This document shows positions 1-64,000 of a DNA stretch of 64,000 nt, in pieces (the first letter of the stretch is position 1; every line of letters begins with the position of its first letter). The stretch spans positions 5,518,001 to 5,582,000 of the forward strand of contig OZ218952.1 in assembly GCA_965112735.1 (NCBI GenBank), read 5' to 3'. The position numbers were made by a program, and so were the translations under genes. The notes under the pieces are model-generated. The model was not told where the DNA came from, made no database searches, and saw only the letters and a list, made by a program, of their open reading frames with translations. Source of the stretch: Phaeosaccion multiseriatum (lineage: Eukaryota; Protista; Ochrophyta, other classes).

Positions 1-1
1 T

Positions 2-724
2 GTGTTGACGACTTTGCTCCCCGAAACTTGCGTTCTGATGCGGATTTCCTTTTGTCCCTCTCTTCTATCAAAGGAACGCCTGCAAAAGGCGCGAGATGGG
101 CTTCTCAACGACGGCGTAAGTCTTGTAATGAAGGACGATACGGAGTACCAAGTCTTCCTGAGCCACGCTGGGACGGAGAAGCGGGGCATTGTGTCTCTGC
201 TGCACAGATGTCTGTGGCAGAGAGGAATTCCGACTTTCTTGGATGAGAGAAGCCTGGAGGCAGGAGACCGCGCGGAGGACAAGATGCTCGAGGTAGCCAA
301 GGCCGCCCCGATTGGCGTGGTCGTGCTGAGTCCGTCTTTTGTGTGCCGAGAGTGGCCTCTTCAGGAGATGCAAATCTTCATGGACAGGGCGGAGAAGGGG
401 GAAGCAACGCTGGTGCCGTTATTTTTCGGGCTGACGGTTGAGGAATGCTGGGACACGGGCAAATTAGAAGACGACCATCCCGGCGTGAAGAAGACATGGG
501 GAAAGTGGAGCAAAGGGGAGGAAGGGGGTTGGGGTTGGCTTGAGCAGGGGAAGACAGCAGACGAGCTTGCGAAAGACCTGCTGTGGGGTGTGGGTATGCA
601 CACGGGTCTCCGCGACGACCAGAAAGAAGATCTGTTTGCTCTCGCCAAAAGAGTGGCCAACAAGGTGGAAAGGGCATTGACGACGTTACATTCCAAGTCC
701 AAGAAAAGAAAATTCGAAGGGTAG
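2..724 (+). CDS. TIR domain, 3' terminal part of a gene that starts upstream of the window (possibly another LRR-ROCO-TIR)
   Basis: YQVFLSHAG...PTFLDERSL...IGVVVLSPSFVCREWPLQEM...LVPLFF TIR motifs, with Glu at the catalytic position. Probable acceptor AG at 72-73. Very similar to the TIR at 57394-58044. Confidence 0.85.
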   Translation: MLTTLLPETCVLMRISFCPSLLSKERLQKARDGLLNDGVSLVMKDDTEYQVFLSHAGTEKRGIVSLLHRCLWQRGIPTFLDERSLEAGDRAEDKMLEVAKAAPIGVVVLSPSFVCREWPLQEMQIFMDRAEKGEATLVPLFFGLTVEECWDTGKLEDDHPGVKKTWGKWSKGEEGGWGWLEQGKTADELAKDLLWGVGMHTGLRDDQKEDLFALAKRVANKVERALTTLHSKSKKRKFEG

Positions 725-1429
725 GAGGGGGGTTCCACACTGACATGCACGTGTGATGGGGGGGGGCAGAAGCCCGGACGTGACGGGTACCATAACACAA
801 GAATGAAATTGTATATAAACGTATTGTGTAGTGGAAGGAAGGTCCAGAAACGTGACGTCCATCTCAGAAGGCCAGCCAGAGCCGCCAGTCTTCGGGCCTA
901 CGTGCTTCCACGCCGGGCCTTCTCAGGTGGTGGTCTTGTTTTTGGACTCTGCGTGCCTCTTGTCTGTCTGTCTGTCTACCACTCAGTTCGCTCGTTCGCT
1001 CGCTTGCTCCTCCACGCTCTTTTGCTGCATTGGTGTAACTTTGGTGTGCGTTGGTGTGCCTCACGCTTAACTTGTGTGGTGGGCCGTCAAGGACTATCCA
1101 CTTCACATACACAGTACTAGAACGGAGGGGAGCGGCCGCTTTTCATGTGGAGCCCTTGTCATGTTGTAAGTTGCTGGGCGATGAGTCAGGCAACGTCTTA
1201 GCACCGTAGGAATCACATTGCGGGGTCCGGCCTCTCTCTCCGCTCTAGTCGTATAAATTAATCCATAAACTATAATTGAATTGACAGATGGTATTAAAAC
1301 TTATAATAGGAGAGCTTGCTTGGGTTGTGCTCAAACACATGAAACCATGCAACAAGTAACCTTCCCCCTTACCCTACAACCCCCCCTGGCCCAGACAGTG
1401 TAACCGCCCCCCCCCTCCTCGGTCTTTCC

Positions 1430-1620
1430 CACTTGGGCCTCTAAGAACCCATTTTTTGCTTACTTGGGGCTCTCAGGGTACCCATTGTTTGCTTACCTGG
1501 GCCTCAGGGTATCTAGTGTTTGCCTACTTCGACCTCAGTTGGGCCCCAGGGTACCCATTACCCATTGTTCGCTTACTTGGGCCTGAGGGTGCCCATTATG
1601 TGCTTACTTGGGTCTCAGGG
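1430..1620. repeat. Degenerate ~30-bp tandem repeat (about 6 copies) echoing the 3' end of the DUF3172 gene
   Basis: Recurrent GCTTACTTGGGCCTCAGGGTACCCATT-like units; the last copy encodes LRPK-stop on the minus strand. Confidence 0.75.
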
Positions 1621-4093
1621 TGTTGATTATCTTGGCTCTATCGTCGTCATACACGTCTTCCCCGAGCCCAATCTTGGGGTTGCTCAGGAACTCGTTCTGA
1701 GGAGGAGGAGGAGGAGGAGGAGGACGAGCAGCAGCAGCAGGAGGAGGAGGGTGAGGAGGACACACACACACACACAGGCACACACACACGCCCAGACAAC
1801 ACGGGCAAACACAAACACACACATACACGCACACCCACACATACACACATATATACACACGCCGACACACATACATACACATACATACACACACCCACAC
1901 ACACACCTGCGCATCGTCGCTCTGATACACACACGAGAGCAGCGGGTTGTCGTCAAGATCGCCCACAAAGGCCCATGTATTCATGCCGTTCTTACACGTG
2001 TTGACCTCCTTATCCGACAGCAAATGGCGACGCTGCAGCACCTCTACCACGTTAGCGGGCCTCAGCACACACGCCGGCTTGACGTCCGCTTGGCTCACAT
2101 GGATGGAGAAGGGGTTGAAGGTGACAAACACGCGTTGGTCCAGAGCCATGGCGGAGGAACCGTATATCTGCGGAGGATTGAGGATGGAGGAGGAGGAGGA
2201 GGAGGAGGAGGAGGAGGATGGAGGAGAAGGAGGAGGATGGAGGAGGAGGAGGAGGATGGAGGATGGAGGATGGAGGAGGAGGAGGAGGAGGAGGAGGAGG
2301 AGGAGGAGGAGGAGGAGGAGGAGGGGGAGGAGGAGGAGGAGGAGGATGGAGGAGGAGGGGGATAAATAGCAGTGTATGAATGGCAGTGGAGGAGCGGGCC
2401 CGGGTGGGGTGGGGTGGGGGGTGGGGTGGCAGAACAGAGTAGAGAGGAGTAGAGGCATGAGACAGAGAGAGGACAATGGTTCATCAGGACTGATCATCAG
2501 GACTGACACTCAAACAAAGTGTGGCGTGCTCTCTCCTCTTCCCTCTCCTCTGTTCGCCCCTCTCTGCCTCCTCTGCAGCTAGACTGACGGAATGACGGAC
2601 GAACGGAAGTGGGGGTGGGCTTGCGCCCTCCTCTCTCCCCTCTCTCCTCTATTCTGTTCTCGCTCTCCTCTCTCCTCCGGCCTCTTTCTCCCCTCTCTCC
2701 TCCGGTCTGTTTCTCTCCTCTCTCCTATCCTCTTTCTCCTCTATTCTCTCCCTCCCCTCTCTCCTCTGTTCCCTCTCCTCTCTCCTCCTCCTCTCCGGTC
2801 TCTCTCTCCTCTCTCTTTCCTCCGGTGTCTCTCTCTCCCCTCTCCTCCGTTCTCTGTCCTCTGTTCTTTGTACTCTCTCCTCTCTTCCCTGTCCTCTCTC
2901 TTTCCTCCGGTCTCTCTCTCCTCTCTCCTCTGTCCTCCCCTGTACCTGGCAAATATTAGGGTTCGGCGCTTGGCGGTCGATGGCGTCTCGGCTGGCAAGG
3001 TCCTTCGGGTTGGTGTTGATGGCGGAGTCAAGCGTTACGCCCGTGCCTATACCGAGCACGAACATGCCTGCGACGACAGAGAGAGGAGGGGGGGGTAGAG
3101 GGAGGGAGAGACAAGACAGCGAGCGAGAGAGCGAGTGAGGGCGCGCACACGCAGAGACGGGAGGCGTCAGTCGGAGAGGGGAAAAGAGAGCCCCTCTATC
3201 GTCTACAGACGTCGGTGCATGAGCAAGCTGCTGCTGCTAAGGGAGAAGTTGTACGTGAATGAATGCCTGGCCAAAAGAGGCAAGCGCATTCATTCCGTGG
3301 CTGGAACACAAGCGCCCGTTCCCCCTCCCCTTCCCCTTCCCCAGGAGCTGGCCAGGAGCTTGGGGAGTCTGTCCCGAAGCTCGATGCAGTACCGCAGTAC
3401 CACCGCCCCTCCTCCTCCCCCCCCCTCCTCCTCGACTCGCACCTGCCAAGACGGCTTTGCTAATGGCACTGGGCATGAGGTCCATGATGCCGCCCTTCCG
3501 CTGCGGCAGAGGCTCAATGACCGACCCTCTCCGGCCGCGGTAGTCGCCGTACTCGTCCTCGTCATAGTCATCGTCGCCATACATGTCATCATCACCATTG
3601 CCTCTGCTGTAAGGAGGCCGTCGCCGCCGAGGGCCGCTGCGGCTGGCGCTGCTGAAACTGTCTTTGTCGTCTGGTCCCATTCCCAGCGCTGTGTTGCTGC
3701 GGGTATGTCGGGGGGAGGAGTGAAGTGGGCAGAGGAGAAGGGGGAGGGGTGGGGAGTAACAAGGTGAGGCGGATGTCTGAGGTTTTGATCGTGAAGGAGC
3801 AGAGGTTCTGGGCGCAGGAGGAGCAAGAGGATTTAAGGAGCGCGGCTGTTGAGCAGTTGCTTCTCTTTCACGGAAGCAACTCACCTCTTTCGGAAGCATC
3901 CTTCGCAAATAGATGTTGCCTGCAGTCCCCCTCCTCCTCCTCCTCCTCCAGCTACTACTCCTGCTGCCCCTCGTCGGGCTCCCCTCGCCCCTCCCCCCCC
4001 AAGTGGCCTGCCCGAACACGATGCAGGCGTGGGTAGGAAGCCCTGCGCACTCGACAGGCTCACCGCCACCACCAAGGTCGCCAACCAAGTCAT
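1604..4093 (-). CDS. DUF3172 family protein, probably plastid-targeted (5 exons: 4093-3885, 3696-3443, 3067-2946, 2167-1907, 1696-1604)
   Basis: GT-AG exons join in frame: signal peptide MTWLATLVVAVSLSSAQGF, then FVLGIGTG...ASRDAIDRQAPNPNICQIYGSSAMALDQRVFVTFNPF...CVLRPAN...CKNGMNTWAFVGDL, resembling cyanobacterial DUF3172 as recalled. Confidence 0.75.
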
Positions 4094-4662
4094 CCTTTGC
4101 ACAGCAAGGAGATCGAGGAGAGGAAGACGCCTCTATTGAAAAGGCTTAGCAAATGCCTATATGCCTCTAAGCGGGACGACTAGAATTTGCGTTTCAATGT
4201 TTCTTGCGACGTACTCGCGCCCCCCCCCCCCCCACCACCACCACCCCCCCAGAGATTGAACTCCCACTACGCAGGAGGAGGAGGGGAAATAATAGGCGAT
4301 TTGCGTGTCGAGAGACGAGGAGCACGTAAGAGAGATGAGGAGCACCTAAGCCTCGTGAGCCACAAGGGGTTGAAATGAGGGCTACGCTTCTCCGGAGTTT
4401 GCAAGCGCTCCACTTAAACCAGAGGTGAGGAAGTGAGACGAGAGCAGAAGAATGGTTGCAGCTCTGAACATGCTGCTGGCTCCGAGTAGCAGAGAGGAAG
4501 CTTGGGTGCTTAGTTCATTCGCTGGCTGGGCTCAAGGCTAATCCCGATCCTCAACTTGGATCTTCACCCTGGGCTCTGACACGCGGCTCTGCAGCTGCTG
4601 CTGACCACTTGTCCCTCTCCTTCGCCCGTCTGTGCGTCTTACTCTCCCCCCTCCCCTTCGAA

Positions 4663-6000
4663 AGAGCTGCTACTCGGGCGTACAGCAGGGGGCCAACTTG
4701 GCGCAATAGGGGCGGCTCCAATGCCGCTATCAGCAGTAGCAGCGGCGGCAGCGGCGTGATCCGCGAGGTGGGTGCTCAACAAAGGGAGGGGGCAGGCATA
4801 ACTGCGACGAGCTCTCGTTGCCCCCGTTTGGTGCCGGTGCTCTCAAATCCGCGAGCGAGCCAAGGGCTTCTGGCACTATCGTTTTTTTGTTTTGTTTTTT
4901 CTTCGTCCTGCTTGCTGTTTCTCTGACGCCGTTCTGCTGTCCTCTCCGCTCCTCCCCCTTATCTCTGTGCCCCGCCGCAGCCAACCGTCACGTTTGATAA
5001 GACCGGGAAAGCAACAGCCTCGTGCGGCTGTGGCGACAGGCATCCACACAAGCACACGCACGAGCACCTGAAGAAGCCTGGGACGGCCGTCAGGAGCGGT
5101 ACTCGAAGGGCCAGTGTGCATAGTTCGGCGAGAAACGAGAGAGACTCTGTCTTGAAACGTGAGTGAGACTTGGGGGGGGGGTGCGAAGAAGGGGAGGGGA
5201 GGCAGAGGCGGGTGTTCGCTTTCGTACGCACTCTCTCGCCTGCCGCCACCTGCTGCGTCCTGCCATTCGGCTGGGGTCCCTCCCCTCCCCTCCCCTCCCC
5301 TCCCCTCCCCTCCCCTCCCCTCCCCTCCCCTCCCCTCCCCTCCCCTCCCCTCCCCTCCCCTCCCCTCCCCTCCCCTTCCCTCCCCTCCCATCCTCTCCTC
5401 TCTTCTCCACTCCTCTCTAGGCTTCTCACTTTGTCAATGCCATCCTCTGCCATCCCCCCCCCCCCCCTTCCTCAGCGCAAGACTATGCAACGGCCAAGCA
5501 GTTTCTTCAGGCACCCCCCCTGCAGCAGATTTACGATGCCAACATGGCTTGGGTAGAGGACACTACCAAAGACGACCCCACTTTCTTCCAGCGGCAGGAG
5601 TATCTACACAAGGTCTGTGAGTGGTGTGAGTGATGTGAGTGATGTGAGTGATGTGAGTGATGTGAGTGATGTGAGTGGTGTGGGAGGAGGGGTCTGTGCT
5701 GTGCTGTTCACAGGAGGCACCTCTTTGCTCTCTCCTTCTACATGAGCACCCAGAGCAAGAGGGACGAGAGGGCAGGGCGAAGGGGGCGAGGAGGGCGAAG
5801 GGGGAAGGGGGGAGGGGCAGTCCTTCCAGTGTCGCTGCTTCTACTATTGCCGCTGCTGGTGCTGCAGCTACTGCTGCTGTTGATGATGATCGACACCATC
5901 GCAACGATGATGACGTGACTAAGAAGACAGACGCACTTACCTTGCTCCGGCCCCTTGCTTGTTTGTGTGTGCGCGCCCGTGTGTGTGTGTGTGTGTGTGT

Positions 6001-6038
<38 letters not shown>

Positions 6039-7776
6039 CCTGTGTGCGTGTGTGCCCCTCAGCCTGACTACTTTTTCATCGGATGCAGCGACGCGCGGGT
6101 GTCAGTGCAGGAGATGACGGGCCTCAAGGGGGGGGAGGTGTTCGTGCACAGGAATATCGCCAACACCGTGGTCAACACCGATCTAAGTAAGTCAGCGATT
6201 TGTGTATTCAACACAGGTCTAGCGAGTAAGTGAGTGAGTGAGTGATTTGTGTATTCAACACAGATCTAGCGAGTGAGTGACTAAGTGAGTGAGTGAGTGA
6301 GTGAGTGAGTGAGTGAGTGATTTGCCGCCGTACTGTACCTTCTTACCCGCCCAACGGTCCTTTCGCTCTCGTTGATGAGGTGTTTCCGTTGCGTGGTATG
6401 CCTCTGCCGCCCCCGCTCCCTTCCTCTCCCCTCTCCCCTCCCCTCCCCTGCCCATTCCTCTCCCCTCCTCTCCCCTCCTCTCCCCTCCCCTCCCCTCATT
6501 TACCCTCCCCTCCCCTCCTCTTCCCTCCCCTCCCCTCCCTTGCTCTTTCCCTGCCACCACCTGTCCATCCCCCTCCCCTTTCTTCCCCTTATCTGCCCCG
6601 CAGACTTCATCTCTGTGCTGACGTACGCAGTGGACTTCCTGAAGGTCAAGGACGTGATTGTGTGCGGTCACTACAACTGCGGAGGGGTTATCGCCTCCCT
6701 CGCCGACCCCTTTGACGACCCCGCCTATGGTGCTCTTGTAAGTTTACGTATGGTGGTTCTTCATGACGTGTAATTAAGTATTGTGCAGTGTTGAGTCTTT
6801 TCGATGATGTGGGGCTTGTTAAGGTGGGGGTTACCATGCACGCCTTTGGGTTGGTTGGTTGGTTGGTGTCGGTTGGTTTGGTTGGTTTATAAGTTCCTTG
6901 CTGCCTTCAACTGACTCATCTGTGTCTCTCCCTCTCTGTGTGTACGTACCCGATACCTGAATAACAAACAAACAAACAAACAAACAGGACTGCTGGCTCA
7001 TGTAAGCTTACGTATGATGGTTCATCACGTTACTAAAAGTATTGTGCAGTGTTGAGTCTTTTCGAAGATGCGGGCTTCTTGAGACAGGTTACCATGCACA
7101 CCTTTGGGTTGGCTGGTTGGTTGGTGGTTCTCGGTTGGTTTGGGTAGTTCATTATTTCAACGGACTCATCTCTGTCTCTCTTTGTATGTACATACCCGAT
7201 ACTTGCGCAAACAACAAACAAACACAAACAAACAAAACAACAGGAACCTTCGGGACATTCAGCGTATGCACAGCAAAGAGCTTGCGGAGATAAAGGAAGA
7301 GAGGCCCAAGCAGCAGCGCCTTGTCGAGCTCAACGTCATGGAGCAGTGCTTACGTCTCTTCTACAACCCCATCATTCAGCGGGCACATCGCCGCCACAAG
7401 ATGCCCAAGATCCACGGGTGAGGCAGGATAAGGAGGGGAGGGAACGAAGCAAGGAAGGGAGGGAGGGAGGAAGGAGGGAGAGAGGAAGGCGGGAGAGAGG
7501 AAGGAAGGAAGGAAGGAGGGAGGGAGGAAGGAAGGAGGGAGGGAGAGAGAGAGGGAGGGAGGGAGTCCGAGGGCCACTCCTGCAGCCTTGCCCAAACCGA
7601 GGCATGCGTTCCCTCTCTCTTTTGTCTCTCTTGCATTTTTTTCTCTCTCTCTCACTGCTCCTTTCTTCCCCTCCCCCCCGTCCGTCTCTTCACCCCCCAG
7701 GATGGTGTACGACGTTGGTAACGGTCTACTCAAGCCCATCGACATACCCGTGGGGGATATCTTTCAAGTACAATAA
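4663..7776 (+). CDS. Beta-class carbonic anhydrase, multi-exon; start uncertain, probably upstream near 4450-4470
   Basis: [31 protein letters not shown] (Cys/His/Cys zinc ligands), GALDCWLMNLRDI (via a 14-nt micro-exon), [23 protein letters not shown]. Confidence 0.9.
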
Positions 7777-8441
7777 CCAAACAAGCCGTGACGGGAGAGA
7801 GAGGAATCGAGGAGGGAGAGGACCCCGTCAACTTGTTAGGAGGACGATGGGGTGAAGCTTCGTTCACTTACGGGGGTTAGGCTTTGTATACTTTGGACAG
7901 AGGCGTGAACGAAGTCGAGGACGGATGGACATAGAACCGAGCTTGGGTGAAGCGTGCGTGAGGTGGAGGGAGCTGCCGGCCCAAATGCCTCTGCCTGTAC
8001 GGCCCCTGCCTGTATGGGGGCGGGCATTGACCTCAGCCCACCGACCGAGCAAGGTCAGCTGTCCGTGCGAGAAGGTTATTTACTGAGGGGTCTAGGGCTC
8101 TGAGGGGCTCTAGCGCTGGGAGCTGCAGCAGGTGATGCAAGGACAGCGGGCAAGTGTTTGGTTCAAGAGCAGTCAGTCAACGTTTCGAGGGTGACGTTGT
8201 TGAAGAAGCCGAAATAGTAGAATCACAGGGTGAATGGGGGAGTAGTAGTTAGGTGTGTATAGTCAACCCCCATTATGTATGGTATTCCTAAGTAGAGGCT
8301 AGTTGCAGTTTGTTATTTACATAAGAGAAGGATCACATACTTATCACAACAGATTACGTATCCTTTCACAAGACTTTTCTGTCTTCGAGAGTGGGAGGGA
8401 GTCCCCGCCACACGAATCAAAACGATCGGAGAGGGCATGAT

Positions 8442-8489
<48 letters not shown>

Positions 8490-8504
8490 CCGTCCGTCGT
8501 CGGA

Positions 8505-9634
8505 TCATGCCGCCGCCTTGGGTGCCAGGCTGTCCCCCACGGGCTCCGTGCTGCCATCCATCGCCGATGATAGAAGTGCCTTCCCTACCCCCGCCCCACT
8601 GCCCTCTTGCATAAGCTCGACCACTTGTGTGACCTCGATGAGGCGGAGTTTGCATTTGGCCGCCTCGTTGTCGGTCTTTGTTCTCTCTGTGGTCCATTTG
8701 CGGAGTACCTCCTCCTCCGTCTTGTTGTCCGCTTCGAGCATTCGGCACTTGGGAGGGGGGGGGGGGGGGGGAGAGGAGGAAGTGATCTGTAAGGAGCAGT
8801 CCGATACTTCCACTCGAAGGGAGTTGGAGGTGAGGCAGAGGAGAAGGGATCGGCGTGTTGAGGGCCACAGATGCTTGAGTGCAGGGGTGAGCGCCACAAA
8901 GGCACTCCCGCCGCTATCCTCGGACCTTTGTCCTTCAAAGGGATTACCCCTGTCTCTCCCGTACCGGCTCTTCACCTCTTTCTTTGTGTCTCCCATGCCC
9001 GGTCACCACCCACAGTCTCCGCTCGCGTCTGTGCACCCCTCTCACCTCTCATACCACACTCCCTCACAGACCATGGCTGGGTATTAATCGCCGTATTCCT
9101 CACCTTCCTGTAGCAAACCTTTCTTGCATTGGCCTTCATAATAACCACTGTGTCCCATGCGTCCTTTAGTAGAAGAAGCAGCTCCAGATGATCAATGTAG
9201 GGCATGGACAGGCCCAAATCCTGTGCCAGATTCAGGCATCTCTGCGACAAGGACACCGGGAATGAAGAGCAGTAGGATGAGAATAAGAAAGAGGTAGCTG
9301 TAAACAACGCTGCAAAAGGTGTTTCTCCTTGCTTTATTCAGCCTACCCCGTAACAATGAAGGACCAAGTGAGACACATGAAGAAGGGGCCGACCCCCAAA
9401 CAACCCATTGCCCTCCACTACCGGCAATCCTCCGACCGCCCCCGCCCCCTAACCGCTTTCTGCACTCACCGGCCATTGAAGCTGCGCCGCCAGCTGCTTC
9501 ACTTGGTCTAAGCTTTGCTGGTTCAAGCCACCATCCTCCATCATGGCCCACACCTTGTCCACAGTCTTGTTGGTCTCTTCTAGCAGCTCTTCGAGATTCA
9601 TTTTCGTCCGCGGCTTCTTCTCAGCGTCCCCCAT
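8505..9634 (-). CDS. Hypothetical spliced coiled-coil-like protein; exon structure unresolved
   Basis: Several non-repetitive helical ORF pieces (MGDAEKKPRTKMNLEELLEE..., LNLAQDLGLSMPYIDHLELL..., MLEADNKTEEEVLRKW...) with plausible splice sites; no family recognised. Confidence 0.35.
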
Positions 9635-10287
9635 GGTTTCTTCCTGTTCGCGCTTAACTAAGCCCAGGTACGGTAAGCAGAGGAGGAGAGGGATATCGGA
9701 GAGGGCCGCGCACCGAAACTGTAACCGGATCTGTGAGTTTGGACCACCAACTGCCAGGGCTGATCACGGAAATTACTTTTAGACAACCGACACGAACGAT
9801 CGGTTCGCCACAGGATCCTGGCTGGTATCAACTTTGTTCCAATGGGAAGAACTGATGAGTCAGAGGGACACGACCTCGAGGGCTAAGTTCCCCGGGGCGG
9901 TGAGACATTACTTTTAGACAACCATAGATGGCACTTAAGGGTGTAATATATATAACAACCATAGATGGCACTCAAGGGTGTAATATACGACTTGATCACG
10001 GAAACGTTCCGCGTTCATTCCAGGATCGCACTTTTTTTATATAAAGACTCTCACACCACCCTCTAGATCACACCTCCTCGCCTCGGGCCACAAATCAAGA
10101 CTCATCTCATCTCACGAGTCTTTGTGCGCAAAGCAGTACTCCTGTTCTTCTTTTTTTTCTTTCCAGAAAGAGGGGAATCTCCTTTGGCCAATCACCATGA
10201 GGATCTCAGCAATCAGCATGCGCTTTGCTGGTACTGGACAGTAGGAGACGCTCTTCTGCGCGCTATCCACTCCGTGCTGTGCTGATA

Positions 10288-10973
10288 ATGGAGGCTGTCC
10301 TCAGAGACATCGAGGCGAGAGGACGAGGCGAGCCTACCCTTCGGCCACTTCGTCCGGTGCGGATGATGGAGACTGTCTTCAGAGACATCAAGGCGAGGGG
10401 GCGGGGCGAGGAGGCTTATGGGGAGGAAGAGAAGAAAGAGGGGGAGCAGGACCAAGGACACCGCCGCCATGTGGTTGTGGAACGGGGCGAAGGGGAGGAC
10501 GGAAGGAGCTGCGGTATTTGCTTCAGCGATCTTCCGGAGAGGGGCAGCGCCTCGAGTTGGGCAGACGCTCAGTGGCAGCACACCTTCCAGTCGCAGCACC
10601 AGCACCAGCACCAGCGGCAGCAGCTCGGCCCAGAGGCCTGCTCCCACGCCTTCTGCAACTCTTGCATGCGACAATACGTGATAGCCAGCGTGGAGGAGGG
10701 GAAAGTACTTCCTCACCAGCTCCAGTGCCCTGGTCTCTACTGTAGTGAGCCCTTGACGGACCTGGACGTCTCTAACCTTCTCCTGCAATCGACATTGAGT
10801 GCCTCTACGGCCTCCCGGCAACAGCCCCAGCACCAAGTCATCGTCATCCCCTGGAATGATCCCCAGAACGCGCTCCATGCAGGGCCCCCAACCCCGGCGT
10901 CGATGGCGTCGGTGATGGAACACGAGCAGTCTGAGCAGGAGCAAGAGCTGGAGCAAGAGCTGGAGCAGGAGCT

Positions 10974-11010
<37 letters not shown>

Positions 11011-12849
11011 CAGGCGCAAGAGGAAGGAGCGCGCATCTTGGCCAAGTACAGACGCCTCTTGGAAGACAAGCTGATAGCCGGAGATCCCCTCAACCGTCGC
11101 TTCTGCCCCACGCCCGGCTGCGGCGCCGTGCTCCAGCTCAACCGGTCCCGCCGCAACATCCTTCGCTCCACGCGCTGCCCCGAGTGCCGCCACTCCGCCT
11201 GTAACGCCTGTGGAGCTCGTGCTCACCCGCTTCGCTCCTGTGCAATGTCCATGGGCATGTCCTTCCGGCTCTATGCCCTTCGTACACGCGAGGGCGTTCG
11301 ACGCTGCCCACGCTGCAACTTCTTCATCGAGAAGGACGGTGGCTGTCGGCATATGAGCTGTGGGGCTTGCTCCCACCAGTTCTGCTGGACCTGCGGCTCC
11401 GATTGGCTCGGTGGGGAATGCATCTCACCTCGCCTCTGTATGCTGTGGGGCTTCATCAACAGCCCAAGGTGGGGGCCCGACGCCTTTGTGCGCACCTTCA
11501 CCAGGCTCATCGGAGCCCCGGTGGTGAGTGGGCACGGAGGGGACGGGGGGGACGGACGGACGGACGGGTCAGATGCACGCGTTTCAAGTTCTTGTTGACA
11601 CATCTGTGAAGCGGGAAGGGGGAAGGGGGGGGGGGCGACAACGATTGATGAGTCACTGCGGTTTGGTGTACCTACCCATAGGTGGAGAGACAGGCAGGAG
11701 GTTGTACTTGTGGACATGCGCTCAGCCTGCTCTCTCTCACCACGCCCCCCTCCCTCTCCCTTCTGCCTCTCTGCCTCTCTTCCTCTGTCTGTGTATGACC
11801 AACTACTGCGAATGATGCTCCTGAACAGGTCCTGAGCGTGGCGGTGGCAGGGGGCGGGATAGCCCTCGGGCTGGGCGTTGCGGGTGGGGCAGTGGCGCTT
11901 ACGCTCGTGGGCCCCTTGTGGCTCTGTCGGGCAATCTTCCGCAAGATTCAGGTGAGCGAGCAGAGGGGAGGGCGCGGCAGTGGGGTACCCCAAGCGGTCT
12001 GCTGTCGCACTCATCTGTCCTTGAACCCAAACTGCCCACTACTCTATGCCCCCCCCCCCCCCACCTGGCGCCGACCGACGATGCTCGTGTCACCATCTTC
12101 CCCACCTCCCCTCTCAGCCTCTGCCCTGCCCCTCCCCCTTCCTGCTCTCGTCGTGGTCGTCCTCCTCCTCGTCCTCCTCGTCCTCCTCCTCCTCCTCTTC
12201 CTCCTCCTCCTGCACCCGACCCCTACCTCCCCTTCCTTCCCTCCACCTCCCCGCCCCTCTCTACCCGCCCACAACAGAGTGCCGCTGCTGCCCGACGTCG
12301 ACGCCGATGGCTGCGGCAAACCCGAACGCAGCCTCGAGCCCTCTGTTTCCAATACGACTTGGCCAGGGGTCTCCGGGTGCTGCTCGTTGGTTCTTTGTTT
12401 GAGGTGCGTAGTAGAGGAGGGAAGGGAAGGGAAGGGAAGGGAAGGGAAGGGAAGGACTGGGCTGGGAGCCCCTACTTGACTCTGCTGTGGGGGCCGAGCG
12501 AGCCGAGACGAACCCTGTGTGCTTCCTGGCCGTACACGCCTACCTGCCTGCCTGCCTGCCTGCCTGCCTGTCTACCTCGCTCGCTCGCTACTCCCTGACA
12601 GCGTGCGTGCCTGTTGTGTTGCTCGCTCGATGATAATGACATATGATGCCTCTATTGACTGCCCACTGGAATAGCGAACGAACGATTATTGTTTGACTTT
12701 TTTGTCCATCAACTATCACTCATGGTCATGGCCACCCCTCTCACCTTCGCACCTTCGCATCTTCGCACCTTCGCACCATGGCATCGCAGGGCTTCATCGA
12801 GCACTACGGAGCTGCCCACCCGGCCGGGCGTTGGGGGTGCGCGGAGGGA

Positions 12850-12891
<42 letters not shown>

Positions 12892-13520
12892 GACGCATTG
12901 GAACGGAACTGCTTCTGGTCTTACACGAGCATCGAGGGTAGAAGCGCCCTCCTGCAGCTCGCTTACACCAACCCTGCTACCTGGACCAGCCCCTCCGCTT
13001 GGGGCGGGGAGTTGCCGGGGTCCGGTGAGTGGGATGTCGTGCTCATCGGAGGAGAGGAGTCACTCTTCCTCGTTGGCGACGCGCAGAGAAGGACGAGGGA
13101 GGGGAATGGACATGTGCTCACCGTGGAGATCGACAACACCCTCCCGCCTGTCGATGGTGCTGCTGTATCACCAACTGCTGCTGCTGCTGCTATCGCCACT
13201 TGGAGCGCTGCTGCTGCTCCTCTTCGCCGGAGCAGGGCCAGAAGCGCTCCCGATTGGATAAGTGCTCTCGCTGCCAACCGCATGGATCTGGAGACTCCGC
13301 TCATTGAGAAGGACTGGTGCGTGTGTATGTGTGTGTGTGTGTGCGTGTGTGTGTGTAGCTGTGTATTGTGCGTCCGTGTGTGTGTGCGTGCGTGTGCGTG
13401 CTTGTGTGTGTGTGCGTGTGAGTGTGTGTGTGTGGCTGTGTGTGTATGTGCCCGTCATACTTGCTCTCGTGCTTTACTGACCTTCCTTTTGTTTTGCTCC
13501 CTCCCTCTCTCTCCCTCTCC

Positions 13521-13553
<33 letters not shown>

Positions 13554-14612
13554 TTCTTCCTTTGAATCTCCTCCGGGTCTCAATGCCCCCCACCCCTCCC
13601 ATCCGCTCACAGCTACCACTCCTCTCTCAGCGATTCCGGTGCAATGGCACACAGAGTGAGAATTAGGCGCAGCCTCCTTACAGTGGCCATGCCTGCTACT
13701 GCCGATGGCGCTGGTGCTGCCGAGGAGAAGGAGGAGGAGAAGGAGGAAGAGGAAGAGGAGAAGGAGGAGGAGGAGAAGGAGGAGAAGGAGGAGAAGGAGG
13801 AGAAGGAGGAGGAGGAGGAGGAGGAGGAGGAGGAGAAGGAGGAGGAGGAGGAGGAGGTGGTGGAGATGGAGGAGGTGGAGGAGGTACAGGAGGTACAGGA
13901 GGTGCAGGAGGAAACGAAGACCGCCAACAACCAAAGCAGCAGCTGGATGTCGTGGGCCTTCTTCAGCGCACGAGGGAAGAGAGGTAGCCACGCAGATGGG
14001 GCGGAAGAGACCAAGGAGCAGGAGGAGGAGGAGGAGGAGGAGGGGGAGGAGGAAGAAGGGGGGGCTGGCTCCCGGGGGGTCGCAGGGGGCAGCTCACCGC
14101 TACGCACTCGCTTGGCATGCGACCCTCGGCCACACACACTCAGCTCCCTCCTGACGGGGGCCAAGCTCGAGACCGACTACGGCTGCTTCGAGCTTCCCCA
14201 CGGCGCCCGGGGCGAGGATGGAGGCGACTTTGTCGGGGCGAAGATGGATAATGATGATGAGAAGGTGGAGGAGGAGGAGGAGGAGGAGGAGGAGGAGGAG
14301 GAGGAGGAGGAGGAGGAGGAGGAGGAGGAGAAGAGGGGGCGAGGGGGGGGAGGGGGAGGACCCTTGTTGCTGCCCCCTCGGCCCCGCCTTACTCGCACAG
14401 CCGCGGAGGTCTTCATCCATGATGTTCTCGCGCGTGCGCCAATCTGGAGCGACCGTCGCTTCCAGCCAGGACGTGTATCTAGACTTGCATGGAGAGGAGG
14501 ACGAGGAGGAGGAGGAAGAGGACGACGACAAGGCGAACGAGCCCCCCCCACCCCGCCCTCCTCGCGCAGCTCGGGAGATCTGAGCCGCTCAGCATCCGCA
14601 TCGTCTCTTTAG
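10288..14612 (+). CDS. RBR (RING1-IBR-RING2) E3 ubiquitin ligase with a transmembrane segment and long acidic C-terminal extension
   Basis: CGIC...CSHAFCNSC...CPGLYC; IBR CPTPGC...CPECRHSACNACGARAH; RING2 CPRCNFFIEKDGGCRHMSC...FCWTC. Hydrophobic exon at about 11830-11951; later exons are less certain. Confidence 0.8.
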
Positions 14613-14720
14613 AGGAAGTCAGTCCATGTATAGGTGTTGGTCATGTGAAAAGGACTATGGCATCTCTGTTTAGAGGGAGTCAGTCCATGTTTAGGTGTTA
14701 GTCATGTGAAAAGGACTATG
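14608..14720. repeat. Two-copy ~61-bp direct repeat
   Basis: TTTAGAGG(A/G)AGTCAGTCCATGT(A/T)TAGGTGTT(G/A)GTCATGTGAAAAGGACTATG occurs twice. Confidence 0.8.
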
Positions 14721-14982
14721 TATTTATAATTATCACATGAATGAGACAGGTACGGGCCTCCGCAAGCCGTTCCGAACCGCGCTGATCTATCGATCTGCCC
14801 ACCTTCCCCAATGTAGCTACCTCCCACAACAGATAGTCTATTGAGCAGGTACTGAATCATCGATGACAGGGAGAGGCGGCCTGGGGAGATGCCACGTCAG
14901 GCCCTCCCTCCCCCCTCTGGCTGCCCATAGCCCACACCCCTCTCGGTTGTACAGACGCGGCCGGCTTGACAATCAACAGAGC

Positions 14983-15654
14983 CTAGAGACTTTGCCTCAA
15001 CCTTTCCACCGGACCATTGTTTTGGGATACTAGTGATCCCAATAACCACCCAAGGACTGGCACTCGTAGCATCGACGCTACGCTCGCATGCTCGTAGTAT
15101 CCAGCATCCGCCACCATCTCGGCCGTTGTTTCATGCCGACGTTCCTTCTCTGGTGTTTGCACGAAGTACTGCGAAAAGGCATCGCCCACCCCATCCCACT
15201 CGATGGTTCCATCCTTGTGAATCGCATACCCAAGTTTGTTGGATGCTCCCTCAAGCTTTTTCTGAGCGGCCTGGAACAACGCCTTGTCCGTCACGTACGA
15301 GTCCACCCGACACTTGTTGCCATCCACAGTCACTTCTGTAAACGAATGGTGGACGGTCGATGGAAAGCTCCCGCCCATTCCGTCAAAGATGGAGTTAGGA
15401 ATGGGTACGGCGACAACGGTGGCATCGTCAAATCCAGCTTCGCGCAACAGATGAACGAACAAATTCGTCTTGGGCGTGCAATGCCCTCGCTTCTGCTGTA
15501 AAGTGTGCTCCGCCGTGGCCAAATCAAAGCGATTGGTAAATCCGAAGGCTACATCATCTCGCACATAATTGTGCAACGCCACGGCCAGTTCCCGGGGCGA
15601 AGAAGTGGTTGCTTGCAACGACTTGACGATCGAGTGAACAGTGCCACTGCTCAT
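14983..15654 (-). CDS. Transglutaminase-like superfamily protein, apparently intronless
   Basis: ALHNYVRDDV.FGF, RGHCTPKTNLFVHLLREAG (Cys), HHSFTEV (His), RVDSY (Asp) triad spacing. Confidence 0.8.
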   Translation of the reverse strand: MSSGTVHSIVKSLQATTSSPRELAVALHNYVRDDVAFGFTNRFDLATAEHTLQQKRGHCTPKTNLFVHLLREAGFDDATVVAVPIPNSIFDGMGGSFPSTVHHSFTEVTVDGNKCRVDSYVTDKALFQAAQKKLEGASNKLGYAIHKDGTIEWDGVGDAFSQYFVQTPEKERRHETTAEMVADAGYYEHASVASMLRVPVLGWLLGSLVSQNNGPVERLRQSL

Positions 15655-16077
15655 CGTTCTAGGCCACCAGAGAGAGAGCACAGCGAGGTAAGAGGGGAAA
15701 GGATGGCCCCAGAGGGTCACCACAGGGAGAGCACTGCGAAGGGGAGAGGAGGAGAGATGATAAATTGACTCAGCACAATCTCTGTGCTTTAAACTGAAAC
15801 TCTTTTGTTGACCTGCTACGTGCAATTCGGAAGGCTCCCTCGTCATGTCAAGTGCGCTCCGCTTGACAGACTCCACCACACTTGTGTTCGAGTGAAGGAG
15901 ATGCCAAGCTATACTGCTCTCGCCACTCCGTGCACACGGTGGCGGTAAAATATCAAATATCTCTTTCTCGGGCCTCTTTCTCCCCCTTGAGATGTTTGTC
16001 AGCTGTGATTTCGGCAGAGGACCAACTCTCACACAAAGGACACCCCGGCCGGATCGTGGGCGTTCCGTTCGCCGTTC

Positions 16078-19000
16078 ATGGCGCCCTCGTATGCGCTGTG
16101 TGAGGCGCAAGCGGAGTCTTTGGCCAATCTCAACAACTCATTTCTTCTGCTGGCACCCTCCACCACCGAAGGCGTAGGCTGCTTCGCGCTTCAGGACATT
16201 CCTGAGGGTACGCGTCCCTCTCTCTCTATCCCCTTGTCAACAGCGCTTCACACCACCTTGATCCTCTCTGTCCTTTTCTCCCGACAGGAACCTGCGTGCT
16301 AAGATGGGATTGCATGTCGATGCCGCAGGTTGAGATCCCCATGGCGGTGCTTACGGAGCGAGTGCCAGAGCCCGTGCTCCGGCAGCTCATGTGAGTACGT
16401 GAGTACGATATGAAGACTTCGCGCTATACACGCTTTGCACACTCGCACTTAACCCAATCTCATCCTCGTGCTTTGCCACTGTGTCACAGGCGGATCTGGC
16501 CCATTATAAAGAGGGCGCCAGCCCTGCCCTCAGAAGGGTCGGCTCCAATCGCCACCTTCGTCGTGTGTCCCGTCAACTTCTCAGAGAGCCTGAGCTACAT
16601 CAACTTTGTCAATCACAGCCCTTCCAACGCCAACATCCACTTCAACCCTCACACGTACCAGTACTTTGCCACCCGCGACGTGAAGGAGGGGGAAGAGCTC
16701 TTCATTGATTACAGGGATTATGCCCCATACAATATCACCTGGGAAGAGGAGTCTGACGAACAGCGAGGCCTTGTCAATAAGGCAGAAGAAGAAAAGGGTC
16801 AGAATGTATGTAGAGAGATGAAAGAAGCAGAGGAGGAAGGGGGTGAGCATGCAGGTACAGAGACGAAAGGTCAAGGTCAAGCACGTGACGAGGGCGACGG
16901 TGTCAGGGGCGGGGAAGGGGGCACCGCGAGCACAGCGAGGCCTTCACAAGGACAGGAGAAGAACCGGGGCCAGGCTGAGTGCCAGCCAGGGCCGTCCAAG
17001 GGACAGCAGAAGGGCCGGGGTCAGGCCAAGGCCCAGGCTAAGTGCCAGCCAGGGCCATCTCGCGAACAGCAGGGCAAGGGGCGGCCTGGAAAGAAGCGTA
17101 AACGGGTGCTGGAGTTCTACAGCGGCATCGGAGGTTGGAGATACGCTCTACAGCATGCAGTGGGAGTAGCTCAAGAAAGAGGAGGAGGTGGAGGGGGGGG
17201 GCAGGAGGAGGAGGAGGAGGAGGAGGAGGAGGAGGGGAAGGAGGAGGAGGAGGAGGAGGAGGAGGAGGAGGGGGAGGAGGAGGAGGAGGAGGAGGAGGAG
17301 GAGGAGGAGGAGAGGGAGGAGGAGGAGGAGGAGGAGGAGGAGGAGGAGGAGGAGGAGGGGGGAGAGCAGGAGGAGGAGCAGGAGGAAGCGGAGGAGGAGG
17401 GGAGGGAGGAGGAGGTGAAGGTCGTAGTAGTAGCTGTGGCACCACCCCCCAGCCCACGCTGCCACTCCTGGAAGAACTGTTTGAAGTCACAGCCTTCGAC
17501 ATCAACCCCGTTTGTAACGACGTGTACCACCACAACCACCCCGATGAGGACCGCCCCCGCCCGCAGAGTCTGGAGAGAATCTCCGTGGTGAGTGAGGGAC
17601 TGAGCGAGCGAGTGAGTGGATGTTGAGTGATGAGTGAGGGAAAGAGTGGGTGAGTGAGTGAGTGAGTGAGTGAGTGAGTGAGTGAGTGAGTGAGTGAGTG
17701 AGTGAGTGAGTGAGTGAGTGAGTGAGTGAGTGAGTGAGTGGGTGAGTGAGTGGGTGAGTGAGTAAGGGAATGAACATGCGTGCCTCGCTCTCTCACCTGA
17801 GCGACCCACCCTCTTTGCCCCTGGGCCCTACCCGGTTGCTTGTCCCAGGCCGCCTTGGACAGCTTTGCCGCAGACATGTGGCTCATGTCTCCTCCTTGTC
17901 AGCCCTACACACGCAGCAACACCTCAGACACGCGTAGAGACATCACCGACGGCCGCGCGGCTTCCTTCCTGCATCTCAGCCGCGCTCTAACAGATATGAA
18001 GGCGCCCCCCCGATGGCTTGCTCTGGAGAATGTCGTGGGGTTTGAGGCGTCCGCCTCGTGTGCGTTGTGGTTGCAAGCGTTGGCCAAGCGTGGCTATCGG
18101 GTGTGGCAGTTTCACCTCTCTCCAAAGCAATTCGGGGCACCTAACGACCGTCCTCGTTACTTTTGTGTCGCCGAAAGGAGAGGAGAGGGTGGGGGAGGGG
18201 GAGCAGCAGCAGGAGGAGGCGCAGGAGGAGGAGGGGGAGGCGGAGGAGGGACAGCGGGCAACTGTGGCGGCGATGGCGGCGGGGATGGTCAGGTGTTGAC
18301 CTCAATACCGGGCTGTGCCTACCACAGGCTACAAACAGCAGCGATAGACGAATATCTCATGTTGCCATCCGTCCTGCGTGGAGAGATGGGTAGCACAGTA
18401 GGCTCAGCAGCGCCGGCCGAAACGAGCAGTAATCCAGCCAGAGCGAGGTCAGAGCCGCAGCCAGATTCAGAGCAAGAGCCCGAGGAGGAACACCCCCGCG
18501 ATGGAGGGGGGGCATCTTCCAGCGAACAGCCGCATCAGCATCAGCAGAGTGTGGTAGATGTGGATCAGTACCTGGTGTCGGATACCGTGTTGGGCAAGTC
18601 CTCGTCCTGGTGCTTCGATATCGTGTCACGCCGCAGTCGACGCTCTGCGTGCTTCACCAAGGCCTATCATAAATATGTCAAGGGAACGGGGTCTGTACTG
18701 CTCATGGAGGAAGAGGACGAAGATGGGGGAGGAGAAGGAGGAGGAGGGGGAGGGAGAGAGGGAGGGAGAGAGGGAGGGAGAGGGGGAGGAGGAGGAGGAG
18801 GAGGAGGAGGAGGAGGAGGAGGAGGAGGAGAAGAAGAAGGAGGAGGAGGGGTTGGAGAAGGAGAAGGAGCAGGAGGAGGAGAAGGAGGAGGAGGAGGAGA
18901 AGGAGAAGGAGGAGGAGGAGGAGGAGGAGGAGGAGGAGAAGGAGGAGGAGGAGGAGGAGGAGGAGGAGGAGGAGGAGGAGAAGAAGGAGGAGAACCCCCC

Positions 19001-19342
19001 GGGACACCAAGCGTCTCGCTGCGTGCCAACAAGAGCAACAGTGACGAGGACGACGATGGTAATGGAGAGACGCAGGAAGATTGTCGACTCAGAGCGCCTC
19101 AGGACCGTTCCTTTGACGGGAATTTGCTTGAGCGCTACTCGGGGCGGTTACGCTATTTCAGCCCGCTGGAGCTTGCGCGTCTGCACCACTTCCCCCCTGG
19201 GTTTGGTTTCCCGGCCGGCGTGAGCGACAAGAAGAGGTGGGAGCTGTTGGGGAACGGTCTTCACGTGCTCGTGGCGGGGGAGGTGTTAAAGTTTCTCTTG
19301 TCCAGGCAAGAGGAGGAGGAGGAGGAGGAGGAGGAACGATGA
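16078..19342 (+). CDS. DNMT2: SET-domain + DNMT2/TRDMT1-type cytosine-C5 methyltransferase fusion
   Basis: SET: APSTTEGVGCFALQDIPEG, FVNHSPSNAN, TRDVKEGEELFIDY. MTase: VLEFYSGIGG, AFDIN, SPPCQPYTR, ENVVGF, PNDRPRYF, DNMT2-specific CFTKAY..GTGS, LRYFSPLELARL, LLGNGL. There is a frame change (intron or indel) within the GGA repeat at about 17180-17415. Confidence 0.8.
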
Positions 19343-19515
19343 TTAAAGGATGGCTATCTATACTTGCTGCCTTCGGAGCGACAAGATGATTAAAATGCAT
19401 TAAAGTTGGGTGAGACTGGCTGCTTCCCACGAAAGCAGGCTACGGCGCGCACGCACGCACACACGAACGACTCTCGCTCCTCTCTCGCCCGACAGAGGAC
19501 AGAGGACTGGCCGAC

Positions 19516-20809
19516 TCAGGTGCCTGTGCCTTTCTTGCCTGACTTCCTCCCACCGCTCCTTCGCGGCGTCTTCTTGGCTGAGACAGGAGGTGGGGCGGGT
19601 TTCTCTTCCTCTTCCTCTTCTTCCTCCTCCTCCTCCTCCTCCCCCTCCTCCTCCTCCTCATCATCATCATCATCATCATCATCCTCTTTCGCCTCTTTCG
19701 CCTCCTCCTCCTCCTCCTCCTCTTCCTCCTCCTCCTCCTCATCATCATCATCATCGTCTTCCTCCTCCTCCTCCTCGTACACCACTTCGGGCTCGCCACC
19801 CCCCTCCTGCTCGTCTTCCCCTCCACCCCCCCCTGTCCCTGCAGAAGAAGCTCCCATCTGACTCAGCAACAGATTCAGGCGCCCACTCAGCTGCATGAAC
19901 TTCGGAAAAGCCGTCAGCCGTCCGTCGATGATCTGATGCAGCTTGGCGAGCTTCTGATTGAGATCGGGCACACTGACAAGGTAGGACATGTGCTTCCACA
20001 ACACCGCCCTGATCCACAGGGCCAGCGCGGCCCCTCTCTGCGGTCGCTTCTCAAACTTGCCCACTAGCTTGGTTAAGAAAGGCACCACATAGACTGTCGA
20101 AAGCTTCTCCACAGTCGCCTCAATGACCGCAGGGTTTGTCACGCTGATGCAGTGCTCGAGGTGCTGAGCGTCGTCGGATTGCAAGGCTTGCTCAAGCACA
20201 CTGACCAAGCTCTTCGTCTTGGGTACCAACCCCTCTCCTCCCTCCTGCTCCAACTGCCTCCGTCGCTGCTGCTCGAGCAATTTCCTGCCCTTTATGCTCG
20301 CCGAGTCTCTCCTGTCGATCCTCTCCGATAGAGCCTCTAAGCGCTCCGCTATCGTCTTGGCCGCCTCCTCGTCCTCCTCCTCTTCATCCTCCCCCTCCCC
20401 CTCCTCCTCCTCATCCCCACCCCCGGTTTCCGAGTCGACTTTTCGTCGCTTCTTCGCACTGGAGGCATCAACCTGATCCGCTCCCATCATACCCAGATCC
20501 CCCGGCCCTGCGATGTGCTCCCCTCCCTCCACTGCCGCCGCCGCTGCGACAGGCATAGCTTTCCGCACCGAGGCACCAGCAGCTGCTGCCTCTGATTGGG
20601 GTAGTTCTACCTCTACTTGGGTCTTCATGCCTCCAGAGCCTTCTGCGGTGAAGCTGATGAGCTCGAATACAGGCGCGGAAACCGACCCATGCATCACCAT
20701 GACCTCTCTATGTGGCTTGCGCTCTCCGAAGCACGCACACAGCGCCCCCAACTGCTGTCCCTGCCCCTGCGCCTTCACTACGCACGTCACCGCTTTGCTC
20801 TTACTATTG

Positions 20810-20851
<42 letters not shown>

Positions 20852-23021
20852 GCACCCTTCTTGCCCTTCCCCTTGGTGTGACCATTCATGTGGCCGCTCC
20901 GCCCTTCGCTGCCAATTGCCTGCTGTGACCGCGTCACCACAACATCTCCGGAGTCTAGTACAGCAACAATAGTAATCACGTCTGCCGAACCAGTACCAGC
21001 AGCAGTGCCTTCCTCTTCCTCGCCGCTGGCTACGTGCAGCGAGGTTGAGGTGACATTGCCCGGCAGCGTGAATGTGTCAATCGCCTCATTGGTGTCCGCG
21101 CTGTCCATAGAACAGAGAGCAGAACGCGAGAAGAATGGGTCGGGAGGCAAAGAGAGAATAAGAGACACGAGAGAGCACACAGAATGAGAAGGATGGGTGG
21201 GAACAAGAAGAGAGAGAGACAAGGGGGGGAGGACTTGAGTCTTCGAAGCGGGGCGAGCGATTTCGTCTGGCGGCAAGAACGTGAATCATGACAAGGGCCG
21301 TGCACGAGTGGGTGGACTTGGAGAACGAGAGAAAAGAGAATACGCAGAGGATGGCAGTGGAAGGGCAACGAAGAGACAGCACAGTAACGTGAGCGCTGAG
21401 TACAGCTGTGAAAGCACTACTCCTTCGTACCTTTGACAGTAGAAGAGGTTGACGAATCGACTGTCTGGTGAGGAGGAGATGAGGAACCGCCCGTCTCTGG
21501 AGAAGCTCATACATGATATTGACGTTGAGTGTCCCCCCTGGAACTTGCGCATCTGCTCAACCAAAACCAACGACATAGACGGAGTAAGAGGGAGAAACAG
21601 ATGCGGTGAGCCACAGAGCGAAGAGCCGAAACAGGGGAGGGCAAGAAGAGCGGTAGACAGGGCGGGACACCACACACAAGGCTGCTGTCTCACGCGACAA
21701 AAAGATAAATAAGCCTTCCCCCCTGCTGAGTCAACATCAAGACACCCACTCTTCACCCAACAAGGACAGGTGGAGGTCTATGGGTCAGATCTTGCCAGCA
21801 TGAAGGGCGCGGCGTGGGTCTCCAATTGTGTGCATGTGTGTGTGTGTGTGTGTGTGTGTGCGTGCGTGGCCCTCAATCCTTCTCATGCCGTATGCTTCAT
21901 CCCGTCACCCACCTTCTTCCCTGAGCCGAGATCAATAATCTTGATGCTGGAGCTGGCCACCGCCACGGATTGTCCGCTTGGATGCACACACAGGCTCGTG
22001 GCGCCATGCTTGACACCGCGTATCCGCCTCTCCGCCTTATCGTCCCCTATGTGCCACTCAGTCACCACCTTGTCACTAGAGGCGCTCAGCACCCGGTTCC
22101 CATCTATCGAAAAAGATACTGCTGTGACGGCGGGATGTCCCCCCCCCTCCCCCAGCCGCTTCACTATCACGCCCCGCTGAAGGTTCCACACCGACACCGA
22201 GCCGGACTCTGTCCCAAGAGCGATCAAGCCCAGGGCCTTGGACGAAGGCTTGTTGCTCCCGCTGCTCCCACGCTTCCTCGTCTGCTTTCCGCCAGACAGT
22301 AAGAGGGCACCAGTTAGGGGGGGGGGGATAGAGACACCTTCCAGAGTACTTGTAGATCCGCCTCGCCCCTCTCTTGGGTGAAGGTATCAAGCAAAGGCAA
22401 AAGAAACGATACAAGGGATACACAAAGACGTAGTACTTTGGAGCGCTGAATGAGGCACTGTTACTCACCGCTGCAGGCCGATACCAGTCTATGCAGGAGT
22501 AGCGCAGCCCCAGGTGCTTGGGGTCCACGTACTGCTGCCTCAGCTCGCCCGTCGACTGCCGAGGAGAGGGAGCAAGTGGGGGAGGAGAGAGGGGTGCCAA
22601 CGGAGAGGAGACGCCAGTCAGATGTGCTCAAGGTCTCTCGCGGTGCAGAGAAGCCAATCTCTAGCAAGGAGCGGCCCAGCTACTCTCTCGCCCATGTCCG
22701 TGGACGCACACACCCCACGCCAAACCACGCAGCTCTTCTCATCCTTCACAGAGGAGGCGTCGCTGCTCGCCGATTTGCACCCCAGACCACGAGAGCTATA
22801 GTGCCTGAGAAATAGCACTTCTATCCAGCGCGACCGTCCGAAGCGAGCCCTAGCAATGCCTTCCTCTCCTCTCCAGCCCACCCACCCAAAGCAAAGGGTG
22901 TGCGAAATGGACTCACCACGTCGAAGAGGCGCAACCGACGGTCACTCGACACCGTTGCCAGTAGCGTGCCTGTGGCATCGAAGCAGCACAGACCTGTGGA
23001 TCCGGCAGCTGCAGACGCCAT
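19516..23021 (-). CDS. WDR43: WD40 + Utp12/Dip2-domain SSU processome protein (WDR43/UTP5-like)
   Basis: WD repeats (LATVSSDRRLRLFD, ALGTESGSVSVWNL, GHSTSISCMSFSRDG), then LEQALQSDD...LWIRAVLWKH...QLSGRLNLLLSQ and an acidic tail. Confidence 0.85.
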
Positions 23022-23314
23022 GCCCTCTTGGCCTCAGGCAAATGTCCTCCTGGCCTCAGGAAATCCCTGGGGGGTAATGCCAGTTGGAATGCCAGTGTGG
23101 CGGGTTTTTTGCCTCCCCCTTGAGCCAGAAGAAGCCAAAGTAAAAAAGGACTATAGGAGAAGGGCAGAGGGAGGAGGAGAGGCCGTGCTGTCGACACAAG
23201 CGCCTGTCGTGGCTTCTTGCTTGCCTTAGCGAGCACAGATGGGCAGCGGTGCGAGAGAATAGCAGAAGGACAGAGGAGACGGCCCGACGCAAGGACTGGC
23301 TTGCGATCCGGGAG

Positions 23315-26300
23315 ATGTCGGGCGAACAGGTCGATGAGTTGCCTCTGGAAGGAGAGACGGGCGGACACTCGGCAATTGAGGATGTCGCGGACGAGGGCAT
23401 CGGCGCTCTCGTGTTTGCCCTCGCCATTGGGATTGTGGTGCGGGCCTTCGTGGGCAACTACATTCCGCTGCCCTACACAGTCATCATCTTGCTGGCGGGC
23501 TGCATCGTGGGTACTGTCCTATCTTACTATTCCGATGGATTCGGGGACGACCTTGGGCTCTCTCTGAACCAAGTGAGTTGATTGATTAGCCGAAAGCCTC
23601 TTGGAGAGGGGCTGTTGAGAGTAGGCACCTCTTTCGGCCCGAGGCTTTCATATGTCTATCAATCACCGGTCAATGATAAGAAGCAGACCGTCTTGCAATC
23701 GGAGCTCAGTGTCTCTTCAACGGCGAAGCAGCCTGTAGCCCTTCGACCCTCTATTGCAACCCTCAAATATCCTCCTCCTCCTCCTCTCTCCTCACTGCAC
23801 CCCCCCCCCCTCCCCTCTGCTCCTCCAGGTTCGCTTCATGAACCCAGAGATCATCTTCTACGCTCTGCTGCCCATCCTAATCTTCGAGTCCGCGTTCTTC
23901 ACAGACGTGCACATCTTCCAGCGGGAGCTGCCGCAGGTGTGTACCGAAGCCCCGCTCGCTGCTGGGCCTCACTCTAAGGCCTCTTTCTCAGTGTGGAGGG
24001 ATGCAGTCAGTCCATTTCGCTCTACTCTGTCTACCCGTTCCTCGTGTCATGCTAGAGATGTCCCCTCTTTGACGTATTGGTTCTCCCATCGGTGGAGTGC
24101 AACCTTTTTTTTTGTTTGTTCCTCTTGACGTGCCCCCTCTCTGCCCTCTCTCTCTCTCCCTCTCTCTATTCTCTTTCTTTCTCCCTGCCCTCTCCCTCTC
24201 TCCCTTCCTCCCTCCCTCCCTTTCTTCCGTCCTCTCGCTCTACCAACAAAAGGTTCTCGTCCTGGCAGGCCCAGGAGTGGTTCTCTCCACCCTCCTCACC
24301 GCCACCTTTGTAAAATACGTCTTCCCTTATTCATGGGACTGGAACATCGCCCTCTTCTTCGGCTCCATGGCCAGCGCCACCGACCCAGTAGCAGTCGTGG
24401 CCCTGCTTAAAGAGCTGGGAGTGAGCGAGCGTCTCAACGTGCTTATCGAGGGAGAGTCTCTGATGAACGACGGTACCGCGATTGTGTTCTTTACGGTGTT
24501 CTTCAACGCCGCCACTGGTGTTGATGACAATGAGCCTGCCACGGTTGCCTCGCAGTTCGTGAGGCTGGCCCTAGGTAAGTGCGTTTGCGTTTCTTCCGCG
24601 ATGGTGTGGTGGAGGGAAGAAACGAGGGAGGGAGGGAGGGAGGAAGGGAGGAAGGGACGGAGGAAGGTTTCCTGCGACCCCCTGTGCCGTTAACCCTCTG
24701 TTTCCCTTCCCTTCCATTCCCATCCCATCCCTCCCCTCCCCCTCCCCCCCCCGCCCAGGCGGCCCTGTGGTAGGCCTGGTGGTCGGAGCTGTGGGAGCAT
24801 ACTGCATCGGCTTCTTTCTCGAGGACCCCCTCTCAGAGATTACGGCAACGGTGGTGGTGTGCTTCACTGCCTTCCTGGTGGCCGAGGCGACACCTCTGAA
24901 GGTGTCCGGCGTGCTGGCGCTTGTGTTCTGCGGCCTCTACATGTCCTTCTACGGCCGTCCCAGGATATCGCCCAGCGTGCAGGTACCACACCCTACTGAT
25001 AGGCCTCAGTTTCAGTGTCAGTTAGTGGGGATCCCCACCAACCACGCACGGCAAACACGCACGCACGCACGCACCCACCCCTTGCCATCTCTCTCTCGCT
25101 GTTCAATGCGCTGCCCTCCCTTCTGAATGACTTTTTCTGACGTTTGCCTCATATTCCTCCTTCACCTCCCTCCTCCTCCTCCTCCTCTTCCCCCCCCCCT
25201 CCTCCTCCTGCTTCTTCCTCTTCTTCTTCTTCTTCCTCCCCCCCTCCCCATCCCCATCCCTCTCCTCAGGAGCCACTGCACGCGTTTTGGTCCATGGCCG
25301 GCTACATGGCCAACACCATCATTTTCTTCATCTCAGGCCTCGTCATGGCTCAAGAGACATGGGGCAAGGACAGAGAGATCAAAGCCGAAGACTGGGCCCT
25401 CCTCATCGCCCTCTACGGCTTTGTCCACCTCGTTCGTGGCTGCATGGTGGTCATGTGCTACCCTGTGCTCAAGCGGGGTTACGGGACCGACTGGCGACAA
25501 ATGCTTGTACTTGTCTATTCGGGTCTCCGAGGTGCCGTGGGGCTTACCTTGGCGCTGATTGTGAACGAGAATGAGGCGATTCCGTTGGATGTACGGGATC
25601 GTATTATGTTTTATATGGCGGGGCTGGCGCTTATGACGCTGCTTATCAACGGGTCTACGACGGGACATTTGCTTCATTTCGTGGGGCTGGACAGTTCGAA
25701 TAAGGCGCAGACAGAGATCTTCATTCGGTGAGAAAGGAGGGGAGGGAAAGTGGGAGTGTGGAGTGGGGAAGGGATGAATGGAATGGATGGGAAATGGATA
25801 GGAGGAGAGAGAGGGAGAGAGAGAGAAAGAGAATGAGAAAGAGGGGGAGAGGGAGAGGGAGGGGAGAGAGAGGGAGAGAGAGGGAGGCAGGCGGGCCACA
25901 GCACATCACACGAGTACGAAGTGATTCAATCGCACGATCGATTGGGTGTGGGCCTGTGGGGCGACACTGAGTGTGGGCCTGTGGGGTGAGACAAGACACT
26001 CTCACCCTATGTTACTCTCGTTCTCCTCCTCCTCCTCCTCCTTTACCTCCTCCTTACCTCCTCCTTACCTCCTCCTCCTCCTCCTCCTCCTCCTCCTCCC
26101 CTCCTCCTCCTCCTCCTCCTCCTCCCCCCTCACCTCTTCCTATTCCTCCTCCTCCTCCCCTCCTCCACCCCCTCCTCCTCCTCCTCTTCCACCACCCCCT
26201 CCTCCTCCACCCCCCCCTACTCCTCCCCCAACAACCTCCTAACAGTGCCTGCTCGGCCATCGAGGCGAAGCTGGAGCACGTGGTGGAGGGTCTGAAGAAG

Positions 26301-29300
26301 GACCGCTTCCTTGGTGACTCCGATTGGGCCATTGTATGGCGCTACATACCCGTACACACCTCGAGGGTGTATTGGCACCGCATCCGGTATGCCTCCATTA
26401 TACTCGCCAACGGAGAGAGCGACGAGGTGAGGGAGCAGAGCAAAGCGACTTTCAGTTACACTTCCAGTGGGAACTGGGAACAAGAGTTGTTGAGAAGCAT
26501 GATCGATCTGAAGGCCAATGTCACCTGCCCCTCCCGCTCTCCCTCCCTCCCACCCCCCTGATCCCCCCCCCTCCCACCGCCGCCATGCGCCTTCTCCAAC
26601 ATCCTTCCGACTCCCTCCCCTCCCCCCCCCTCCTCTTCGTCAGATCGATCCTCGCAGCTACTCTCGGTGGTGGTCCCGGCTCTTCAAGCAGGCAGGTCCA
26701 GTGACGGCTCAGCAGTCCAACCTGTCACACCTGCCTGCCCGTCTGCGCCACACTTGGCAGCAGTACCATCGCCTTTATCATGCTACTTATGACGCTGGGG
26801 GGGGGCAGATGCTCGACGAGGAGGGAGACGGAGCCAACATGGAGGAAGTCAGGCAGGAGGTGAGGAGGAGGAGGAAGAGGAGGAGAAGGATGAAGAGGAG
26901 GAGGAGGAGGAGGAGGAGGAGGAGGAGAAGGAGGAAAGGGGCAAGAGGTGTGAAGGGCTTAGGGGCGTGGTTCCTTCTTAATTCGTTGAAACTGGAAACT
27001 GAAACCCACCTGACACCAAATGACTCCCCCTTGACACCAATGACCGCAGGTGGGCAAGGTGATCGAGGCCAACGTGCAGATGGAGATGGGTAATGAGGAC
27101 TACCGAATGCTCGCAGACAGCACAGTGCATATGCCAAGGACGGGTATCAGGGGCTCCGGCTCCGGGGCAGGGGATGCAGGGGGGGAAGGGTCAGCGTTCG
27201 CTTCTTCGGCGAGCATCGACGGAGCTCTGAGTCAGGCGGCGGCGCTGCTGGACTCGGGCCATTCGACTGTAGACGCCGGGGGGACGGGAGCAGGTAGGTG
27301 GTGAGGTGGTAAGGGAGGGGTGGGATCGTTCCACGCCCTTCGGTCATTAGTTATCACATAGGTGTGTGTCAGAAGCAAACAAACTACTCCAACACACACA
27401 CACACACACACACACACCGTCTCCCTTACCCTTCCCTCCTCCCTCCTCCCTCCCTCTCCCAGACGGGCTCTCAGGCAGCGGCAGACCCCACAGTACGGGC
27501 CGACACCTCATGAGGAAGATGATGTGGCGCAGTCTCAGCCACAGTCTGAGCCACGCAGGGGCCTCCTCCTCCTCCTCCGCCTCCTCTGTATCCGCGGGGC
27601 AGGGCGGCGCGTCCAGCAAGTCTTCCATCCCCTCCGACAGCTCGCGGAGAAACACCATCGGTAGTGGCGGGGACCAGCCTTCTTCGTCCATGGCAACGCA
27701 CAGGGCGGGCGGCGGGTAAGAAGGGCACATGGGCAGGCAGGTGTATGGGCAGGCAGGTGTATGGGCAGGCGCAGAGGCCCCGGGACTGGCGTATAGGCAG
27801 AGAGATAGGCAGGTATATGGGCAGATGGGCAGATGATACTGTCCGTGTTACTGCCCACGCTGGGCCCTTTTCTGACCATTGGTGCTGCTGCTCCTGCTGC
27901 TCCTGCTGCTCCTGCTGCTGCGGCTTGCCTGTACCTCTCTCCTCTCTCTCTCTCTCTCCCTCTCTCTCTCTCACTCTCTCTCTCTCACTCTCTCTCTCGC
28001 TCTGGCTGGCTGGACAGCAGCAGTGGCCACAGCCACGACCACAACAAGACCCCTCTGAGGCCTCTGAGGCCGTCCATCAGCCTCGCCAACATACAGGCGC
28101 TCGACACCCATGCCCGAGAGGTGGTGAGTGGCGGATGGCACTGGATGAGCGCTTTCTTTGGTTGGTTCGCACTTTTGCCTTGGCACTCGGGCTCCGGCTG
28201 CTGCGTAGCTCTTTTGTACGGTCTCTCTCTCCCTCTCTTCTCTCTCTCTCTCTCTCTCCTCGCTGAGGCCTAAGGAGAGCCAAAGCTGCAGACACCCTGC
28301 TGCACGCCGTCACTATGCGCCACCTCCCGGATGTGCCCTGCCCATATGCCTGTACCCTGCCCTGCCCCACACACCTCTTAACCCGTCCTCCCGTGCCATC
28401 CCCTGCCATCCCCTGCCATCCCCTCCCCATGTAACTCTCCCCTGCCCGCCCACCCCCCTCCCCTCCCGCCTTCCGTCTCCCTCCCCTGCCCATACACCTC
28501 TACCCTCTGCCCCAGGAGGGCATCAACCGAGACGCTCTGCACACAGGGCGAGAGAGCGTGCACAGGGCCAGGGCCAAGGTGCAGAGGATAGACGAGATGC
28601 TCGCAGAGGCAGAGCGGGCCGCAGAGAATGTGAGTATCGGTTAGTTAGGTAGTATATACACCCTTTGGTAGCCAGTGAGACGGATACTCTCTAAAGTCGT
28701 GGCTGCGTGGGCACGCACTATCAGCTGCGTGGACACGCACGCACGCACTCACTCGCTCGCCCCGCTGCCTCGTTGGTCATTCGCACTTACTGAGTCACAT
28801 CTACCATCTCCACCACACTCCACAATCACCACCACCACCGCCACCACCATCACCCGCACCACCACCACCACCACCACCACGACCACCACCACCATCACCT
28901 CGCTCCTCCCTCCCCCCCCCTCGGCCATATCGTTGTGACATGCTCTCATCAGGAGCTGGCGGCGAGAGGAGGCAAGAAGCGCAAACTTCTCCGTTCCAAA
29001 CTCACCCTGGACCACAAGGCCAAGACCATTCTCAAGGAGGCAAGGGGGAGGGAGCTTGCGCACGTGTTGCAGGCTTCAGAGGGGGAGCAGATGGCAGAGG
29101 CGAGGGTCAGGTTTGTAACAGCGGTCAAGGCCAACTATGTCAGCAATTTCCGCAAGGGGTGGCTCAGCGACTCCGGTTTGAGGGTGCTGCAGGACAATGC
29201 CAACGAGCAGCTGGACAGGTGGGTAGTAAGTCAATGGGTGGGTGCGTGGGTGTTGGGGTGGGTGGGTGTGTTGGGTTGAGATGAGTGGATTGGTGGGTAG

Positions 29301-30475
29301 GTGAAGGGGTAGGTGGATGGGTGGGTGAGGGGTGTGGGTGTGTGTGTGTGTGTGTGTGCGTATGCTGCTGCGGGCGACATGGCAAGTCATGCAGGCGAGC
29401 AGTGTCTGCCGAGCCAGCGAGGGGTGCGGTGAAGAGCGAAGTGTCAGGTGTATGTACCGGGAGCAGTTAGGCGAGAGTAATGGAGAGCTCGCTTCGCCCC
29501 GTCCCTCCCCTCCCCCCTCCCTCTCCCTCTCTCCCCCCCTCCTCTCCCCTCTCTCCCCCTCCTCCCCAGGCCGAAGCTCCCTTTGGAGGAGTGGGCAGCA
29601 CTCCAACAATCCTTCGTCATTCCGGACTACCAACTCACTGTGGCCTCAGGGCTGCGCCCTGTGCCCTTTGTGGGCCGCATTGTAGGGCATTGGATCTTTA
29701 AGAAGCTTGCCTTCATCTTTGAGCTTGCCTCCAACTTTATCGCAGCACATGAGGACGTGGACATTCTGGAGCTGCTACCGGCAGGTGAGGGGATGGCAGG
29801 CGATGGGCAGGGGATGGATTAAGGGAACGGCAGGGGACGGGCAGGGGATGGCAGGGGATGGCAGGGGATGCTAACAGCGGCTGCTGTACAACGAACTGCT
29901 GTGCCAACCTATCCCACTCACAGGCGCGGCGGCCGACCAACTTGCCAAGGAGAACTTGGAGCAGCTAGATGCCGCCTCCGCCACGCTGGGGCAGCAGCTG
30001 CCGGCCTTCCCGGAGGTGGCGAGGAGTCTCAAGACGCAGGTGTCCGCTCGCTTCCTGCTCGCCAAGCATCGCGAGGTAGGGAGGGAGGGAGGGAGGGAGG
30101 GAGGGAGAAGCATGGACTGCAACCTGGACTACGTTGTGTCATATGTAGTTCCTCTCTCTCGCCCCAGCTTTTGCTACGCGTGCACCCAATGCTTTATTTT
30201 AATCGATGGCACCCCATGGCTCCTTCCCTCATGTACCCTCAGTTCATCCGAGACCTGGAGCACGTGGGGTTCCTGACTGAGAAGGAGGCGGATGAGCTGA
30301 AGCACGACAACACCGTCTTCCGCACTCGCCTCGACGATCACCCCTACGCTGACCACTTGCCGGCAAGGTGAGAAGCGCCATCTTGGGGGGTGGGTTGACC
30401 TGGGGGTCTCTCCCTTCACTCTCTCTCTGTGTGTCTCCCTCTCTCTCTCTCCCTCTCTCTCTCTCTATTTTTTTT

Positions 30476-30528
<53 letters not shown>

Positions 30529-30624
30529 CCTCCCTTGTGGTACGCTGATGCCCTCTCTGGCCGCCTCGGCTCTTCTCTCTCTCGGCCCCTCTCGTGGTCC
30601 TCGTACCTTTGCCCCTGCTGACAT

Positions 30625-30664
<40 letters not shown>

Positions 30665-31139
30665 CACAGGCAAGTGATCTTGGCGCGTGTGCCCTTCCTG
30701 CGCAGCCTGGGGGAGGAGTACATGTCACAGTTGGTGAACGACGACCACTTCGTGCAGGAAGAGTTCCACGGCTCCAACGTGTGCCTCATTCGACAGGGGA
30801 ACAAGTACTTGCTTGCAGGTGCGTGAGGATGGCAGTGGATGGAGCTGCCCACCCGCCACCGACTGGGAGGGTCGCACATGTAGTGGAGGCAAACAATGCG
30901 ACGAAGGGACTGACTTGACTCCTTGACCCCGCCCATACCCGCGTCCACTGCCATCCACCACTCCCCACCCCTCCCCATCCACTGCCATCTGCAGGCAACG
31001 CTCGAGGGCGGGAAGGATGGTACTATATCGTGCGCGGCTCTGTGCAGATGGTCGTCACACGCCCCGACAAGGGCGAGCGGGACCAGACCCTGCATGCAGG
31101 TACAGTACGACAAGAGCAGGAGGGGTGGGACTGTGCGTT

Positions 31140-31178
<39 letters not shown>

Positions 31179-33216
31179 ATGTATATGTGGGGGGAGGAGA
31201 GGAGAGGGGGATGGCAGTGGATGGATGGGGCCGGGCAGAGACGTGGGTAGTGATGTGGGCTCCTCCCTCTCTCTTCCACAATCCTCAACCCCCTCCCCTT
31301 CCCATCCACTGCCATCCCCCATCCACTGCCATCCACTGCCATCCACTGCCATCCCCCCCCCCCCCCCCCAGGAGCGGTGTTCGGCATGACGGACGCAATG
31401 TTCGAGCTCCCCTTCAGAGCCTCCTACATGACCACCTCCTTCGTGCATCTCTTCTTCTTCGACAAGCAGGTAACAGACAGACAGAAAGGGAGGTAGACCG
31501 ACAGACAGACAGACAAGACAGACAGACAGACAGACAGACAGACAGTCGGGCTTGTGGGGGAGAGGGGATGGCAGGCAGCTCAATCATGCCCTCTTCCCCT
31601 CCGTCCCTCCCCTCTCGCCCTCTCCTCCCTCTCTCCCTTCTTAACTCTTCCCTTCCTCCCTCGCTCCTCAGGCGATTGTGGAGGAGTGCGCTGTGGAGGA
31701 GGATCTGAACCGCTCCGTGTGGAAGACGGTGGGGGTGAGCACGTTACGGAAATTCTACGGTTTCCACAACATGGGCTTACAGGTGTGTTGAGTTGAGTTG
31801 AGTTCACTTCAGTTCACTTGGAGTTTGGCCTTCAGCTTTGTGGGCTAGTGTTGGAGGGTGGGCCAGTTTGAGCTTCAGTTTTTTTGCTTCCGTTTGGGCT
31901 TTAGTTTTTAAGCCTTGAGGTTTTTTTTGTGGGGCGGGGAAGAGGAAGGCCAGGCCCAAGAGCAGTGATTGTGCTCTGAACTCTGATACCCATCTGTAAC
32001 TGCGTACTGTACGCCCAACTGCAGGAGCTGGAGAAGCTCATCTTCTCAAGCGAGTTTGTCGACCTCTCGGCCGAGGGACAGGGGAAAGAGACGACCAAAA
32101 TGGTGAGTGAGTGAGTGTGTTAGTTAGTGAGTGAATTAGTGAGGGAATGGGGTAGTGAGTGAGTGAGTGGGGAAGTGAGGGAGTGAGTGAGGGAGCGAGT
32201 GAGTAAGTAAGTCAGTGAGTGAGTCACTGAGTCAGTCACTGAGTCAATGAGTCAGTGAGTCAGTTAGATAGTGAGGGAGTGGAGAAGACGAACCGCCGCG
32301 AATGGTGCCTGAGCTAAGCATCGTTGACCATTGGCCCTGTCCCATCCAATGCCATCCTCCCCTGCGTCCCGTGAGTCCCCCCCGGGACCTCTCTTGTGCT
32401 CTACTGACGCGTCTCCTGCCCGTCACTCCCTCTCTCTCTCCCTCCCTCCCTCCCTCCCTCCCTCCTTTCCTCCCTCCCTCCCTCCCTCTCTCCCTCCCCC
32501 CCTCCCTCCTTTCCTCCCTCCCTCCCTCCCTCCCTCGCTCGCTCGTTCGGCCGGCCCACTCTACAGGAGATTCGCGCCAAGCGCCAGACGGCGAAGCGAG
32601 AGGGCAAATCTCCCAACGGGCTGGGCCGTCCGGTGCCTTCCCCCCCTGCGGACGACGGAGCCATCCATCTGCGCAAGAGCAAGAGGGAGGCAAAGACGGA
32701 TGTGCTCATTCGCACCCTCAGCAACATGGGCATGGGGGAGGGGGGCGGGCAGGGGGGGGGGAGGCCAAGCTAAAGGAGATTGAGGTGAGGGGGTGAGAGG
32801 CATATGGGCAGACATACGGACAGGCGTATGGGCAGGCGGCTTTGTTGGCCTGGGGCTGTCTCGCTCATACGTACGGTCTCGCTCACACAAACACACACAC
32901 ACACACACACACACGCACAGGTGGAGCCCAACACATACGTGCTTTTGGTGACGGGATCACTGCTGGCGATGCCCGCCTCAAAGAGCGGCCCCGCCGTGGA
33001 GAACCACTCCTCCCCCTCGCTGCTCACGGAGGTGTGTGGTCAGTTGGTGTTCACGGGAGACACCAAGCTCTTCCTCATACCTCTCAGTCTTGTGCAGAGA
33101 GCCAAGAGGAAAGGGGAGAGACGATTAGGTAAGTGTGGGTGTGCGTGTACGTGTGTATGTACGTGTGTCTGGGTGTGTGGGTGTGTGTGGGTGTGTACAT
33201 TTGTCTGGGTGTGCAT

Positions 33217-33258
<42 letters not shown>

Positions 33259-34469
33259 ACATGGGAGTGGGGTGGGTGGGGACTGGGGCAAGGACATGGA
33301 AGGCCGCACTCTCAATCACTCACTCTCTCTCATCTCTCTCTCATCTCTCTCGCACTCTCTCACACTCTCTCTCTCTCTCCCTCCCTCCCTCTCTCTTCTC
33401 AGACGCGGCGGTGGCGAGGACGCAGCAGACGGTGCAGGGATTGAACGATCTCAGCGTCCACAAAGCTCGCACCTCGGGCATCACCGTGGATGTGCGCCCC
33501 ACCGCTCGTTCAGACATGGCCACACGACTAGAGCTGACCAAGAGACACAGTGCAATGGCCAAGCGGGCGTCGGAGAGAGGGGCGGACGGAGAGGGGGGTC
33601 CGGAGGGAGGCGAGGGAGGGGCGGAGGGGGAGGAGTGGGGAGTGGGCGGCGGGCGGGGTGGGGACGGGCGGTCCTCCTACGACTCGCTGGATGGAGGGGG
33701 AAGACGAAGGCGGACAGGGTCGGGTTCAGGGCTGTCTGGCTTATCCGGAACGTCTCTATCGAGTGTGCAAGAGGAAGGCAAGTCTGATGACGTGTTTTCG
33801 GCCGAGCAGCAGCAACCCGCGCATAAGAGCTTCATGGGCAAGCGACAGCGGGGAGGGGTGCAGCTTGTGAGTCTTGCGAATTCGGCCGCCGCTCCGGTGA
33901 CGATGCAGAGCAGCCATGGGGTGATGGCCAGTCTGTCTAACCTGCAGAGTATTGAGGAGGACGATCGGGAGCGCATGTATAGCAGCGCGGTAGAGACGCC
34001 TCGCAAGAGGAACGGAGCTACGGGGGCCGGGGGGAGGGGAGGGGGGGGGCTTGGTGGTGGCTTTGGTGCGGCCACTGGTGGCCCTACTCTGAGTGGTAGT
34101 GGTGGTGGTGGTGGTGGTGGTGGTGGTGGAGGGGCAGGGGCGGCGGCAGGAGGAGGAGCAGCAGGAGTAGGAGCAGGGGGGGCAATAGGAGCAGCAGGAG
34201 GGGCAGCAGCAGGCGGGCAATTCGGGCTTGGTCGGCTGGGAGGGCGGGGCAGGAGACTGTTCCGAATGGGCTCGGGATCGGCGTCTCCGAGTCGACTTTC
34301 TGCGGTGTCAGCATTGTCCTCCTCCACAGAGAGAGGTGCGGGTACCAGAGACAGCGAGGGGGACGCGGAGGGGGAGGGGGGGCAGGGCTTTAGTTTCCCA
34401 GCCACGGTTACGGAGGGAGGAGACGCTGGCAACGGAGATGGAGACGGGGACAGGACGAAGGTGTCGTAA
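23315..34469 (+). CDS. SOS1/NHX7-like CPA1 Na+/H+ antiporter with a C-terminal cyclic-nucleotide-binding-like domain; many exons, start approximate
   Basis: LPYTVIILL, LLPILIFESAF, LAGPGV, SATDPVAVVALLKELG, IEGESLMNDGTAIV, VSGVLALV, SGLRGAVGLTLAL, TLLINGSTT; CNBD-like VPFLRSL...YYIVRGSV...AGAVFG. Confidence 0.88.
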
Positions 34470-34658
34470 TCCCCCTTCCCTTCCTTTCTTTGACTCTCTT
34501 CTAGTTTTGTAAGAATATTCAATGAATATTTTTGTACCCAATCGCCAATGGATGGATGTACCAGTACAGACGGGGGCGAGGCCACGCACAAAATCGGCAC
34601 CTCCCACCCCTTCCGTTCCCTTACGATGCTGGACCTGTTGCTGCCTGCCTGCCTGCCT

Positions 34659-34689
<31 letters not shown>

Positions 34690-35035
34690 GGGCGATCGGA
34701 GCCTTCTCCGCCGCATACTCTCTCCCCTCGTGCTTTCTGTGCGGGTGCCTTTTGCACTGACACTTGACACTGGGTCCACCCTACGAAGGAAGACACCACC
34801 CTCCTCCCTCCCTCCTCCCCTTCGGGTGGTGTGGCACAATGTGGTGTGATTTGGCTCGCTCGGAGGGAGGGGAAACAACCCCAACAAGACCCACCAACGG
34901 AGCCCCTTGGTAGACCGACTCGACCACCGACCACCAAGTACCCACAGTCCATCATCAGTTCCTGCTCGCGCAACAACCGGTTGAACTAGCACCTTGAGCT
35001 AGGCGAATTTGAACTTTACGACTTGGAACAAGTAC

Positions 35036-36491
35036 CTAGCCGAGCAGGGGATGCTTGGGCTTTCCCCTCCCCCTCCCGGGGCCCATTCTACGCTGGAACA
35101 TGGAGTCCGGTACCACACGCTCGTCCATGTCCGCCAGCTCCCCTTCATAGAACCATACCCCGCCTCCCTCGCCCTCTCTCACAAAGAGACTTCGCTCAAA
35201 GTGGTCCAGGTTCTTGCCCCCTGCCTCCACCAGGGCCTCGAACTCCACGTAACCGCTGCTCGCGCTGATCTCAATCACCTTCTTGACGTTGAGGCCCGGG
35301 AACCTTTGGGGGGCGGGTTGGGGGTGGGTGGTTTGGGTGGGTGGGTGAGGTGGGGTGAGTGGGTGGGTCCTTGGTACGTATTGAAAGTAGCGCTGTCATA
35401 TGGCCATCCCATGAGACTCAAACGATGCACTCTGTCTGTACACACACGTACACACGCACGCCGCACGCACACACATACATACTCGCGCCTGCCTCCCTGC
35501 GTACATGTAAAAGTTGCAGAAGTTGTCGATGCTCTTCCTCCAGTCCGTCCTGTCGCGGCGCCACTGGGGGAGGGGAGAGGGATACACAGCAGCAGTTGGT
35601 GATACGGCAGCAGTTGGTGAATGAAGGCGAGGGTGCCAAAGGTTGGGTACAGGGTGAGCGCGACTTGTACTGCAAAAACTCGACCGACAAACTGGCGGGC
35701 CGAGAAGAACGGCGTGGAAACCAGATGTGCGAGAGAGTGCATACATTTATTCATTCCAGAGCCCAAGCCCACACGCCAAGCCCGCCCACTCGTGCCTCTT
35801 CCCATGCCCCAAGGGCAACTTCGAAGCACCGCTTCAACGGCTTTGCTACAACGGCTTTATTCGTACGGCCTGTCCTTACCTCCTCGTTGGAGGGGTGTGT
35901 GGTATCCATGATGAACTCAGACAGGCCCAAGTGGTAGGCGCTGTAGCGGGAGCGCAGGAGAGAGAGCGGGTCGGGGCAGTTGGAGACGCCGTCGTGGTAG
36001 CTCTGGCAGCAGTTCCCTGTGCAGCAACGAGAGCAGCAGTGCGGGAGGGGTTTGAGGGGGGGGGGGCTCTTCTCACGCTAGTGGATGAGAGATGAGGAGT
36101 GCACACGCTTGCCAAGGAAGGGAAAGGCCGTCCCCTTGCACTCACCGTAAGTGTCACCGGACGAGCAAGGGCAGGGGCCTTCGGGGTCAACCGGGGGGCG
36201 AACTCGTTTCTTTGGCGCCTTTGGGCCGACGCCGATGGGGCCGGGAGGGGGACCAGCATGGACCTTAGGGAGCTTGGGCGGCTTTGGCGGGCCGAATCCT
36301 ACCCCAGCCCCATCCCCTTCTCCATCCTTATCCCCAACCCCGCCCTCTGCCCTAAGTCTACAGCTCCTGCGGCCACCCTGCAGCAAATGTCCTGCTCCTG
36401 CTGTTCCTCCTGCCAGGAAGGAAAACGCCTGGTGGACGTTCAGAAGGACCGAGAGGAGGAGGGGAACGCACACGATTCGCAGGGCCGTCAT
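35036..36491 (-). CDS. SEC-C motif / YchJ-like protein with an N-terminal targeting peptide
   Basis: Signal-like MTALRIVCVPLLLSVLLNVHQAFSF; CPCSSGDTYGEC; LLRSRYSAYHLGLSEFIMDTTHP; GYVEFEA...FERSLFVREG..WFYEG. Confidence 0.8.
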
Positions 36492-36660
36492 GGGAGCCCG
36501 AAAGGTGTTTATGTATCGGAGGTGAGTATTTGAGTTGAGTTTGAAGGAGGATACGTAAGGCAATGAATCACAGCATATCGCCAACTCGCGCACCAACTGC
36601 TCAGAGAGGCTGAGACACTCCTTACTCCTTTCTCCCTCAACGCCAACGCCTCCTCTGGCG

Positions 36661-38379
36661 ATGAGCAATGTGCTGGTGGTGGGAGAAGGAGACCAAAAAG
36701 CTGATGCACACATCCAGCAAGCCGCTGCTGTGAATACGCCTCTGCACCTCAAGGGCACGGGCGTGCTGGGGCTGATCACCAGACGGCCGGAGGCATGGGC
36801 TAGTGCCCGTTGCGTCCAACAGCAGTTCCGGACCCTGGGGCTCGCGGACACAAATGTAGATGTGGCCTGCTCGAGACGTGGGCATGCCTTCTTCGGGGAC
36901 AGCGACAGACGAGCAGTGACAGAGCTCACCCTCGGCCACTTCCTCGAGGAGGTGTGTGGCTCTTCATCCGCCGCTTCCCAGAGGGGGCTGGACGGGGGAG
37001 CGGCGTCAACGGAGGCTCCCAACCATCCGAAGTACCCTCCAAGGCCTCCCTCCGCCCGTCCTTCTTCTGCTGGCAATGATGATGGCGTGCAGCTTTACCT
37101 CTGCCAGTGCCCCGTCATCTCAGGAGAGGCTGGAGGAGAGGCTGAATCGCCGTCGCCCGATCTCGGCTGTCTTGTTACGGAGAACCTTCTGCACATGTAA
37201 GGCTAAGTAGGAAGAAGTCGAGGAAAGGCGGGGAGCGGACGCTCGTACCCAGCCTCACTGTCAATACCCATACATATTGCTCTTCTTTTCCTCACACGTC
37301 CAGACACTCCGCCCTTCCCATACCCCCCCCGGCCCTCCGTCATTGCTATGACTAGTCCGGCCTTCGTGGGAGACAAGGCGGACTTCAAGGCCTTGAACCT
37401 GTGGATCGGCGCCGCTCCCACGTCCACCAACCTCCACTTCGATCAGAGCCACAACGTGCTCTTTGTGCTCTCGGGCTGCAAGAAAGTGCGTCTCCTGCCC
37501 CCCTCCGCCACGTCGAAGGTGGCCGCTCTGCCCGCCAGTGGAATGAATGCCAACCACAGCAACCTGGACGAGGAGGCCGTCCTTGCACTCTTGAGGAGCA
37601 GCAGTGGCGATCGGACCGGTCTTGGTGCCGATGATGCAGCAGATGCAGCAGCAGAGGGTGAGGCAGCCGCAGAGGCCAGGCAGCCCTCATCTGTCCCCTG
37701 CGAAGTGTACGTCCGGGCTGGGGAGGCGGTGTTCATCCCTGAGGGGTGGTGGCATCAGGTGAGCTCGGAAGCGCAGACGATTGCGGCGAATGTGTGGTTT
37801 CGGGGCGTCGCCGATCGGTTTCTGTGCCCAAGCGAGTCTCCTCCACCTCAGCCTCAGGACGGCCCCCCGATTCCCACCGCATCGGCCAACAGCCACATGC
37901 GCGAGTACTACCTCCGCTCGCTCGTGAGCTCCCTCTTGCGGGATGAAAAGGCCGCGAGAACGAGGAGAGCGAGACACATGTGCCCCTCTCTGAACGCAGC
38001 TGCTGCGCTGCCCGTCTTGCTGCGGGGGAGTGCAGAGGAGCGGCGCCAGTGCCTCCGAGGGATGGACATGGGCGTCATGCTGGCGACGCTCCCGGATGTC
38101 AAGATGCATCACCCGCAGCAGTGGAGAGAGCTGTGTCGCAGCCTCGACCCTTTGACCTGTGAGTGCATCACCTCGGTGTGGGAGGGGCAGGACATGTCGT
38201 CGGAGATGGCCTCCTTTTATGGTTGTATACTCGGGCAGGAGGAGGAGGAGGAAGAGGAGGAGAAGGGCAGTGGCAGCAGTGGCGCCCCATCCAGTGCCAT
38301 CCGCGACGTGCTCATGCGGGGCAAAGAGGCCTTCGCCGCAGAGGCGTGCGCTGACATGCTGCAGAGGCTGCTGGGCTGA
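36661..38379 (+). CDS. JmjC / cupin-8 2-oxoglutarate-Fe(II) oxygenase
   Basis: LYLCQ; NLWIG..TSTNLHFDQSHNVLFVLSGCKKVRLLPP; GEAVFIPEGWWHQV (HxD...H). Confidence 0.85.
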
Positions 38380-39320
38380 AGGGACGGCAGCAGAGAAGCA
38401 CTGGGGGGAAGGCCACGAGGACTGAAGGCGAGAAGGCGCAGGAGGACGTGGTGGAGGACTCAGGAGGCGTGGGACCCACAAATCGACGAGGAAGGTCTGC
38501 TGAGAAGGAGCGACGTTACTCGGAGTGCAGCGGGGATGACGACCACGACGATGACGCAGATGCTTTTCAGAGCGAGGATACATTGTAAGTCTGTGGAGGT
38601 GTGCGGAGCGGCCAAGCTCAGCATGGATGCACTGCCAGCCAGGCGCAACACAAGACGACCGAGGTGAGGTCCGTCTCGTTGAGTTAAAATTGATCCTCCT
38701 TCAACCACAAACCTTCGGCAGTCACGCGGAATGCACGGAAGGGCGCTGAGGAGGAGGGCCGCCACAGTCTGCGGAGGCGGAGGACATGTGTGGTGTTTTG
38801 GTGTTTTCGTGTGTATCATCTGCTCCGAGGATGCGATGAGTCAATGCCCAGCTTTGTGTTTGGCTGCTGGGGTGGGCCATGGGGCAGTGGTCCGAGAGCT
38901 GCTGTCTTAGGGGGGCCAATCCGGACATTGGCTGGGGGGGGCGTACCTCTCATGGGACGCCTTTGTTTGGTGCGGCTGTAAGTAATCACAGCGGGGTGGC
39001 ACTGAACCAGACTGAACCTCTGTCAGGAGGGGCCTCGCTGAAGAAAGGCTCTGACTCATAGCCCGAGGGGGTAACCATTAACCATGGAGCACCTTGCGTC
39101 CACCTCCTCAGCATGCGTCGCAAAGCGCCTTGGACCTGATGCGGGTGTGTGATGCTCTCTTTGGCAAGGAAGGGTAGCGAAGGGTAGCGCAGAGGTGCTG
39201 CAGGAGGTGGCGGAGGAGATGGGATGGCAAAGCTCACTCAGAACTCATCTTGTCTCTCCCTTCGGCCCTGGACCTGAGGGAGCAGCGGAGCAGCTGGGGG
39301 GTGTGCTTTGGGAGAAGTCG

Positions 39321-39497
39321 GGGTGAGGGGGGGCACTACTTTTATTAAGGGAGAACAGACCAGGGGTGAGGTTTTAGGGTGAGGGGGGGCACTACTTTTA
39401 TTAAGGGAGAACAGACCAGGGGTGAGGTTTGGGTAGTGAGTAAAGTAGGAGCCGAAGTGAGTGAAGTAGGAGCCGAAGTGAGTGACGTAGGAGCCAA
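39321..39497. repeat. Two ~57-bp tandem copies followed by three ~21-bp copies
   Basis: GGGTGAGGGGGGGCACTACTTTTATTAAGGGAGAACAGACCAGGGGTGAGGTTT x2; GTAGGAGCCGAAGTGAGTGA-like x3. Confidence 0.8.
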
Positions 39498-40092
39498 GAA
39501 GACGCGAGGCCATGAGCGCTGGACTCGAGGTGGAAGGCTCATGAGTTCGACAGCCCGTGGCCAGCGCCGTGTGTATGTGTGACGACCCAGCGGAGGTGGA
39601 ACGAGCCGTCCTTGTGACACATGTGAAGGTCAACGCCGCCACCCCGCTGATCGATGGGTAGATGTGGGGGAGGAGATTTGAAACAAGATGAGAGACTTCC
39701 CGCAGGCCCTTACGCATGAGTCCGAGTGTGAATTCGATCTTTATTTCATCTTTTAATTGAAACCGCCCGCGACGACCACGACACCGCAGCGCTCGCTCGC
39801 CTGCATCCTCTCGCCCTTCTCCCTTCGTCGACGAACCGCTTCATCCCGCCCTCTCTTTCGCGAGCGATCCTCCCTCTCCTCCGCCTTGGATCCAAGCCCA
39901 CGACGAAGCGACGGCCACCCTCCCTCCTTCCCCAACCTCCCCGCCTTCAGCTCTTTCTCGTGCCGCAGAGAGGACTCAGGGGCAATGGCTGGCGGACGAC
40001 CCCTCAATATGTACACATCCAGAGCCCCCCGCCCCCACCCCGGCCCAGAGTCCCTCCTGCTGCAGAGCCGATACCCCCTACCCTACTGCCGC

Positions 40093-40123
<31 letters not shown>

Positions 40124-40258
40124 TCGGCCCGTCCCACGACCTCAACCACTCTGTGGGGCCCTGAACACAACAATAGCACAACAACAGCACACAAAGGGTC
40201 TCCCTTCGTCCTTCACCTTCCTTTCAAAAAGATACTCCTCCCTTCCCCATGCCCATGC

Positions 40259-41777
40259 TCATGCGAACTGGCTCTTGTTGTCCATCTGGCACGACTTGAG
40301 CGCGTCGAAGAGGAAGGAGCAGCTGGTGATGTCTCCCCCGTTGTCCTGGATGCACTGCTTGAAGTTCTGCTCGTCCATCTCGCAGGATGCCTTGGACTGT
40401 GCCTGCATTGGGGCCTGTGCCTGCTGCTCGCCCCCTCCACCCCCCGTCATGGCGTCCGCAGCCGCTCCCACCGCCCTGAGGGAGAGCATCAAGAGAGTCA
40501 CACGAGGGAATAGAGGTCAGCCATGCGCTCAGTTATGGCGTGCCTTCATTCATGAGGAGTAGAGGAGAGTGCGAAGGCTGCGGCATAACGACAACAGCTC
40601 CCACTACCAAACAGTAAGTAATCAGAGCAAGGAGAGAAGTGGGGCCAGACCGGACCCTTCCGCTCCAAAATGGTGTGCGTTCGTTCGTAAGGAGTGCGCC
40701 ATGCACGAGCAAGACGACAATGCTCCTACTACCAACAGCAATCAGAGCAGCGAAGTACGACCAGACCGCATCCTTTCCCCTTTCCATCCCCACCCAACGA
40801 GATACACACACATCTAAATACGTACGCATCACGCAGCATACCTGTGTGCCATGGCGCTTCCCGTTCCAAAGGCGAATCCCTGCGCGATGGTGCCGGCCAT
40901 GCCCGCGAGCATACCGCCTCCCTGCTGCTTGGCCGGGGGCTGGGCCGGAGCCTGGCGAGCCGGGGCCGGGGCGGCGCGAGGTGCGGGCGCCCTGGAGGGG
41001 GTAGCAAGGTAATGTGGTAGTGGGGGGAGGAGGTGAGCGCTCTGGAGGACGTAAGAGCCGCAGGGAGGGTGAGGAGACACGGGGGCGCTGGAGGGGGGAA
41101 TATGGTAGCCAAGAGGGAGAGGAGGAGGGAGGGGGGAGGAGGGGACAGCGCGGGAGATTTGGGAGGAATAGCGAGAGCTACATTCCAGGGGAGGAGCCCT
41201 CTGAGGGGAAGGCACGCACACTGCATGGATCACAGTGAGTACCGGCACGTCCTAGCTCCGTACACACTGGTCTACTTCCGCTAATCGAAAGAGGAGCGTC
41301 AGCAGCCTCCCAATCCCCACACAACGTCTCTTACCTAGGGGCAGCCCTTCGGGGTGCGGCGCGGCGTGATCTGAGGAGACACGAAGGGCATACAAAGAGG
41401 CGAGTGCGAGGGAGAGGGGAGACGGCGGCAGGGATGAGAGAGGCGGAAAAATTAACGTAACCCTAACCCTAACCCTAACCCTAACCCTAACCGGCTCCGC
41501 TCCAGGTTTCTCTCTGATTTCCCCCGCTTGGCCTCGCTTGGCTCTTCTCCGCGAGAGCGCCGCCTCAACAACGCGAACAAGCAAATACTATTCATGGGAC
41601 ATTAGTGCATCCACTCCGCGGGCTTCCTTCTCCCCCCCCCCCCCCCCAAAACAATCAGTCAAACTTTGCGGAGCAAGACTTCCCCTTCCCCCCTCCCATC
41701 CCTTTATCTCCCAAAGCGCGCCCGTACAGTCTATTCCCTCGAGACGACAGAGAGCTCGGAGAGACGTACCTTCCCAT
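40259..41777 (-). CDS. CHCHD2: CHCHD2/CHCHD10 (Mix17)-like mitochondrial twin-CX9C protein
   Basis: Spliced MGRSRRAAPRRAAP..., GGGMLAGMAGTIAQGFAFGTGSAMAHRAVG, CEMDEQNFKQC...CSFLFDALKSC. Confidence 0.85.
41458..41492. repeat. Interstitial telomere-type repeat (CCCTAA)5
   Basis: taaccctaaccctaaccctaaccctaaccctaacc inside intron 1 of the CHCHD2-like gene. Confidence 0.85.
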
Positions 41778-43471
41778 AGTCTTTTGTGTGCTTTGTTTTG
41801 CTTAGTCTCTTACTGCTTTTGCTGAAAGTGTCTGAGCAAGAGGAGGAGGATGTTCTCGAAGACGTAGTCTTACGTAAGTATCAAATTTCAGTTCCAGTTA
41901 AGTCGTCGATTCTATTTTATGTTTTAGCCCCCTCACGACGAGGCCTACTACCTGCTATCGCCGGTGGCTGTCGCATGCTACCATCGAGTGTGCAGTGTGC
42001 AGTGCACAGGTAGAGAGGGAGGGAGGAGAATGCGGTGCTACCGGCCTATTCCCTGCAGCATGGCGGGTGACGCCGGTGGCAGCGGCCGAGCAGCAGGCGC
42101 CAGAGGCACACGTGCTGTCCCGCACTTGACTTGGCTTGTACACCCGCTGCGGCGCGACTTGTGATGCCTTTCACTCGCAAGCAATGCGAAACGAAGGGAA
42201 TCTGTCAGCAGCGGCTGCAACAGCAGCAGCAGCAGCAGAGCCTCTCGCATGCACGCACGCACCACGCCCTGCGCGCCTTGCTGCCCTCCGCGCCCCCACA
42301 AAAAGGTTCGTGTGGTTGACGTCATCTCGTCCCCTCTCCTCTCCCAAACGCATCCGCAGCAGGGAGGTAGAACACGACCTCACGCACTCTCCACCCAAGA
42401 CATCACTGCCCCCCGCTCGGAAACGACTTAGGACTTACTCGCTCACTCACTCCCGCCTTGACTCACCGGAATACGTCTGAGCGGTTCCGTCGAAGCTGCA
42501 GCAGCCTTCCCCCAGGGGAGCCGTCGGGCACCGAAAGGAGAGAGGGCCAGAGAGAGCCCTGTGGGGGAGAGCGCCAGGAAGGAGGGCAGGAAGGAAGGGA
42601 GCATGGTAGGGAGGGAAAATGGGGTGGGATGGAGTACACTACTGATTGACGGAAGAGTGGAGGGCAAGCTGCTGGCAGAGGGGGAGCCTTGTGTGCGGAA
42701 GATATGCCGGGGGGGGGAAAGCGCGGCGAGTGTGAGCGTTGTCGAGGAAGAAGGGGGGCTGAAATGTGTGTACCTGTTCTCCTTGCCCGCTAACCCCCCC
42801 ACTTGTGACCTTGCTGCTGCAGCTGCGGGCTCTTTTGCTCCCTTCTCTTCTCGTCTTTTCATCGCCCTCACTCGCCCCTCAAAACAGACCATCGACACAA
42901 TGCACTGCCTGGTGTTGGTGCTGTGGTGATGCTGTTATTGTCCCATTCCACCACTCACACGCACCCAAACCACACAGAAACACAAACACCAACAAACACA
43001 AACACGCGCACACGCACATACACGCACACACACACACACACACACACTCACCCACCCACCTACCTGGAGTCATTTCCTGCCCGTGAGCCCTGAGAATGTC
43101 GCGTCAACGCTGTGCCGCAGCAGAGGCCAGGCTCCCTCTATGTCAGTCAGCAACACATGTGGCAGTCCCAGTAGAGAGAGAGGGTGTGTGTGTCTGGCGC
43201 ACGCAGGGCACAGCCAGGGAGAGACGGAGAAGGGAGTTGTCCTGTGAATGTGTGATGGGGGTTCTTGTGTTCTTATGTGTGTGAGAGAGAGAGAGCCTCC
43301 TCCCTCCCCCCTTCCTTCAATGTCACATCCATTTGTGAGTTTTATGGATTCAAAGTCGCTCAAGAAGAAGGAATTGTGTGCGTCCGCACTAAACTAAAAA
43401 GGAAGTCAGCTGCTAAAGAGAGCAGAGAAGCAGGGCGAGCTGTTCCCAGTGCTTGCGTGGCGAAGGTTACG

Positions 43472-46400
43472 ATGTCTAGCGTCCTCGAAGAGCAGCGTAG
43501 AATACTCACAGCCATCTTTTACGCCACGAGCGGACCCGCTTGGTCAAACATTACAGGATGGAACACGGAAGCACCATTGGAGACCTGGTTCGGAGTGAGC
43601 GTAGAGAATGGCTATGTGGTGAAGCTCGACCTGAAAAGCAACGGCCTCAGAGGTGGGAGAGACGTGATTATGGTTGTTGCGCCTTAGGTCCTGAAGTGTA
43701 TTCTAAAGTCCAGAAGGTGTGGCCCAACTTTTCTCGCGTCCGCTTGACTTAGTGTGACCATAGAACTTTCCACCCATCCGCAGGGAGTATTCCAAGGGAG
43801 CTTGGAGTTCTTCAGAACCTTACGGGACTGTACCTCGGCAACAATAACCTCACTGGTGAGTGGTACGCGAACCCGTTCGCGTCCCTTTGACTTGGTATGA
43901 GCATGAACTAATGAACTTTCCTCCCATCCGCAGGGAGCATTCCACCCGAGCTTGGAAGTCTGGAGAAGCTTGAGTATTTGAACCTCTCCGACAATAAGCT
44001 CACTGGTTAGTGGTACGCGAACCCGTCCGCGTCCCTTTGACTATCAGTGTGACCAAAGAACTCTCCTCCCATCCACAGGGAGCATTCCACCCGAGCTTGG
44101 AAGTCTTGAGAAACTGAAGGCGCTCAACCTTTGGATCAATCAGCTCAGCGGTAGGTCGTAGGCGTACCGTTCGCGTCCCTTTCACTTAATATGAGTATAT
44201 CCCAAAAAAAAAAAACAAAAAAAAAAACCCTCCGATACACAGGTCCTATTCCCGCTGCCCTCACCGGGCGATTGGGGGTCAAAATCACGCATTACGCTTT
44301 CCGTGGTAACACCCTCAGTCTCCCAGAAGACATCAACACCCAGACCCATCTGACCAAGCTCGATTTGTCCAATCAGGACCTTGTAGGTAGGTGGTACGCG
44401 TACCCGTTCCCGTCCCTTTGACTTGATATCAGTGTGACAAGAACTCTCCTCCCACCCGCAGGGAGGATTCCACGAGAGCTTGGAGGTCTTCAGAACCTTG
44501 AGAGACTGTTCCTCAACAACAATCAGCTCACTGGTGAGTGGTACGCGAACCCGCTCGCGTCCCTTTCGCTTGAAAGTCATATGACAAAGAACTTCCCTCC
44601 GCTCCGCAGGGAGCATTCCACCCGAGCTTGGAGCTCTGGAGAAGCTTAAGCGTTTGAACCTCTCCCACAATAAGCAGCTCACCGGTAAGTGGTACGCGAA
44701 CCCGTTCGCGTCCCTTTCACTTGATATGAGTGTGATCAAAGAACTCTCCTCCCATCCGCAGGGAGCATTCCACCCGAGCTTGGAGGTCTTCAGAACCTTG
44801 CGAGTCTGCACCTCGAGAACAATAAGCTCACTGGTGAGTGGTACGCGAAACCGTTCGTGGTACGCCCACCCGTTCGCGTCCCTTTCACTTAATTTTAGTA
44901 TGCTCAAATGACTTCCCTCGCATACGCAGGGAGCATTCCACCCGAGCTTGGACGTCTCGTCCAGCTCACCCGTCTGTTCCTCCACGGCAATGAGCTCTCC
45001 GGTGAGTGGTACGCGTACCCGTTCGCGTCCCTTTCGCTTGATAGTCGTGTGACAAAGAACTTCCCTCCGCTCCGCAGGGAGCATGCCAAGGGAGCTTGGA
45101 AGTCTGGAGAAGCTTGAGTATTTGGACCTCTCCTACAACAAGCTCACTGGTAAGTGGCACGCGTACCCGTTCACACCCTTTGACCTGGAGCTCAGCGTGA
45201 CCAAAGAACTTTCTAGCCCCATTTGACTTGAAATACTGACAAGAGCGAAAATCGTCTCCCTTCCTGCTTGGCCGTTTCCAGAGATATCGCTTTACGCAGC
45301 AAGAGGCCTGGAGAAGCTCTCAAAACTGCAAACATTACACCTCCATGGCAATCCTTGGACAGCACCCAGCGTCGATGTGGTGGCTCTCGGCCTTGAGGCA
45401 GTGACGCGGTATTGGATCGACCTGACTCAAGGCAAGGAGCGGTCGTGGAAACTCAAGGTACTGTTGGTGGGGCGGCACAAGGCAGGGAAGACGACCTTGG
45501 CGCTATCGCTAACAGGGGGACAGAGGGATCCTCCTATTGGACAGGATGAGTCGACGGTTGGCATCGAGACGAACTCAGTAACGCTGGGGGAGGACGAGAG
45601 TAAGCAATTGGAATTGGTGATTTGGGACTTTGCGGGGCAGCAGGATTACTACGCCTACCACCAGCTGTTTCTCACCAAGTGGGCGTTGTACATACTCACC
45701 GTCAACCTCTCGGCCTTTAGCGGGGGATCAGAGAGAGTGGAACGCGATTTGGTTGTTGAGTGGCTCGATGCTCTGCAAGCATACGCGCCTGGCAGTGTTG
45801 TGGTTGTTTTGGGATCTCACCGTGATACCGTGGAGCGGGGGGGGGGGGACGTTGACAAGGTAGTGCGTGACGTCAAGAAACTAGTGGACAGAGTTCTGAG
45901 GACACATGCGAGATGCGGTGGAACCATAGAGCCTTTAAAGGTGCAAGAGAAGTACTTGGCTGTGGATCTCACAGCCGACGAAGATGTGCAGAAGGTTCGC
46001 GAGTACATTAAGTCGCTCGCGCTGGACGGCTGCACCGAGGAGACACCCAGCACGCTGTTCCCGGATGTAGGAAAGGTGGTGCCCCGCCCGTGGGTGACGG
46101 TACGCCTCACACTAGAAGAGTACAAGGACGAGCTGTGCATTGGTGATAAGCAGCTGCAGGACAAGTGGAGGGAGTCCGAGGGAGCTCAGGAACTCAACAT
46201 AGACGACCCCGAGAAGACTTTTGAGTTGGCCTTGACATGGCAACAGGCAGTAGGAGCGGTGCTGTGGCTGGAGGGGTATGTGCACGTCAACCCACTTTGG
46301 CTGATGGCATTGGTCAAGCCACTTGCTTCCCACAAACTCACGAAAGACAGGGTAGAAGACGAGGGGTGGCGCAATATGCTTACTGATATGGCGGAGAACA

Positions 46401-47737
46401 ACATTGGGCCCAACAAACGGCTTCCATCGTTCCTTGCTCTTCACGAGGAGGAGAGCAATTTCCTGACCAAAGCAACGACTTCTTCCGAGTACATCTATTG
46501 CCTGTGGCAGCTCTGGGTGTCCGTGGGACACGAAGTCGGTGCTGCGTCCTGCGAAGAAGGTGAGCCAGTGAAGAAGGCGTTTCGGCGGCTCGAAGAGGAC
46601 ACGGAGTTCTTCAAAGGCATGCTTAAGACACTGGCTCAGTACGGTGTGATCCTGCCCGTGACCGGACTCCAAGACGAGGAGGGCCGTAAGGACGTGTACG
46701 TGGCCCCAACGAGGCTCCGATTAGGCGGGGATGGCAATGCTGAGGTGCGGGAGGTCTTAACGGCTTTCCTCAAGGCGGGGGCGGAGGAGTGTACTCGAGG
46801 CCATTTCAAGGCGTGCAATGCTCTTTTTCCGTCTGGGACGCTACCCTTTTTGCTTGCCTGCTTTCTGGGAAAGCGAAACAAGGAGGTGGTCGTCCAGATC
46901 TACGGGTGCGCCAAGTATGCCGCTGCGCTTCGGGTGAACCACGTGGACGTTCTCGTCTACGTAGAAGGGAGCGATCTTCTGCTGTACGTGAAGAGCAATA
47001 CCCAGCGTAGCTGTCGGCACGTTGGGGGGATGGTTCACAATTGGATCGGAGATATGCTGGACGAGAGGTTCAAGGGCTTAGCCTTCATTTCCCCTGAAGC
47101 ACCCATGGAGTCGATTGCAGGCAGACGTCACCCCCTGGCGGGCGAGCTGGGCCTGCTCGACGACGAGTATGCCAAGGACGACGCGGCGCAGTTCGATGTC
47201 TTTTTGAGCCACGCCGGGCCCGACAAGTGGGGGCTTGTCTACAACCTGTGGGTGGCGCTGTGGGACGACGGCATAACGGCCTTTCTGGATAGGGAGGATC
47301 TTCAATTGGGTCGTCAAGCTCCCGGCTACGTCGTCAATGCGGCGAAGAAGGCCAAGATCGGATTGGTGGTGCTCAGCCCAGCGTTCCTCTGCCGCGAGTG
47401 GTGCCTCAAGGAGACAGAGATTTTCATGGAGAGGCTTGAGAAAAGGAGAATGGGCGTCGAGGAGGAGAAGGACTTCCTGGTGGTGCCCCTCTTCCACAAA
47501 CTCACACCGCACGACTGCTACAACGGAACGTATCAGCTGCTCGAGGCTCATCCCGAGATAGCCAAACAGTGGGAGGAGTGGGAACAGAATGATGGACCGG
47601 AGAAATACTGGCCGAAGCTGTGGCAGTCTCTTTTGCTTGTCCTTGCGGGGCAGACCGGCCTGGAGTATCAGGAAGAGCAGTATGAGGCCGATTACGTTGA
47701 GAAAGTAAGGGCGCGCATTAAGACTACACTAAGATGA
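43472..47737 (+). CDS. LRR-ROC-COR-TIR protein A (intact, 11 exons)
   Basis: N-cap exon 43472-43652. LRR exons 43784-43855, 43934-44005, 44079-44150, 44243-44386, 44462-44533, 44610-44684, 44762-44833, 44930-45001, 45078-45149. Terminal exon 45282-47737 with P-loop VGRHKAGKTT, STVGIE, WDFAGQ, GSHRD, COR-like VHVNPLWL and TIR FDVFLSHAG...EWCLKE. All junctions were checked and are in frame. Confidence 0.92.
43784..45180 (+). repeat. LRR exon/intron cassette array A (~150-bp units)
   Basis: Intron consensus GTRAGTGGTACGCGAACCCGTTCGCGTCCCTTT...TGACCAAAGAACTYTCCTCCCATCCGCAG alternates with 72-nt-type exons. Confidence 0.92.
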
Positions 47738-48186
47738 ATAGTGGCAAATTATTTAAAAAAAACTGTGTTCAAAGAGCTGCTCCTCGAGTGCGCACGAGAG
47801 AAGATCTGCCCAACACGGCCCCCGCCACGCTCAACGCCAACTCTACAGCAGCCATACTTCGCCTCGAGATCCTCTGCTTTCTACTTGAAGCCTGATTCTG
47901 TGCTCTCATGGGGGCTTCGAACAACAGAGCATACTTGGTTGACAAGAGCAGCACCAGGACGAGGAGTTAGTATCAGCCCTCCTCCCAAGAAGAGTCAAGC
48001 GCATCCTCCCAGTACCACCCTGCCTCACCCTCACTGCGCCCAGCCCAGCGCTCTCTTTGTGGAGAGGTGTATGGGCATGTGCACTGCCGGCCAAGCTCGG
48101 GATGGATCTCGCTCGTGTACCACCTTGCCCCTTGGCTCGTGTACCACCTTCCCCCTCGGTGCTGCTGGGGCGCGTGGTGTCGGGTA

Positions 48187-50400
48187 GGCACAGCGGGGAG
48201 GTGAGGTCATCAATCCACAAAGACGTCACACTGATTCACGACTAGCGGGTACAGGTAAAGAGCGCACAGACAGGAGGAGTGCGACCCTCTGCGCTCTACA
48301 GTGAGTCCCTCCTGCAAGGAAGCAAACAGGAAGAAGATCTGTTTCCTCTTCCTTCTCTGACTCACTTGCGAGCTGATGGCTGTCCGCGGCCCAGTGAAGA
48401 GCGTCGCCTCGAAGGCTTGTGGCCTCCTGGAAAGAGCTGGGCAGGGAGAGAGAGAGCGCACGTGCACAGGGCGAAAGAGAGAGAGGGAGGAGAGGGAGGA
48501 GAGGGCAGCGAGTAGAGGGGGAAGGGGAGAAGAGGCCAGAGAAAAGTGCCAGCCAAGGGAACGCAACATCAGCAGCAGCAGCAGCAGGAGGAGAGAGAAG
48601 GGGGGGGACAGAGAGAGGGGAACACATGGAGATACAAAAACACAGCCGCGCAGAGAGAGAGAGTGACAAGAGACATAATGATAGAGGGATAGTAGGAAAG
48701 AGATGAAGAGACAGAGAGGCAAAAGAGCAGCCCTCATGCACCGCGGTGACGTGTGTCCACAACAAGTGTAGAGTACGTAGCCCAGCAGCCAGCACAGGGA
48801 AGAGCAGGGGCGTGATGCCGGAGAGCGGAGTTTGTCTGTGAACACCCGAGGAGCCGTATGCAGAGTACGCGTGGATGCCTCCTTTGCGTGTGTCAGCGTT
48901 GGGGCCGGGGCCTTGTACGTGCGTGGCATTTGTGCGTGGCATGAGAGCGTGTGTGCGTGTGCGCGTATATATATTTGTGTGTGTATTCGTGAGTCCCGTG
49001 ACGTTCGTGTTTCAGACTGACCTGGGTGGTCCTCCTCAAAAGTCTCGAAAATATGTCCATTGCCCGACCGTACATGCACACACATACACGACGGCATGCT
49101 GTTGAGCAGGCCCAGAATCACATCACTCGGGTACTGCGGCAAGATGCGGTAGACCAGAAAGAACACGAACTTCTCTCCACCCAAGGAGGCGATGGCAGCA
49201 AACGGCAGCACAAATACGGGCATGCCCGGGCTGTACATGAGGCACAATGAACACCGTGCCGAGCCTGCCAGTGTGATGTCGGGGGAGGTGGCAGTGGCGG
49301 TGGCAGTGAGCGGGGATGAGATACGGAGGCGAGGGGGGGGAGGCGCCAGTCCAGTGCAGGCCAGGTAAGGATCGGGTCAGGTCAGTAGAAAAATGTATGT
49401 GGGGTGCGGGGGAGGTGGAGGGTGGAGAGGGGTGGGGGTGGGGGAAGAGGTGGGTTGACATGCCGTTACGCAGAACGAACCAGTCTCTACGAGACGATCG
49501 ACAAAGTATGCAGTGCACCTCCAAACAAAGGAGGGTAGAGAGAGGCACGTGAGTGTCTACTTTCACGTCGGACAAATGCTATGTCGTCGCCATCCATGAC
49601 TTGATTCGGGTCCGCCCTCTTATCCTTCTGACCGCCGCCCACGGGAAACACAACTCAGGGCCCGACGAGGTGGGAGCCGGGCAGGTGCAGCGGGAGATCG
49701 TCACAGTCTCTCGGTAGGATGGGAGGCCACAGGGCGGAAGGTCTCTTCTCTGCTGTTTGCCAACGAACGACCCCCCCCCCCCTCGCCCTACTGCCGGCCC
49801 CTTCATAGTGAAACCGCAGTGTTTTCTCCCTCAGCCCTCCGGTTTGCGTGGGGCGGGGCACGCACGCACGCACCCACCCGCCCACACCCTCCCTCCCTTC
49901 CTCCTCGACTCACCCCAAGTCTGAGTAGCGGCAAAGGTGACGGCGGCGTGAGGGATACAGGTGCTCATTGCCATAGTCAGCATGAGAGCCGCCCCCGAGT
50001 CGCGGCACCGCTTACGCTGAGCGGATTCGAAGTGGAGCAAGTTGGAGGCGCAAGGGGAGGGAGGAAGGGAGTCAAGACATGAGATCGGGTGTGCGACAGT
50101 CTAGAAGAGCGCTCGGAGGATCGGAGTGAATGAATAAATGGCATGGACAAGAGGTACGGGTTTTGGTCTCTGTTGATGCCCCTTCAGTGTTGTGTGACTG
50201 TTTCGCCTACTCTTCAGTTTGAAGTGCTCACTCACTCACGGACGCGCTCTCTCCCTCCCTCCCTCCCTCCCTCCCTCCCGCCCTCCATCGCTCCCTCCCC
50301 CACTCACCACGCCGTCGTAGGTGAGGTTGACTCCGAAGATGGCTGCGATTAAGGCTGCTCACGGCCGTGTTGATAAGCTTCGTACCAGAGAGCGTGTGTT
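48187..50400 (-). pseudogene. TMC/OSCA(TMEM63)-like membrane channel gene remnant, copy 1
   Basis: VCLMYSPGMPVFVLPFAAIA...KFVFFLVYRILPQY and KLINTAV pieces resemble the C-terminal TM region of TMC/CSC1-like proteins; small indels relative to copy 2. Confidence 0.5.
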
Positions 50401-51372
50401 TCTCTAGAATGGGGGGGAAGGGAAGGGAGGGAGGGAGGGAGGGAGGGAGGGAGGGCATCAGACAAAGAGGCAGCCCTACGGAGGAGAGTCTCAGAGTCGC
50501 TGACTCGTTCACAGAAGTTGGTGGAGGGTAGGTAGGGGGAATGGAGCTGGGACAGAGGAGAGGAGAGAAGGCGCCGACAAATGCAAGTCTACCCCTCCGT
50601 TCAACGCAGCGCAAGGGCGATGACGCGCAGCAGCTTGGAGAAGCACACATTGACACACACCACTGTCGTAGAGCTGCCTCTCTCTACCTTGGAGCCCAAG
50701 ATAGAACGAAAAAAAAAATGCATCCAACCTGAAAAACACAACAAAGGAAAGTACAGCCCTACCCCCAAGGTGAGGCCTCCCCAGTCACAGGAACTACACC
50801 CACAGGCCCCCTTACTACTCAGCCTCACCCATCACTACCGACTACCCTATAGCATGGCGCTTGTAGCTACGTATCACAGAGACCAACCCACCAGAACGTC
50901 TCTACTAATCACCAACACCCACCAGATGCACGTCGCCACACCAACCCTCGTAGCACCAATGTCGCACGCGGGCCCAACTCCAGCTCCGTCCTTGGACCAT
51001 TGTCGGAGCGCTTGCATCCCAGTCGCTCCCCACATCGAGCCGCCATCCGCCAGCCTCCCGCTGATAGTTGCAACCATCCCAAGCGTCCCCTCATACCCAG
51101 TCAGCAGATGTCCATCTCGCTGCTAAAGTCCCTCACCAGATCAGAGAGAGAAAGAGAGAAATTCATATAGATATGCCAGTCTCTCCTCCGGCCCAGCCTC
51201 GCCCCCAATTTCCACAGATCCCCAGCCCGACGCACTCCAACTCTCTCAGCCCCAGGTACACTCACACCGGTCCTCAAGCCCCCAGGGCCTCTCCATTTGT
51301 GAATTTGATGGATGCAAAGCTCGTTCACGTGTGCGTGTGTCTTAAGTAAAATAAACAAATTCAAAAGGGAGG

Positions 51373-54300
51373 ATGTCTAGTGTTGAGGAGGAGCGTAGAA
51401 TACTCACAGCCATCTTTCACGCCACGAGCGGATCCGGTTGGGCTAACACTACAGGAGTGACGGTAGAGAATGGCTATTTGGTGACGCTCGACCTGAAATA
51501 CAACGGCCTCAGAGGTGAGAGAGGTGTGATTATGGTTGTTGTGCCTTACGTCCTGAAGAGCATTCTTAAAGTCTGTTCAGAATGTTCGAATAGTTCTCTC
51601 TCTGTTCATGCAACAGTACATGTGATAGGGGGGGGGGATTATTAGCCCCCCTTGTCACAATTATTAGCCCTCCTTGCATGTGATGGGTCTAGAATATTCG
51701 GGAAGAAGGACGAAGCAAAGCGGGGCAAGAGAAGGCGGGAGGCAGCGGCATGACGTGGTAGTCCAGCGAACCCTTGGCGTCCCTTTCACTTGATATGAGT
51801 ATGACCAAAGAACTCTCCTCCCATCCGCAGGGAGCATTGAGCTCACCGGTGAGTGGTACGCGCACCCGTTCGCGTCCCTTTCACTTGATATGAGTATGAC
51901 CAAGGAACTTTCCTTCATACTCAGGGCTCATTCCACCCGAGCTTGGAAGTCTGGAGAAGCTCAAGCGTTTGAGCCTCTCCCACAACAGGCTCACTGGTAA
52001 GTGGTACACACACCCGTTCGTGTCCCTTTCACGTGTTATGAGTATGACCAAAGAACTTTCCTCCCATCCGAAGGGAGCATTCCAACGGACCTTGGAAGTC
52101 TGGAGAAGCTTGATCATTTGGACCTCTCCTTCAACGAGCTCACTGGTAAGTGGTACGCGTACCCGTTCGCGTCCTTTGACTTGATCTTGGTCTGACCAAA
52201 GAACTTCCCTCCGCTCCGCAGGGAGCATTCCGGAGGGGCTTACAAGTCTGGAGAAGCTTGAGCACTTGGGCCTCTCCGACAACAAGCTCACTGGTAAGTG
52301 GGACGCACAGCCGTTCGCGTCCCTTTCACTTGATATGGGTGTGACTCAAGAACTTTCCTCCATCTATAACCCAACAATATTCCCTCCGATACACAGGCCC
52401 TATTCCCGCTGCCCTCATCGGGCGATTGGGGATCAAAATTACGCATTACGCCTTCCGTGGTAACAATCTCAGTCTCCCAAAAGACGTCAACACCCAGACC
52501 CATCTGACCAAGCTCGATTTGTCCCATCAGGACCTTGTAGGTAGGTGGTACGCGAACCCGTTCGCGTCCCTTTCGGTTGATAGTCGTGTGACCAAAGAAC
52601 TTCCTCCCGTCCGCAGGGAGAATTCCACAGGAGCTTAGAAGTTTGGAGAATCTTGAGGTTTTGAGCCTCTCCTACAACCGGCTCACGGGTAAGTGGAACG
52701 CACACCCTTGCGCATCCCCTTGGACTTGATATTGGTCGAGCTGAAGAACTTCCCCCCCATCTCAGAGAGTATTCCATCGGAACTTGGAAATCTTTCAAAC
52801 CTTCGAGAACTGGGCCTCAACTTTAACAATCTAAAAGGTAGGTGGTAGTGAACGCTTTTGCGCCCCTTTGATTTGATATCAGTGTGACCAAAGAACTCTC
52901 CTCCCATCCGCAGGTCACATTCCAAAAGAGCTTGGAAGTCTTAAGAACCTGACGGTGCTCAACCTGTGGGAAAACCAGCTCAGCGGTAAGTGGTCGCATA
53001 CACGTTCACGCCCCTTTGACTTGATATAAGTGTGACCAACGAACTTTCCATCCACCCGCAGGGAGCATTCCAAAGGAGCTTGGAGACTTGAAGAAGCTTG
53101 AGCGTTTACTTCTCAGCCGCAACAAGCTCACCGGTGAGTGGTACGCACACTCCGTTCGCCTCCCTTTGATGTGGTATTCGTCTAACCAGAGAACATCCCT
53201 TCGCTCCGCAGGGAAGATCCCATCCGAGCTCGGCAGTCTCCACCAGCTGACGCGGCTTGATCTCGCCAGCAACGATTTCTCCGGTGAGTTATACGGGCGC
53301 CCATTCGCGCCCCGTTGACACGTTTGCGTATAACCCAACATGTTCCCTCCGATACACAGGTCCTATTCCCCCTGCCCTCATCAGGCGATTGGGGATCAAC
53401 ATCCCGGATTACTCTTTCAGTGGTAACAACCTCAGTCTCCCAGGAGACATCGACACCCAGACCCATCTGACCAAGCTCGATTTGTCCAATCAGGGCCTTG
53501 TGGGTAGGTTGTACACACACCCGTTCGCGTCCCCGTGACTTGACGTAGGTATGACCAAAGAGCTTTCCTTCCATCCGCAGGAAGCATTCCGGTGAAGCTT
53601 GGACAGCTTTCAAACCTTCGAGAACTTCGGCTCAACGGGAACAATCTAGAAGGTTGGTGCGCGAACCCGTTCGCGTCCCTTTCACTTGATTTTTGTATGA
53701 TCAAAGAGTTTTCCTCCATCCCCAGAGAGCATTCCACCCGAGCTTGGAGGTCTTCAGAACCTTGAGATACTGCTCCTAAACAACAATAAGCTCACTGGTA
53801 GGTGGTACGCGTACCCGTTCGTGTCCTTTTGGACTTGATATTGGTCGAGCTGAAGAACTTCCCTCCCCTGCGCAGGGAGCATTCCAAGGGAGCTTGGAGA
53901 CTTGAAGAAGCTGGAGCGTTTACTTCTCCGCAGCAACAAGCTCACCGGTGAGTGGTACGCACACCCCGTTCGCGTCCCTTTGATGTGGTATTCGTCTAAC
54001 CAGAGAACATCCCTCCGCTCCGCAGGGAAGATCCCATCCGAGCTCGGCGATCTCCACCAGCTGACGCGGCTTGATCTCGCCAGCAACGATTTCTGCGGTG
54101 AGTTATACGGGCACCCATTCGCGCCCCGTTGACACGTTTGCGTATAACCCAACATATTCCCTCCGATACACAGGTCCTATTCCCCCTGCCCTCATGATGC
54201 GATTGGGGATCAACATCACGAATTACTCTTTCAGTGGTAACACCCTCAGTCTCCCAGAAGACATCGACACCCAGACCCATCTGCCCAAGCTCGATTTGTC

Positions 54301-57300
54301 CAATCAGGGCCTTGAAGGTAGGTGGTACGCGTACCCGTTCGCGCCCCCTTGACACGTTTGTTTATAACCTACTTCTAACATCTTCCCTCTGATACATAGG
54401 TCGTATCCCCCCCCCCCTCATCGGGCGATTGGGAATCCACATCAAAATATTCGCATTCGGTGGCAACTCTCTCAGACTCCCCAAGGACATTCACAACCAG
54501 TCACACCTGACTAAGCTCGAATTGGCCGATCAAGGCCTTGAGGGTGAGTGGTACACGCACCCCAGTTCGCGTCCACTTGATATTCGAGCCGATGTAACTC
54601 TCCTCTGCTCGGCAGGCAAGATTCCAAAGGAGCTGGGCGAACTTAGGAGCTTGACCGTCCTGGACCTCTCCGACAACAAGCTCAGAGGTAAGCCTACTCG
54701 TTATCTCCAACCGCCCGTGCCGCTACCGTAGTGTTTGACGTAAGACGTCCCTTCCCCTCCACAGGCGCTATTCCAGCGGCCCTCATCGGGCGATTGGGAG
54801 TCCAGATCACAAGCTACAAATTCAAGGGCAAGAACAACTCTCTCCGTCTCCCCAAGGGCATTGGCACCCAGTCACACCTCACTGAGCTCGACATGTCCGA
54901 CCAGGGCCTTGAAGGTGAGTGGCCTCCGTTGTCAAATTCACTTGGTACTTGAATTGATTGACAAACTCCTCCACGCCACAGGGAGCATACCATCGGGTCT
55001 TAAAGACCTACAGAACCTGAAGATACTCAATCTCAACATGAACAGGCTCAAAGGTATGTGGTACGCGAACCCGTTGTCCACCTCACTTGATCTTTCTATG
55101 ACCAAACAATGCTCCTCCCGTCTGCAGGCGAGATTCCGAAGCTGGACGGTCTGACGAACCTGACCACCCTTCACCTCGCAGCGAACAACCTCAGCGGTAA
55201 GTGCTACGCGAACGCTTGTCCACTTCACTTGATACTAGTGTGACCAAAGACTTTTGTTCCACTCCACAGGGAGCATTCCAGCCTGGAATTTCGGGCCTGG
55301 AGGTCTCCACGGGCTGACCACGCTGTCACTCTCTAGTAACGAGCTCACCGGTAAGTGGTACACTCGTACCTTCTGACGCCCCCTCATATTGGTAGGATTT
55401 GGTTCCTTTAGTGCAGGTCTTACTTCCCTCGTTATTTATGTTCCTGGTGGCCTTTCCTGTTGGCCTTTGCTTCCCCCCCCCCGCTTGCCTCGTTGCCCAG
55501 AGCTCGATCTTGAGACCGCTCAGAGCTTACTCGAGCATACCCCCGCTGCACTCATATCTGGGAATGCGTTTGCCAACATTCCTAACGGCGTCTGCCGAAA
55601 TGGGCTGGCATCTGTCGTTCGATTTCTGGAAGATTTGGCACAGAGAGCCGTGGCTTGCTGGGATCTGAAGGTCGTATTGCTAGGGTCAGAGGGTGCTGGA
55701 AAAACGAGTCTTGTTCGCTCCATCGTGGAGCGTGGTGCTGCCCAGACGGAGGGCGCATCGCCATCCACCGTGCTGGTGGATACTCACGTTTGGCAACCAA
55801 GATGGGATGACAAGACCCTGAATGTGCACTTCTGGGACATCGGCGGTCAGCACTGCTCCTCGGCGATTCTCCCGCTTTTTCTGACCGAAGGGGCGCTGTA
55901 TGTTTTGGCGGTTGATCTCCACCGCTACGCTACCACTCCGTCTTCAGCGAGGTGTGATGTGACGCACTGGCTTGAGGTGGTTCAGGAACACTGCCCAGGG
56001 AGTGTGTTGGTTGTGGTGGGCACCCACACCGATGAGTTTCGAACACGTCAAGGGATTGATGAAGCTCTAGCACGTCTGAATCGTGAGGTGCTGGACCACA
56101 GAGAGAGTATGAGTATCGGGGCACAATCATCTTCAAAGATTGAGGTGAAAGAGGTCTTTGCTCTCGGGGTCGACTCACCTAAAAGTGTGCAGGCTGTGAT
56201 GGATCACATTCAAAGCCTTGCGCTGGGTCAGGGTCAGGGTCAGGATCAGGGGCAAGGTCAGGGTGACGCGCAGCAGGCGCAGCAGGGGCAGCAGGGGCAG
56301 CAGGGGCAAGGTCTTGGCGTATCGCCAGCGTGTAAGCCCTTCCCGGACATAGGTAAGCAAATCCCAAAATCGTGGAGGGATGTGTACAATGCGCTCGATA
56401 ACCTGAGGAAGAAGGGGCGCGTATTTGCTTCGTTTTCTGATGTGGTGGAGGAAGTAGGGAGGGGTGGAGAGAGCACCACACGTGAGGCCTTGCGCCTTCA
56501 CCAGAATGCAGGCTTTGTGCTTTGGGGAGGCCATGCTGACGATGTGATTTATCTTGATCCGGCGTGGTTGATGGCGTTGCTAAGGCCGTTGGCTGACCAC
56601 AAGCTGAGCGAGCGTCGAGAGAACAGCACCTGGGAAAAGGGTGAAGATCAACTCTTTGCGCAGGGGGAGAGTCATGCACATCTCGTGGGAGGGCAAGTCG
56701 TGTACCGTGATCTGCGTGTGGAGGGGGACACCTTTTGCCACACCGGTCATCTAAATCGCGCCTACCTAAGCCTTCTGTGGAAGCTTTGGCACCAGTGCCC
56801 GCTGGAAGGTGAAGTGATTCAAGGATGCAGTGATGCGAGGCGACTCGCTCCGTCCAGAGTCCTGGAAGACGCACCATTGTTCAAGACCACGCTGAACACT
56901 TTGGTGCGGAAGGGTATTCTCATTCCTGTGAAAGAGGGTGCGGAGACTAGTAAATACGTCGTTCCTGCACGCCTGGCGAGTATGAGTGAGCGGGGTCCTC
57001 TGCGTGCATTCAGACGATGGGGCACAGGGGGCAGGGTGTGGGAAAAGAGAGTCACGGCCGCACGCGGAATGCCCTTTCCAATGAGCACCCTGGCGCTCTT
57101 TCTGGCTTCGGTCGGCAGTGCTCGTCAAGTGGATATAAAGGCATGTTCGAGCAGGAGCGCGTGTATTTTGATCAAGGGTGTTGCCACTTTCGTAGCGGTC
57201 AGAGACTTTGATTGTTCCGTGTACGTTTGTGGCGATGGCGTCTCTGCACAAGCAGCTCTGAACACGTGCCACAGCTGGCTCTGGTCGACGTTAGACAACG

Positions 57301-58044
57301 AAAACAACAAGTTGTCGGGGCTGGGGTGTAGGAACGTCACGGACCCCCCCCCCAACTCATACCGTTTTTTCAAGCCTCAAGTGGAAAGGGGCGGTGCCTG
57401 ATGCTGGCAAGTACGACGTGTTTCTGAGCCACTCTGGGGAGGAGAAGCGGGGCATTGGACTTACGCTGCACACGATCTTGGAGCTGAGAGGAATTCCGAC
57501 TTTCTTGGACGAGCCAAGCTTGCACGGAGGCGATCGCGCGGAGGACAAGATGCTCAAGGTGGCCCGCACCGCCCCGATTGGCGTGATCGTGCTGAGTCCG
57601 TCTTTTGTGTGCCGAGAGTGGCCTCTTCAGGAGATGCAAATCTTCATGGAGAGGGCGGAGAAGGCGAAGAGGGGTGAAGAAAAGTTCAAGTTGGTACCGC
57701 TATTCTTCGGGCTGACGGCTGAAGAATGCGGTGAAATGGAGCTACTACAAGGAAACCATCCTAGCGTGAAGGATACGTGGGACGAATGGAAAGGATTGAA
57801 ATGGGGTTGGCAGAAGGAGACGGAGAATAGAGCGAGTGACCTTGCTAAAAGGCTGCTGACGAGTGTGGGTGCACACACGGGTGTCCGCAATGACCAGCGA
57901 GAAGGTCTACTTGCTTTGGCCGAGCGAGTGGCCAACGTGGTGGAGAAGAACGTGACGGAGTTCGAGCATGAGAAGAGAGCTGCACCTAACACGAGCGGAA
58001 GGGATAAGGAGGTTGTTGAACCTACGTCAAGCAGTGCGAATTGA
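51373..58044 (+). CDS. LRR-ROC-COR-TIR protein B (24 exons); the TIR is out of frame, best explained by a C10 run at 57344-57353
   Basis: N-cap exon 51373-51514, 22 LRR cassette exons between 51831 and 55350, terminal exon from 55501 with LGSEGAGKTS, WDIGGQ, GTHTD and IYLDPAWL. TIR YDVFLSHSG...EWPLQEM lies in the +1 frame; removing one C fuses them. Confidence 0.85.
51755..55370 (+). repeat. LRR exon/intron cassette array B (22 cassettes)
   Basis: Same intron consensus as array A; exon sizes 18, 69, 72, 81, 144 and 150 nt; all introns phase 1. Confidence 0.92.
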
Positions 58045-58527
58045 AGGCCGCCAGCATATGACGGATAATACAAAGAGTGAAGAGAGAGGCAACCACACAC
58101 GTCTCTCAATTACTTTTGCTTATTTGCTCGCCTCCTGATAAGTGTGGCTGGGCGACGTCGAGGTTGCTTCTAGTATTCCTTCCTGGATCGCTCGCTCCCA
58201 GTGTCGATATCGCTGCTGCTGTCTCCTTTCCTCCTTTCCTGTGAGTACGATCACTGCCGACTCGCCCTCTTCGACGGACACGTTCAAGCACTGCGAGGAG
58301 GGATGAGGACAAGGACGGACAGACGGAGCGGACATGAAGTAGACACGAGCAGGGCCAACGCGACGAGTTAGTTTGTATTCGTAGCTCAGTCCTCCTCCAA
58401 AAGAAGGCAAAGCGCTCACCCTGACTACGCCCATCTCGTCGCTCTCGGTGGATGAGCAGCTGCGCTGCCGGCCAAGCTCAGAGGCTCACCCCGCTGGTAT
58501 ACCGTCCATATCCCCCTTCGGTGCTGC

Positions 58528-60385
58528 TGGCACAGCGGGGGAGGTGAGGCCATCGATCCACAAAGAGGTTGAGTCACGATTAGCGTGTGCATACGGAAGA
58601 GCGCGCACAGTCAGGAGGAGAGCGAGCCCTTGCTCTCCACAGTCAGTAGCTCCTGCAACAAAAGAAGCTGTAAGGTCTCTGTGATACTACTCGTACTTCA
58701 CTCTGTTCTACTGCGAAGTATCTACTTGCGAGCTGACCTTGTCGTGTGTCCGCGGCCCAGTGAAGAGCGCCGCCTCGAGCCTCGAAGGCATGAGGCCTTG
58801 CTGAGGCCTTGCTTCTGGACGAAGCTGGGCAGACAGAGAGAGCGCGCGCCAACACACACACAGAGAGAGAGAGAAAAGAGGGCAGAGAAGTGCCAAGGGA
58901 AAGCATCAGAAGGGGGGGGAGGGAGACTTGAGAAGGACATTTTTCGATAGAGGGAGAGAGACACACAGATTAGAGAGGTAGAGTAGGGCAGAGTGCAGAG
59001 AGGGAGGGACAAGAGGCACACGCGGGCACAGGAGAGGAGTTGATCGGAAGAGGGCGGGGGTAACAAGACGCAGGACGAGGGGGGAGGCGGAGAGGGAGAG
59101 GGAAAGAGTGAGACAGAGTCAGAGAGAGGGGAAGAAAGAGAGATTGGAGAGAGATAAATACAAACACACGCAGAGAGAGATTCCAGAGAGATTGATGGAG
59201 ACACCAGAGCAGGAATGATACATGGAGAGAAGAGACACAGAGAGAGAGCAGCCCTCACTCACCGCGGTGACGTGTCTCCAGAACCACGACTAGAGCATGT
59301 AGCCCAGAACCACGACTAGAGCATGTAGCCCAGAAGCAACAGTAGTAGCAGCAGCGGCAGCAGTAGCAGCAGCAGCAGCAGCAGCAGCAGCAGGGCCCCG
59401 AGCCTGGGGAGCAGAACTTGTCTGTGGACAGAGGGGCCGTACGCAAAGTACATGTGGATTCCTCATGTGCGTCAGCGTTTGGGCCAGGAAAGGAGTGTGA
59501 GTGCGTGCGTGTGCGTGCGTGCGTGCCGTGTGTGCCGTGACGTTGCGTTTGTGACTGACCTGGGTAGTCCTCCTCAGAAGTCTTCGATATCTGTTTGTTG
59601 CACAACACCAACACACACGCACCTCTCTGCAGCAGCAAGTAGGGTATGAGACATAGCAGCCCCAATACAACGACAGCACGTTTGGCACGTGTGACGGAAC
59701 ATGGACGTCTCCACCCAAGGAGAAGATGGTGAAGAAGGCGATGGCAGCAAATGGCAGGAGCACGGGGATGCCCGGGCTGTACATGAGGCACACCGTGACG
59801 ACCATGCCGATGTGGGTGCAGCGAGCCTGCCAGTGGGTTGGTGGGGGTGGGTCGTGTCAGGACGGGGAGGTGGCAGTGGTGGTGGGTGGTGTCAGTTACA
59901 GTGGGGTAGTTAGTACGGTAGGGTTTTCGGCATTCATGACCTTAATCAGACCCCCTCGTACCCTTCTGCCCGCCACCGATGTTGGACACAACACAAGGTC
60001 CGACAGGGGGGGGGGGCGAGGCAGGTACAAATGGAGAGCATATCGTCGCATTGTCTCGGGGTCAAGAGGTTGGGACTGAATGGCACGGACAAGAGGGAAG
60101 GGTTCTGGCCTCTGTTGATTGGCCCTTCGGTGTTGTATGAATGCTTCGCCTGCCTTGCAGTTTGGCTTCCTCACTCATTCACTCCCTCTTTCATTCGCTC
60201 CCACCTACTCACTCACTCACTCACTCACACACTCACTTAAGTGCTCTCTCACCCCCTCCCTCCCCTGCTTACCACGCCGTCTTTGGCGAGGTTGACTCCG
60301 AAGATGGCGAAAATGATGGTGCTGTAGGCGATGGTGCTCACGGCTATGTTGATAAGCTTCAGCACCAAAGAGCGCTTGCTTTTCT
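58528..60385 (-). pseudogene. TMC/OSCA-like membrane channel gene remnant, copy 2
   Basis: SLVLKLINIAVSTIAYSTIIFAIFGVNL and VVTVCLMYSPGIPVLLPFAAIAFFTIF; collinear nucleotide similarity with 48187-50400. Confidence 0.5.
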
Positions 60386-61557
60386 GGGGGTGGGGGGTTA
60401 GGGGAGGAAGGGAGGGAGGGAGGGAGGCAAGGATTGAGTGATTGAGTGAGTGAGGGAGGGCATCAGACAAAGAGACCGCTCCTTGAAGTCACGAACAGGT
60501 TGCTACATGGAGCCAAAAAGGGAACAGCGAGAGGAAAGGAGGAAGGAAGGACGAAGCAAGGGAATGCACATGAAGGAGTGAGAGGGAGTATGCTGCTCAC
60601 AGACAGGGGAGTGCGCTTCTGATTGATGGAAGAGTGGAGGGCGAGCTGCTGACAAAGGGGGGGTCTCGTGTGCGGAAGATACGACGGGGGGGGGGGGGGG
60701 AGGAAGCGTTGCGAGGCGTGAGGGTCGGAGGAGAACAAGGCTCAAGGATTCTGTACTGTACGAGAGAGAGCGAGAGGGAGAGGAGTTAAATGCCTACCTG
60801 CACCAAGCTCGATCACAAGAGTGTGGTGTTGTGGAAGATAAGCCGCAACCGCGAACAAGTCGCTCGTGTCCTGGAGAGAGGGAGGGTAGGGTGACAACAG
60901 GGTAGAAGAGGGTAGGGAAAACATCAGCTCCAAGGGGTTTTGGGCTTTGGCGTGCTCTTCTCACACAAAAGCCTGCACACCCAAAAAGTGACCTACGATC
61001 AGGTAGACCGACACCCCTCTCTCTCTCTACCTCCTTCGCTTTCTCCCTGATGTTTCCAAGCATCAGGACCATCCATGCCCACACACCTGTCGCTGGCTGT
61101 GCCCCCCCCCTCTCCGTCTCCATCAATAACTTAGTGCTACTCCACTGCCACACCGCCCCTCACTGGACTGGGAAGAGCAGACACGAATACATCTCCCTGG
61201 GCCAGACGTCTGCGAAGCTGCACACGTTCTCGTCGTTTGGGTCCTCGAACAGGATCCAGCTCTCTCGCGGGAAAAAACACGCCATTGTCCCAGCCAAATG
61301 ATGATGACTGACATCCCAGTGGCATCACGTGTTGGTGATCCAAATCTTCACAGGAAGGCGACCTATTATCCACATAGCTGGGGCCCTGCTGCTGAAGAGG
61401 GAGGTACAGTGTGGTACAGTCCACCCTGTGAGAAGACTTGTCACGCCTTTGGAAGTAGTGGCGGCTAGGGGACTTCCTCTGAATGGAGGCAGCACAGGCG
61501 GGACGGGAGAAAACCTAAACTCCTTTAAAGTGCAGTGTTTCGCATAATGGAGCGGCA

Positions 61558-62045
61558 CTTGGGGCCTTCTTCTTGGCCACAACCGGAGCGAGATGGAGGG
61601 AAATGGATGGAGCAACGACAAAAAACCCCTTTGAAGAATTTGCGTGGAGGGAGACGAGGATGGATACGTGGTGGGTTTTGAGCTGCCCCACAATGGGACC
61701 CAAGGTAAGAAGGTCGTGGAGGTTGTGGGGCTGGGGTCAGGGTTGGTATCCCCCTTGCGCGTGTTCATCTCTACATGCGGCTGGGGAAGATAGCGCTCTT
61801 GCTGAAGAAAGGAATGTCTTCGGGGTGGTTGCCAGTGACTGCCTACAACTCCCCCTTAAAAGGTTTGGGACTCAGCTTTGAGTGTAGGTGGGAAAAGGGA
61901 CTTGGCGTTTATAATGAGCAAGAGCATTCCCCATCTCGCATTTCACTAACGGAGCATTCCGTCGGAGCTATGTTAGATAGACCAGCTCTCCGATTTCCTG
62001 GGGCTGCGAGCCTGTCCGACAAGTACCTCACAGGTAAGTGGTACG
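61558..62045 (+). pseudogene. Decayed third LRR(-ROCO) locus: frameshifted N-cap exon plus one degenerate LRR exon
   Basis: LGAFFLATTGARW / GWSND / GYVVGFELPHNGTQG|GTAAG parallels AIFYATSGPAW..GWNTE..GYVVKLDLKSNGLRG. 61951-62033 reads SIPSEL...SLSDKYLT and is followed by GTAAGTGGTACG. Confidence 0.7.
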
Positions 62046-63349
62046 ATAGCAGTGGTTTGCGCCGAAGCTAGACAAGGACGGGCTCAAGCTGGACGCAGAC
62101 AAGCTTCGCACTGACAAAGTCCTCACTGAGGTCTTTGCCAGGGCTGTTTAGAATGCTGTCCTGGACAAGAACAGGGAGAGTGAGCAGGAGGAGAGCGGGC
62201 GGTCTTTCAACAAGGACCTGGGGTGTAGCTCTGCTGGAAAAGCTCGTGGACTTGGGTGTCGTCTTCGAGAAGGCGGATCCTGGTGATGACGCCATTCGTG
62301 CCGAAGTCTCCCCGCGCATGCCAGATCCGATGGTTGACAAGCAGGGGCAGAAACTATGAGATGCGGCACAGTCGGTCAGCGATTCTTTGAACGACAAGGA
62401 GGTTAATTTTAAAGCAGCTGTGCCTCACGCTGGAGCGCCCCCCTTCGCTAGGCACGATTGCGAAACTGGCGGCGACTCTCTGTGGTGGTGGGCTGGAGGC
62501 AAGGGGCGTGGTTTGCTGCTACCGAGGAGGCTACATGGCCTGTCGCAGCTGCGTGACCAGCGAGAAGATGTGTTTGCTTTTGCCATAAGAGTGGCCGGCA
62601 CAGTGAAAGATACGTTGATTTGTCACCATCCCGATACATGCAGATACGCAAGCATTCAAGTAAAGTTCAATCGTCACCCCAAGTTGGCGTACAGAAAAAG
62701 TCGATTGTCGTATCCATTACTCAACCTTTAGGAGGGAAGAGATTCGTGTGGAACTCCCCCCCTTCCCCCTTGTTGATGTGTCAATCATCGACACGGGATG
62801 GATCTAGATACAGATAGAAGGGTGTCGCAGAACCCACAGTCCAGCCTACGACGACAATTGTCAATTAGACTACTACTAGACAAGTGGAGCGACTGGTACG
62901 TGTATTAATACAGCTTAACCCGAGAGCAAGCCTGCTGGCTGCCCTGTCCTTACACAACCAGGCTCTGAGAGAGGAACCCAGGCTCCTGAGCGACGTGCGT
63001 CAGTACTTCGCATATCACAAATGGCATCGACCTACAAACATCCCCAATGCCTAACCCCAGCTTCTTGCTCCCCCCTCATTAGCACTATATACTACTGTAA
63101 CCCCCATACTGCCACACTAACTAACACTACTGCAACTGCATACTACCCCGCTAACTAATACTTAAACTACAAGGCCTAGAAGCCAAAATGCGAGGGATAA
63201 TACTGCAGCTCCAGGAAAGAGGGCAGCCCAGCACCACTCCCAATCGGCCTCCTCCTCTTTCTCCTTCTTATCTTATCACACATTTCAAGCACACCCTTTC
63301 ACTTCCCCCCCCCACCCTCCTGTTTGCTTTCCCTCTGTCTCTTGCTTTT

Positions 63350-64000
63350 CTACATATCCGCCAATCGCCGCTGGGCTTCCAAGCAAACTTGTTCGACCTC
63401 ACGCAGTTGTGTTTTCAGCATTCCCTCGTCTTCTGGGTGGATCTGTATCCATCGGCGCTCAAAGTCCGCGTATCGAAAAGGTCGATTGTCGTTCTCAACG
63501 TACGCGGTTCCATTCTCCATAAAGCTGTAGCGCTTCTTGTCTGGAAACCCCCCATCATCTCCCTTGTTGTAGTTGAGTCGATGATAGTTGGCGCAATCCA
63601 AGGGCTCAACAAGAGTGCGGTAGTTGTTGGCCCTAGTCAACCATGTGATGTGAGGTGCGTCTGTCCAGGGAAATCGAATGCTTGCATTCCACCACCTCTC
63701 TTCGTCCAAAGGCGGGTTTCCCTTGAGAGCCCCGTCCCAAAATGCAGCCAATTCTCGGCGTGCCTCCTCAGCCTCGGTCTTCCTCTGGTCATTTTCCCCG
63801 AGGCGATACACATGAACGTGCCACGGCACCTCCGAGCCCTCTTCTGTCAAGGCGGACGCCTCCAAGGACTCCTTAATGGACCCTAGTCTGGCCAAATTTC
63901 TTGTCATCCTTTCCTCCTCCTTATTGCGCTTGTTCTTGTCGATGGTGCCCATGATGTACTCCAAGGTAAAAAAAGCAACCAACCATCTCCCACCTCCTCT
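63350..64000 (-). CDS. EDS1/PAD4/SAG101-like EP-domain protein (3' part; frame open at the window edge)
   Basis: Three ordered motifs RRELAAFWDGAL, WLTRANNYRTLVEPLDCANYHRL and YVENDNRPFRY match recalled EP-domain motifs (R.ELA.FWD; W....YRRLVEPLDIANYHR; Y....RP.RY). Confidence 0.8.
   Translation of the reverse strand, partial: RGGGRWLVAFFTLEYIMGTIDKNKRNKEEERMTRNLARLGSIKESLEASALTEEGSEVPWHVHVYRLGENDQRKTEAEEARRELAAFWDGALKGNPPLDEERWWNASIRFPWTDAPHITWLTRANNYRTLVEPLDCANYHRLNYNKGDDGGFPDKKRYSFMENGTAYVENDNRPFRYADFERRWIQIHPEDEGMLKTQLREVEQVCLEAQRRLADM

Follow-up and report, generated by a model that had tools for sequence, protein, structure and literature searches.

How the TIR receptors of algae and of plants other than seed plants signal without EDS1 has been posed as a question (10.64898/2026.05.20.726525). 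The EP domain is held to uniquely define the EDS1 family, and EP proteins are held to exist in seed plants only (PMC9806590, PMC10834447, 10.1101/572826). A stretch of 64,000 nucleotides from the alga Phaeosaccion multiseriatum (assembly GCA_965112735.1, contig OZ218952.1, positions 5,518,001 to 5,582,000; hereafter the window) carries both TIR receptor genes and a gene for a short EP protein, called here a mini-EP, and thus raises the question of whether the two work together. The reading we prefer, to which we give about an even chance, is that the window encodes LRR-ROCO-TIR receptors with the mini-EP as their functional partner, most likely one that binds a product of the TIR domains. The receptor side of this proposal comprises the following features.

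2 to 724, plus strand: TIR domain and C-terminal tail, the last exon of a gene whose start lies ahead of position 1 (Pfam TIR 4.8e-16); catalytic-type Glu codon at 365-367.
43472 to 47737, plus strand: gene A, an intron-rich LRR-Roc-COR-TIR gene (ATG at 43472, stop at 47735-47737).
Last exon of gene A, plus strand: Roc at about 45455-45826, COR-like region at 45827-47170, TIR at 47192-47726; catalytic-type Glu codon at 47411-47413.
51373 to 58044, plus strand: gene B, an intron-rich LRR-Roc-COR-TIR gene (ATG at 51373).
Domains of gene B, plus strand: Roc at about 55668-56033, COR-like region at 56037-57317, TIR at 57409-57867; catalytic-type Glu codon at 57631-57633.
Between 57318 and 57391, plus strand: frame change in gene B at the COR/TIR junction, placed by reading of the sequence and by the limits of the alignments.

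Judged from their sequences, genes A and B are candidate immune receptor genes arranged in tandem; they belong to the brown-alga-type LRR-ROCO family and are extended at the C-terminus by a TIR domain. In gene A, a single open reading frame of 786 aa matches both Pfam Roc (9.2e-18) and TIR (2.4e-11), and gene B gives Roc at 4.3e-17 and TIR at 3.5e-12 in the next frame. Both Roc domains have the P-loop GxxxxGKT and the switch II motif DxxGQ, which read GRHKAGKT and DFAGQ in gene A, and GSEGAGKT and DIGGQ, along with THTD, in gene B. The LRR arrays consist of stop-free exons of 72 nt that recur about every 149 nt, seven of them in gene A (43784-45149) and about 16 in gene B (51925-55350), each a phase-1 exon that encodes one repeat with the LxxLxLxxNxL motif and has AG..GT borders. 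The two genes are 28% identical over Roc-COR and 45% over the TIR domain. The change of frame in gene B could reflect either an intron of 49 nt with GT..AG ends (57326..57374), whose removal would bring COR and TIR into one frame, or a single-nucleotide (1-nt) indel within a run of 11 C residues at 57344-57354.

The COR region is the least recognizable part by profile search, with zero Pfam match in gene A and a best, nonsignificant value of 0.074 (COR-A) in gene B. About 480 residues after Roc nevertheless align with Ectocarpus LRR-ROCO proteins (4e-27 and 1e-35), and in gene A the alignment covers residues 34-633 (4e-27). The two LRR-ROC-COR-TIR genes proposed in an earlier note on this DNA are borne out for Roc, TIR and the LRR exons by direct matches, and this alignment makes the region between Roc and TIR a putative COR. 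The Pfam scan of the larger open reading frames of the window gave no match to NB-ARC or RPW8.

The further TIR domain that the note had placed at 2-724 is likewise clear, and it is 43% identical to that of gene A. All three TIR domains of the window exceed the cut-offs of both Pfam TIR and TIR_2. As the note had also claimed, all three retain the Glu of the WxLxE motif in the alpha-C helix (WCLKE or WPLQE, the latter in the 2-724 exon), a residue conserved in seven of seven aligned TIRs. The solved relatives closest to a window TIR by sequence are NADase TIRs, namely AbTIR (bacterial type), Roq1 and L6.

Known ROCO proteins provide useful points of comparison. Published brown-algal members are described as plain LRR-ROCO proteins without a TIR domain (Zambounis et al. 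2012, PMC3341825; PMC11378527). The window genes resemble them in that each 72-nt exon encodes a single LRR, in that copies have arisen locally in tandem and in Roc-COR homology over about 600 residues, and differ in the C-terminal TIR, in introns of only about 77 nt and in a host that is not a brown alga. A ROCO GTPase followed by a TIR domain also occurs in a TPR-ROCO-TIR protein from Chondrus crispus, a red alga, and in a Roc-TIR protein of Chrysoparadoxa australica, the best match of gene A (36% identity). In the Chondrus protein, however, the sensor repeats are TPRs rather than LRRs, and for neither protein has an EP partner been reported or seen.

The potential receiver of a signal from these receptors lies at the end of the window.

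63350 to 64000, minus strand: mini-EP gene, with an open reading frame that is open to the window edge (stop at 63352-63350).

The mini-EP frame matches the Pfam EDS1_EP profile (PF18117) at 2.6e-8, scoring 34.2 bits where the cut-off is 23.1 and covering profile positions 25-91 of 211 only, which upholds the claim of an EP-domain gene within about 20 kb of the receptors. The EP core spans approximately residues 70-190 of a 216-aa reading, and its conserved part corresponds to about residues 414-503 of AtEDS1. Because the ATG at 63951-63949 has a good context and the upstream splice acceptor is poor, the protein probably starts there, and its predicted form is 199 aa without a lipase domain. 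A Lipase_3 domain is present at another, unrelated mini-EP locus (L027).

Several comparisons connect this short protein to the EDS1 family. With phmmer, the frame matches EDS1 and PAD4 chains, and a profile made from five non-plant mini-EP sequences finds, across some 100 residues, PAD4 (4e-14) and EDS1 (2.5e-13). An HMM from which plant rows were excluded matches plant EDS1-family loci at 1e-16 to 1e-23. The best structural match of an AF2 model is EDS1 (Z 8.7), followed by SAG101 (7.2) and PAD4 (6.9), with the best unrelated chain at 4.1, although the alignment behind the model included plant rows, such that this fold match is not fully independent. In a tree of EP sequences, the 15 plant rows form a seed-plant clade (99/98), and the window EP, on a long branch, falls outside it together with eight other mini-EPs. 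The mini-EPs therefore derive neither from plant contamination nor from a recent transfer from plants.

The resemblance has limits that must be taken into account. A full plant EP domain comprises about 240 aa including C-terminal helices, whereas the mini-EP ends about 35 residues after its ERRW motif (about AtEDS1 505-540) and lacks the C-terminal half, an early end that follows the ERRW/ERxW motif in all mini-EPs. With neither that half nor any visible lipase domain, the protein differs in architecture from EDS1. By homology to the plant proteins, its best-conserved stretch is the part that lines the ligand cavity of EDS1 and PAD4. Among the cavity residues of EDS1 that were mapped, only R493, whose importance has been documented (PMC6377607, 10.1101/2022.05.02.490369), has a clearly retained equivalent in the window mini-EP (RPFRY versus RPTRY). 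F419 aligns with Thr, and H476, K478 and K440/441 either lie within insertions or have been lost.

On whether the TIR and EP proteins belong together, as the note proposed, the proximity of their genes within a single window carries little weight by itself. The mini-EP gene is on the opposite strand, convergent with the receptor genes, 5.3 kb 3' of gene B and 15.6 kb from gene A. Recurrence of the linkage had been set as a test beforehand, and it was seen in two further lineages, both from metagenome or SRA assemblies and neither a seed plant. In one of these, an alga, TIR and mini-EP are fused in a single gene whose two halves are homologous to the window TIR (2e-10 to 2e-11) and the window EP (1e-14). 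One copy (L052) is an uninterrupted 394-aa frame with four GT..AG introns exactly at the boundaries of conservation with the other copy (L003), which has a frameshifting deletion of 46 nt in its TIR exon. In the other lineage, TIR (1.6e-11), NB-ARC (3.3e-13) and LRR matches on one strand indicate a TIR-NB-ARC-LRR gene, and a mini-EP gene (4.9e-18) lies head to head with it at a distance of 745 nt (L055); the layout recurs at a second locus of the same organism (L056), which is 74% identical in its DNA.

Linkage to TIR thus occurs in three of the five mini-EP lineages with readable context. There is, however, no EP on the 13.6-kb locus of the Chrysoparadoxa Roc-TIR homologue, no TIR within 10 kb of the mini-EP of the green alga Elliptochloris bilobata, and no TIR near the plant EDS1-family loci retrieved for comparison. 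The proposed association draws independent, comparative support from the fusion gene and the head-to-head pair, and is not visible in the Chrysoparadoxa and Elliptochloris contexts. Overall, these sequence comparisons leave a functional coupling of TIR and mini-EP moderately supported.

On the preferred reading, the variable LRR array would sense a ligand, and the Roc-COR GTPase would serve as switch and dimerizer in place of NB-ARC. Dimerization through Roc-COR might then join the TIR domains for cleavage of NAD+. The mini-EP, as functional partner of the window TIRs, would by analogy most likely bind the nucleotide product, and that a TIR-made small molecule is sensed in this manner is a guess. 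This scheme parallels the seed-plant pathway from TIR-NLR through EDS1-PAD4/SAG101 to ADR1/NRG1, which likewise combines an LRR sensor, a nucleotide-switch domain and a TIR with catalytic Glu, and in which a separate protein carries the homologous EP core with the R493-type arginine. It differs from that pathway in that the switch is a Roc-COR GTPase, the TIR is C-terminal rather than N-terminal, and the EP protein, at about 200 aa, comprises roughly half an EP domain with no lipase-like domain visible. Nor did a helper NLR turn up among the larger frames scanned. In plants, the lipase-like domain drives the formation of EDS1-family heterodimers. Physical linkage of TIR and EP genes, as in the window, is not the rule there.

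Part of the region is visibly decayed.

49068 to 49250, minus strand: decayed copy of the OSCA/TMEM63-like fragment below, in a non-coding block 3' of gene A (found by tblastn to the 59.7-kb fragment; CLMYSPGMPVFVLPFAAIA).
59728 to 59847, minus strand: OSCA/TMEM63-like 7TM fragment, sub-threshold (Pfam RSN1_7TM E 0.0016, 18.3 bits against a cut-off of 28.7).
61519 to 62596, plus strand: truncated third receptor copy, recognized by its blastn matches with LRR exons and with two C-terminal tails (617-658 and 57891-57933).

The third, decayed LRR locus of the earlier note is confirmed by blastn and translations. It retains two exons (61519-62068), the first resembling an LRR N-cap and the other encoding a single LRR, together with 42 nt of the C-terminal tail (62555-62596), with no Roc, COR or TIR core and zero Pfam matches. 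The channel-like remnants, which the note had listed near the EP-domain gene, come down to one OSCA-type fragment and a decayed copy, sub-threshold only and with no evident role. The fragment at 59728-59847 has no match among PDB sequences, and the copy at 49068-49250, which has zero Pfam match of its own, is considered non-coding because all frames are equally conserved. It lies in one of two blocks, 3' of gene A and of gene B, that are non-coding homologues of each other.

Such decay invites the view that what remains here is the debris of receptor gene duplications, in which any module has ceased to function. The truncated third copy, the frame change at the C11 run of gene B, and the homologous non-coding blocks with their dead channel fragment would all fit. 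We nevertheless consider this very unlikely, given that gene A is one intact frame with intact motifs, the LRR exons of both genes are stop-free with GT..AG borders, the break in gene B can be removed by the 49-nt intron, and the EP frame is intact to its stop codon. More serious, though still unlikely, is the explanation that the genes are chance neighbors, the ROCO-TIR genes simply belonging to a receptor family that is large and dispersed and the mini-EP having a function unrelated to TIR signaling. In such a setting, a neighbor at 5-15 kb would be no more than mildly improbable by chance. Spacings of 5.3 and 15.6 kb, convergent orientation, intervening decayed DNA, and the unlinked contexts in Chrysoparadoxa and Elliptochloris are what this would predict. 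Chance does not readily account for a TIR-mini-EP fusion and a conserved head-to-head pair in other lineages, particularly as both halves of the fusion are homologous to the TIR and EP of the window.

Another possibility accepts the partnership and changes its chemistry: the mini-EP could act on TIR domains directly, binding or oligomerizing them as an adaptor, scaffold or brake, rather than serve as a receptor for a small molecule. The fusion gene, which places TIR and mini-EP in one chain, would suit regulation in cis. Furthermore, the majority of the cavity residues mapped in plants lack conservation here, and the mini-EP is missing one half of the EP domain found in plants, and probably also the lipase domain that builds the two-protein cavity. 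Direct contact seems unlikely to us all the same, because conservation is strongest in the stretch that lines the ligand cavity in plants, and both the window and the fusion lineage retain the arginine equivalent to R493.

Returning to the preferred reading, in which the mini-EP receives a TIR product, the closest logic outside plants is bacterial. In Thoeris and TIR-SAVED systems, a TIR enzyme is coupled to a sensor domain for a nucleotide-derived signal, encoded either in an adjacent gene or within one polypeptide. The likeness is one of logic and is offered as an analogy, since EP has no sequence relation to SLOG or SAVED and the setting here is eukaryotic and intron-rich.

A mini-EP that recurs beside or fused to TIR in algae is a concrete candidate for TIR signaling without EDS1, and the recurrent pairing suggests an origin for EDS1 itself. 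The plant link from TIR to EDS1 may be much older than thought. Tentatively, and with less confidence than we place in the partnership itself, the pairing might predate seed plants as an old eukaryotic module in which the mini-EP was the ancestral receiver of TIR output from various sensors and EDS1 a later, enlarged version fused to a lipase. If so, the sensors would be interchangeable: a ROCO GTPase here, NB-ARC-LRR elsewhere, or a TIR in cis. Short EP-like sequences of green algae have been mentioned (10.64898/2026.05.20.726525), and the Elliptochloris protein (KAK9833455.1) shares the mini-EP core and likewise terminates shortly after ERxW. Unlike that protein, whose gene has no TIR neighbor, the window mini-EP adjoins TIR genes, in a stramenopile-type alga, and the receptor design seen beside it places a ROCO GTPase ahead of TIR where an NB-ARC switch would otherwise stand.

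The window ends in a gene for a mini-EP, probably a short protein with only the conserved core of the seed-plant EDS1-family EP domain, and this gene shares the window with candidate receptor genes of the LRR-Roc-COR-TIR type.

Receptor, EP and remnant features of the window
2-724: third TIR exon (TIR 4.8e-16), from a gene that begins before the window
43472 (ATG) to 47735-47737 (stop), + strand: gene A, a candidate receptor gene defined by Pfam domains and LRR exons
about 49068-49250, - strand: decayed copy of an OSCA/TMEM63-like fragment, in the block downstream of gene A
51373 (ATG) to 58044, + strand: gene B, laid out as gene A, with about 16 LRR exons (Roc 4.3e-17, TIR 3.5e-12)
59728-59847, - strand: sub-threshold match of 40 residues to the OSCA/TMEM63 7TM region (E 0.0016)
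61519-62068, + strand: N-cap-like exon and one LRR exon, the 5' remnant of a third receptor copy
62555-62596: 42-nt piece of a TIR-gene C-terminal tail, the 3' remnant of the same copy (86% to 617-658, 79% to 57891-57933)
63353-64000, - strand: mini-EP ORF (Pfam EDS1_EP 34.2 bits, cut-off 23.1)

An earlier note made from the sequence alone had claimed an EP-domain gene here, and for the core of the domain this proves correct. The Pfam EDS1_EP match lies above the cut-off and is confined to profile positions 25-91 of 211, and among solved structures the protein matches EDS1, PAD4 and SAG101 only, with its motif YRTLVEPLDCANYHR aligned opposite YRRLVEPLDIANYHR of AtEDS1. A profile built from five non-plant relatives reached PAD4 (4e-14) and EDS1 (2.5e-13) over about 100 residues (AtEDS1 414-503), and an HMM containing no plant row at all picked up EDS1-family loci of plants (1e-16 to 1e-23). 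The AlphaFold model of the window EP (pLDDT 71) is entirely helical; its best structural match is EDS1 (Z 8.7, 129 residues, rmsd 4.0 Å), followed by SAG101 (Z 7.2) and PAD4 (Z 6.9), with the next, unrelated chain at 4.1. Foldseek again placed EDS1, SAG101 and PAD4 in the top rows, with E only about 0.1. Because the alignment behind the model contained plant rows, the fold match must be regarded as supporting rather than independent evidence.

The protein stops about 35 residues past its ERRW motif, so that the C-terminal half of the EP domain, as known from plants, is missing. Around the ATG at 63951, position -3 is A and position +4 is G, and a poor GAG is the sole acceptor candidate upstream of it; our best guess is a stand-alone protein of 199 amino acids, with the ORF staying open to the window edge. 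Residues reported to matter in AtEDS1 are K440/441, K478 and R493 (PMC6377607) and H476 and R493 (10.1101/2022.05.02.490369). R493 is the only key residue clearly retained in the window EP (RPFRY); F419 stands opposite Thr, and K440/441, K478 and H476 lie in insertions or are not kept.

With the EP fragment as sole query, an exhaustive search returned only three relatives at E<=1e-3, including an annotated protein of the green alga Elliptochloris bilobata, and a profile search brought in a few more. The same fragment gave no self match, so the searched protein libraries lack the proteins of the P. multiseriatum genome. All mini-EPs share the core FW..-..LP..F-TWL...YR..VEP.DIANYYR-HY.E..NRP..Y...E..W..H, and every one of them stops soon past it. 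In a tree, 15 seed-plant rows form one clade (support 99/98), and 9/9 mini-EPs, including the window EP, fall outside it. Plant contamination or recent transfer is therefore rejected as the source of the window EP, a verdict to which GC content and intron style also contribute. A metagenome scan with the EP pattern gave 48 loci, nearly all of them low-GC seed-plant EDS1/PAD4 genes and one of them Arabidopsis EDS1. No TIR was found near these loci, and they are uninformative for algae.

EP proteins have been stated to be confined to seed plants (PMC9806590, PMC10834447, 10.1101/572826). In the searchable literature we found neither an EP-type gene outside green plants nor an EP-like sequence associated with a TIR outside seed plants. 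The Sargassum genome paper counts 13-19 'EDS1' genes in brown algae, with EP and lipase domain both unnamed (PMC12089773). Since these domains go unnamed and the exhaustive search gave no brown-algal match to the window EP, the Sargassum genes are probably not earlier examples of EP proteins.

The two LRR-Roc-COR-TIR genes described in the earlier note can be confirmed from Pfam Roc and TIR matches, LRR exons and homology across the putative COR region. The last exon of gene A is a single ORF of 786 amino acids (Roc 9.2e-18, TIR 2.4e-11), and the 5' part begins with a cap exon for the N-terminus, followed by seven or more 72-nt exons that are free of stops and have AG/GT borders, each encoding one leucine-rich repeat and separated by introns of about 77 nt. 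The Pfam COR score is sub-significant (best 0.074), and Roc-COR is accepted because residues 34-633 of gene A match an Ectocarpus LRR-ROCO protein over Roc and about 480 further residues (4e-27). Both Roc domains retain the P-loop and DxxGQ motifs. With identities of 28% in Roc-COR and 45% in TIR, genes A and B are old duplicates. The reading frame of gene B shifts within 57318-57391, where a C11 homopolymer (57344-57354) coincides with the change. A 1-nt indel or assembly error in this run is a plausible cause; the tract may instead be real and prone to slippage, or may belong to a 49-nt intron, and taking out the GT..AG pair at 57326-57374 (49 nt) restores the frame exactly.

All three window TIRs carry FDVFLSHAG-type and WxLxE motifs and, as had been claimed, keep the Glu of the WxLxE helix (codons 47411, 57631 and 365). 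The solved structures nearest to them by sequence are AbTIR-like bacterial TIRs, Roq1 and L6, which are of the NADase type. In the databases the receptor genes come closest to a Roc-TIR protein from Chrysoparadoxa australica, a stramenopile alga (36% identity), followed by brown-algal LRR-ROCO proteins. Brown-algal LRR-ROCO receptors made from exon cassettes have been published and were described as lacking a TIR (PMC3341825; PMC11378527). The ROCO-TIR architecture is already known in a red alga, and Chrysoparadoxa shows it too.

A third, decayed LRR locus had also been reported, and the LRR exon remnant and tail piece at 61519-62596 bear this out; together they make up a third receptor copy minus its Roc-COR-TIR core. 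The blocks 3' of gene A (47900-50450) and gene B (58400-60450) are homologous in patches (67-86%), so the unit of tandem duplication measured about 10 kb. They are non-coding, because conservation is equal in all frames, and each contains one dead OSCA/TMEM63-type channel gene fragment on the minus strand. The channel-like remnants once noted come down to one sub-threshold fragment and its decayed copy in these non-coding blocks. A PDB search with the fragment at 59728-59847 gave no match. On these two grounds a channel component is rejected, and there is no reason to tie the fragments to signalling.

Other contigs carry mini-EPs whose neighbors can be read.

Mini-EP loci on other contigs
L052:1145-2966, + strand: TIR-mini-EP fusion, five-exon model of 394 aa (orthologue L003:809-2592; alga, 57% GC)
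L055:2-3513: mini-EP gene and divergent TIR-NB-ARC-LRR gene, 745 nt apart (Logan, SRR15524250; contig in 9 samples)
L056:1-1494: TIR and mini-EP pair arranged as in L055 (74% DNA identity to it)
L027:5835-9647, + strand: Lipase_3 exons (GHSLGG, 3.4e-12) upstream of a mini-EP (1.3e-12), in JAABUK010012312.1

Two contigs show the fusion gene, L003 from a JGI metagenome and L052 from the Logan assembly of ERR10900178; they are 85% identical and align with conserved blocks alternating with diverged ones. Splicing L052 at GT..AG sites placed exactly on these block boundaries yields an uninterrupted ORF, with a TIR at the N-terminus (YDVFLSHSG ... VVVLSADFVRGNWCMWEL) and a mini-EP at the C-terminus. 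Against the three window TIRs this TIR scores 2e-10 to 2e-11, and against that of Chrysoparadoxa 3e-12; the C-terminal half aligns with the window EP at 1e-14. The first TIR exon of L003 has a 46-nt frameshifting deletion, and a search with the L052 TIR ORF gave no match beyond L052 itself. In the head-to-head pair (42-44% GC in L055 and L056), L055 scores 4.9e-18 for the mini-EP, 1.6e-11 for TIR and 3.3e-13 for NB-ARC, with the LRR in the same gene as the TIR. Non-seed plants have been stated in the literature to possess TIR-NLRs without EDS1, and given that statement this pair deserves a study of its own. L027 resembles EDS1 in its lipase-plus-EP layout, but its EP is short and of the algal type.

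Recurrent linkage, put forward earlier as a check, is thus found in part: the fusion and the head-to-head pair speak for it, and other contexts do not. No TIR was found within 10 kb of the Elliptochloris mini-EP or across 10.9 kb of L027, no EP at the 13.6-kb Chrysoparadoxa Roc-TIR locus, and no TIR near the plant EDS1-family loci retrieved. Of five mini-EP lineages whose surroundings can be read, three thus have a linked TIR, in one case through gene fusion; this is a small sample.

From this genome alone the case for a TIR-EP association is weak, with the window EP 5.3 and 15.6 kb from the receptor genes. Given the fusion and the head-to-head genes, the best single reading is that TIRs of this type and the mini-EP are functionally tied, which is somewhat probable. 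With plant analogy and one conserved arginine as its basis, the further step in which a TIR-made nucleotide would be bound by the EP core is tentative and rather doubtful. A mini-EP acting through direct contact with other proteins is a fair alternative to such binding. Heterodimers and helper channels gain no support from the analysis.

The TIRs found with mini-EPs have a common first strand, (F/Y)(D/Q)VF(L/I)(S/N)H(A/S)G, in an alignment of the window, L001, L052, L055 and L056. It is like that of bacterial AbTIR-type TIRs, whereas the usual plant motif is FLSFRG.

The window as a whole (G+C about 57%) is eukaryotic DNA with numerous short introns. Outside the receptor and EP region it contains ordinary genes: an RBR-type E3 ligase gene and transglutaminase-like, Utp12 and JmjC/cupin genes. 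At 16395-19339 (+) a SET-domain ORF stands immediately before a same-strand ORF with a C5 cytosine DNA-methylase domain, and the two may be one gene.

Follow-up and report, generated by a model that had tools for sequence, protein, structure and literature searches.

A conserved intronic block as a candidate joint for LRR cassette exchange in LRR-ROC-COR(-TIR) genes of a stramenopile alga

Genes and cassette arrays

The window, i.e., the whole 64-kb stretch of Phaeosaccion multiseriatum DNA analysed here, carries two genes with LRR cassette arrays (genes A and B) and an orphan cassette, all on the + strand. The array of gene A (43784..45149) consists of 72-nt phase-2 exons and introns of about 77 nt, as recognised from the sequence, TRF (period 150-152) and an exon scan; exceptions are a 75-nt exon (44610-44684) and a long irregular exon (44244-44386). 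The cassette introns 43856..43933 and 44685..44761 possess the perfect motif described below, and in the former the conserved block spans positions +5..+41. Introns 44006..44078, 44534..44609 and 45002..45077 differ from the motif by one mismatch each, which breaks a pair of the palindrome in the first (T22>C) and the last (A15>T). Intron 44387..44461 shares the 5' block with two mismatches and follows the long exon, so that the block evidently stands behind any type of upstream exon. The last intron of the array (45150..45291) begins with the cassette 5' block and continues as unique sequence up to the ROC exon. One further intron (44834-44929) is stretched to 96 nt by a tandem duplication of its positions +5..+23 (44838..44875), a jump from position 23 back to 5. 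This 19-nt duplication of the motif head had been noted in the preliminary description and is borne out, with units exactly at 44838-44856 and 44857-44875 and 16 of 19 bases identical; it is absent from the paralogues and private to gene A.

The large 3' exon of gene A contains an ORF (45377..47737) with a ROC GTPase, a COR-like region and a C-terminal TIR domain, which served as the non-shuffled comparator. The ORF bears the P-loop GRHKAGKTT, and its homologues bear Pfam Roc (PF08477). Its closest protein relative, likewise with Pfam Roc and TIR, is from Chrysoparadoxa australica (36% identity).

Intron 1 of gene B (51517..51830) joins unique sequence typical of the family to a cassette intron at the motif (GTGGTA, a 5-nt insert and GCGAACCC..., at about 51756-51784). 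What had been regarded as a lesion with foreign sequence is the normal intron 1 of the family, as other contigs harbour at least 14 paralogues with the same sequence and the same join point. The array proper (51849..55350) has 22 cassette introns, of which 7 contain the motif with up to 3 edits and 17 with up to 6; the introns at 54688 and 54915 are without the block. Between intron 1 and the array lies an LRR exon remnant of 18 nt (51831..51848), a lesion that the preliminary description had left uncounted. It results from an internal in-frame deletion of 54 nt with a jump from exon position 8 to 63, and its breakpoint is therefore exonic and outside the motif. The orphan decayed cassette (61884..62045) comprises a pseudo-exon (about 61951-62033) and a donor with the motif head (62034-62045), after which it ends abruptly. 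Its truncation at the motif was correctly described before, since homology stops past GTAAGTGGTACG at 62045. The intron upstream of it (61884-61904) lacks the motif and has 7 nt instead (61892-61898).

The motif family comprises about 24 LRR-ROC-COR(-TIR) gene loci of an immune-receptor-like kind with a repeat unit of 149 bp, formed by a 72-nt phase-2 LRR exon and an intron of about 77 nt. Its 280 exon-ascertained cassettes (72 nt between AG and GT) have a frame open at +3 and the pattern LxxLxLxxN, and 166 of 215 introns measure 76-78 nt. The coding evidence is made up of single exons and the large ROC-TIR ORF. Each LRR occupies its own 72-nt phase-2 exon, as in type I LRR exons, and the N-terminal LRRs are followed by the ROC GTPase and a COR-like region. 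The arrays are rearranged between near-identical paralogues: outside the LRRs, paralogues L002-L005 share 92-96% identity, and in their scrambled arrays the best matches of the cassettes are out of order, at 0.7-0.96 identity. Nearly the whole diversity of the family resides inside each array (Fst 0-0.15 between arrays), which rules out within-array homogenisation. This is the architecture known from the LRR-ROCO genes of brown algae, whose type I LRR exons are shuffled ("ROCO exon shuffling"; Zambounis et al. 2012, PMC3341825; Front Plant Sci 2024, PMC11378527), here in a different stramenopile.

The intron motif and its forms

A shared motif just past the donor had been reported from the introns of the window, and it is real: the 24-mer GGTACGCGAACCCGTTCGCGTCCC recurs across cassette introns of the window and of the genome. 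In the 64-kb window it has 13 matches at up to 3 mismatches, against 0 expected, and with indels counted genes A and B, which together have 31 cassette introns, contain it at up to 3 edits in 14 of them and at up to 6 edits in 26. It starts invariably at intron position +7. The genome-wide search yields 164 copies with no more than 2 mismatches, and the reversed control yields none; among the matches listed (100 of 164) every one lies within the 149-bp LRR arrays, on 9 contigs. On this confinement of the listed matches we reject a mobile intron of the introner or MITE type, of which copies would be dispersed in unrelated genes, with terminal inverted repeats and target-site duplications; the arms of the inverted repeat are here adjacent rather than terminal.

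A perfect 8-bp inverted repeat characterises the local consensus of gene A, as claimed, but not that of the family, in which two stem pairs are broken. The perfect palindrome is a minority form, found in 3 of the 31 window introns (43862, 44691, 52547) and in 19 of the 280 family cassettes (about 7%). The commonest family form is ...ACGCACAC-CC-GTTCGCGT (65 of 280), and 6 is the most frequent number of stem pairs formed out of 8. In more than 90% of copies the palindrome is thus imperfect. The two positions that vary most belong to its left arm; the exact right arm is present in register in 83 of 145 exon-ascertained cassettes. The palindromic symmetry itself is probably incidental.

Each unit has one copy of the motif, which invariably points the same way with respect to the gene, and no second type of signal was seen. 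The motif thus lacks the bipartite structure and opposed orientation of an RSS-like or site-specific recombination signal on which a partner recombinase would act.

Conservation of the intron block

The conserved unit is wider than the palindrome and comprises a block of about 37 nt (+5 to +41). Between loci, the diversity of the introns is 0.19, compared with 0.41 at four-fold sites of conserved residues in the same cassettes; all 8 four-fold sites exceed 0.15, whereas more than half of the intron sites do not. Most positions of the block have diversities of 0.03-0.18, with the exception of +14 (0.53) and +15 (0.57). The palindrome does not rise above this background, as its arms (0.17) are not more conserved than the remaining intron (0.21, p=0.75), and a special conservation of the arms is ruled out.

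Deep conservation of the motif or palindrome is likewise rejected on the cassette introns sampled from brown algae and Chrysoparadoxa. The core 12-mer is absent from the LRR-cassette introns of Ectocarpus sp. 12, E. siliculosus, Ectocarpus sp. 4 and sp. 6, Hapterophycus and Chrysoparadoxa, and there is no excess of palindromes in these brown-algal and Chrysoparadoxa introns (mean best stem 4.0 bp, compared with 4.1 bp for the control region and 3.6 bp for shuffles). The motif is lineage-specific.

The restriction to one lineage would also be expected if the introns were alike only as recent cassette copies and the palindrome were a chance feature of the founder intron. The cassette is after all a tandem duplicate unit, a quasi-palindrome with 6 of 8 pairs is unremarkable, and the arms do not stand out from the remaining intron. 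We nevertheless regard such neutral hitch-hiking as very unlikely, because four-fold sites within the same cassettes are twice as diverse and the variability of the introns is sharply site-specific. Moreover, diversity within arrays equals that between contigs, which implies that the copies are old and well mixed, and the trough in linkage reported below requires localised exchange.

RNA structure

The suggestion that the motif forms an RNA hairpin controlling exon choice obtained no convincing support from covariation, consensus folding or single folds. Double changes occur in only 12 of 1488 cells, with no convincing covariation among them, and RNAalifold predicts 0 pairs in the consensus of the cassette introns. 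Of the inner stem pairs, 14-23 is formed in 62 and 15-22 in 25 of 150 sequences. Entire introns fold no better than shuffles (z -0.64 and -0.68). The former value belongs to intron 43856..43933, with arms at +10..+17 and +20..+27 (43865-43872 and 43875-43882), of which the 30-mer around the motif reaches -11.5 kcal/mol as RNA (z -2.6). No Rfam matches were found within the arrays. Neither the 8-bp stem nor an extended stem that takes in the 5' splice site was convincingly supported; neither compensatory pairs nor a consensus fold beyond chance mark the introns as a structured RNA element.

A function at the RNA level may take other forms, and the block could be an intronic splicing enhancer, a protein-binding site or a stem occluding the 5' splice site, which would keep each donor joined to its own acceptor, at a distance of 77 nt, among near-identical exons, with the recombination pattern as a by-product. 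Conservation is site-specific, with +14, +15 and +34 free amid fixed neighbours, a pattern not expected from homogenisation alone; the length of the introns varies little, and the block lies immediately past the donor. The extended stem of GUGAG with positions 32-36 even displays wobble-compatible polymorphisms (A4>G, A35>G, C30>U, C36>U) and is paired in 89% of cells. However, most of these changes carry no information, since they lie opposite splice-site bases that do not vary. Pair 3-34 fails to form in 116 of 150 sequences, and the inner pairs of the palindrome are broken for the most part. The missing RNAalifold consensus and the shuffle-like folding of entire introns (z about -0.65) point in the same direction, as do one array intron with a (TA)n run of similar length in place of the motif (L016:6138-6218) and the LRR-cassette introns of brown algae and Chrysoparadoxa, which have neither motif nor palindrome excess. 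On balance we consider a primarily RNA-level element rather unlikely, albeit the most serious competitor of the reading preferred below.

Linkage, array boundaries and lesions

Linkage, here measured across paralogous cassettes of one assembly and not across individuals, collapses at the block. For site pairs 30-120 nt apart, normalised mutual information is 0.0014 across the block, equal to the permutation null (-0.0010 +/- 0.0010), and 0.043-0.092 within the flanks (0.092 and 0.055 for the two flanks). A boundary scan places the minimum (0.002-0.003) at intron positions 5-29 and replicates in two halves of the loci. The drop is local and goes beyond the effect of distance, as in a recombination hotspot, with the markers being paralogous cassettes of a single genome. 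The only informative sites from +5 to +30 are the unlinked +14 and +15, which sets the limit to the placement of the junction.

The edges of the arrays fall into the same region. Of 25 arrays, 22 start at positions 10-25, 9 of them exactly at 16, and 11 of 25 array ends are at intron positions 39-43, typically about 42. Unique duplications and deletions within introns number 26 in positions 5-41 and 6 in 42-74 (p=0.0012; lesions shared by descent collapsed by coordinates only), and a MAFFT-based count gives 15 in the block versus 8. Two inversion junctions were found, one head-to-head and one tail-to-tail, and both are inside the palindrome at locus L010. Further inversion junctions were not detected genome-wide with strict patterns, and a looser pattern returned only the C10 locus; inverted cassettes are confined to a single locus. 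All these positions have to be read with the caveat that mis-joins in the assembly of repeats would likewise land in the longest shared k-mers.

Part of this pattern follows from homology alone. The longest exact tract shared between dissimilar cassettes falls within intron positions 1-41 in 60% of pairs, and 47-60% of the tract weight is within positions 5-41; under ordinary homology-dependent exchange, about half of crossovers are already predicted to fall in the block. Mapping of identity tracts around near-identical exons is uninformative in this respect, since nothing in the conserved block stops an ungapped extension.

Breakpoints are concentrated in the block, and the arms of the palindrome are not preferentially conserved. 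The earlier proposal of a site of exchange and rearrangement is upheld in so far as linkage, array edges, lesions and inversions converge on the motif; the idea of a dedicated signal is not supported, with the palindrome imperfect in most copies and its left arm containing the two most variable positions. Such a signal would be a break-prone or protein-recognised DNA site, with the quasi-palindrome as hairpin, cruciform or target of a nuclease or recombinase that initiates exchange, possibly even somatically, as an evolved generator of diversity. The trough in linkage is at least 30-fold at matched distance, homology alone predicts only about half of crossovers to lie there, and the concentration of lesions in the block and of both inversion junctions in the palindrome would fit. 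The same is true for the orphan cassette, cut at the motif head and with the motif deleted from its upstream intron, and for the GC- and CpG-richness of the block, judged from the consensus, as biased gene conversion would produce. On the other hand, perfect palindromes are rare, the dominant form is weak as a DNA fold (-3.2 kcal/mol, z -0.9), and cruciforms do not extrude from arms as short as 8 bp around a 2-nt loop. Paired or oppositely oriented signals are absent and inverted cassettes are restricted to one locus. We therefore judge a dedicated signal of this kind to be improbable. Similarly doubtful is the related conception of the joint as an evolved, break-prone, CpG-rich quasi-palindrome every 149 bp that starts gene conversion, unequal exchange and occasional fold-back inversion.

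A proposed shared joint for cassette exchange

We favour, with modest confidence, the interpretation that the motif region is a shared homology joint for germline cassette exchange rather than a hairpin or an RSS-like signal. The joint of about 37 nt (intron +5 to +41), with the motif as its core, would separate the modules of the LRR-ROC-COR(-TIR) genes, each module running from the 3' portion of one intron through a 72-nt LRR exon to a 5' splice site. As the exons are diversified, the joint is the longest stretch of identity common to otherwise different cassettes, and unequal crossing-over, gene conversion and template switching in the germline would therefore tend to be resolved there. Exchange in the joint would shuffle the modules and wipe out linkage across it. 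The near-repeats GTACGCG and GTTCGCG, which also form the inverted arms, may give rise to small duplications and deletions by slippage and, rarely, to fold-back inversions.

The conservation around the free positions +14 and +15 suggests that the joint is also held by selection, most plausibly through the efficient definition of the 77-nt introns. The trough looks deeper than the per-base homology advantage of about 2.4-fold alone would give, and it is therefore conceivable that the motif is in addition prone to breakage.

Comparison with other systems

The family resembles the brown-algal LRR-ROCO genes in the single LRR per 72-nt phase-2 exon, the LRR-ROC-COR domain order, the clustered paralogues with nearly identical non-LRR parts and scrambled LRR arrays, and the presence of orphan and inactivated cassettes. 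However, the organism is not a brown alga and has its best protein relative in Chrysoparadoxa, at the identity given above, and gene A at least ends with a TIR domain. The introns are here uniformly about 77 nt long and have one common sequence, whereas the sampled cassette introns of Ectocarpus and Hapterophycus are at least 115 nt long, mutually unrelated unless recently duplicated, and without the motif. Inverted cassettes are common in Ectocarpus but occur at one locus here. Neither PMC3341825 nor PMC11378527 mentions an intron motif, a palindrome or the position of breakpoints.

Here as in the VLR genes of lampreys and hagfishes, LRR modules recombine via short shared stretches at the module ends. 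VLR assembly is a somatic copy choice between LRR cassettes, templated from flanking cassettes and dependent on cytidine deaminase, with homology in coding sequence. In the present family the shared sequence is intronic, and the evidence concerns germline evolution only. VLR assembly was cited as an analogy in PMC3341825.

With the RSS of V(D)J recombination the motif has in common that it is short, conserved, non-coding, palindromic in its core and adjoins variable coding segments. The RSS consist of heptamer, spacer and nonamer and obey 12/23 pairing; both features are absent here. Each exon has the motif on one side only and in direct orientation, and the DNA in between is an intron, which is spliced and not excised.

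Homogenised introns beside diversified exons are known from MHC genes, and concerted evolution of exon-plus-intron repeats has been described for SmPoMuc of Schistosoma (PMC2576457). Our cassettes share with them the repeated units of exon and intron, the greater uniformity of the introns compared with selected exons, and an explanation by gene conversion or unequal crossing-over among loci that lie on different chromosomes. They differ in that uniformity is focused in a 37-nt joint with a zero-linkage trough, by which the arrays are bounded. In bacteria and yeast, quasi-palindromes undergo template switching, and short inverted repeats give rise to fold-back inverted duplications. The clustered small duplications and deletions at a short imperfect inverted repeat, and the head-to-head and tail-to-tail junctions centred on it, are comparable; yet inversion junctions number only two here, and most lesions can be attributed just as well to the direct near-repeat GTACGCG/GTTCGCG, whose copies are 12 nt apart.

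Exon shuffling in brown-algal ROCO genes has so far been described as an outcome only, and where and how the cassettes are swapped has been a question since 2012. The present family is a natural experiment in this regard, with hundreds of cassettes and one common intronic joint, in which the point of exchange is placed within about 30 nt. It also provides a worked example of introns that are kept from varying as much as the synonymous sites in the adjoining exons. Were the joint indeed break-prone, it would amount to a built-in, possibly regulated or somatic, generator of diversity for TIR-linked immune receptors in a stramenopile alga. In the motif family, diversification of an adaptive-like kind becomes directly testable.

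Architecture of the LRR-ROCO genes

Genes A and B lie in tandem on the forward strand, with LRR arrays at 43784-45149 and 51831-55350. Their N-terminal halves repeat with a period of 149-152 bp, composed of 72-nt exons and introns of about 77 nt, and every exon, as in the family at large, encodes one plant-type LRR in phase 2. The large 3' exon of gene A (45377-47737, forward strand) codes for a ROC GTPase, then a COR-like region, and at the C-terminus a TIR domain (FDVFLSHAG...). In database searches, conducted with single exons and the large ORF, the closest relative of the gene A ORF is a Roc+TIR protein of Chrysoparadoxa australica (36% identity), followed by brown-algal ROCO proteins. From the exon structure, the ROC/COR-like/TIR exon and these relatives we conclude that this is the LRR-ROCO "exon shuffling" architecture described from Ectocarpus (PMC3341825) and likewise from four brown algae (PMC11378527), here in a different stramenopile. 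Both papers are silent on any conserved intron motif or palindrome, and a wider literature search found no mention of one either.

An irregular long LRR exon of about 143-147 nt (…GPIP…LGVKITHYAFRGN.LSLP.D…) recurs in the window at 44244-44386, 52397-52540, 53361-53503, 54175-54317 and 54399-54543. Its copies combine their own characteristic intron 3' half upstream with the common intron 5' block downstream, which shows that the intron is modular. The intron upstream of the gene A copy carries an A-rich tract (A11 C A10, 44205-44228) missing from the matching gene B introns. Among the 72-nt exons, one of 75 nt (44610-44684) has an additional codon (...AATAAGCAGCTCACCG) and keeps the frame. Between the genes, at 50246-50462, several plant and animal miRNA families match on both strands at 31-47 bits, far below gathering scores; low complexity or an inverted repeat in this intergenic stretch probably produces these matches as an artefact.

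Distribution and conservation of the intron motif

The motif is a 24-mer starting at intron position +7, counted from the donor, with palindrome arms at +10 to +17 and +20 to +27. It matches the window 13 times at up to three mismatches (0 in 100 shuffles); with indels allowed, 26 of the 31 cassette introns come within 6 edits of it, 14 of them within 3. The genome-wide search proposed in the preliminary description, run on the single assembly (67 Mb, 22 contigs) from which all our data on this family derive, gave 164 matches at up to two mismatches, whereas the reversed control gave 0, and the matches listed all fall in 149-bp arrays on nine contigs. Twenty-three more loci were added, and the family sample drawn from them comprises 280 exon-ascertained cassettes and 215 complete introns. 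The exact right arm is in register in 83 of 145 cassettes found by exon alone, so choosing loci by motif matches introduced little bias. The core 12-mer is absent from 26 distinct LRR-cassette introns of four Ectocarpus species, Hapterophycus and Chrysoparadoxa, which also lack a palindrome excess near the donor, so the motif is lineage-specific.

The perfect 8-bp palindrome first described holds as a local feature of gene A but not across the family. Positions 14-15 read AC in the commonest family form (65/280) and GA in only 10/280, all eight pairs form in just 19 of the 280 cassettes, and six pairs is the mode. The introns themselves are uniform: 166 of 215 measure 76-78 nt, and their mean between-locus diversity is 0.19, whereas in the neighbouring exons 4-fold sites of conserved residues reach 0.41. 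The arms by themselves are not conserved above the other intron positions (diversity 0.17 versus 0.21, p=0.75), because positions 14 and 15, among the most variable of the intron (0.53 and 0.57), sit in the left arm. With these two set aside, positions +5 to +41 emerge as a distinct block, with a diversity of 0.03-0.18 at most positions, and this block takes in non-palindromic positions that equal the arms in conservation.

An RNA hairpin gained no convincing support from tests of structure. Among 150 distinct introns, single-sided breaks far outnumber double changes, contrary to the compensation expected of a stem, and the two inner pairs form in 62 and 25 introns. RNAalifold predicted no consensus structure, the folding of whole introns does not surpass that of shuffled sequences, and the arrays match no Rfam family. 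The dominant variant folds weakly (-6.3 kcal/mol as RNA; -3.2 kcal/mol as DNA, z -0.9). If the 5' splice site is paired with positions 32-36 in a longer stem, common polymorphisms fit as wobbles, most of them uninformative, and pair 3-34 is mostly broken. The results favour a DNA-level over an RNA-level role. In one array intron (L016:6138-6218; contig C15, about 2242137-2242217), a (TA)n microsatellite stands in place of the entire motif and the length is near normal (81 nt), which makes it a natural "motif knockout".

Evidence for cassette exchange at the block

Cassette order is scrambled among paralogues that are 92-96% identical outside the LRR parts, and each array holds nearly the full family diversity (Fst 0-0.15), which together indicate extensive reshuffling of modules. 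Association between variable sites along the upstream exon, intron and downstream exon was measured as normalised mutual information with a correction for bias. Positions +3 and +4 associate with the upstream exon, +31 onward with the downstream exon, and +14 and +15 with neither. At matched distances of 30-120 nt, association computed across paralogous cassettes of one assembly rather than individuals, with few informative sites inside the block, is 0.0014 for pairs spanning the block (permutation null -0.0010 +/- 0.0010), 0.092 and 0.055 within the left and right flanks, and 0.043 between the intron 3' part and the downstream exon (null -0.0015 +/- 0.0014). A boundary scan reached its minimum (0.002-0.003) at intron positions 5-29, and the result held when the loci were split into two independent halves.

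Homology-dependent exchange alone would concentrate strongly in the block, given that in 60% of dissimilar cassette pairs the longest exact match lies at intron positions 1-41 and that 47%-60% of the tract weight falls in positions 5-41. Plain homology does not obviously predict the complete loss of linkage across it.

Exons 97-100% identical are shared by L011:6768-7490 and L021 (minus strand) 3963-4560, loci on contigs C11 and C16, in altered order (cassettes 11, 12, 13 and 15 match 5, 7, 6 and 9); this looks like recent inter-chromosomal exchange or rearrangement. A right-arm allele with a 5-nt duplication (GTTCGCG TCGCG TCCC) is common to introns of several loci on different contigs (L002:4223-4303, L004:5155-5541, L013:6517-6598, L015:5167-5247 and others), which indicates that an intron variant has spread between arrays.

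Array edges and lesions

When all loci were aligned to a wrap-around profile, arrays were seen to start at intron position ~16 (22 of 25 within 10-25) and to end most often at 39-43, so that the block delimits them at either end. Of the unique duplications and deletions internal to introns, de-duplicated by coordinates only, 26 lie in positions 5-41 and 6 in 42-74 (p=0.0012); counted independently by a MAFFT-based method, they number 15 and 8. Many of these indels are 5-, 8-, 12-, 14- or 19-nt events, explained by the near-repeat GTACGCG / GTTCGCG, 12 nt apart.

The lesions originally cited as mapping to the motif fared unevenly. The 19-nt duplication lies precisely at its stated position (44838-44875) and is private to gene A. 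The orphan cassette does stop at 62045, just past the motif head, and its upstream intron has lost the motif too. The supposedly foreign sequence in gene B intron 1 is instead what intron 1 normally looks like in this family: at least 14 paralogues have it, and its junction with the cassette intron never shifts. The 18-nt exon remnant at 51831-51848, left uncounted, is a lesion within an exon.

L010, on contig C10, is the only locus found with inverted cassettes, and its head-to-head and tail-to-tail junctions both fall within the palindrome. There, a higher-order repeat of ~590-740 bp in ~8 copies (L010:1-5300; C10:563000-568300) comprises four LRR cassettes, two on each strand, with near-identical, partly broken exons.

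The preliminary observation is thus confirmed in part, and its interpretation partly supported. Linkage lost across the block, arrays bounded by it and clustered lesions speak for an exchange site. A dedicated, break-prone hotspot is improbable. The palindromic symmetry, mostly imperfect, is probably incidental, and may account for local slippage and rare inversions. Most plausibly, the motif forms the core of a conserved joint within the intron where LRR modules are exchanged in the germline, its uniformity probably kept by recurrent exchange, by selection on very short introns, or by both.

Follow-up and report, generated by a model that had tools for sequence, protein, structure and literature searches.

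The minus-strand open reading frame (ORF) at the end of the window, the whole 64,000-nucleotide stretch of DNA analyzed, was confirmed to be a genuine EP homolog, though a shortened one, that is native to an alga and not to a plant. Sequence comparison shows homology to the N-terminal two-thirds of the EP domain in plant EDS1, PAD4, and SAG101, and the ORF belongs to an algal family of short EP sequences and not to the EDS1, PAD4, or SAG101 clades. The linkage of such genes to TIR genes, a trebouxiophyte layout of lipase plus EP, and a possible TIR-EP fusion are the new parts. We assign a probability of roughly 60% to the reading that the ORF is a native ochrophyte short EP-type gene, or the last exon of one, whose product works with the neighboring Roc-TIRs as a sensor or adaptor of TIR output.

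Sequence and fold of the EP-like ORF

The coordinates of the features in the window and at the compared loci are given in Table 1. The EP-like ORF was read on the minus strand over 216 codons in the window with no break through base 64000. The motifs RRELAAFWDGAL, WLTRANNYRTLVEPLDCANYHRL, and NRPFRY follow each other along it in the order given by the preliminary description, which had also noted correctly that the frame stays open to the window edge. Upstream of the in-frame ATG there are 40 T-rich bases ending in AG at 63960-63959, in phase 0. Given the ATG and this preceding tract, translation may start at the ATG (200 aa) or the ORF may be a last exon with more exons beyond the window.

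Table 1. Positions of features in the window and at the algal EP loci used for comparison
Sequence	Feature	Positions	Strand	Remarks
Window	Third TIR-domain ORF, window start	2-724	plus	Pfam TIR 59.5 bits
Window	RBR-type IBR/RING E3 ligase ORF	10225-11598
Window	Transglutaminase-like ORF	14983-16110	minus
Window	SET-domain ORF	16410-17591
Window	C-5 cytosine DNA methylase fragment	17840-19342
Window	Utp12-domain ORF	19516-21276	minus
Window	Cupin/JmjC ORF	37348-38379
Window	Roc-(COR)-TIR ORF, 786 aa	45377-47737	plus	TIR at 47147-47734; Roc 65 bits, TIR 44.2 bits
Window	Roc ORF, then TIR ORF	55389-58044	plus	Roc ORF 55389-57401, 62.9 bits; TIR ORF 57394-58044, 46.9 bits
Window	Spliced gene between the nearest TIR gene and the EP-like ORF	57700-62936 (left end approximate)	minus	7 GT..AG introns, from joints in run X5
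Window	Very high-copy repeat just downstream of the ORF stop	62800-63200		Word depth 920-6460 vs ~137-550 in the flanks, all DNA runs
Window	EP-like ORF	63350-64000	minus	Stop codon 63350-63352; in-frame ATG 63950-63952; open to window edge
Window	NRPFRY	63470-63487	minus	Codon 63473-63475 equivalent to AtEDS1 R493 / PAD4 R420
Window	Stretch matched by Pfam EDS1_EP	63551-63793	minus	ORF residues 70-150 = profile positions 25-91 of 211
Window	VEPLDCANYHR, most conserved EP core motif	63578-63610	minus	Equivalent to AtEDS1 V465-R475
L003, metagenome (JGI 3300081568)	TIR exons, then EP exons	848-2592	plus	Same strand, within 1.7 kb
L054, Trebouxia	TIR exon			Pfam score over cutoff; EP gene 1.7 kb away
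L055, Coccomyxa	TIR-like exon in head-to-head neighbor gene			Running into a 745-aa TPR protein
L056-L058, variants of one trebouxiophyte locus (ENA metagenome)	TIR_2 / STAND / TPR gene			Divergent from a Lipase_3+EP gene
L059, same sample as L056-L058	TIR gene			Another paralog; 1.1 kb from EP gene

The Pfam model EDS1_EP (PF18117) matched the ORF with 34.2 bits (E value, 2.6e-8), above its gathering score of 23.1 bits, the match being partial and covering profile positions 25-91 of 211. In a phmmer search against all PDB sequences, EDS1, PAD4, and SAG101 chains were retrieved exclusively, and the profile of the ORF with its 13 algal relatives matched rice PAD4 (E value, 1.8e-15), rice EDS1 (2.3e-14), Arabidopsis EDS1 (1.7e-11), SAG101 (4.6e-7), and no other family. 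Full-length plant EDS1-family proteins from metatranscriptomes matched the window at 63365-63820 only. Chance similarity was rejected on the EDS1_EP score and on the PDB matches being restricted to EDS1, PAD4, and SAG101. An Atlas feature search with the ORF gave only low-score, unrelated clusters. A word-indexed protein search with the single ORF sequence found no match among products of 119-378 aa, and with a profile, no product of the window turned up among proteins of 80-255 aa.

AlphaFold2 gave an all-helical model (pLDDT 74.6, pTM 0.72) for the 200 aa that begin at the ATG, and its two low-confidence stretches coincided exactly with the two insertions of the ORF. In Foldseek, the best 13 PDB matches of the model were all EDS1, PAD4, or SAG101, and the top-ranking AlphaFold DB clusters were plant EP proteins. 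VIA-align gave Z scores of 10.6 to 14.8 for twelve EDS1-family entries compared to 6.0 for the next fold, syntaxin; in the best alignment (Z 14.8) the model was aligned to residues 398-562 of OsEDS1 only. Plant EP rows were part of the alignment behind the model, and when only algal rows were used the model was unusable, with a pLDDT of 47; therefore, the fold evidence repeats the sequence homology and is not independent of it. The divergent EP homolog with insertions that the preliminary description proposed was borne out by Pfam, phmmer, the algal profile, Foldseek, and VIA-align, that is, also by the EDS1_EP search and the superposition on EDS1/PAD4 which it had named as checks.

The homology to the plant EP domain (PF18117; PDB 7XEY, 8ZF0, and 4NFU) extends over ~120-160 residues and comprises the helices from the EP start up to and including the V-E-P-L-D-I-A-N-Y and R-P-x-R-Y motifs. 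Only 43 residues follow NRPFRY in the ORF, whereas plant EP domains run ~100 residues beyond that point. The helical bundle that is complete in AtEDS1 (residues 385-623) is thus without its C-terminal half in the ORF, as in every algal member. In plants, the ligand pockets require two EP domains, joined via lipase-like domains; unlike in the plant EDS1 family, no lipase-like domain was found within the window, and if the gene has one, it would have to be encoded past base 64000.

The equivalents of AtEDS1 R425, R490, and R493 are kept in the ORF as in the plant EP domains, and F419, H476, and K478 are changed to T, L, and Y, respectively. K440/441 falls inside an insertion where no alignment is possible. 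The conserved EP cavity set (F419, K440/441, H476, K478, and R493) is therefore incomplete in the ORF, with R493 kept. The roles of the cavity residues, including R493, have been described (PMC6377607, 10.1101/2022.05.02.490369). Among algal members, just two retain the R493 equivalent, namely, the window ORF and P0001 (the L003 gene); it is gone from the remaining green-algal sequences, which read NRPSQY, NRPAVY, and similar. The Arabidopsis EDS1 strings given in the preliminary description (KRAELAGVFD, WIKLATRYRRLVEPLDIANYHRHL, and GRPTRY) agreed with the AtEDS1 sequence, the numbering of R493 was right, as is that of H476 and K478, and alignment upheld the retention of the last Arg of RPxRY.

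Algal relatives, host, and phylogenetic placement

An exhaustive search of 1.84 billion representatives with the single ORF as the query yielded only three weak relatives, and a profile search found 13. The named relatives come from trebouxiophyte green algae, namely, Elliptochloris bilobata (WJX81_006897), Coccomyxa elongata (g11270), and Trebouxia sp. C0006 (WJX82_003281), and have the same core and the same early C terminus as the ORF. The family core, shared by PF18117-positive proteins from Trebouxiophyceae and from metagenomes, reads W-L-x-R-x-x-x-Y-R-x-x-V-E-P-x-D-x-A-x-Y-x-R ... Y-x-E-x-x-N-R-P, with the C terminus ~40 residues further on. The window ORF shares 11 invariant columns with the 13 members and stops at the family-typical position; unlike the trebouxiophyte forms, it has two extra insertions, a very long branch, and a host in another supergroup. 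The EP core was absent from the 185,579 prokaryotic species genomes and from the IMG/VR viral contigs searched, so a bacterial origin and a giant-virus vector are both without support.

A maximum-likelihood tree was built from 49 EP cores, comprising the window, 13 algal, and 35 plant-labelled rows. The window sequence and the 13 algal rows, the trebouxiophyte forms among them, were placed on one side of a branch with 100/99 support, and 34 of the 35 plant-labelled rows formed one clade at 100/99, the exception being L016. The phylogeny with plant EDS1, PAD4, and SAG101 that the preliminary description had called for thus put the ORF outside the single seed-plant clade, and the window row fell inside none of the three family clades. 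The branch of the window row is very long (2.26), and its exact sister group is accordingly uncertain. A recent origin by transfer from a seed plant is effectively excluded. The metagenome loci L005-L053, mostly ordinary plant EDS1-family genes, were used for comparison and control only.

The host is an ochrophyte stramenopile, in agreement with the non-plant lineage suspected earlier. Chrysoparadoxa australica supplied the best relative of the neighboring 786-aa Roc-TIR ORF (Roc+TIR layout shared, 36% identity); LRR-Roc proteins from two brown algae, Hapterophycus and Ectocarpus, ranked next. The GC3 of the EP-like ORF (0.635) is host-like, the neighboring ORFs ranging from 0.58 to 0.69, and three DNA runs from the source sample contained the ORF at a depth no lower than single-copy.

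In the plant-immunity literature through 2026, EP proteins are stated to exist only in seed plants (PMC10834447, PMC9806590), and the preliminary description, which called the domain seed-plant-specific, reproduced this view of the field correctly. The restriction itself needs qualifying, as EP sequences of brown and green algae have been published. InterPro EP-domain 'EDS1' genes were reported in 2025 for Sargassum (13-19), Saccharina (3), and Undaria (1), with none in Ectocarpales, and were interpreted as salicylate-pathway genes (PMC12089773); green algae have been acknowledged to contain short EP-like sequences (10.64898/2026.05.20.726525). With brown- and green-algal EP hits already in print, the novelty of algal EP homologs is reduced. 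The brown-algal genes (IPR044214/IPR041266) are the nearest published precedent, compared here by description. Like the window ORF, they are EP-domain matches in stramenopile algae, multi-copy and often associated with transposable elements (TEs); unlike the present analysis, that work did not study the EP domain, its truncation, or TIR linkage (PMC12089773). No paper linking algal EP-like genes to TIR genes was found, a provisional result given the many subscription papers outside the search.

TIR genes and the proposed role of the EP-like protein

In all three TIR ORFs of the window, the catalytic Glu of the W-x-x-x-E motif aligned to the 'YEL' glutamate of AbTIR, and the best PDB matches were AbTIR, At1g72930, RUN1, and Roq1 (Pfam TIR, 44-60 bits). 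The closest of the TIR receptor genes, with its TIR ORF at 57394-58044, converges on the EP-like ORF at a distance of 5.3 kb. The interval from the TIR end at 58044 to the EP stop at 63350 contains one spliced gene, so the two are near each other and not adjacent. Taken by itself, the proximity in the window is weak evidence of a partnership. The TIR ORF at the window start is 60% identical to the one at 57394-58044 and probably represents the end of a further Roc-TIR receptor gene, the rest of which would lie upstream of the window.

Across loci, a TIR gene was found within ~5 kb of the EP gene or collinear with it at six of eight independent algal EP loci, the window included, compared to none of 28 plant loci; the control, 28 plant genomic EP loci totaling 396 kb and searched with the same TIR queries, gave no TIR match. 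No TIR pairing was seen at the EP loci of L004 (Elliptochloris) and L060/61, and the Roc-TIR locus of Chrysoparadoxa had no EP-like neighbor. At L003, TIR and EP would be connected in frame by a phase-0 GT..AG junction joining 1518 to 1948, and the family motif is recovered with a second intron; the predicted product of this gene is possibly a natural TIR-EP fusion protein. At L056-L058, the Lipase_3 and EP pieces are collinear and both are matched by plant EDS1-family proteins.

The ORF is proposed to be native to a brown-alga-related ochrophyte, either as a complete gene or as the final exon of a longer one, and would encode a short EP-type helical domain. The neighboring Roc-TIR receptors retain the catalytic Glu and for this reason probably make NAD-derived nucleotides, and the EP-like protein may act together with them as a sensor or adaptor of TIR output, as plant EP domains do. 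We infer such a receiver of TIR products from the gene neighborhood and from homology to the plant system; ligand binding, TIR partnership, and expression of the protein are likewise what we infer. The resemblance to the plant EDS1 system includes putatively catalytic TIR domains in the region of the ORF, and the all-helical fold; the ochrophyte differs in that its TIRs are joined to Roc GTPase receptors and not to NB-ARC-LRR. In Thoeris-type prokaryotic pairs, a TIR enzyme is coupled to an effector that senses its nucleotide product. The likeness to Thoeris concerns the way of working only, with a TIR gene beside the gene of a presumed signal receiver, and there is no sequence relation to EP.

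Run X5 is labelled 'DNA?' yet carries seven minus-strand GT..AG joints and so behaves as RNA. Its depth was 20-28 on the neighboring minus-strand gene and 0 on 63401-64000, and the expression that the preliminary description had wished to see confirmed by RNA reads was not found in this one RNA-like run from one condition. Because X5 had no reads on the ORF, its function is to be taken as putative. In the DNA runs, the ORF was found at ~1.3-2 times the flanking depth, in broken contigs of 199-293 bases, and it may be a recently duplicated, repeat-flanked or TE-associated copy. These data, together with the high-copy repeat next to the ORF, the gene intervening between it and the TIR gene, and the report that Sargassum EP-domain genes mostly overlap TEs (PMC12089773), suit a real EP homolog that is an inert, recently duplicated, transposon-associated, and unexpressed copy, lying near TIR genes incidentally. 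We consider such a copy unlikely, since the frame is intact over at least 216 codons with all family-invariant residues and the family-typical stop, GC3 is like that of the neighboring ORFs, and the TIR linkage is repeated at independent green-algal loci; moreover, a single RNA run from a single condition cannot prove a lack of expression.

A functional EP-like protein could also have a role unrelated to TIR products, either linked to stress or salicylate or as a generic helical interaction domain, which would agree with several plant cavity residues being changed, with the absent C-terminal half of EP, and with the desiccation response and endomembrane localization of the Sargassum proteins (PMC12089773). 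Such a role appears quite improbable given the contrast in TIR linkage between algal (6/8) and plant (0/28) loci and the locus permitting an in-frame TIR-EP fusion; the Sargassum function was, besides, assigned by transfer of Arabidopsis names with no test of the EP domain. Next to no weight is given to contamination with plant DNA or to a chimeric assembly of a plant EDS1-family fragment with algal sequence: identity to plant EPs is about 30%, or 23-27% in the alignment, the ORF groups outside the seed-plant clade (100/99), its early stop is of the algal type, its GC3 is host-like, and three DNA runs of the source sample cover it at or above single-copy depth. In favor of a chimera, no short contig covers the whole 6-kb stretch, so it is the assembly itself that places the ORF contiguous with the TIR cluster.

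Beyond the reading of the ORF as a native partner of the Roc-TIRs, the TIR link across algal EP loci suggests a TIR-to-EDS1 partnership older or wider than seed plants. That a short EP module works with TIRs in chlorophytes and in an ochrophyte, being ancient or having moved between algal lineages, with the window ORF as the receiver of Roc-TIR nucleotides, is put forward tentatively and at less than even odds. With EP and EDS1 seen as an invention of seed plants, the signaling of the older TIR enzymes in algae, bryophytes, and ferns has been left unexplained, and the TIR-linked short EP module is a testable candidate for the missing receiver of the TIR signal. The module may also serve as a simpler system for defining the minimal ligand-sensing unit of EP. 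For the LRR-Roc-TIR candidate receptors of brown-alga-type genomes, which presently have no downstream component, the EP-like ORF is a possible one.

Other features of the window and of the compared loci

The product of the spliced gene between the nearest TIR gene and the EP-like ORF looks membrane-like. The gene seems to run, with its 3' part, into the end of the TIR ORF on the plus strand; its translation gave no clean long ORF and no identity. Joints and loose ends were seen in several runs at 62841, 62915-62956, and 63204, around the high-copy repeat. Between the TIR genes, several ORFs related to chromatin and RNA follow each other from 10225 to 21276.

In the tree, the EP core of L016 (Ga0207433_10314464, 1053 bases) fell among the short algal forms. 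The contig owed its plant label to a GC of 0.43, and L016 may be another algal or non-seed-plant EP member. In L057 (5994-10234) and L058 (6070-10234), a plus-strand gene with class-3 lipase-like and EP-like parts has apparently the layout of the EDS1 family, and plant EDS1-family proteins match the lipase and EP pieces in order. The host is a trebouxiophyte-like metagenome alga (ENA ERZ26858887), and a TIR_2 / STAND NTPase / TPR gene is located head-to-head with the lipase-like+EP gene on the minus strand (~1356-5674). L046 (540-4389) is a transcript-like metagenome contig of 4.8 kb with two long tandem ORFs, the first of 642 aa with no Pfam match and the second, of 628 aa, encoding a full Lipase_3+EDS1_EP protein.
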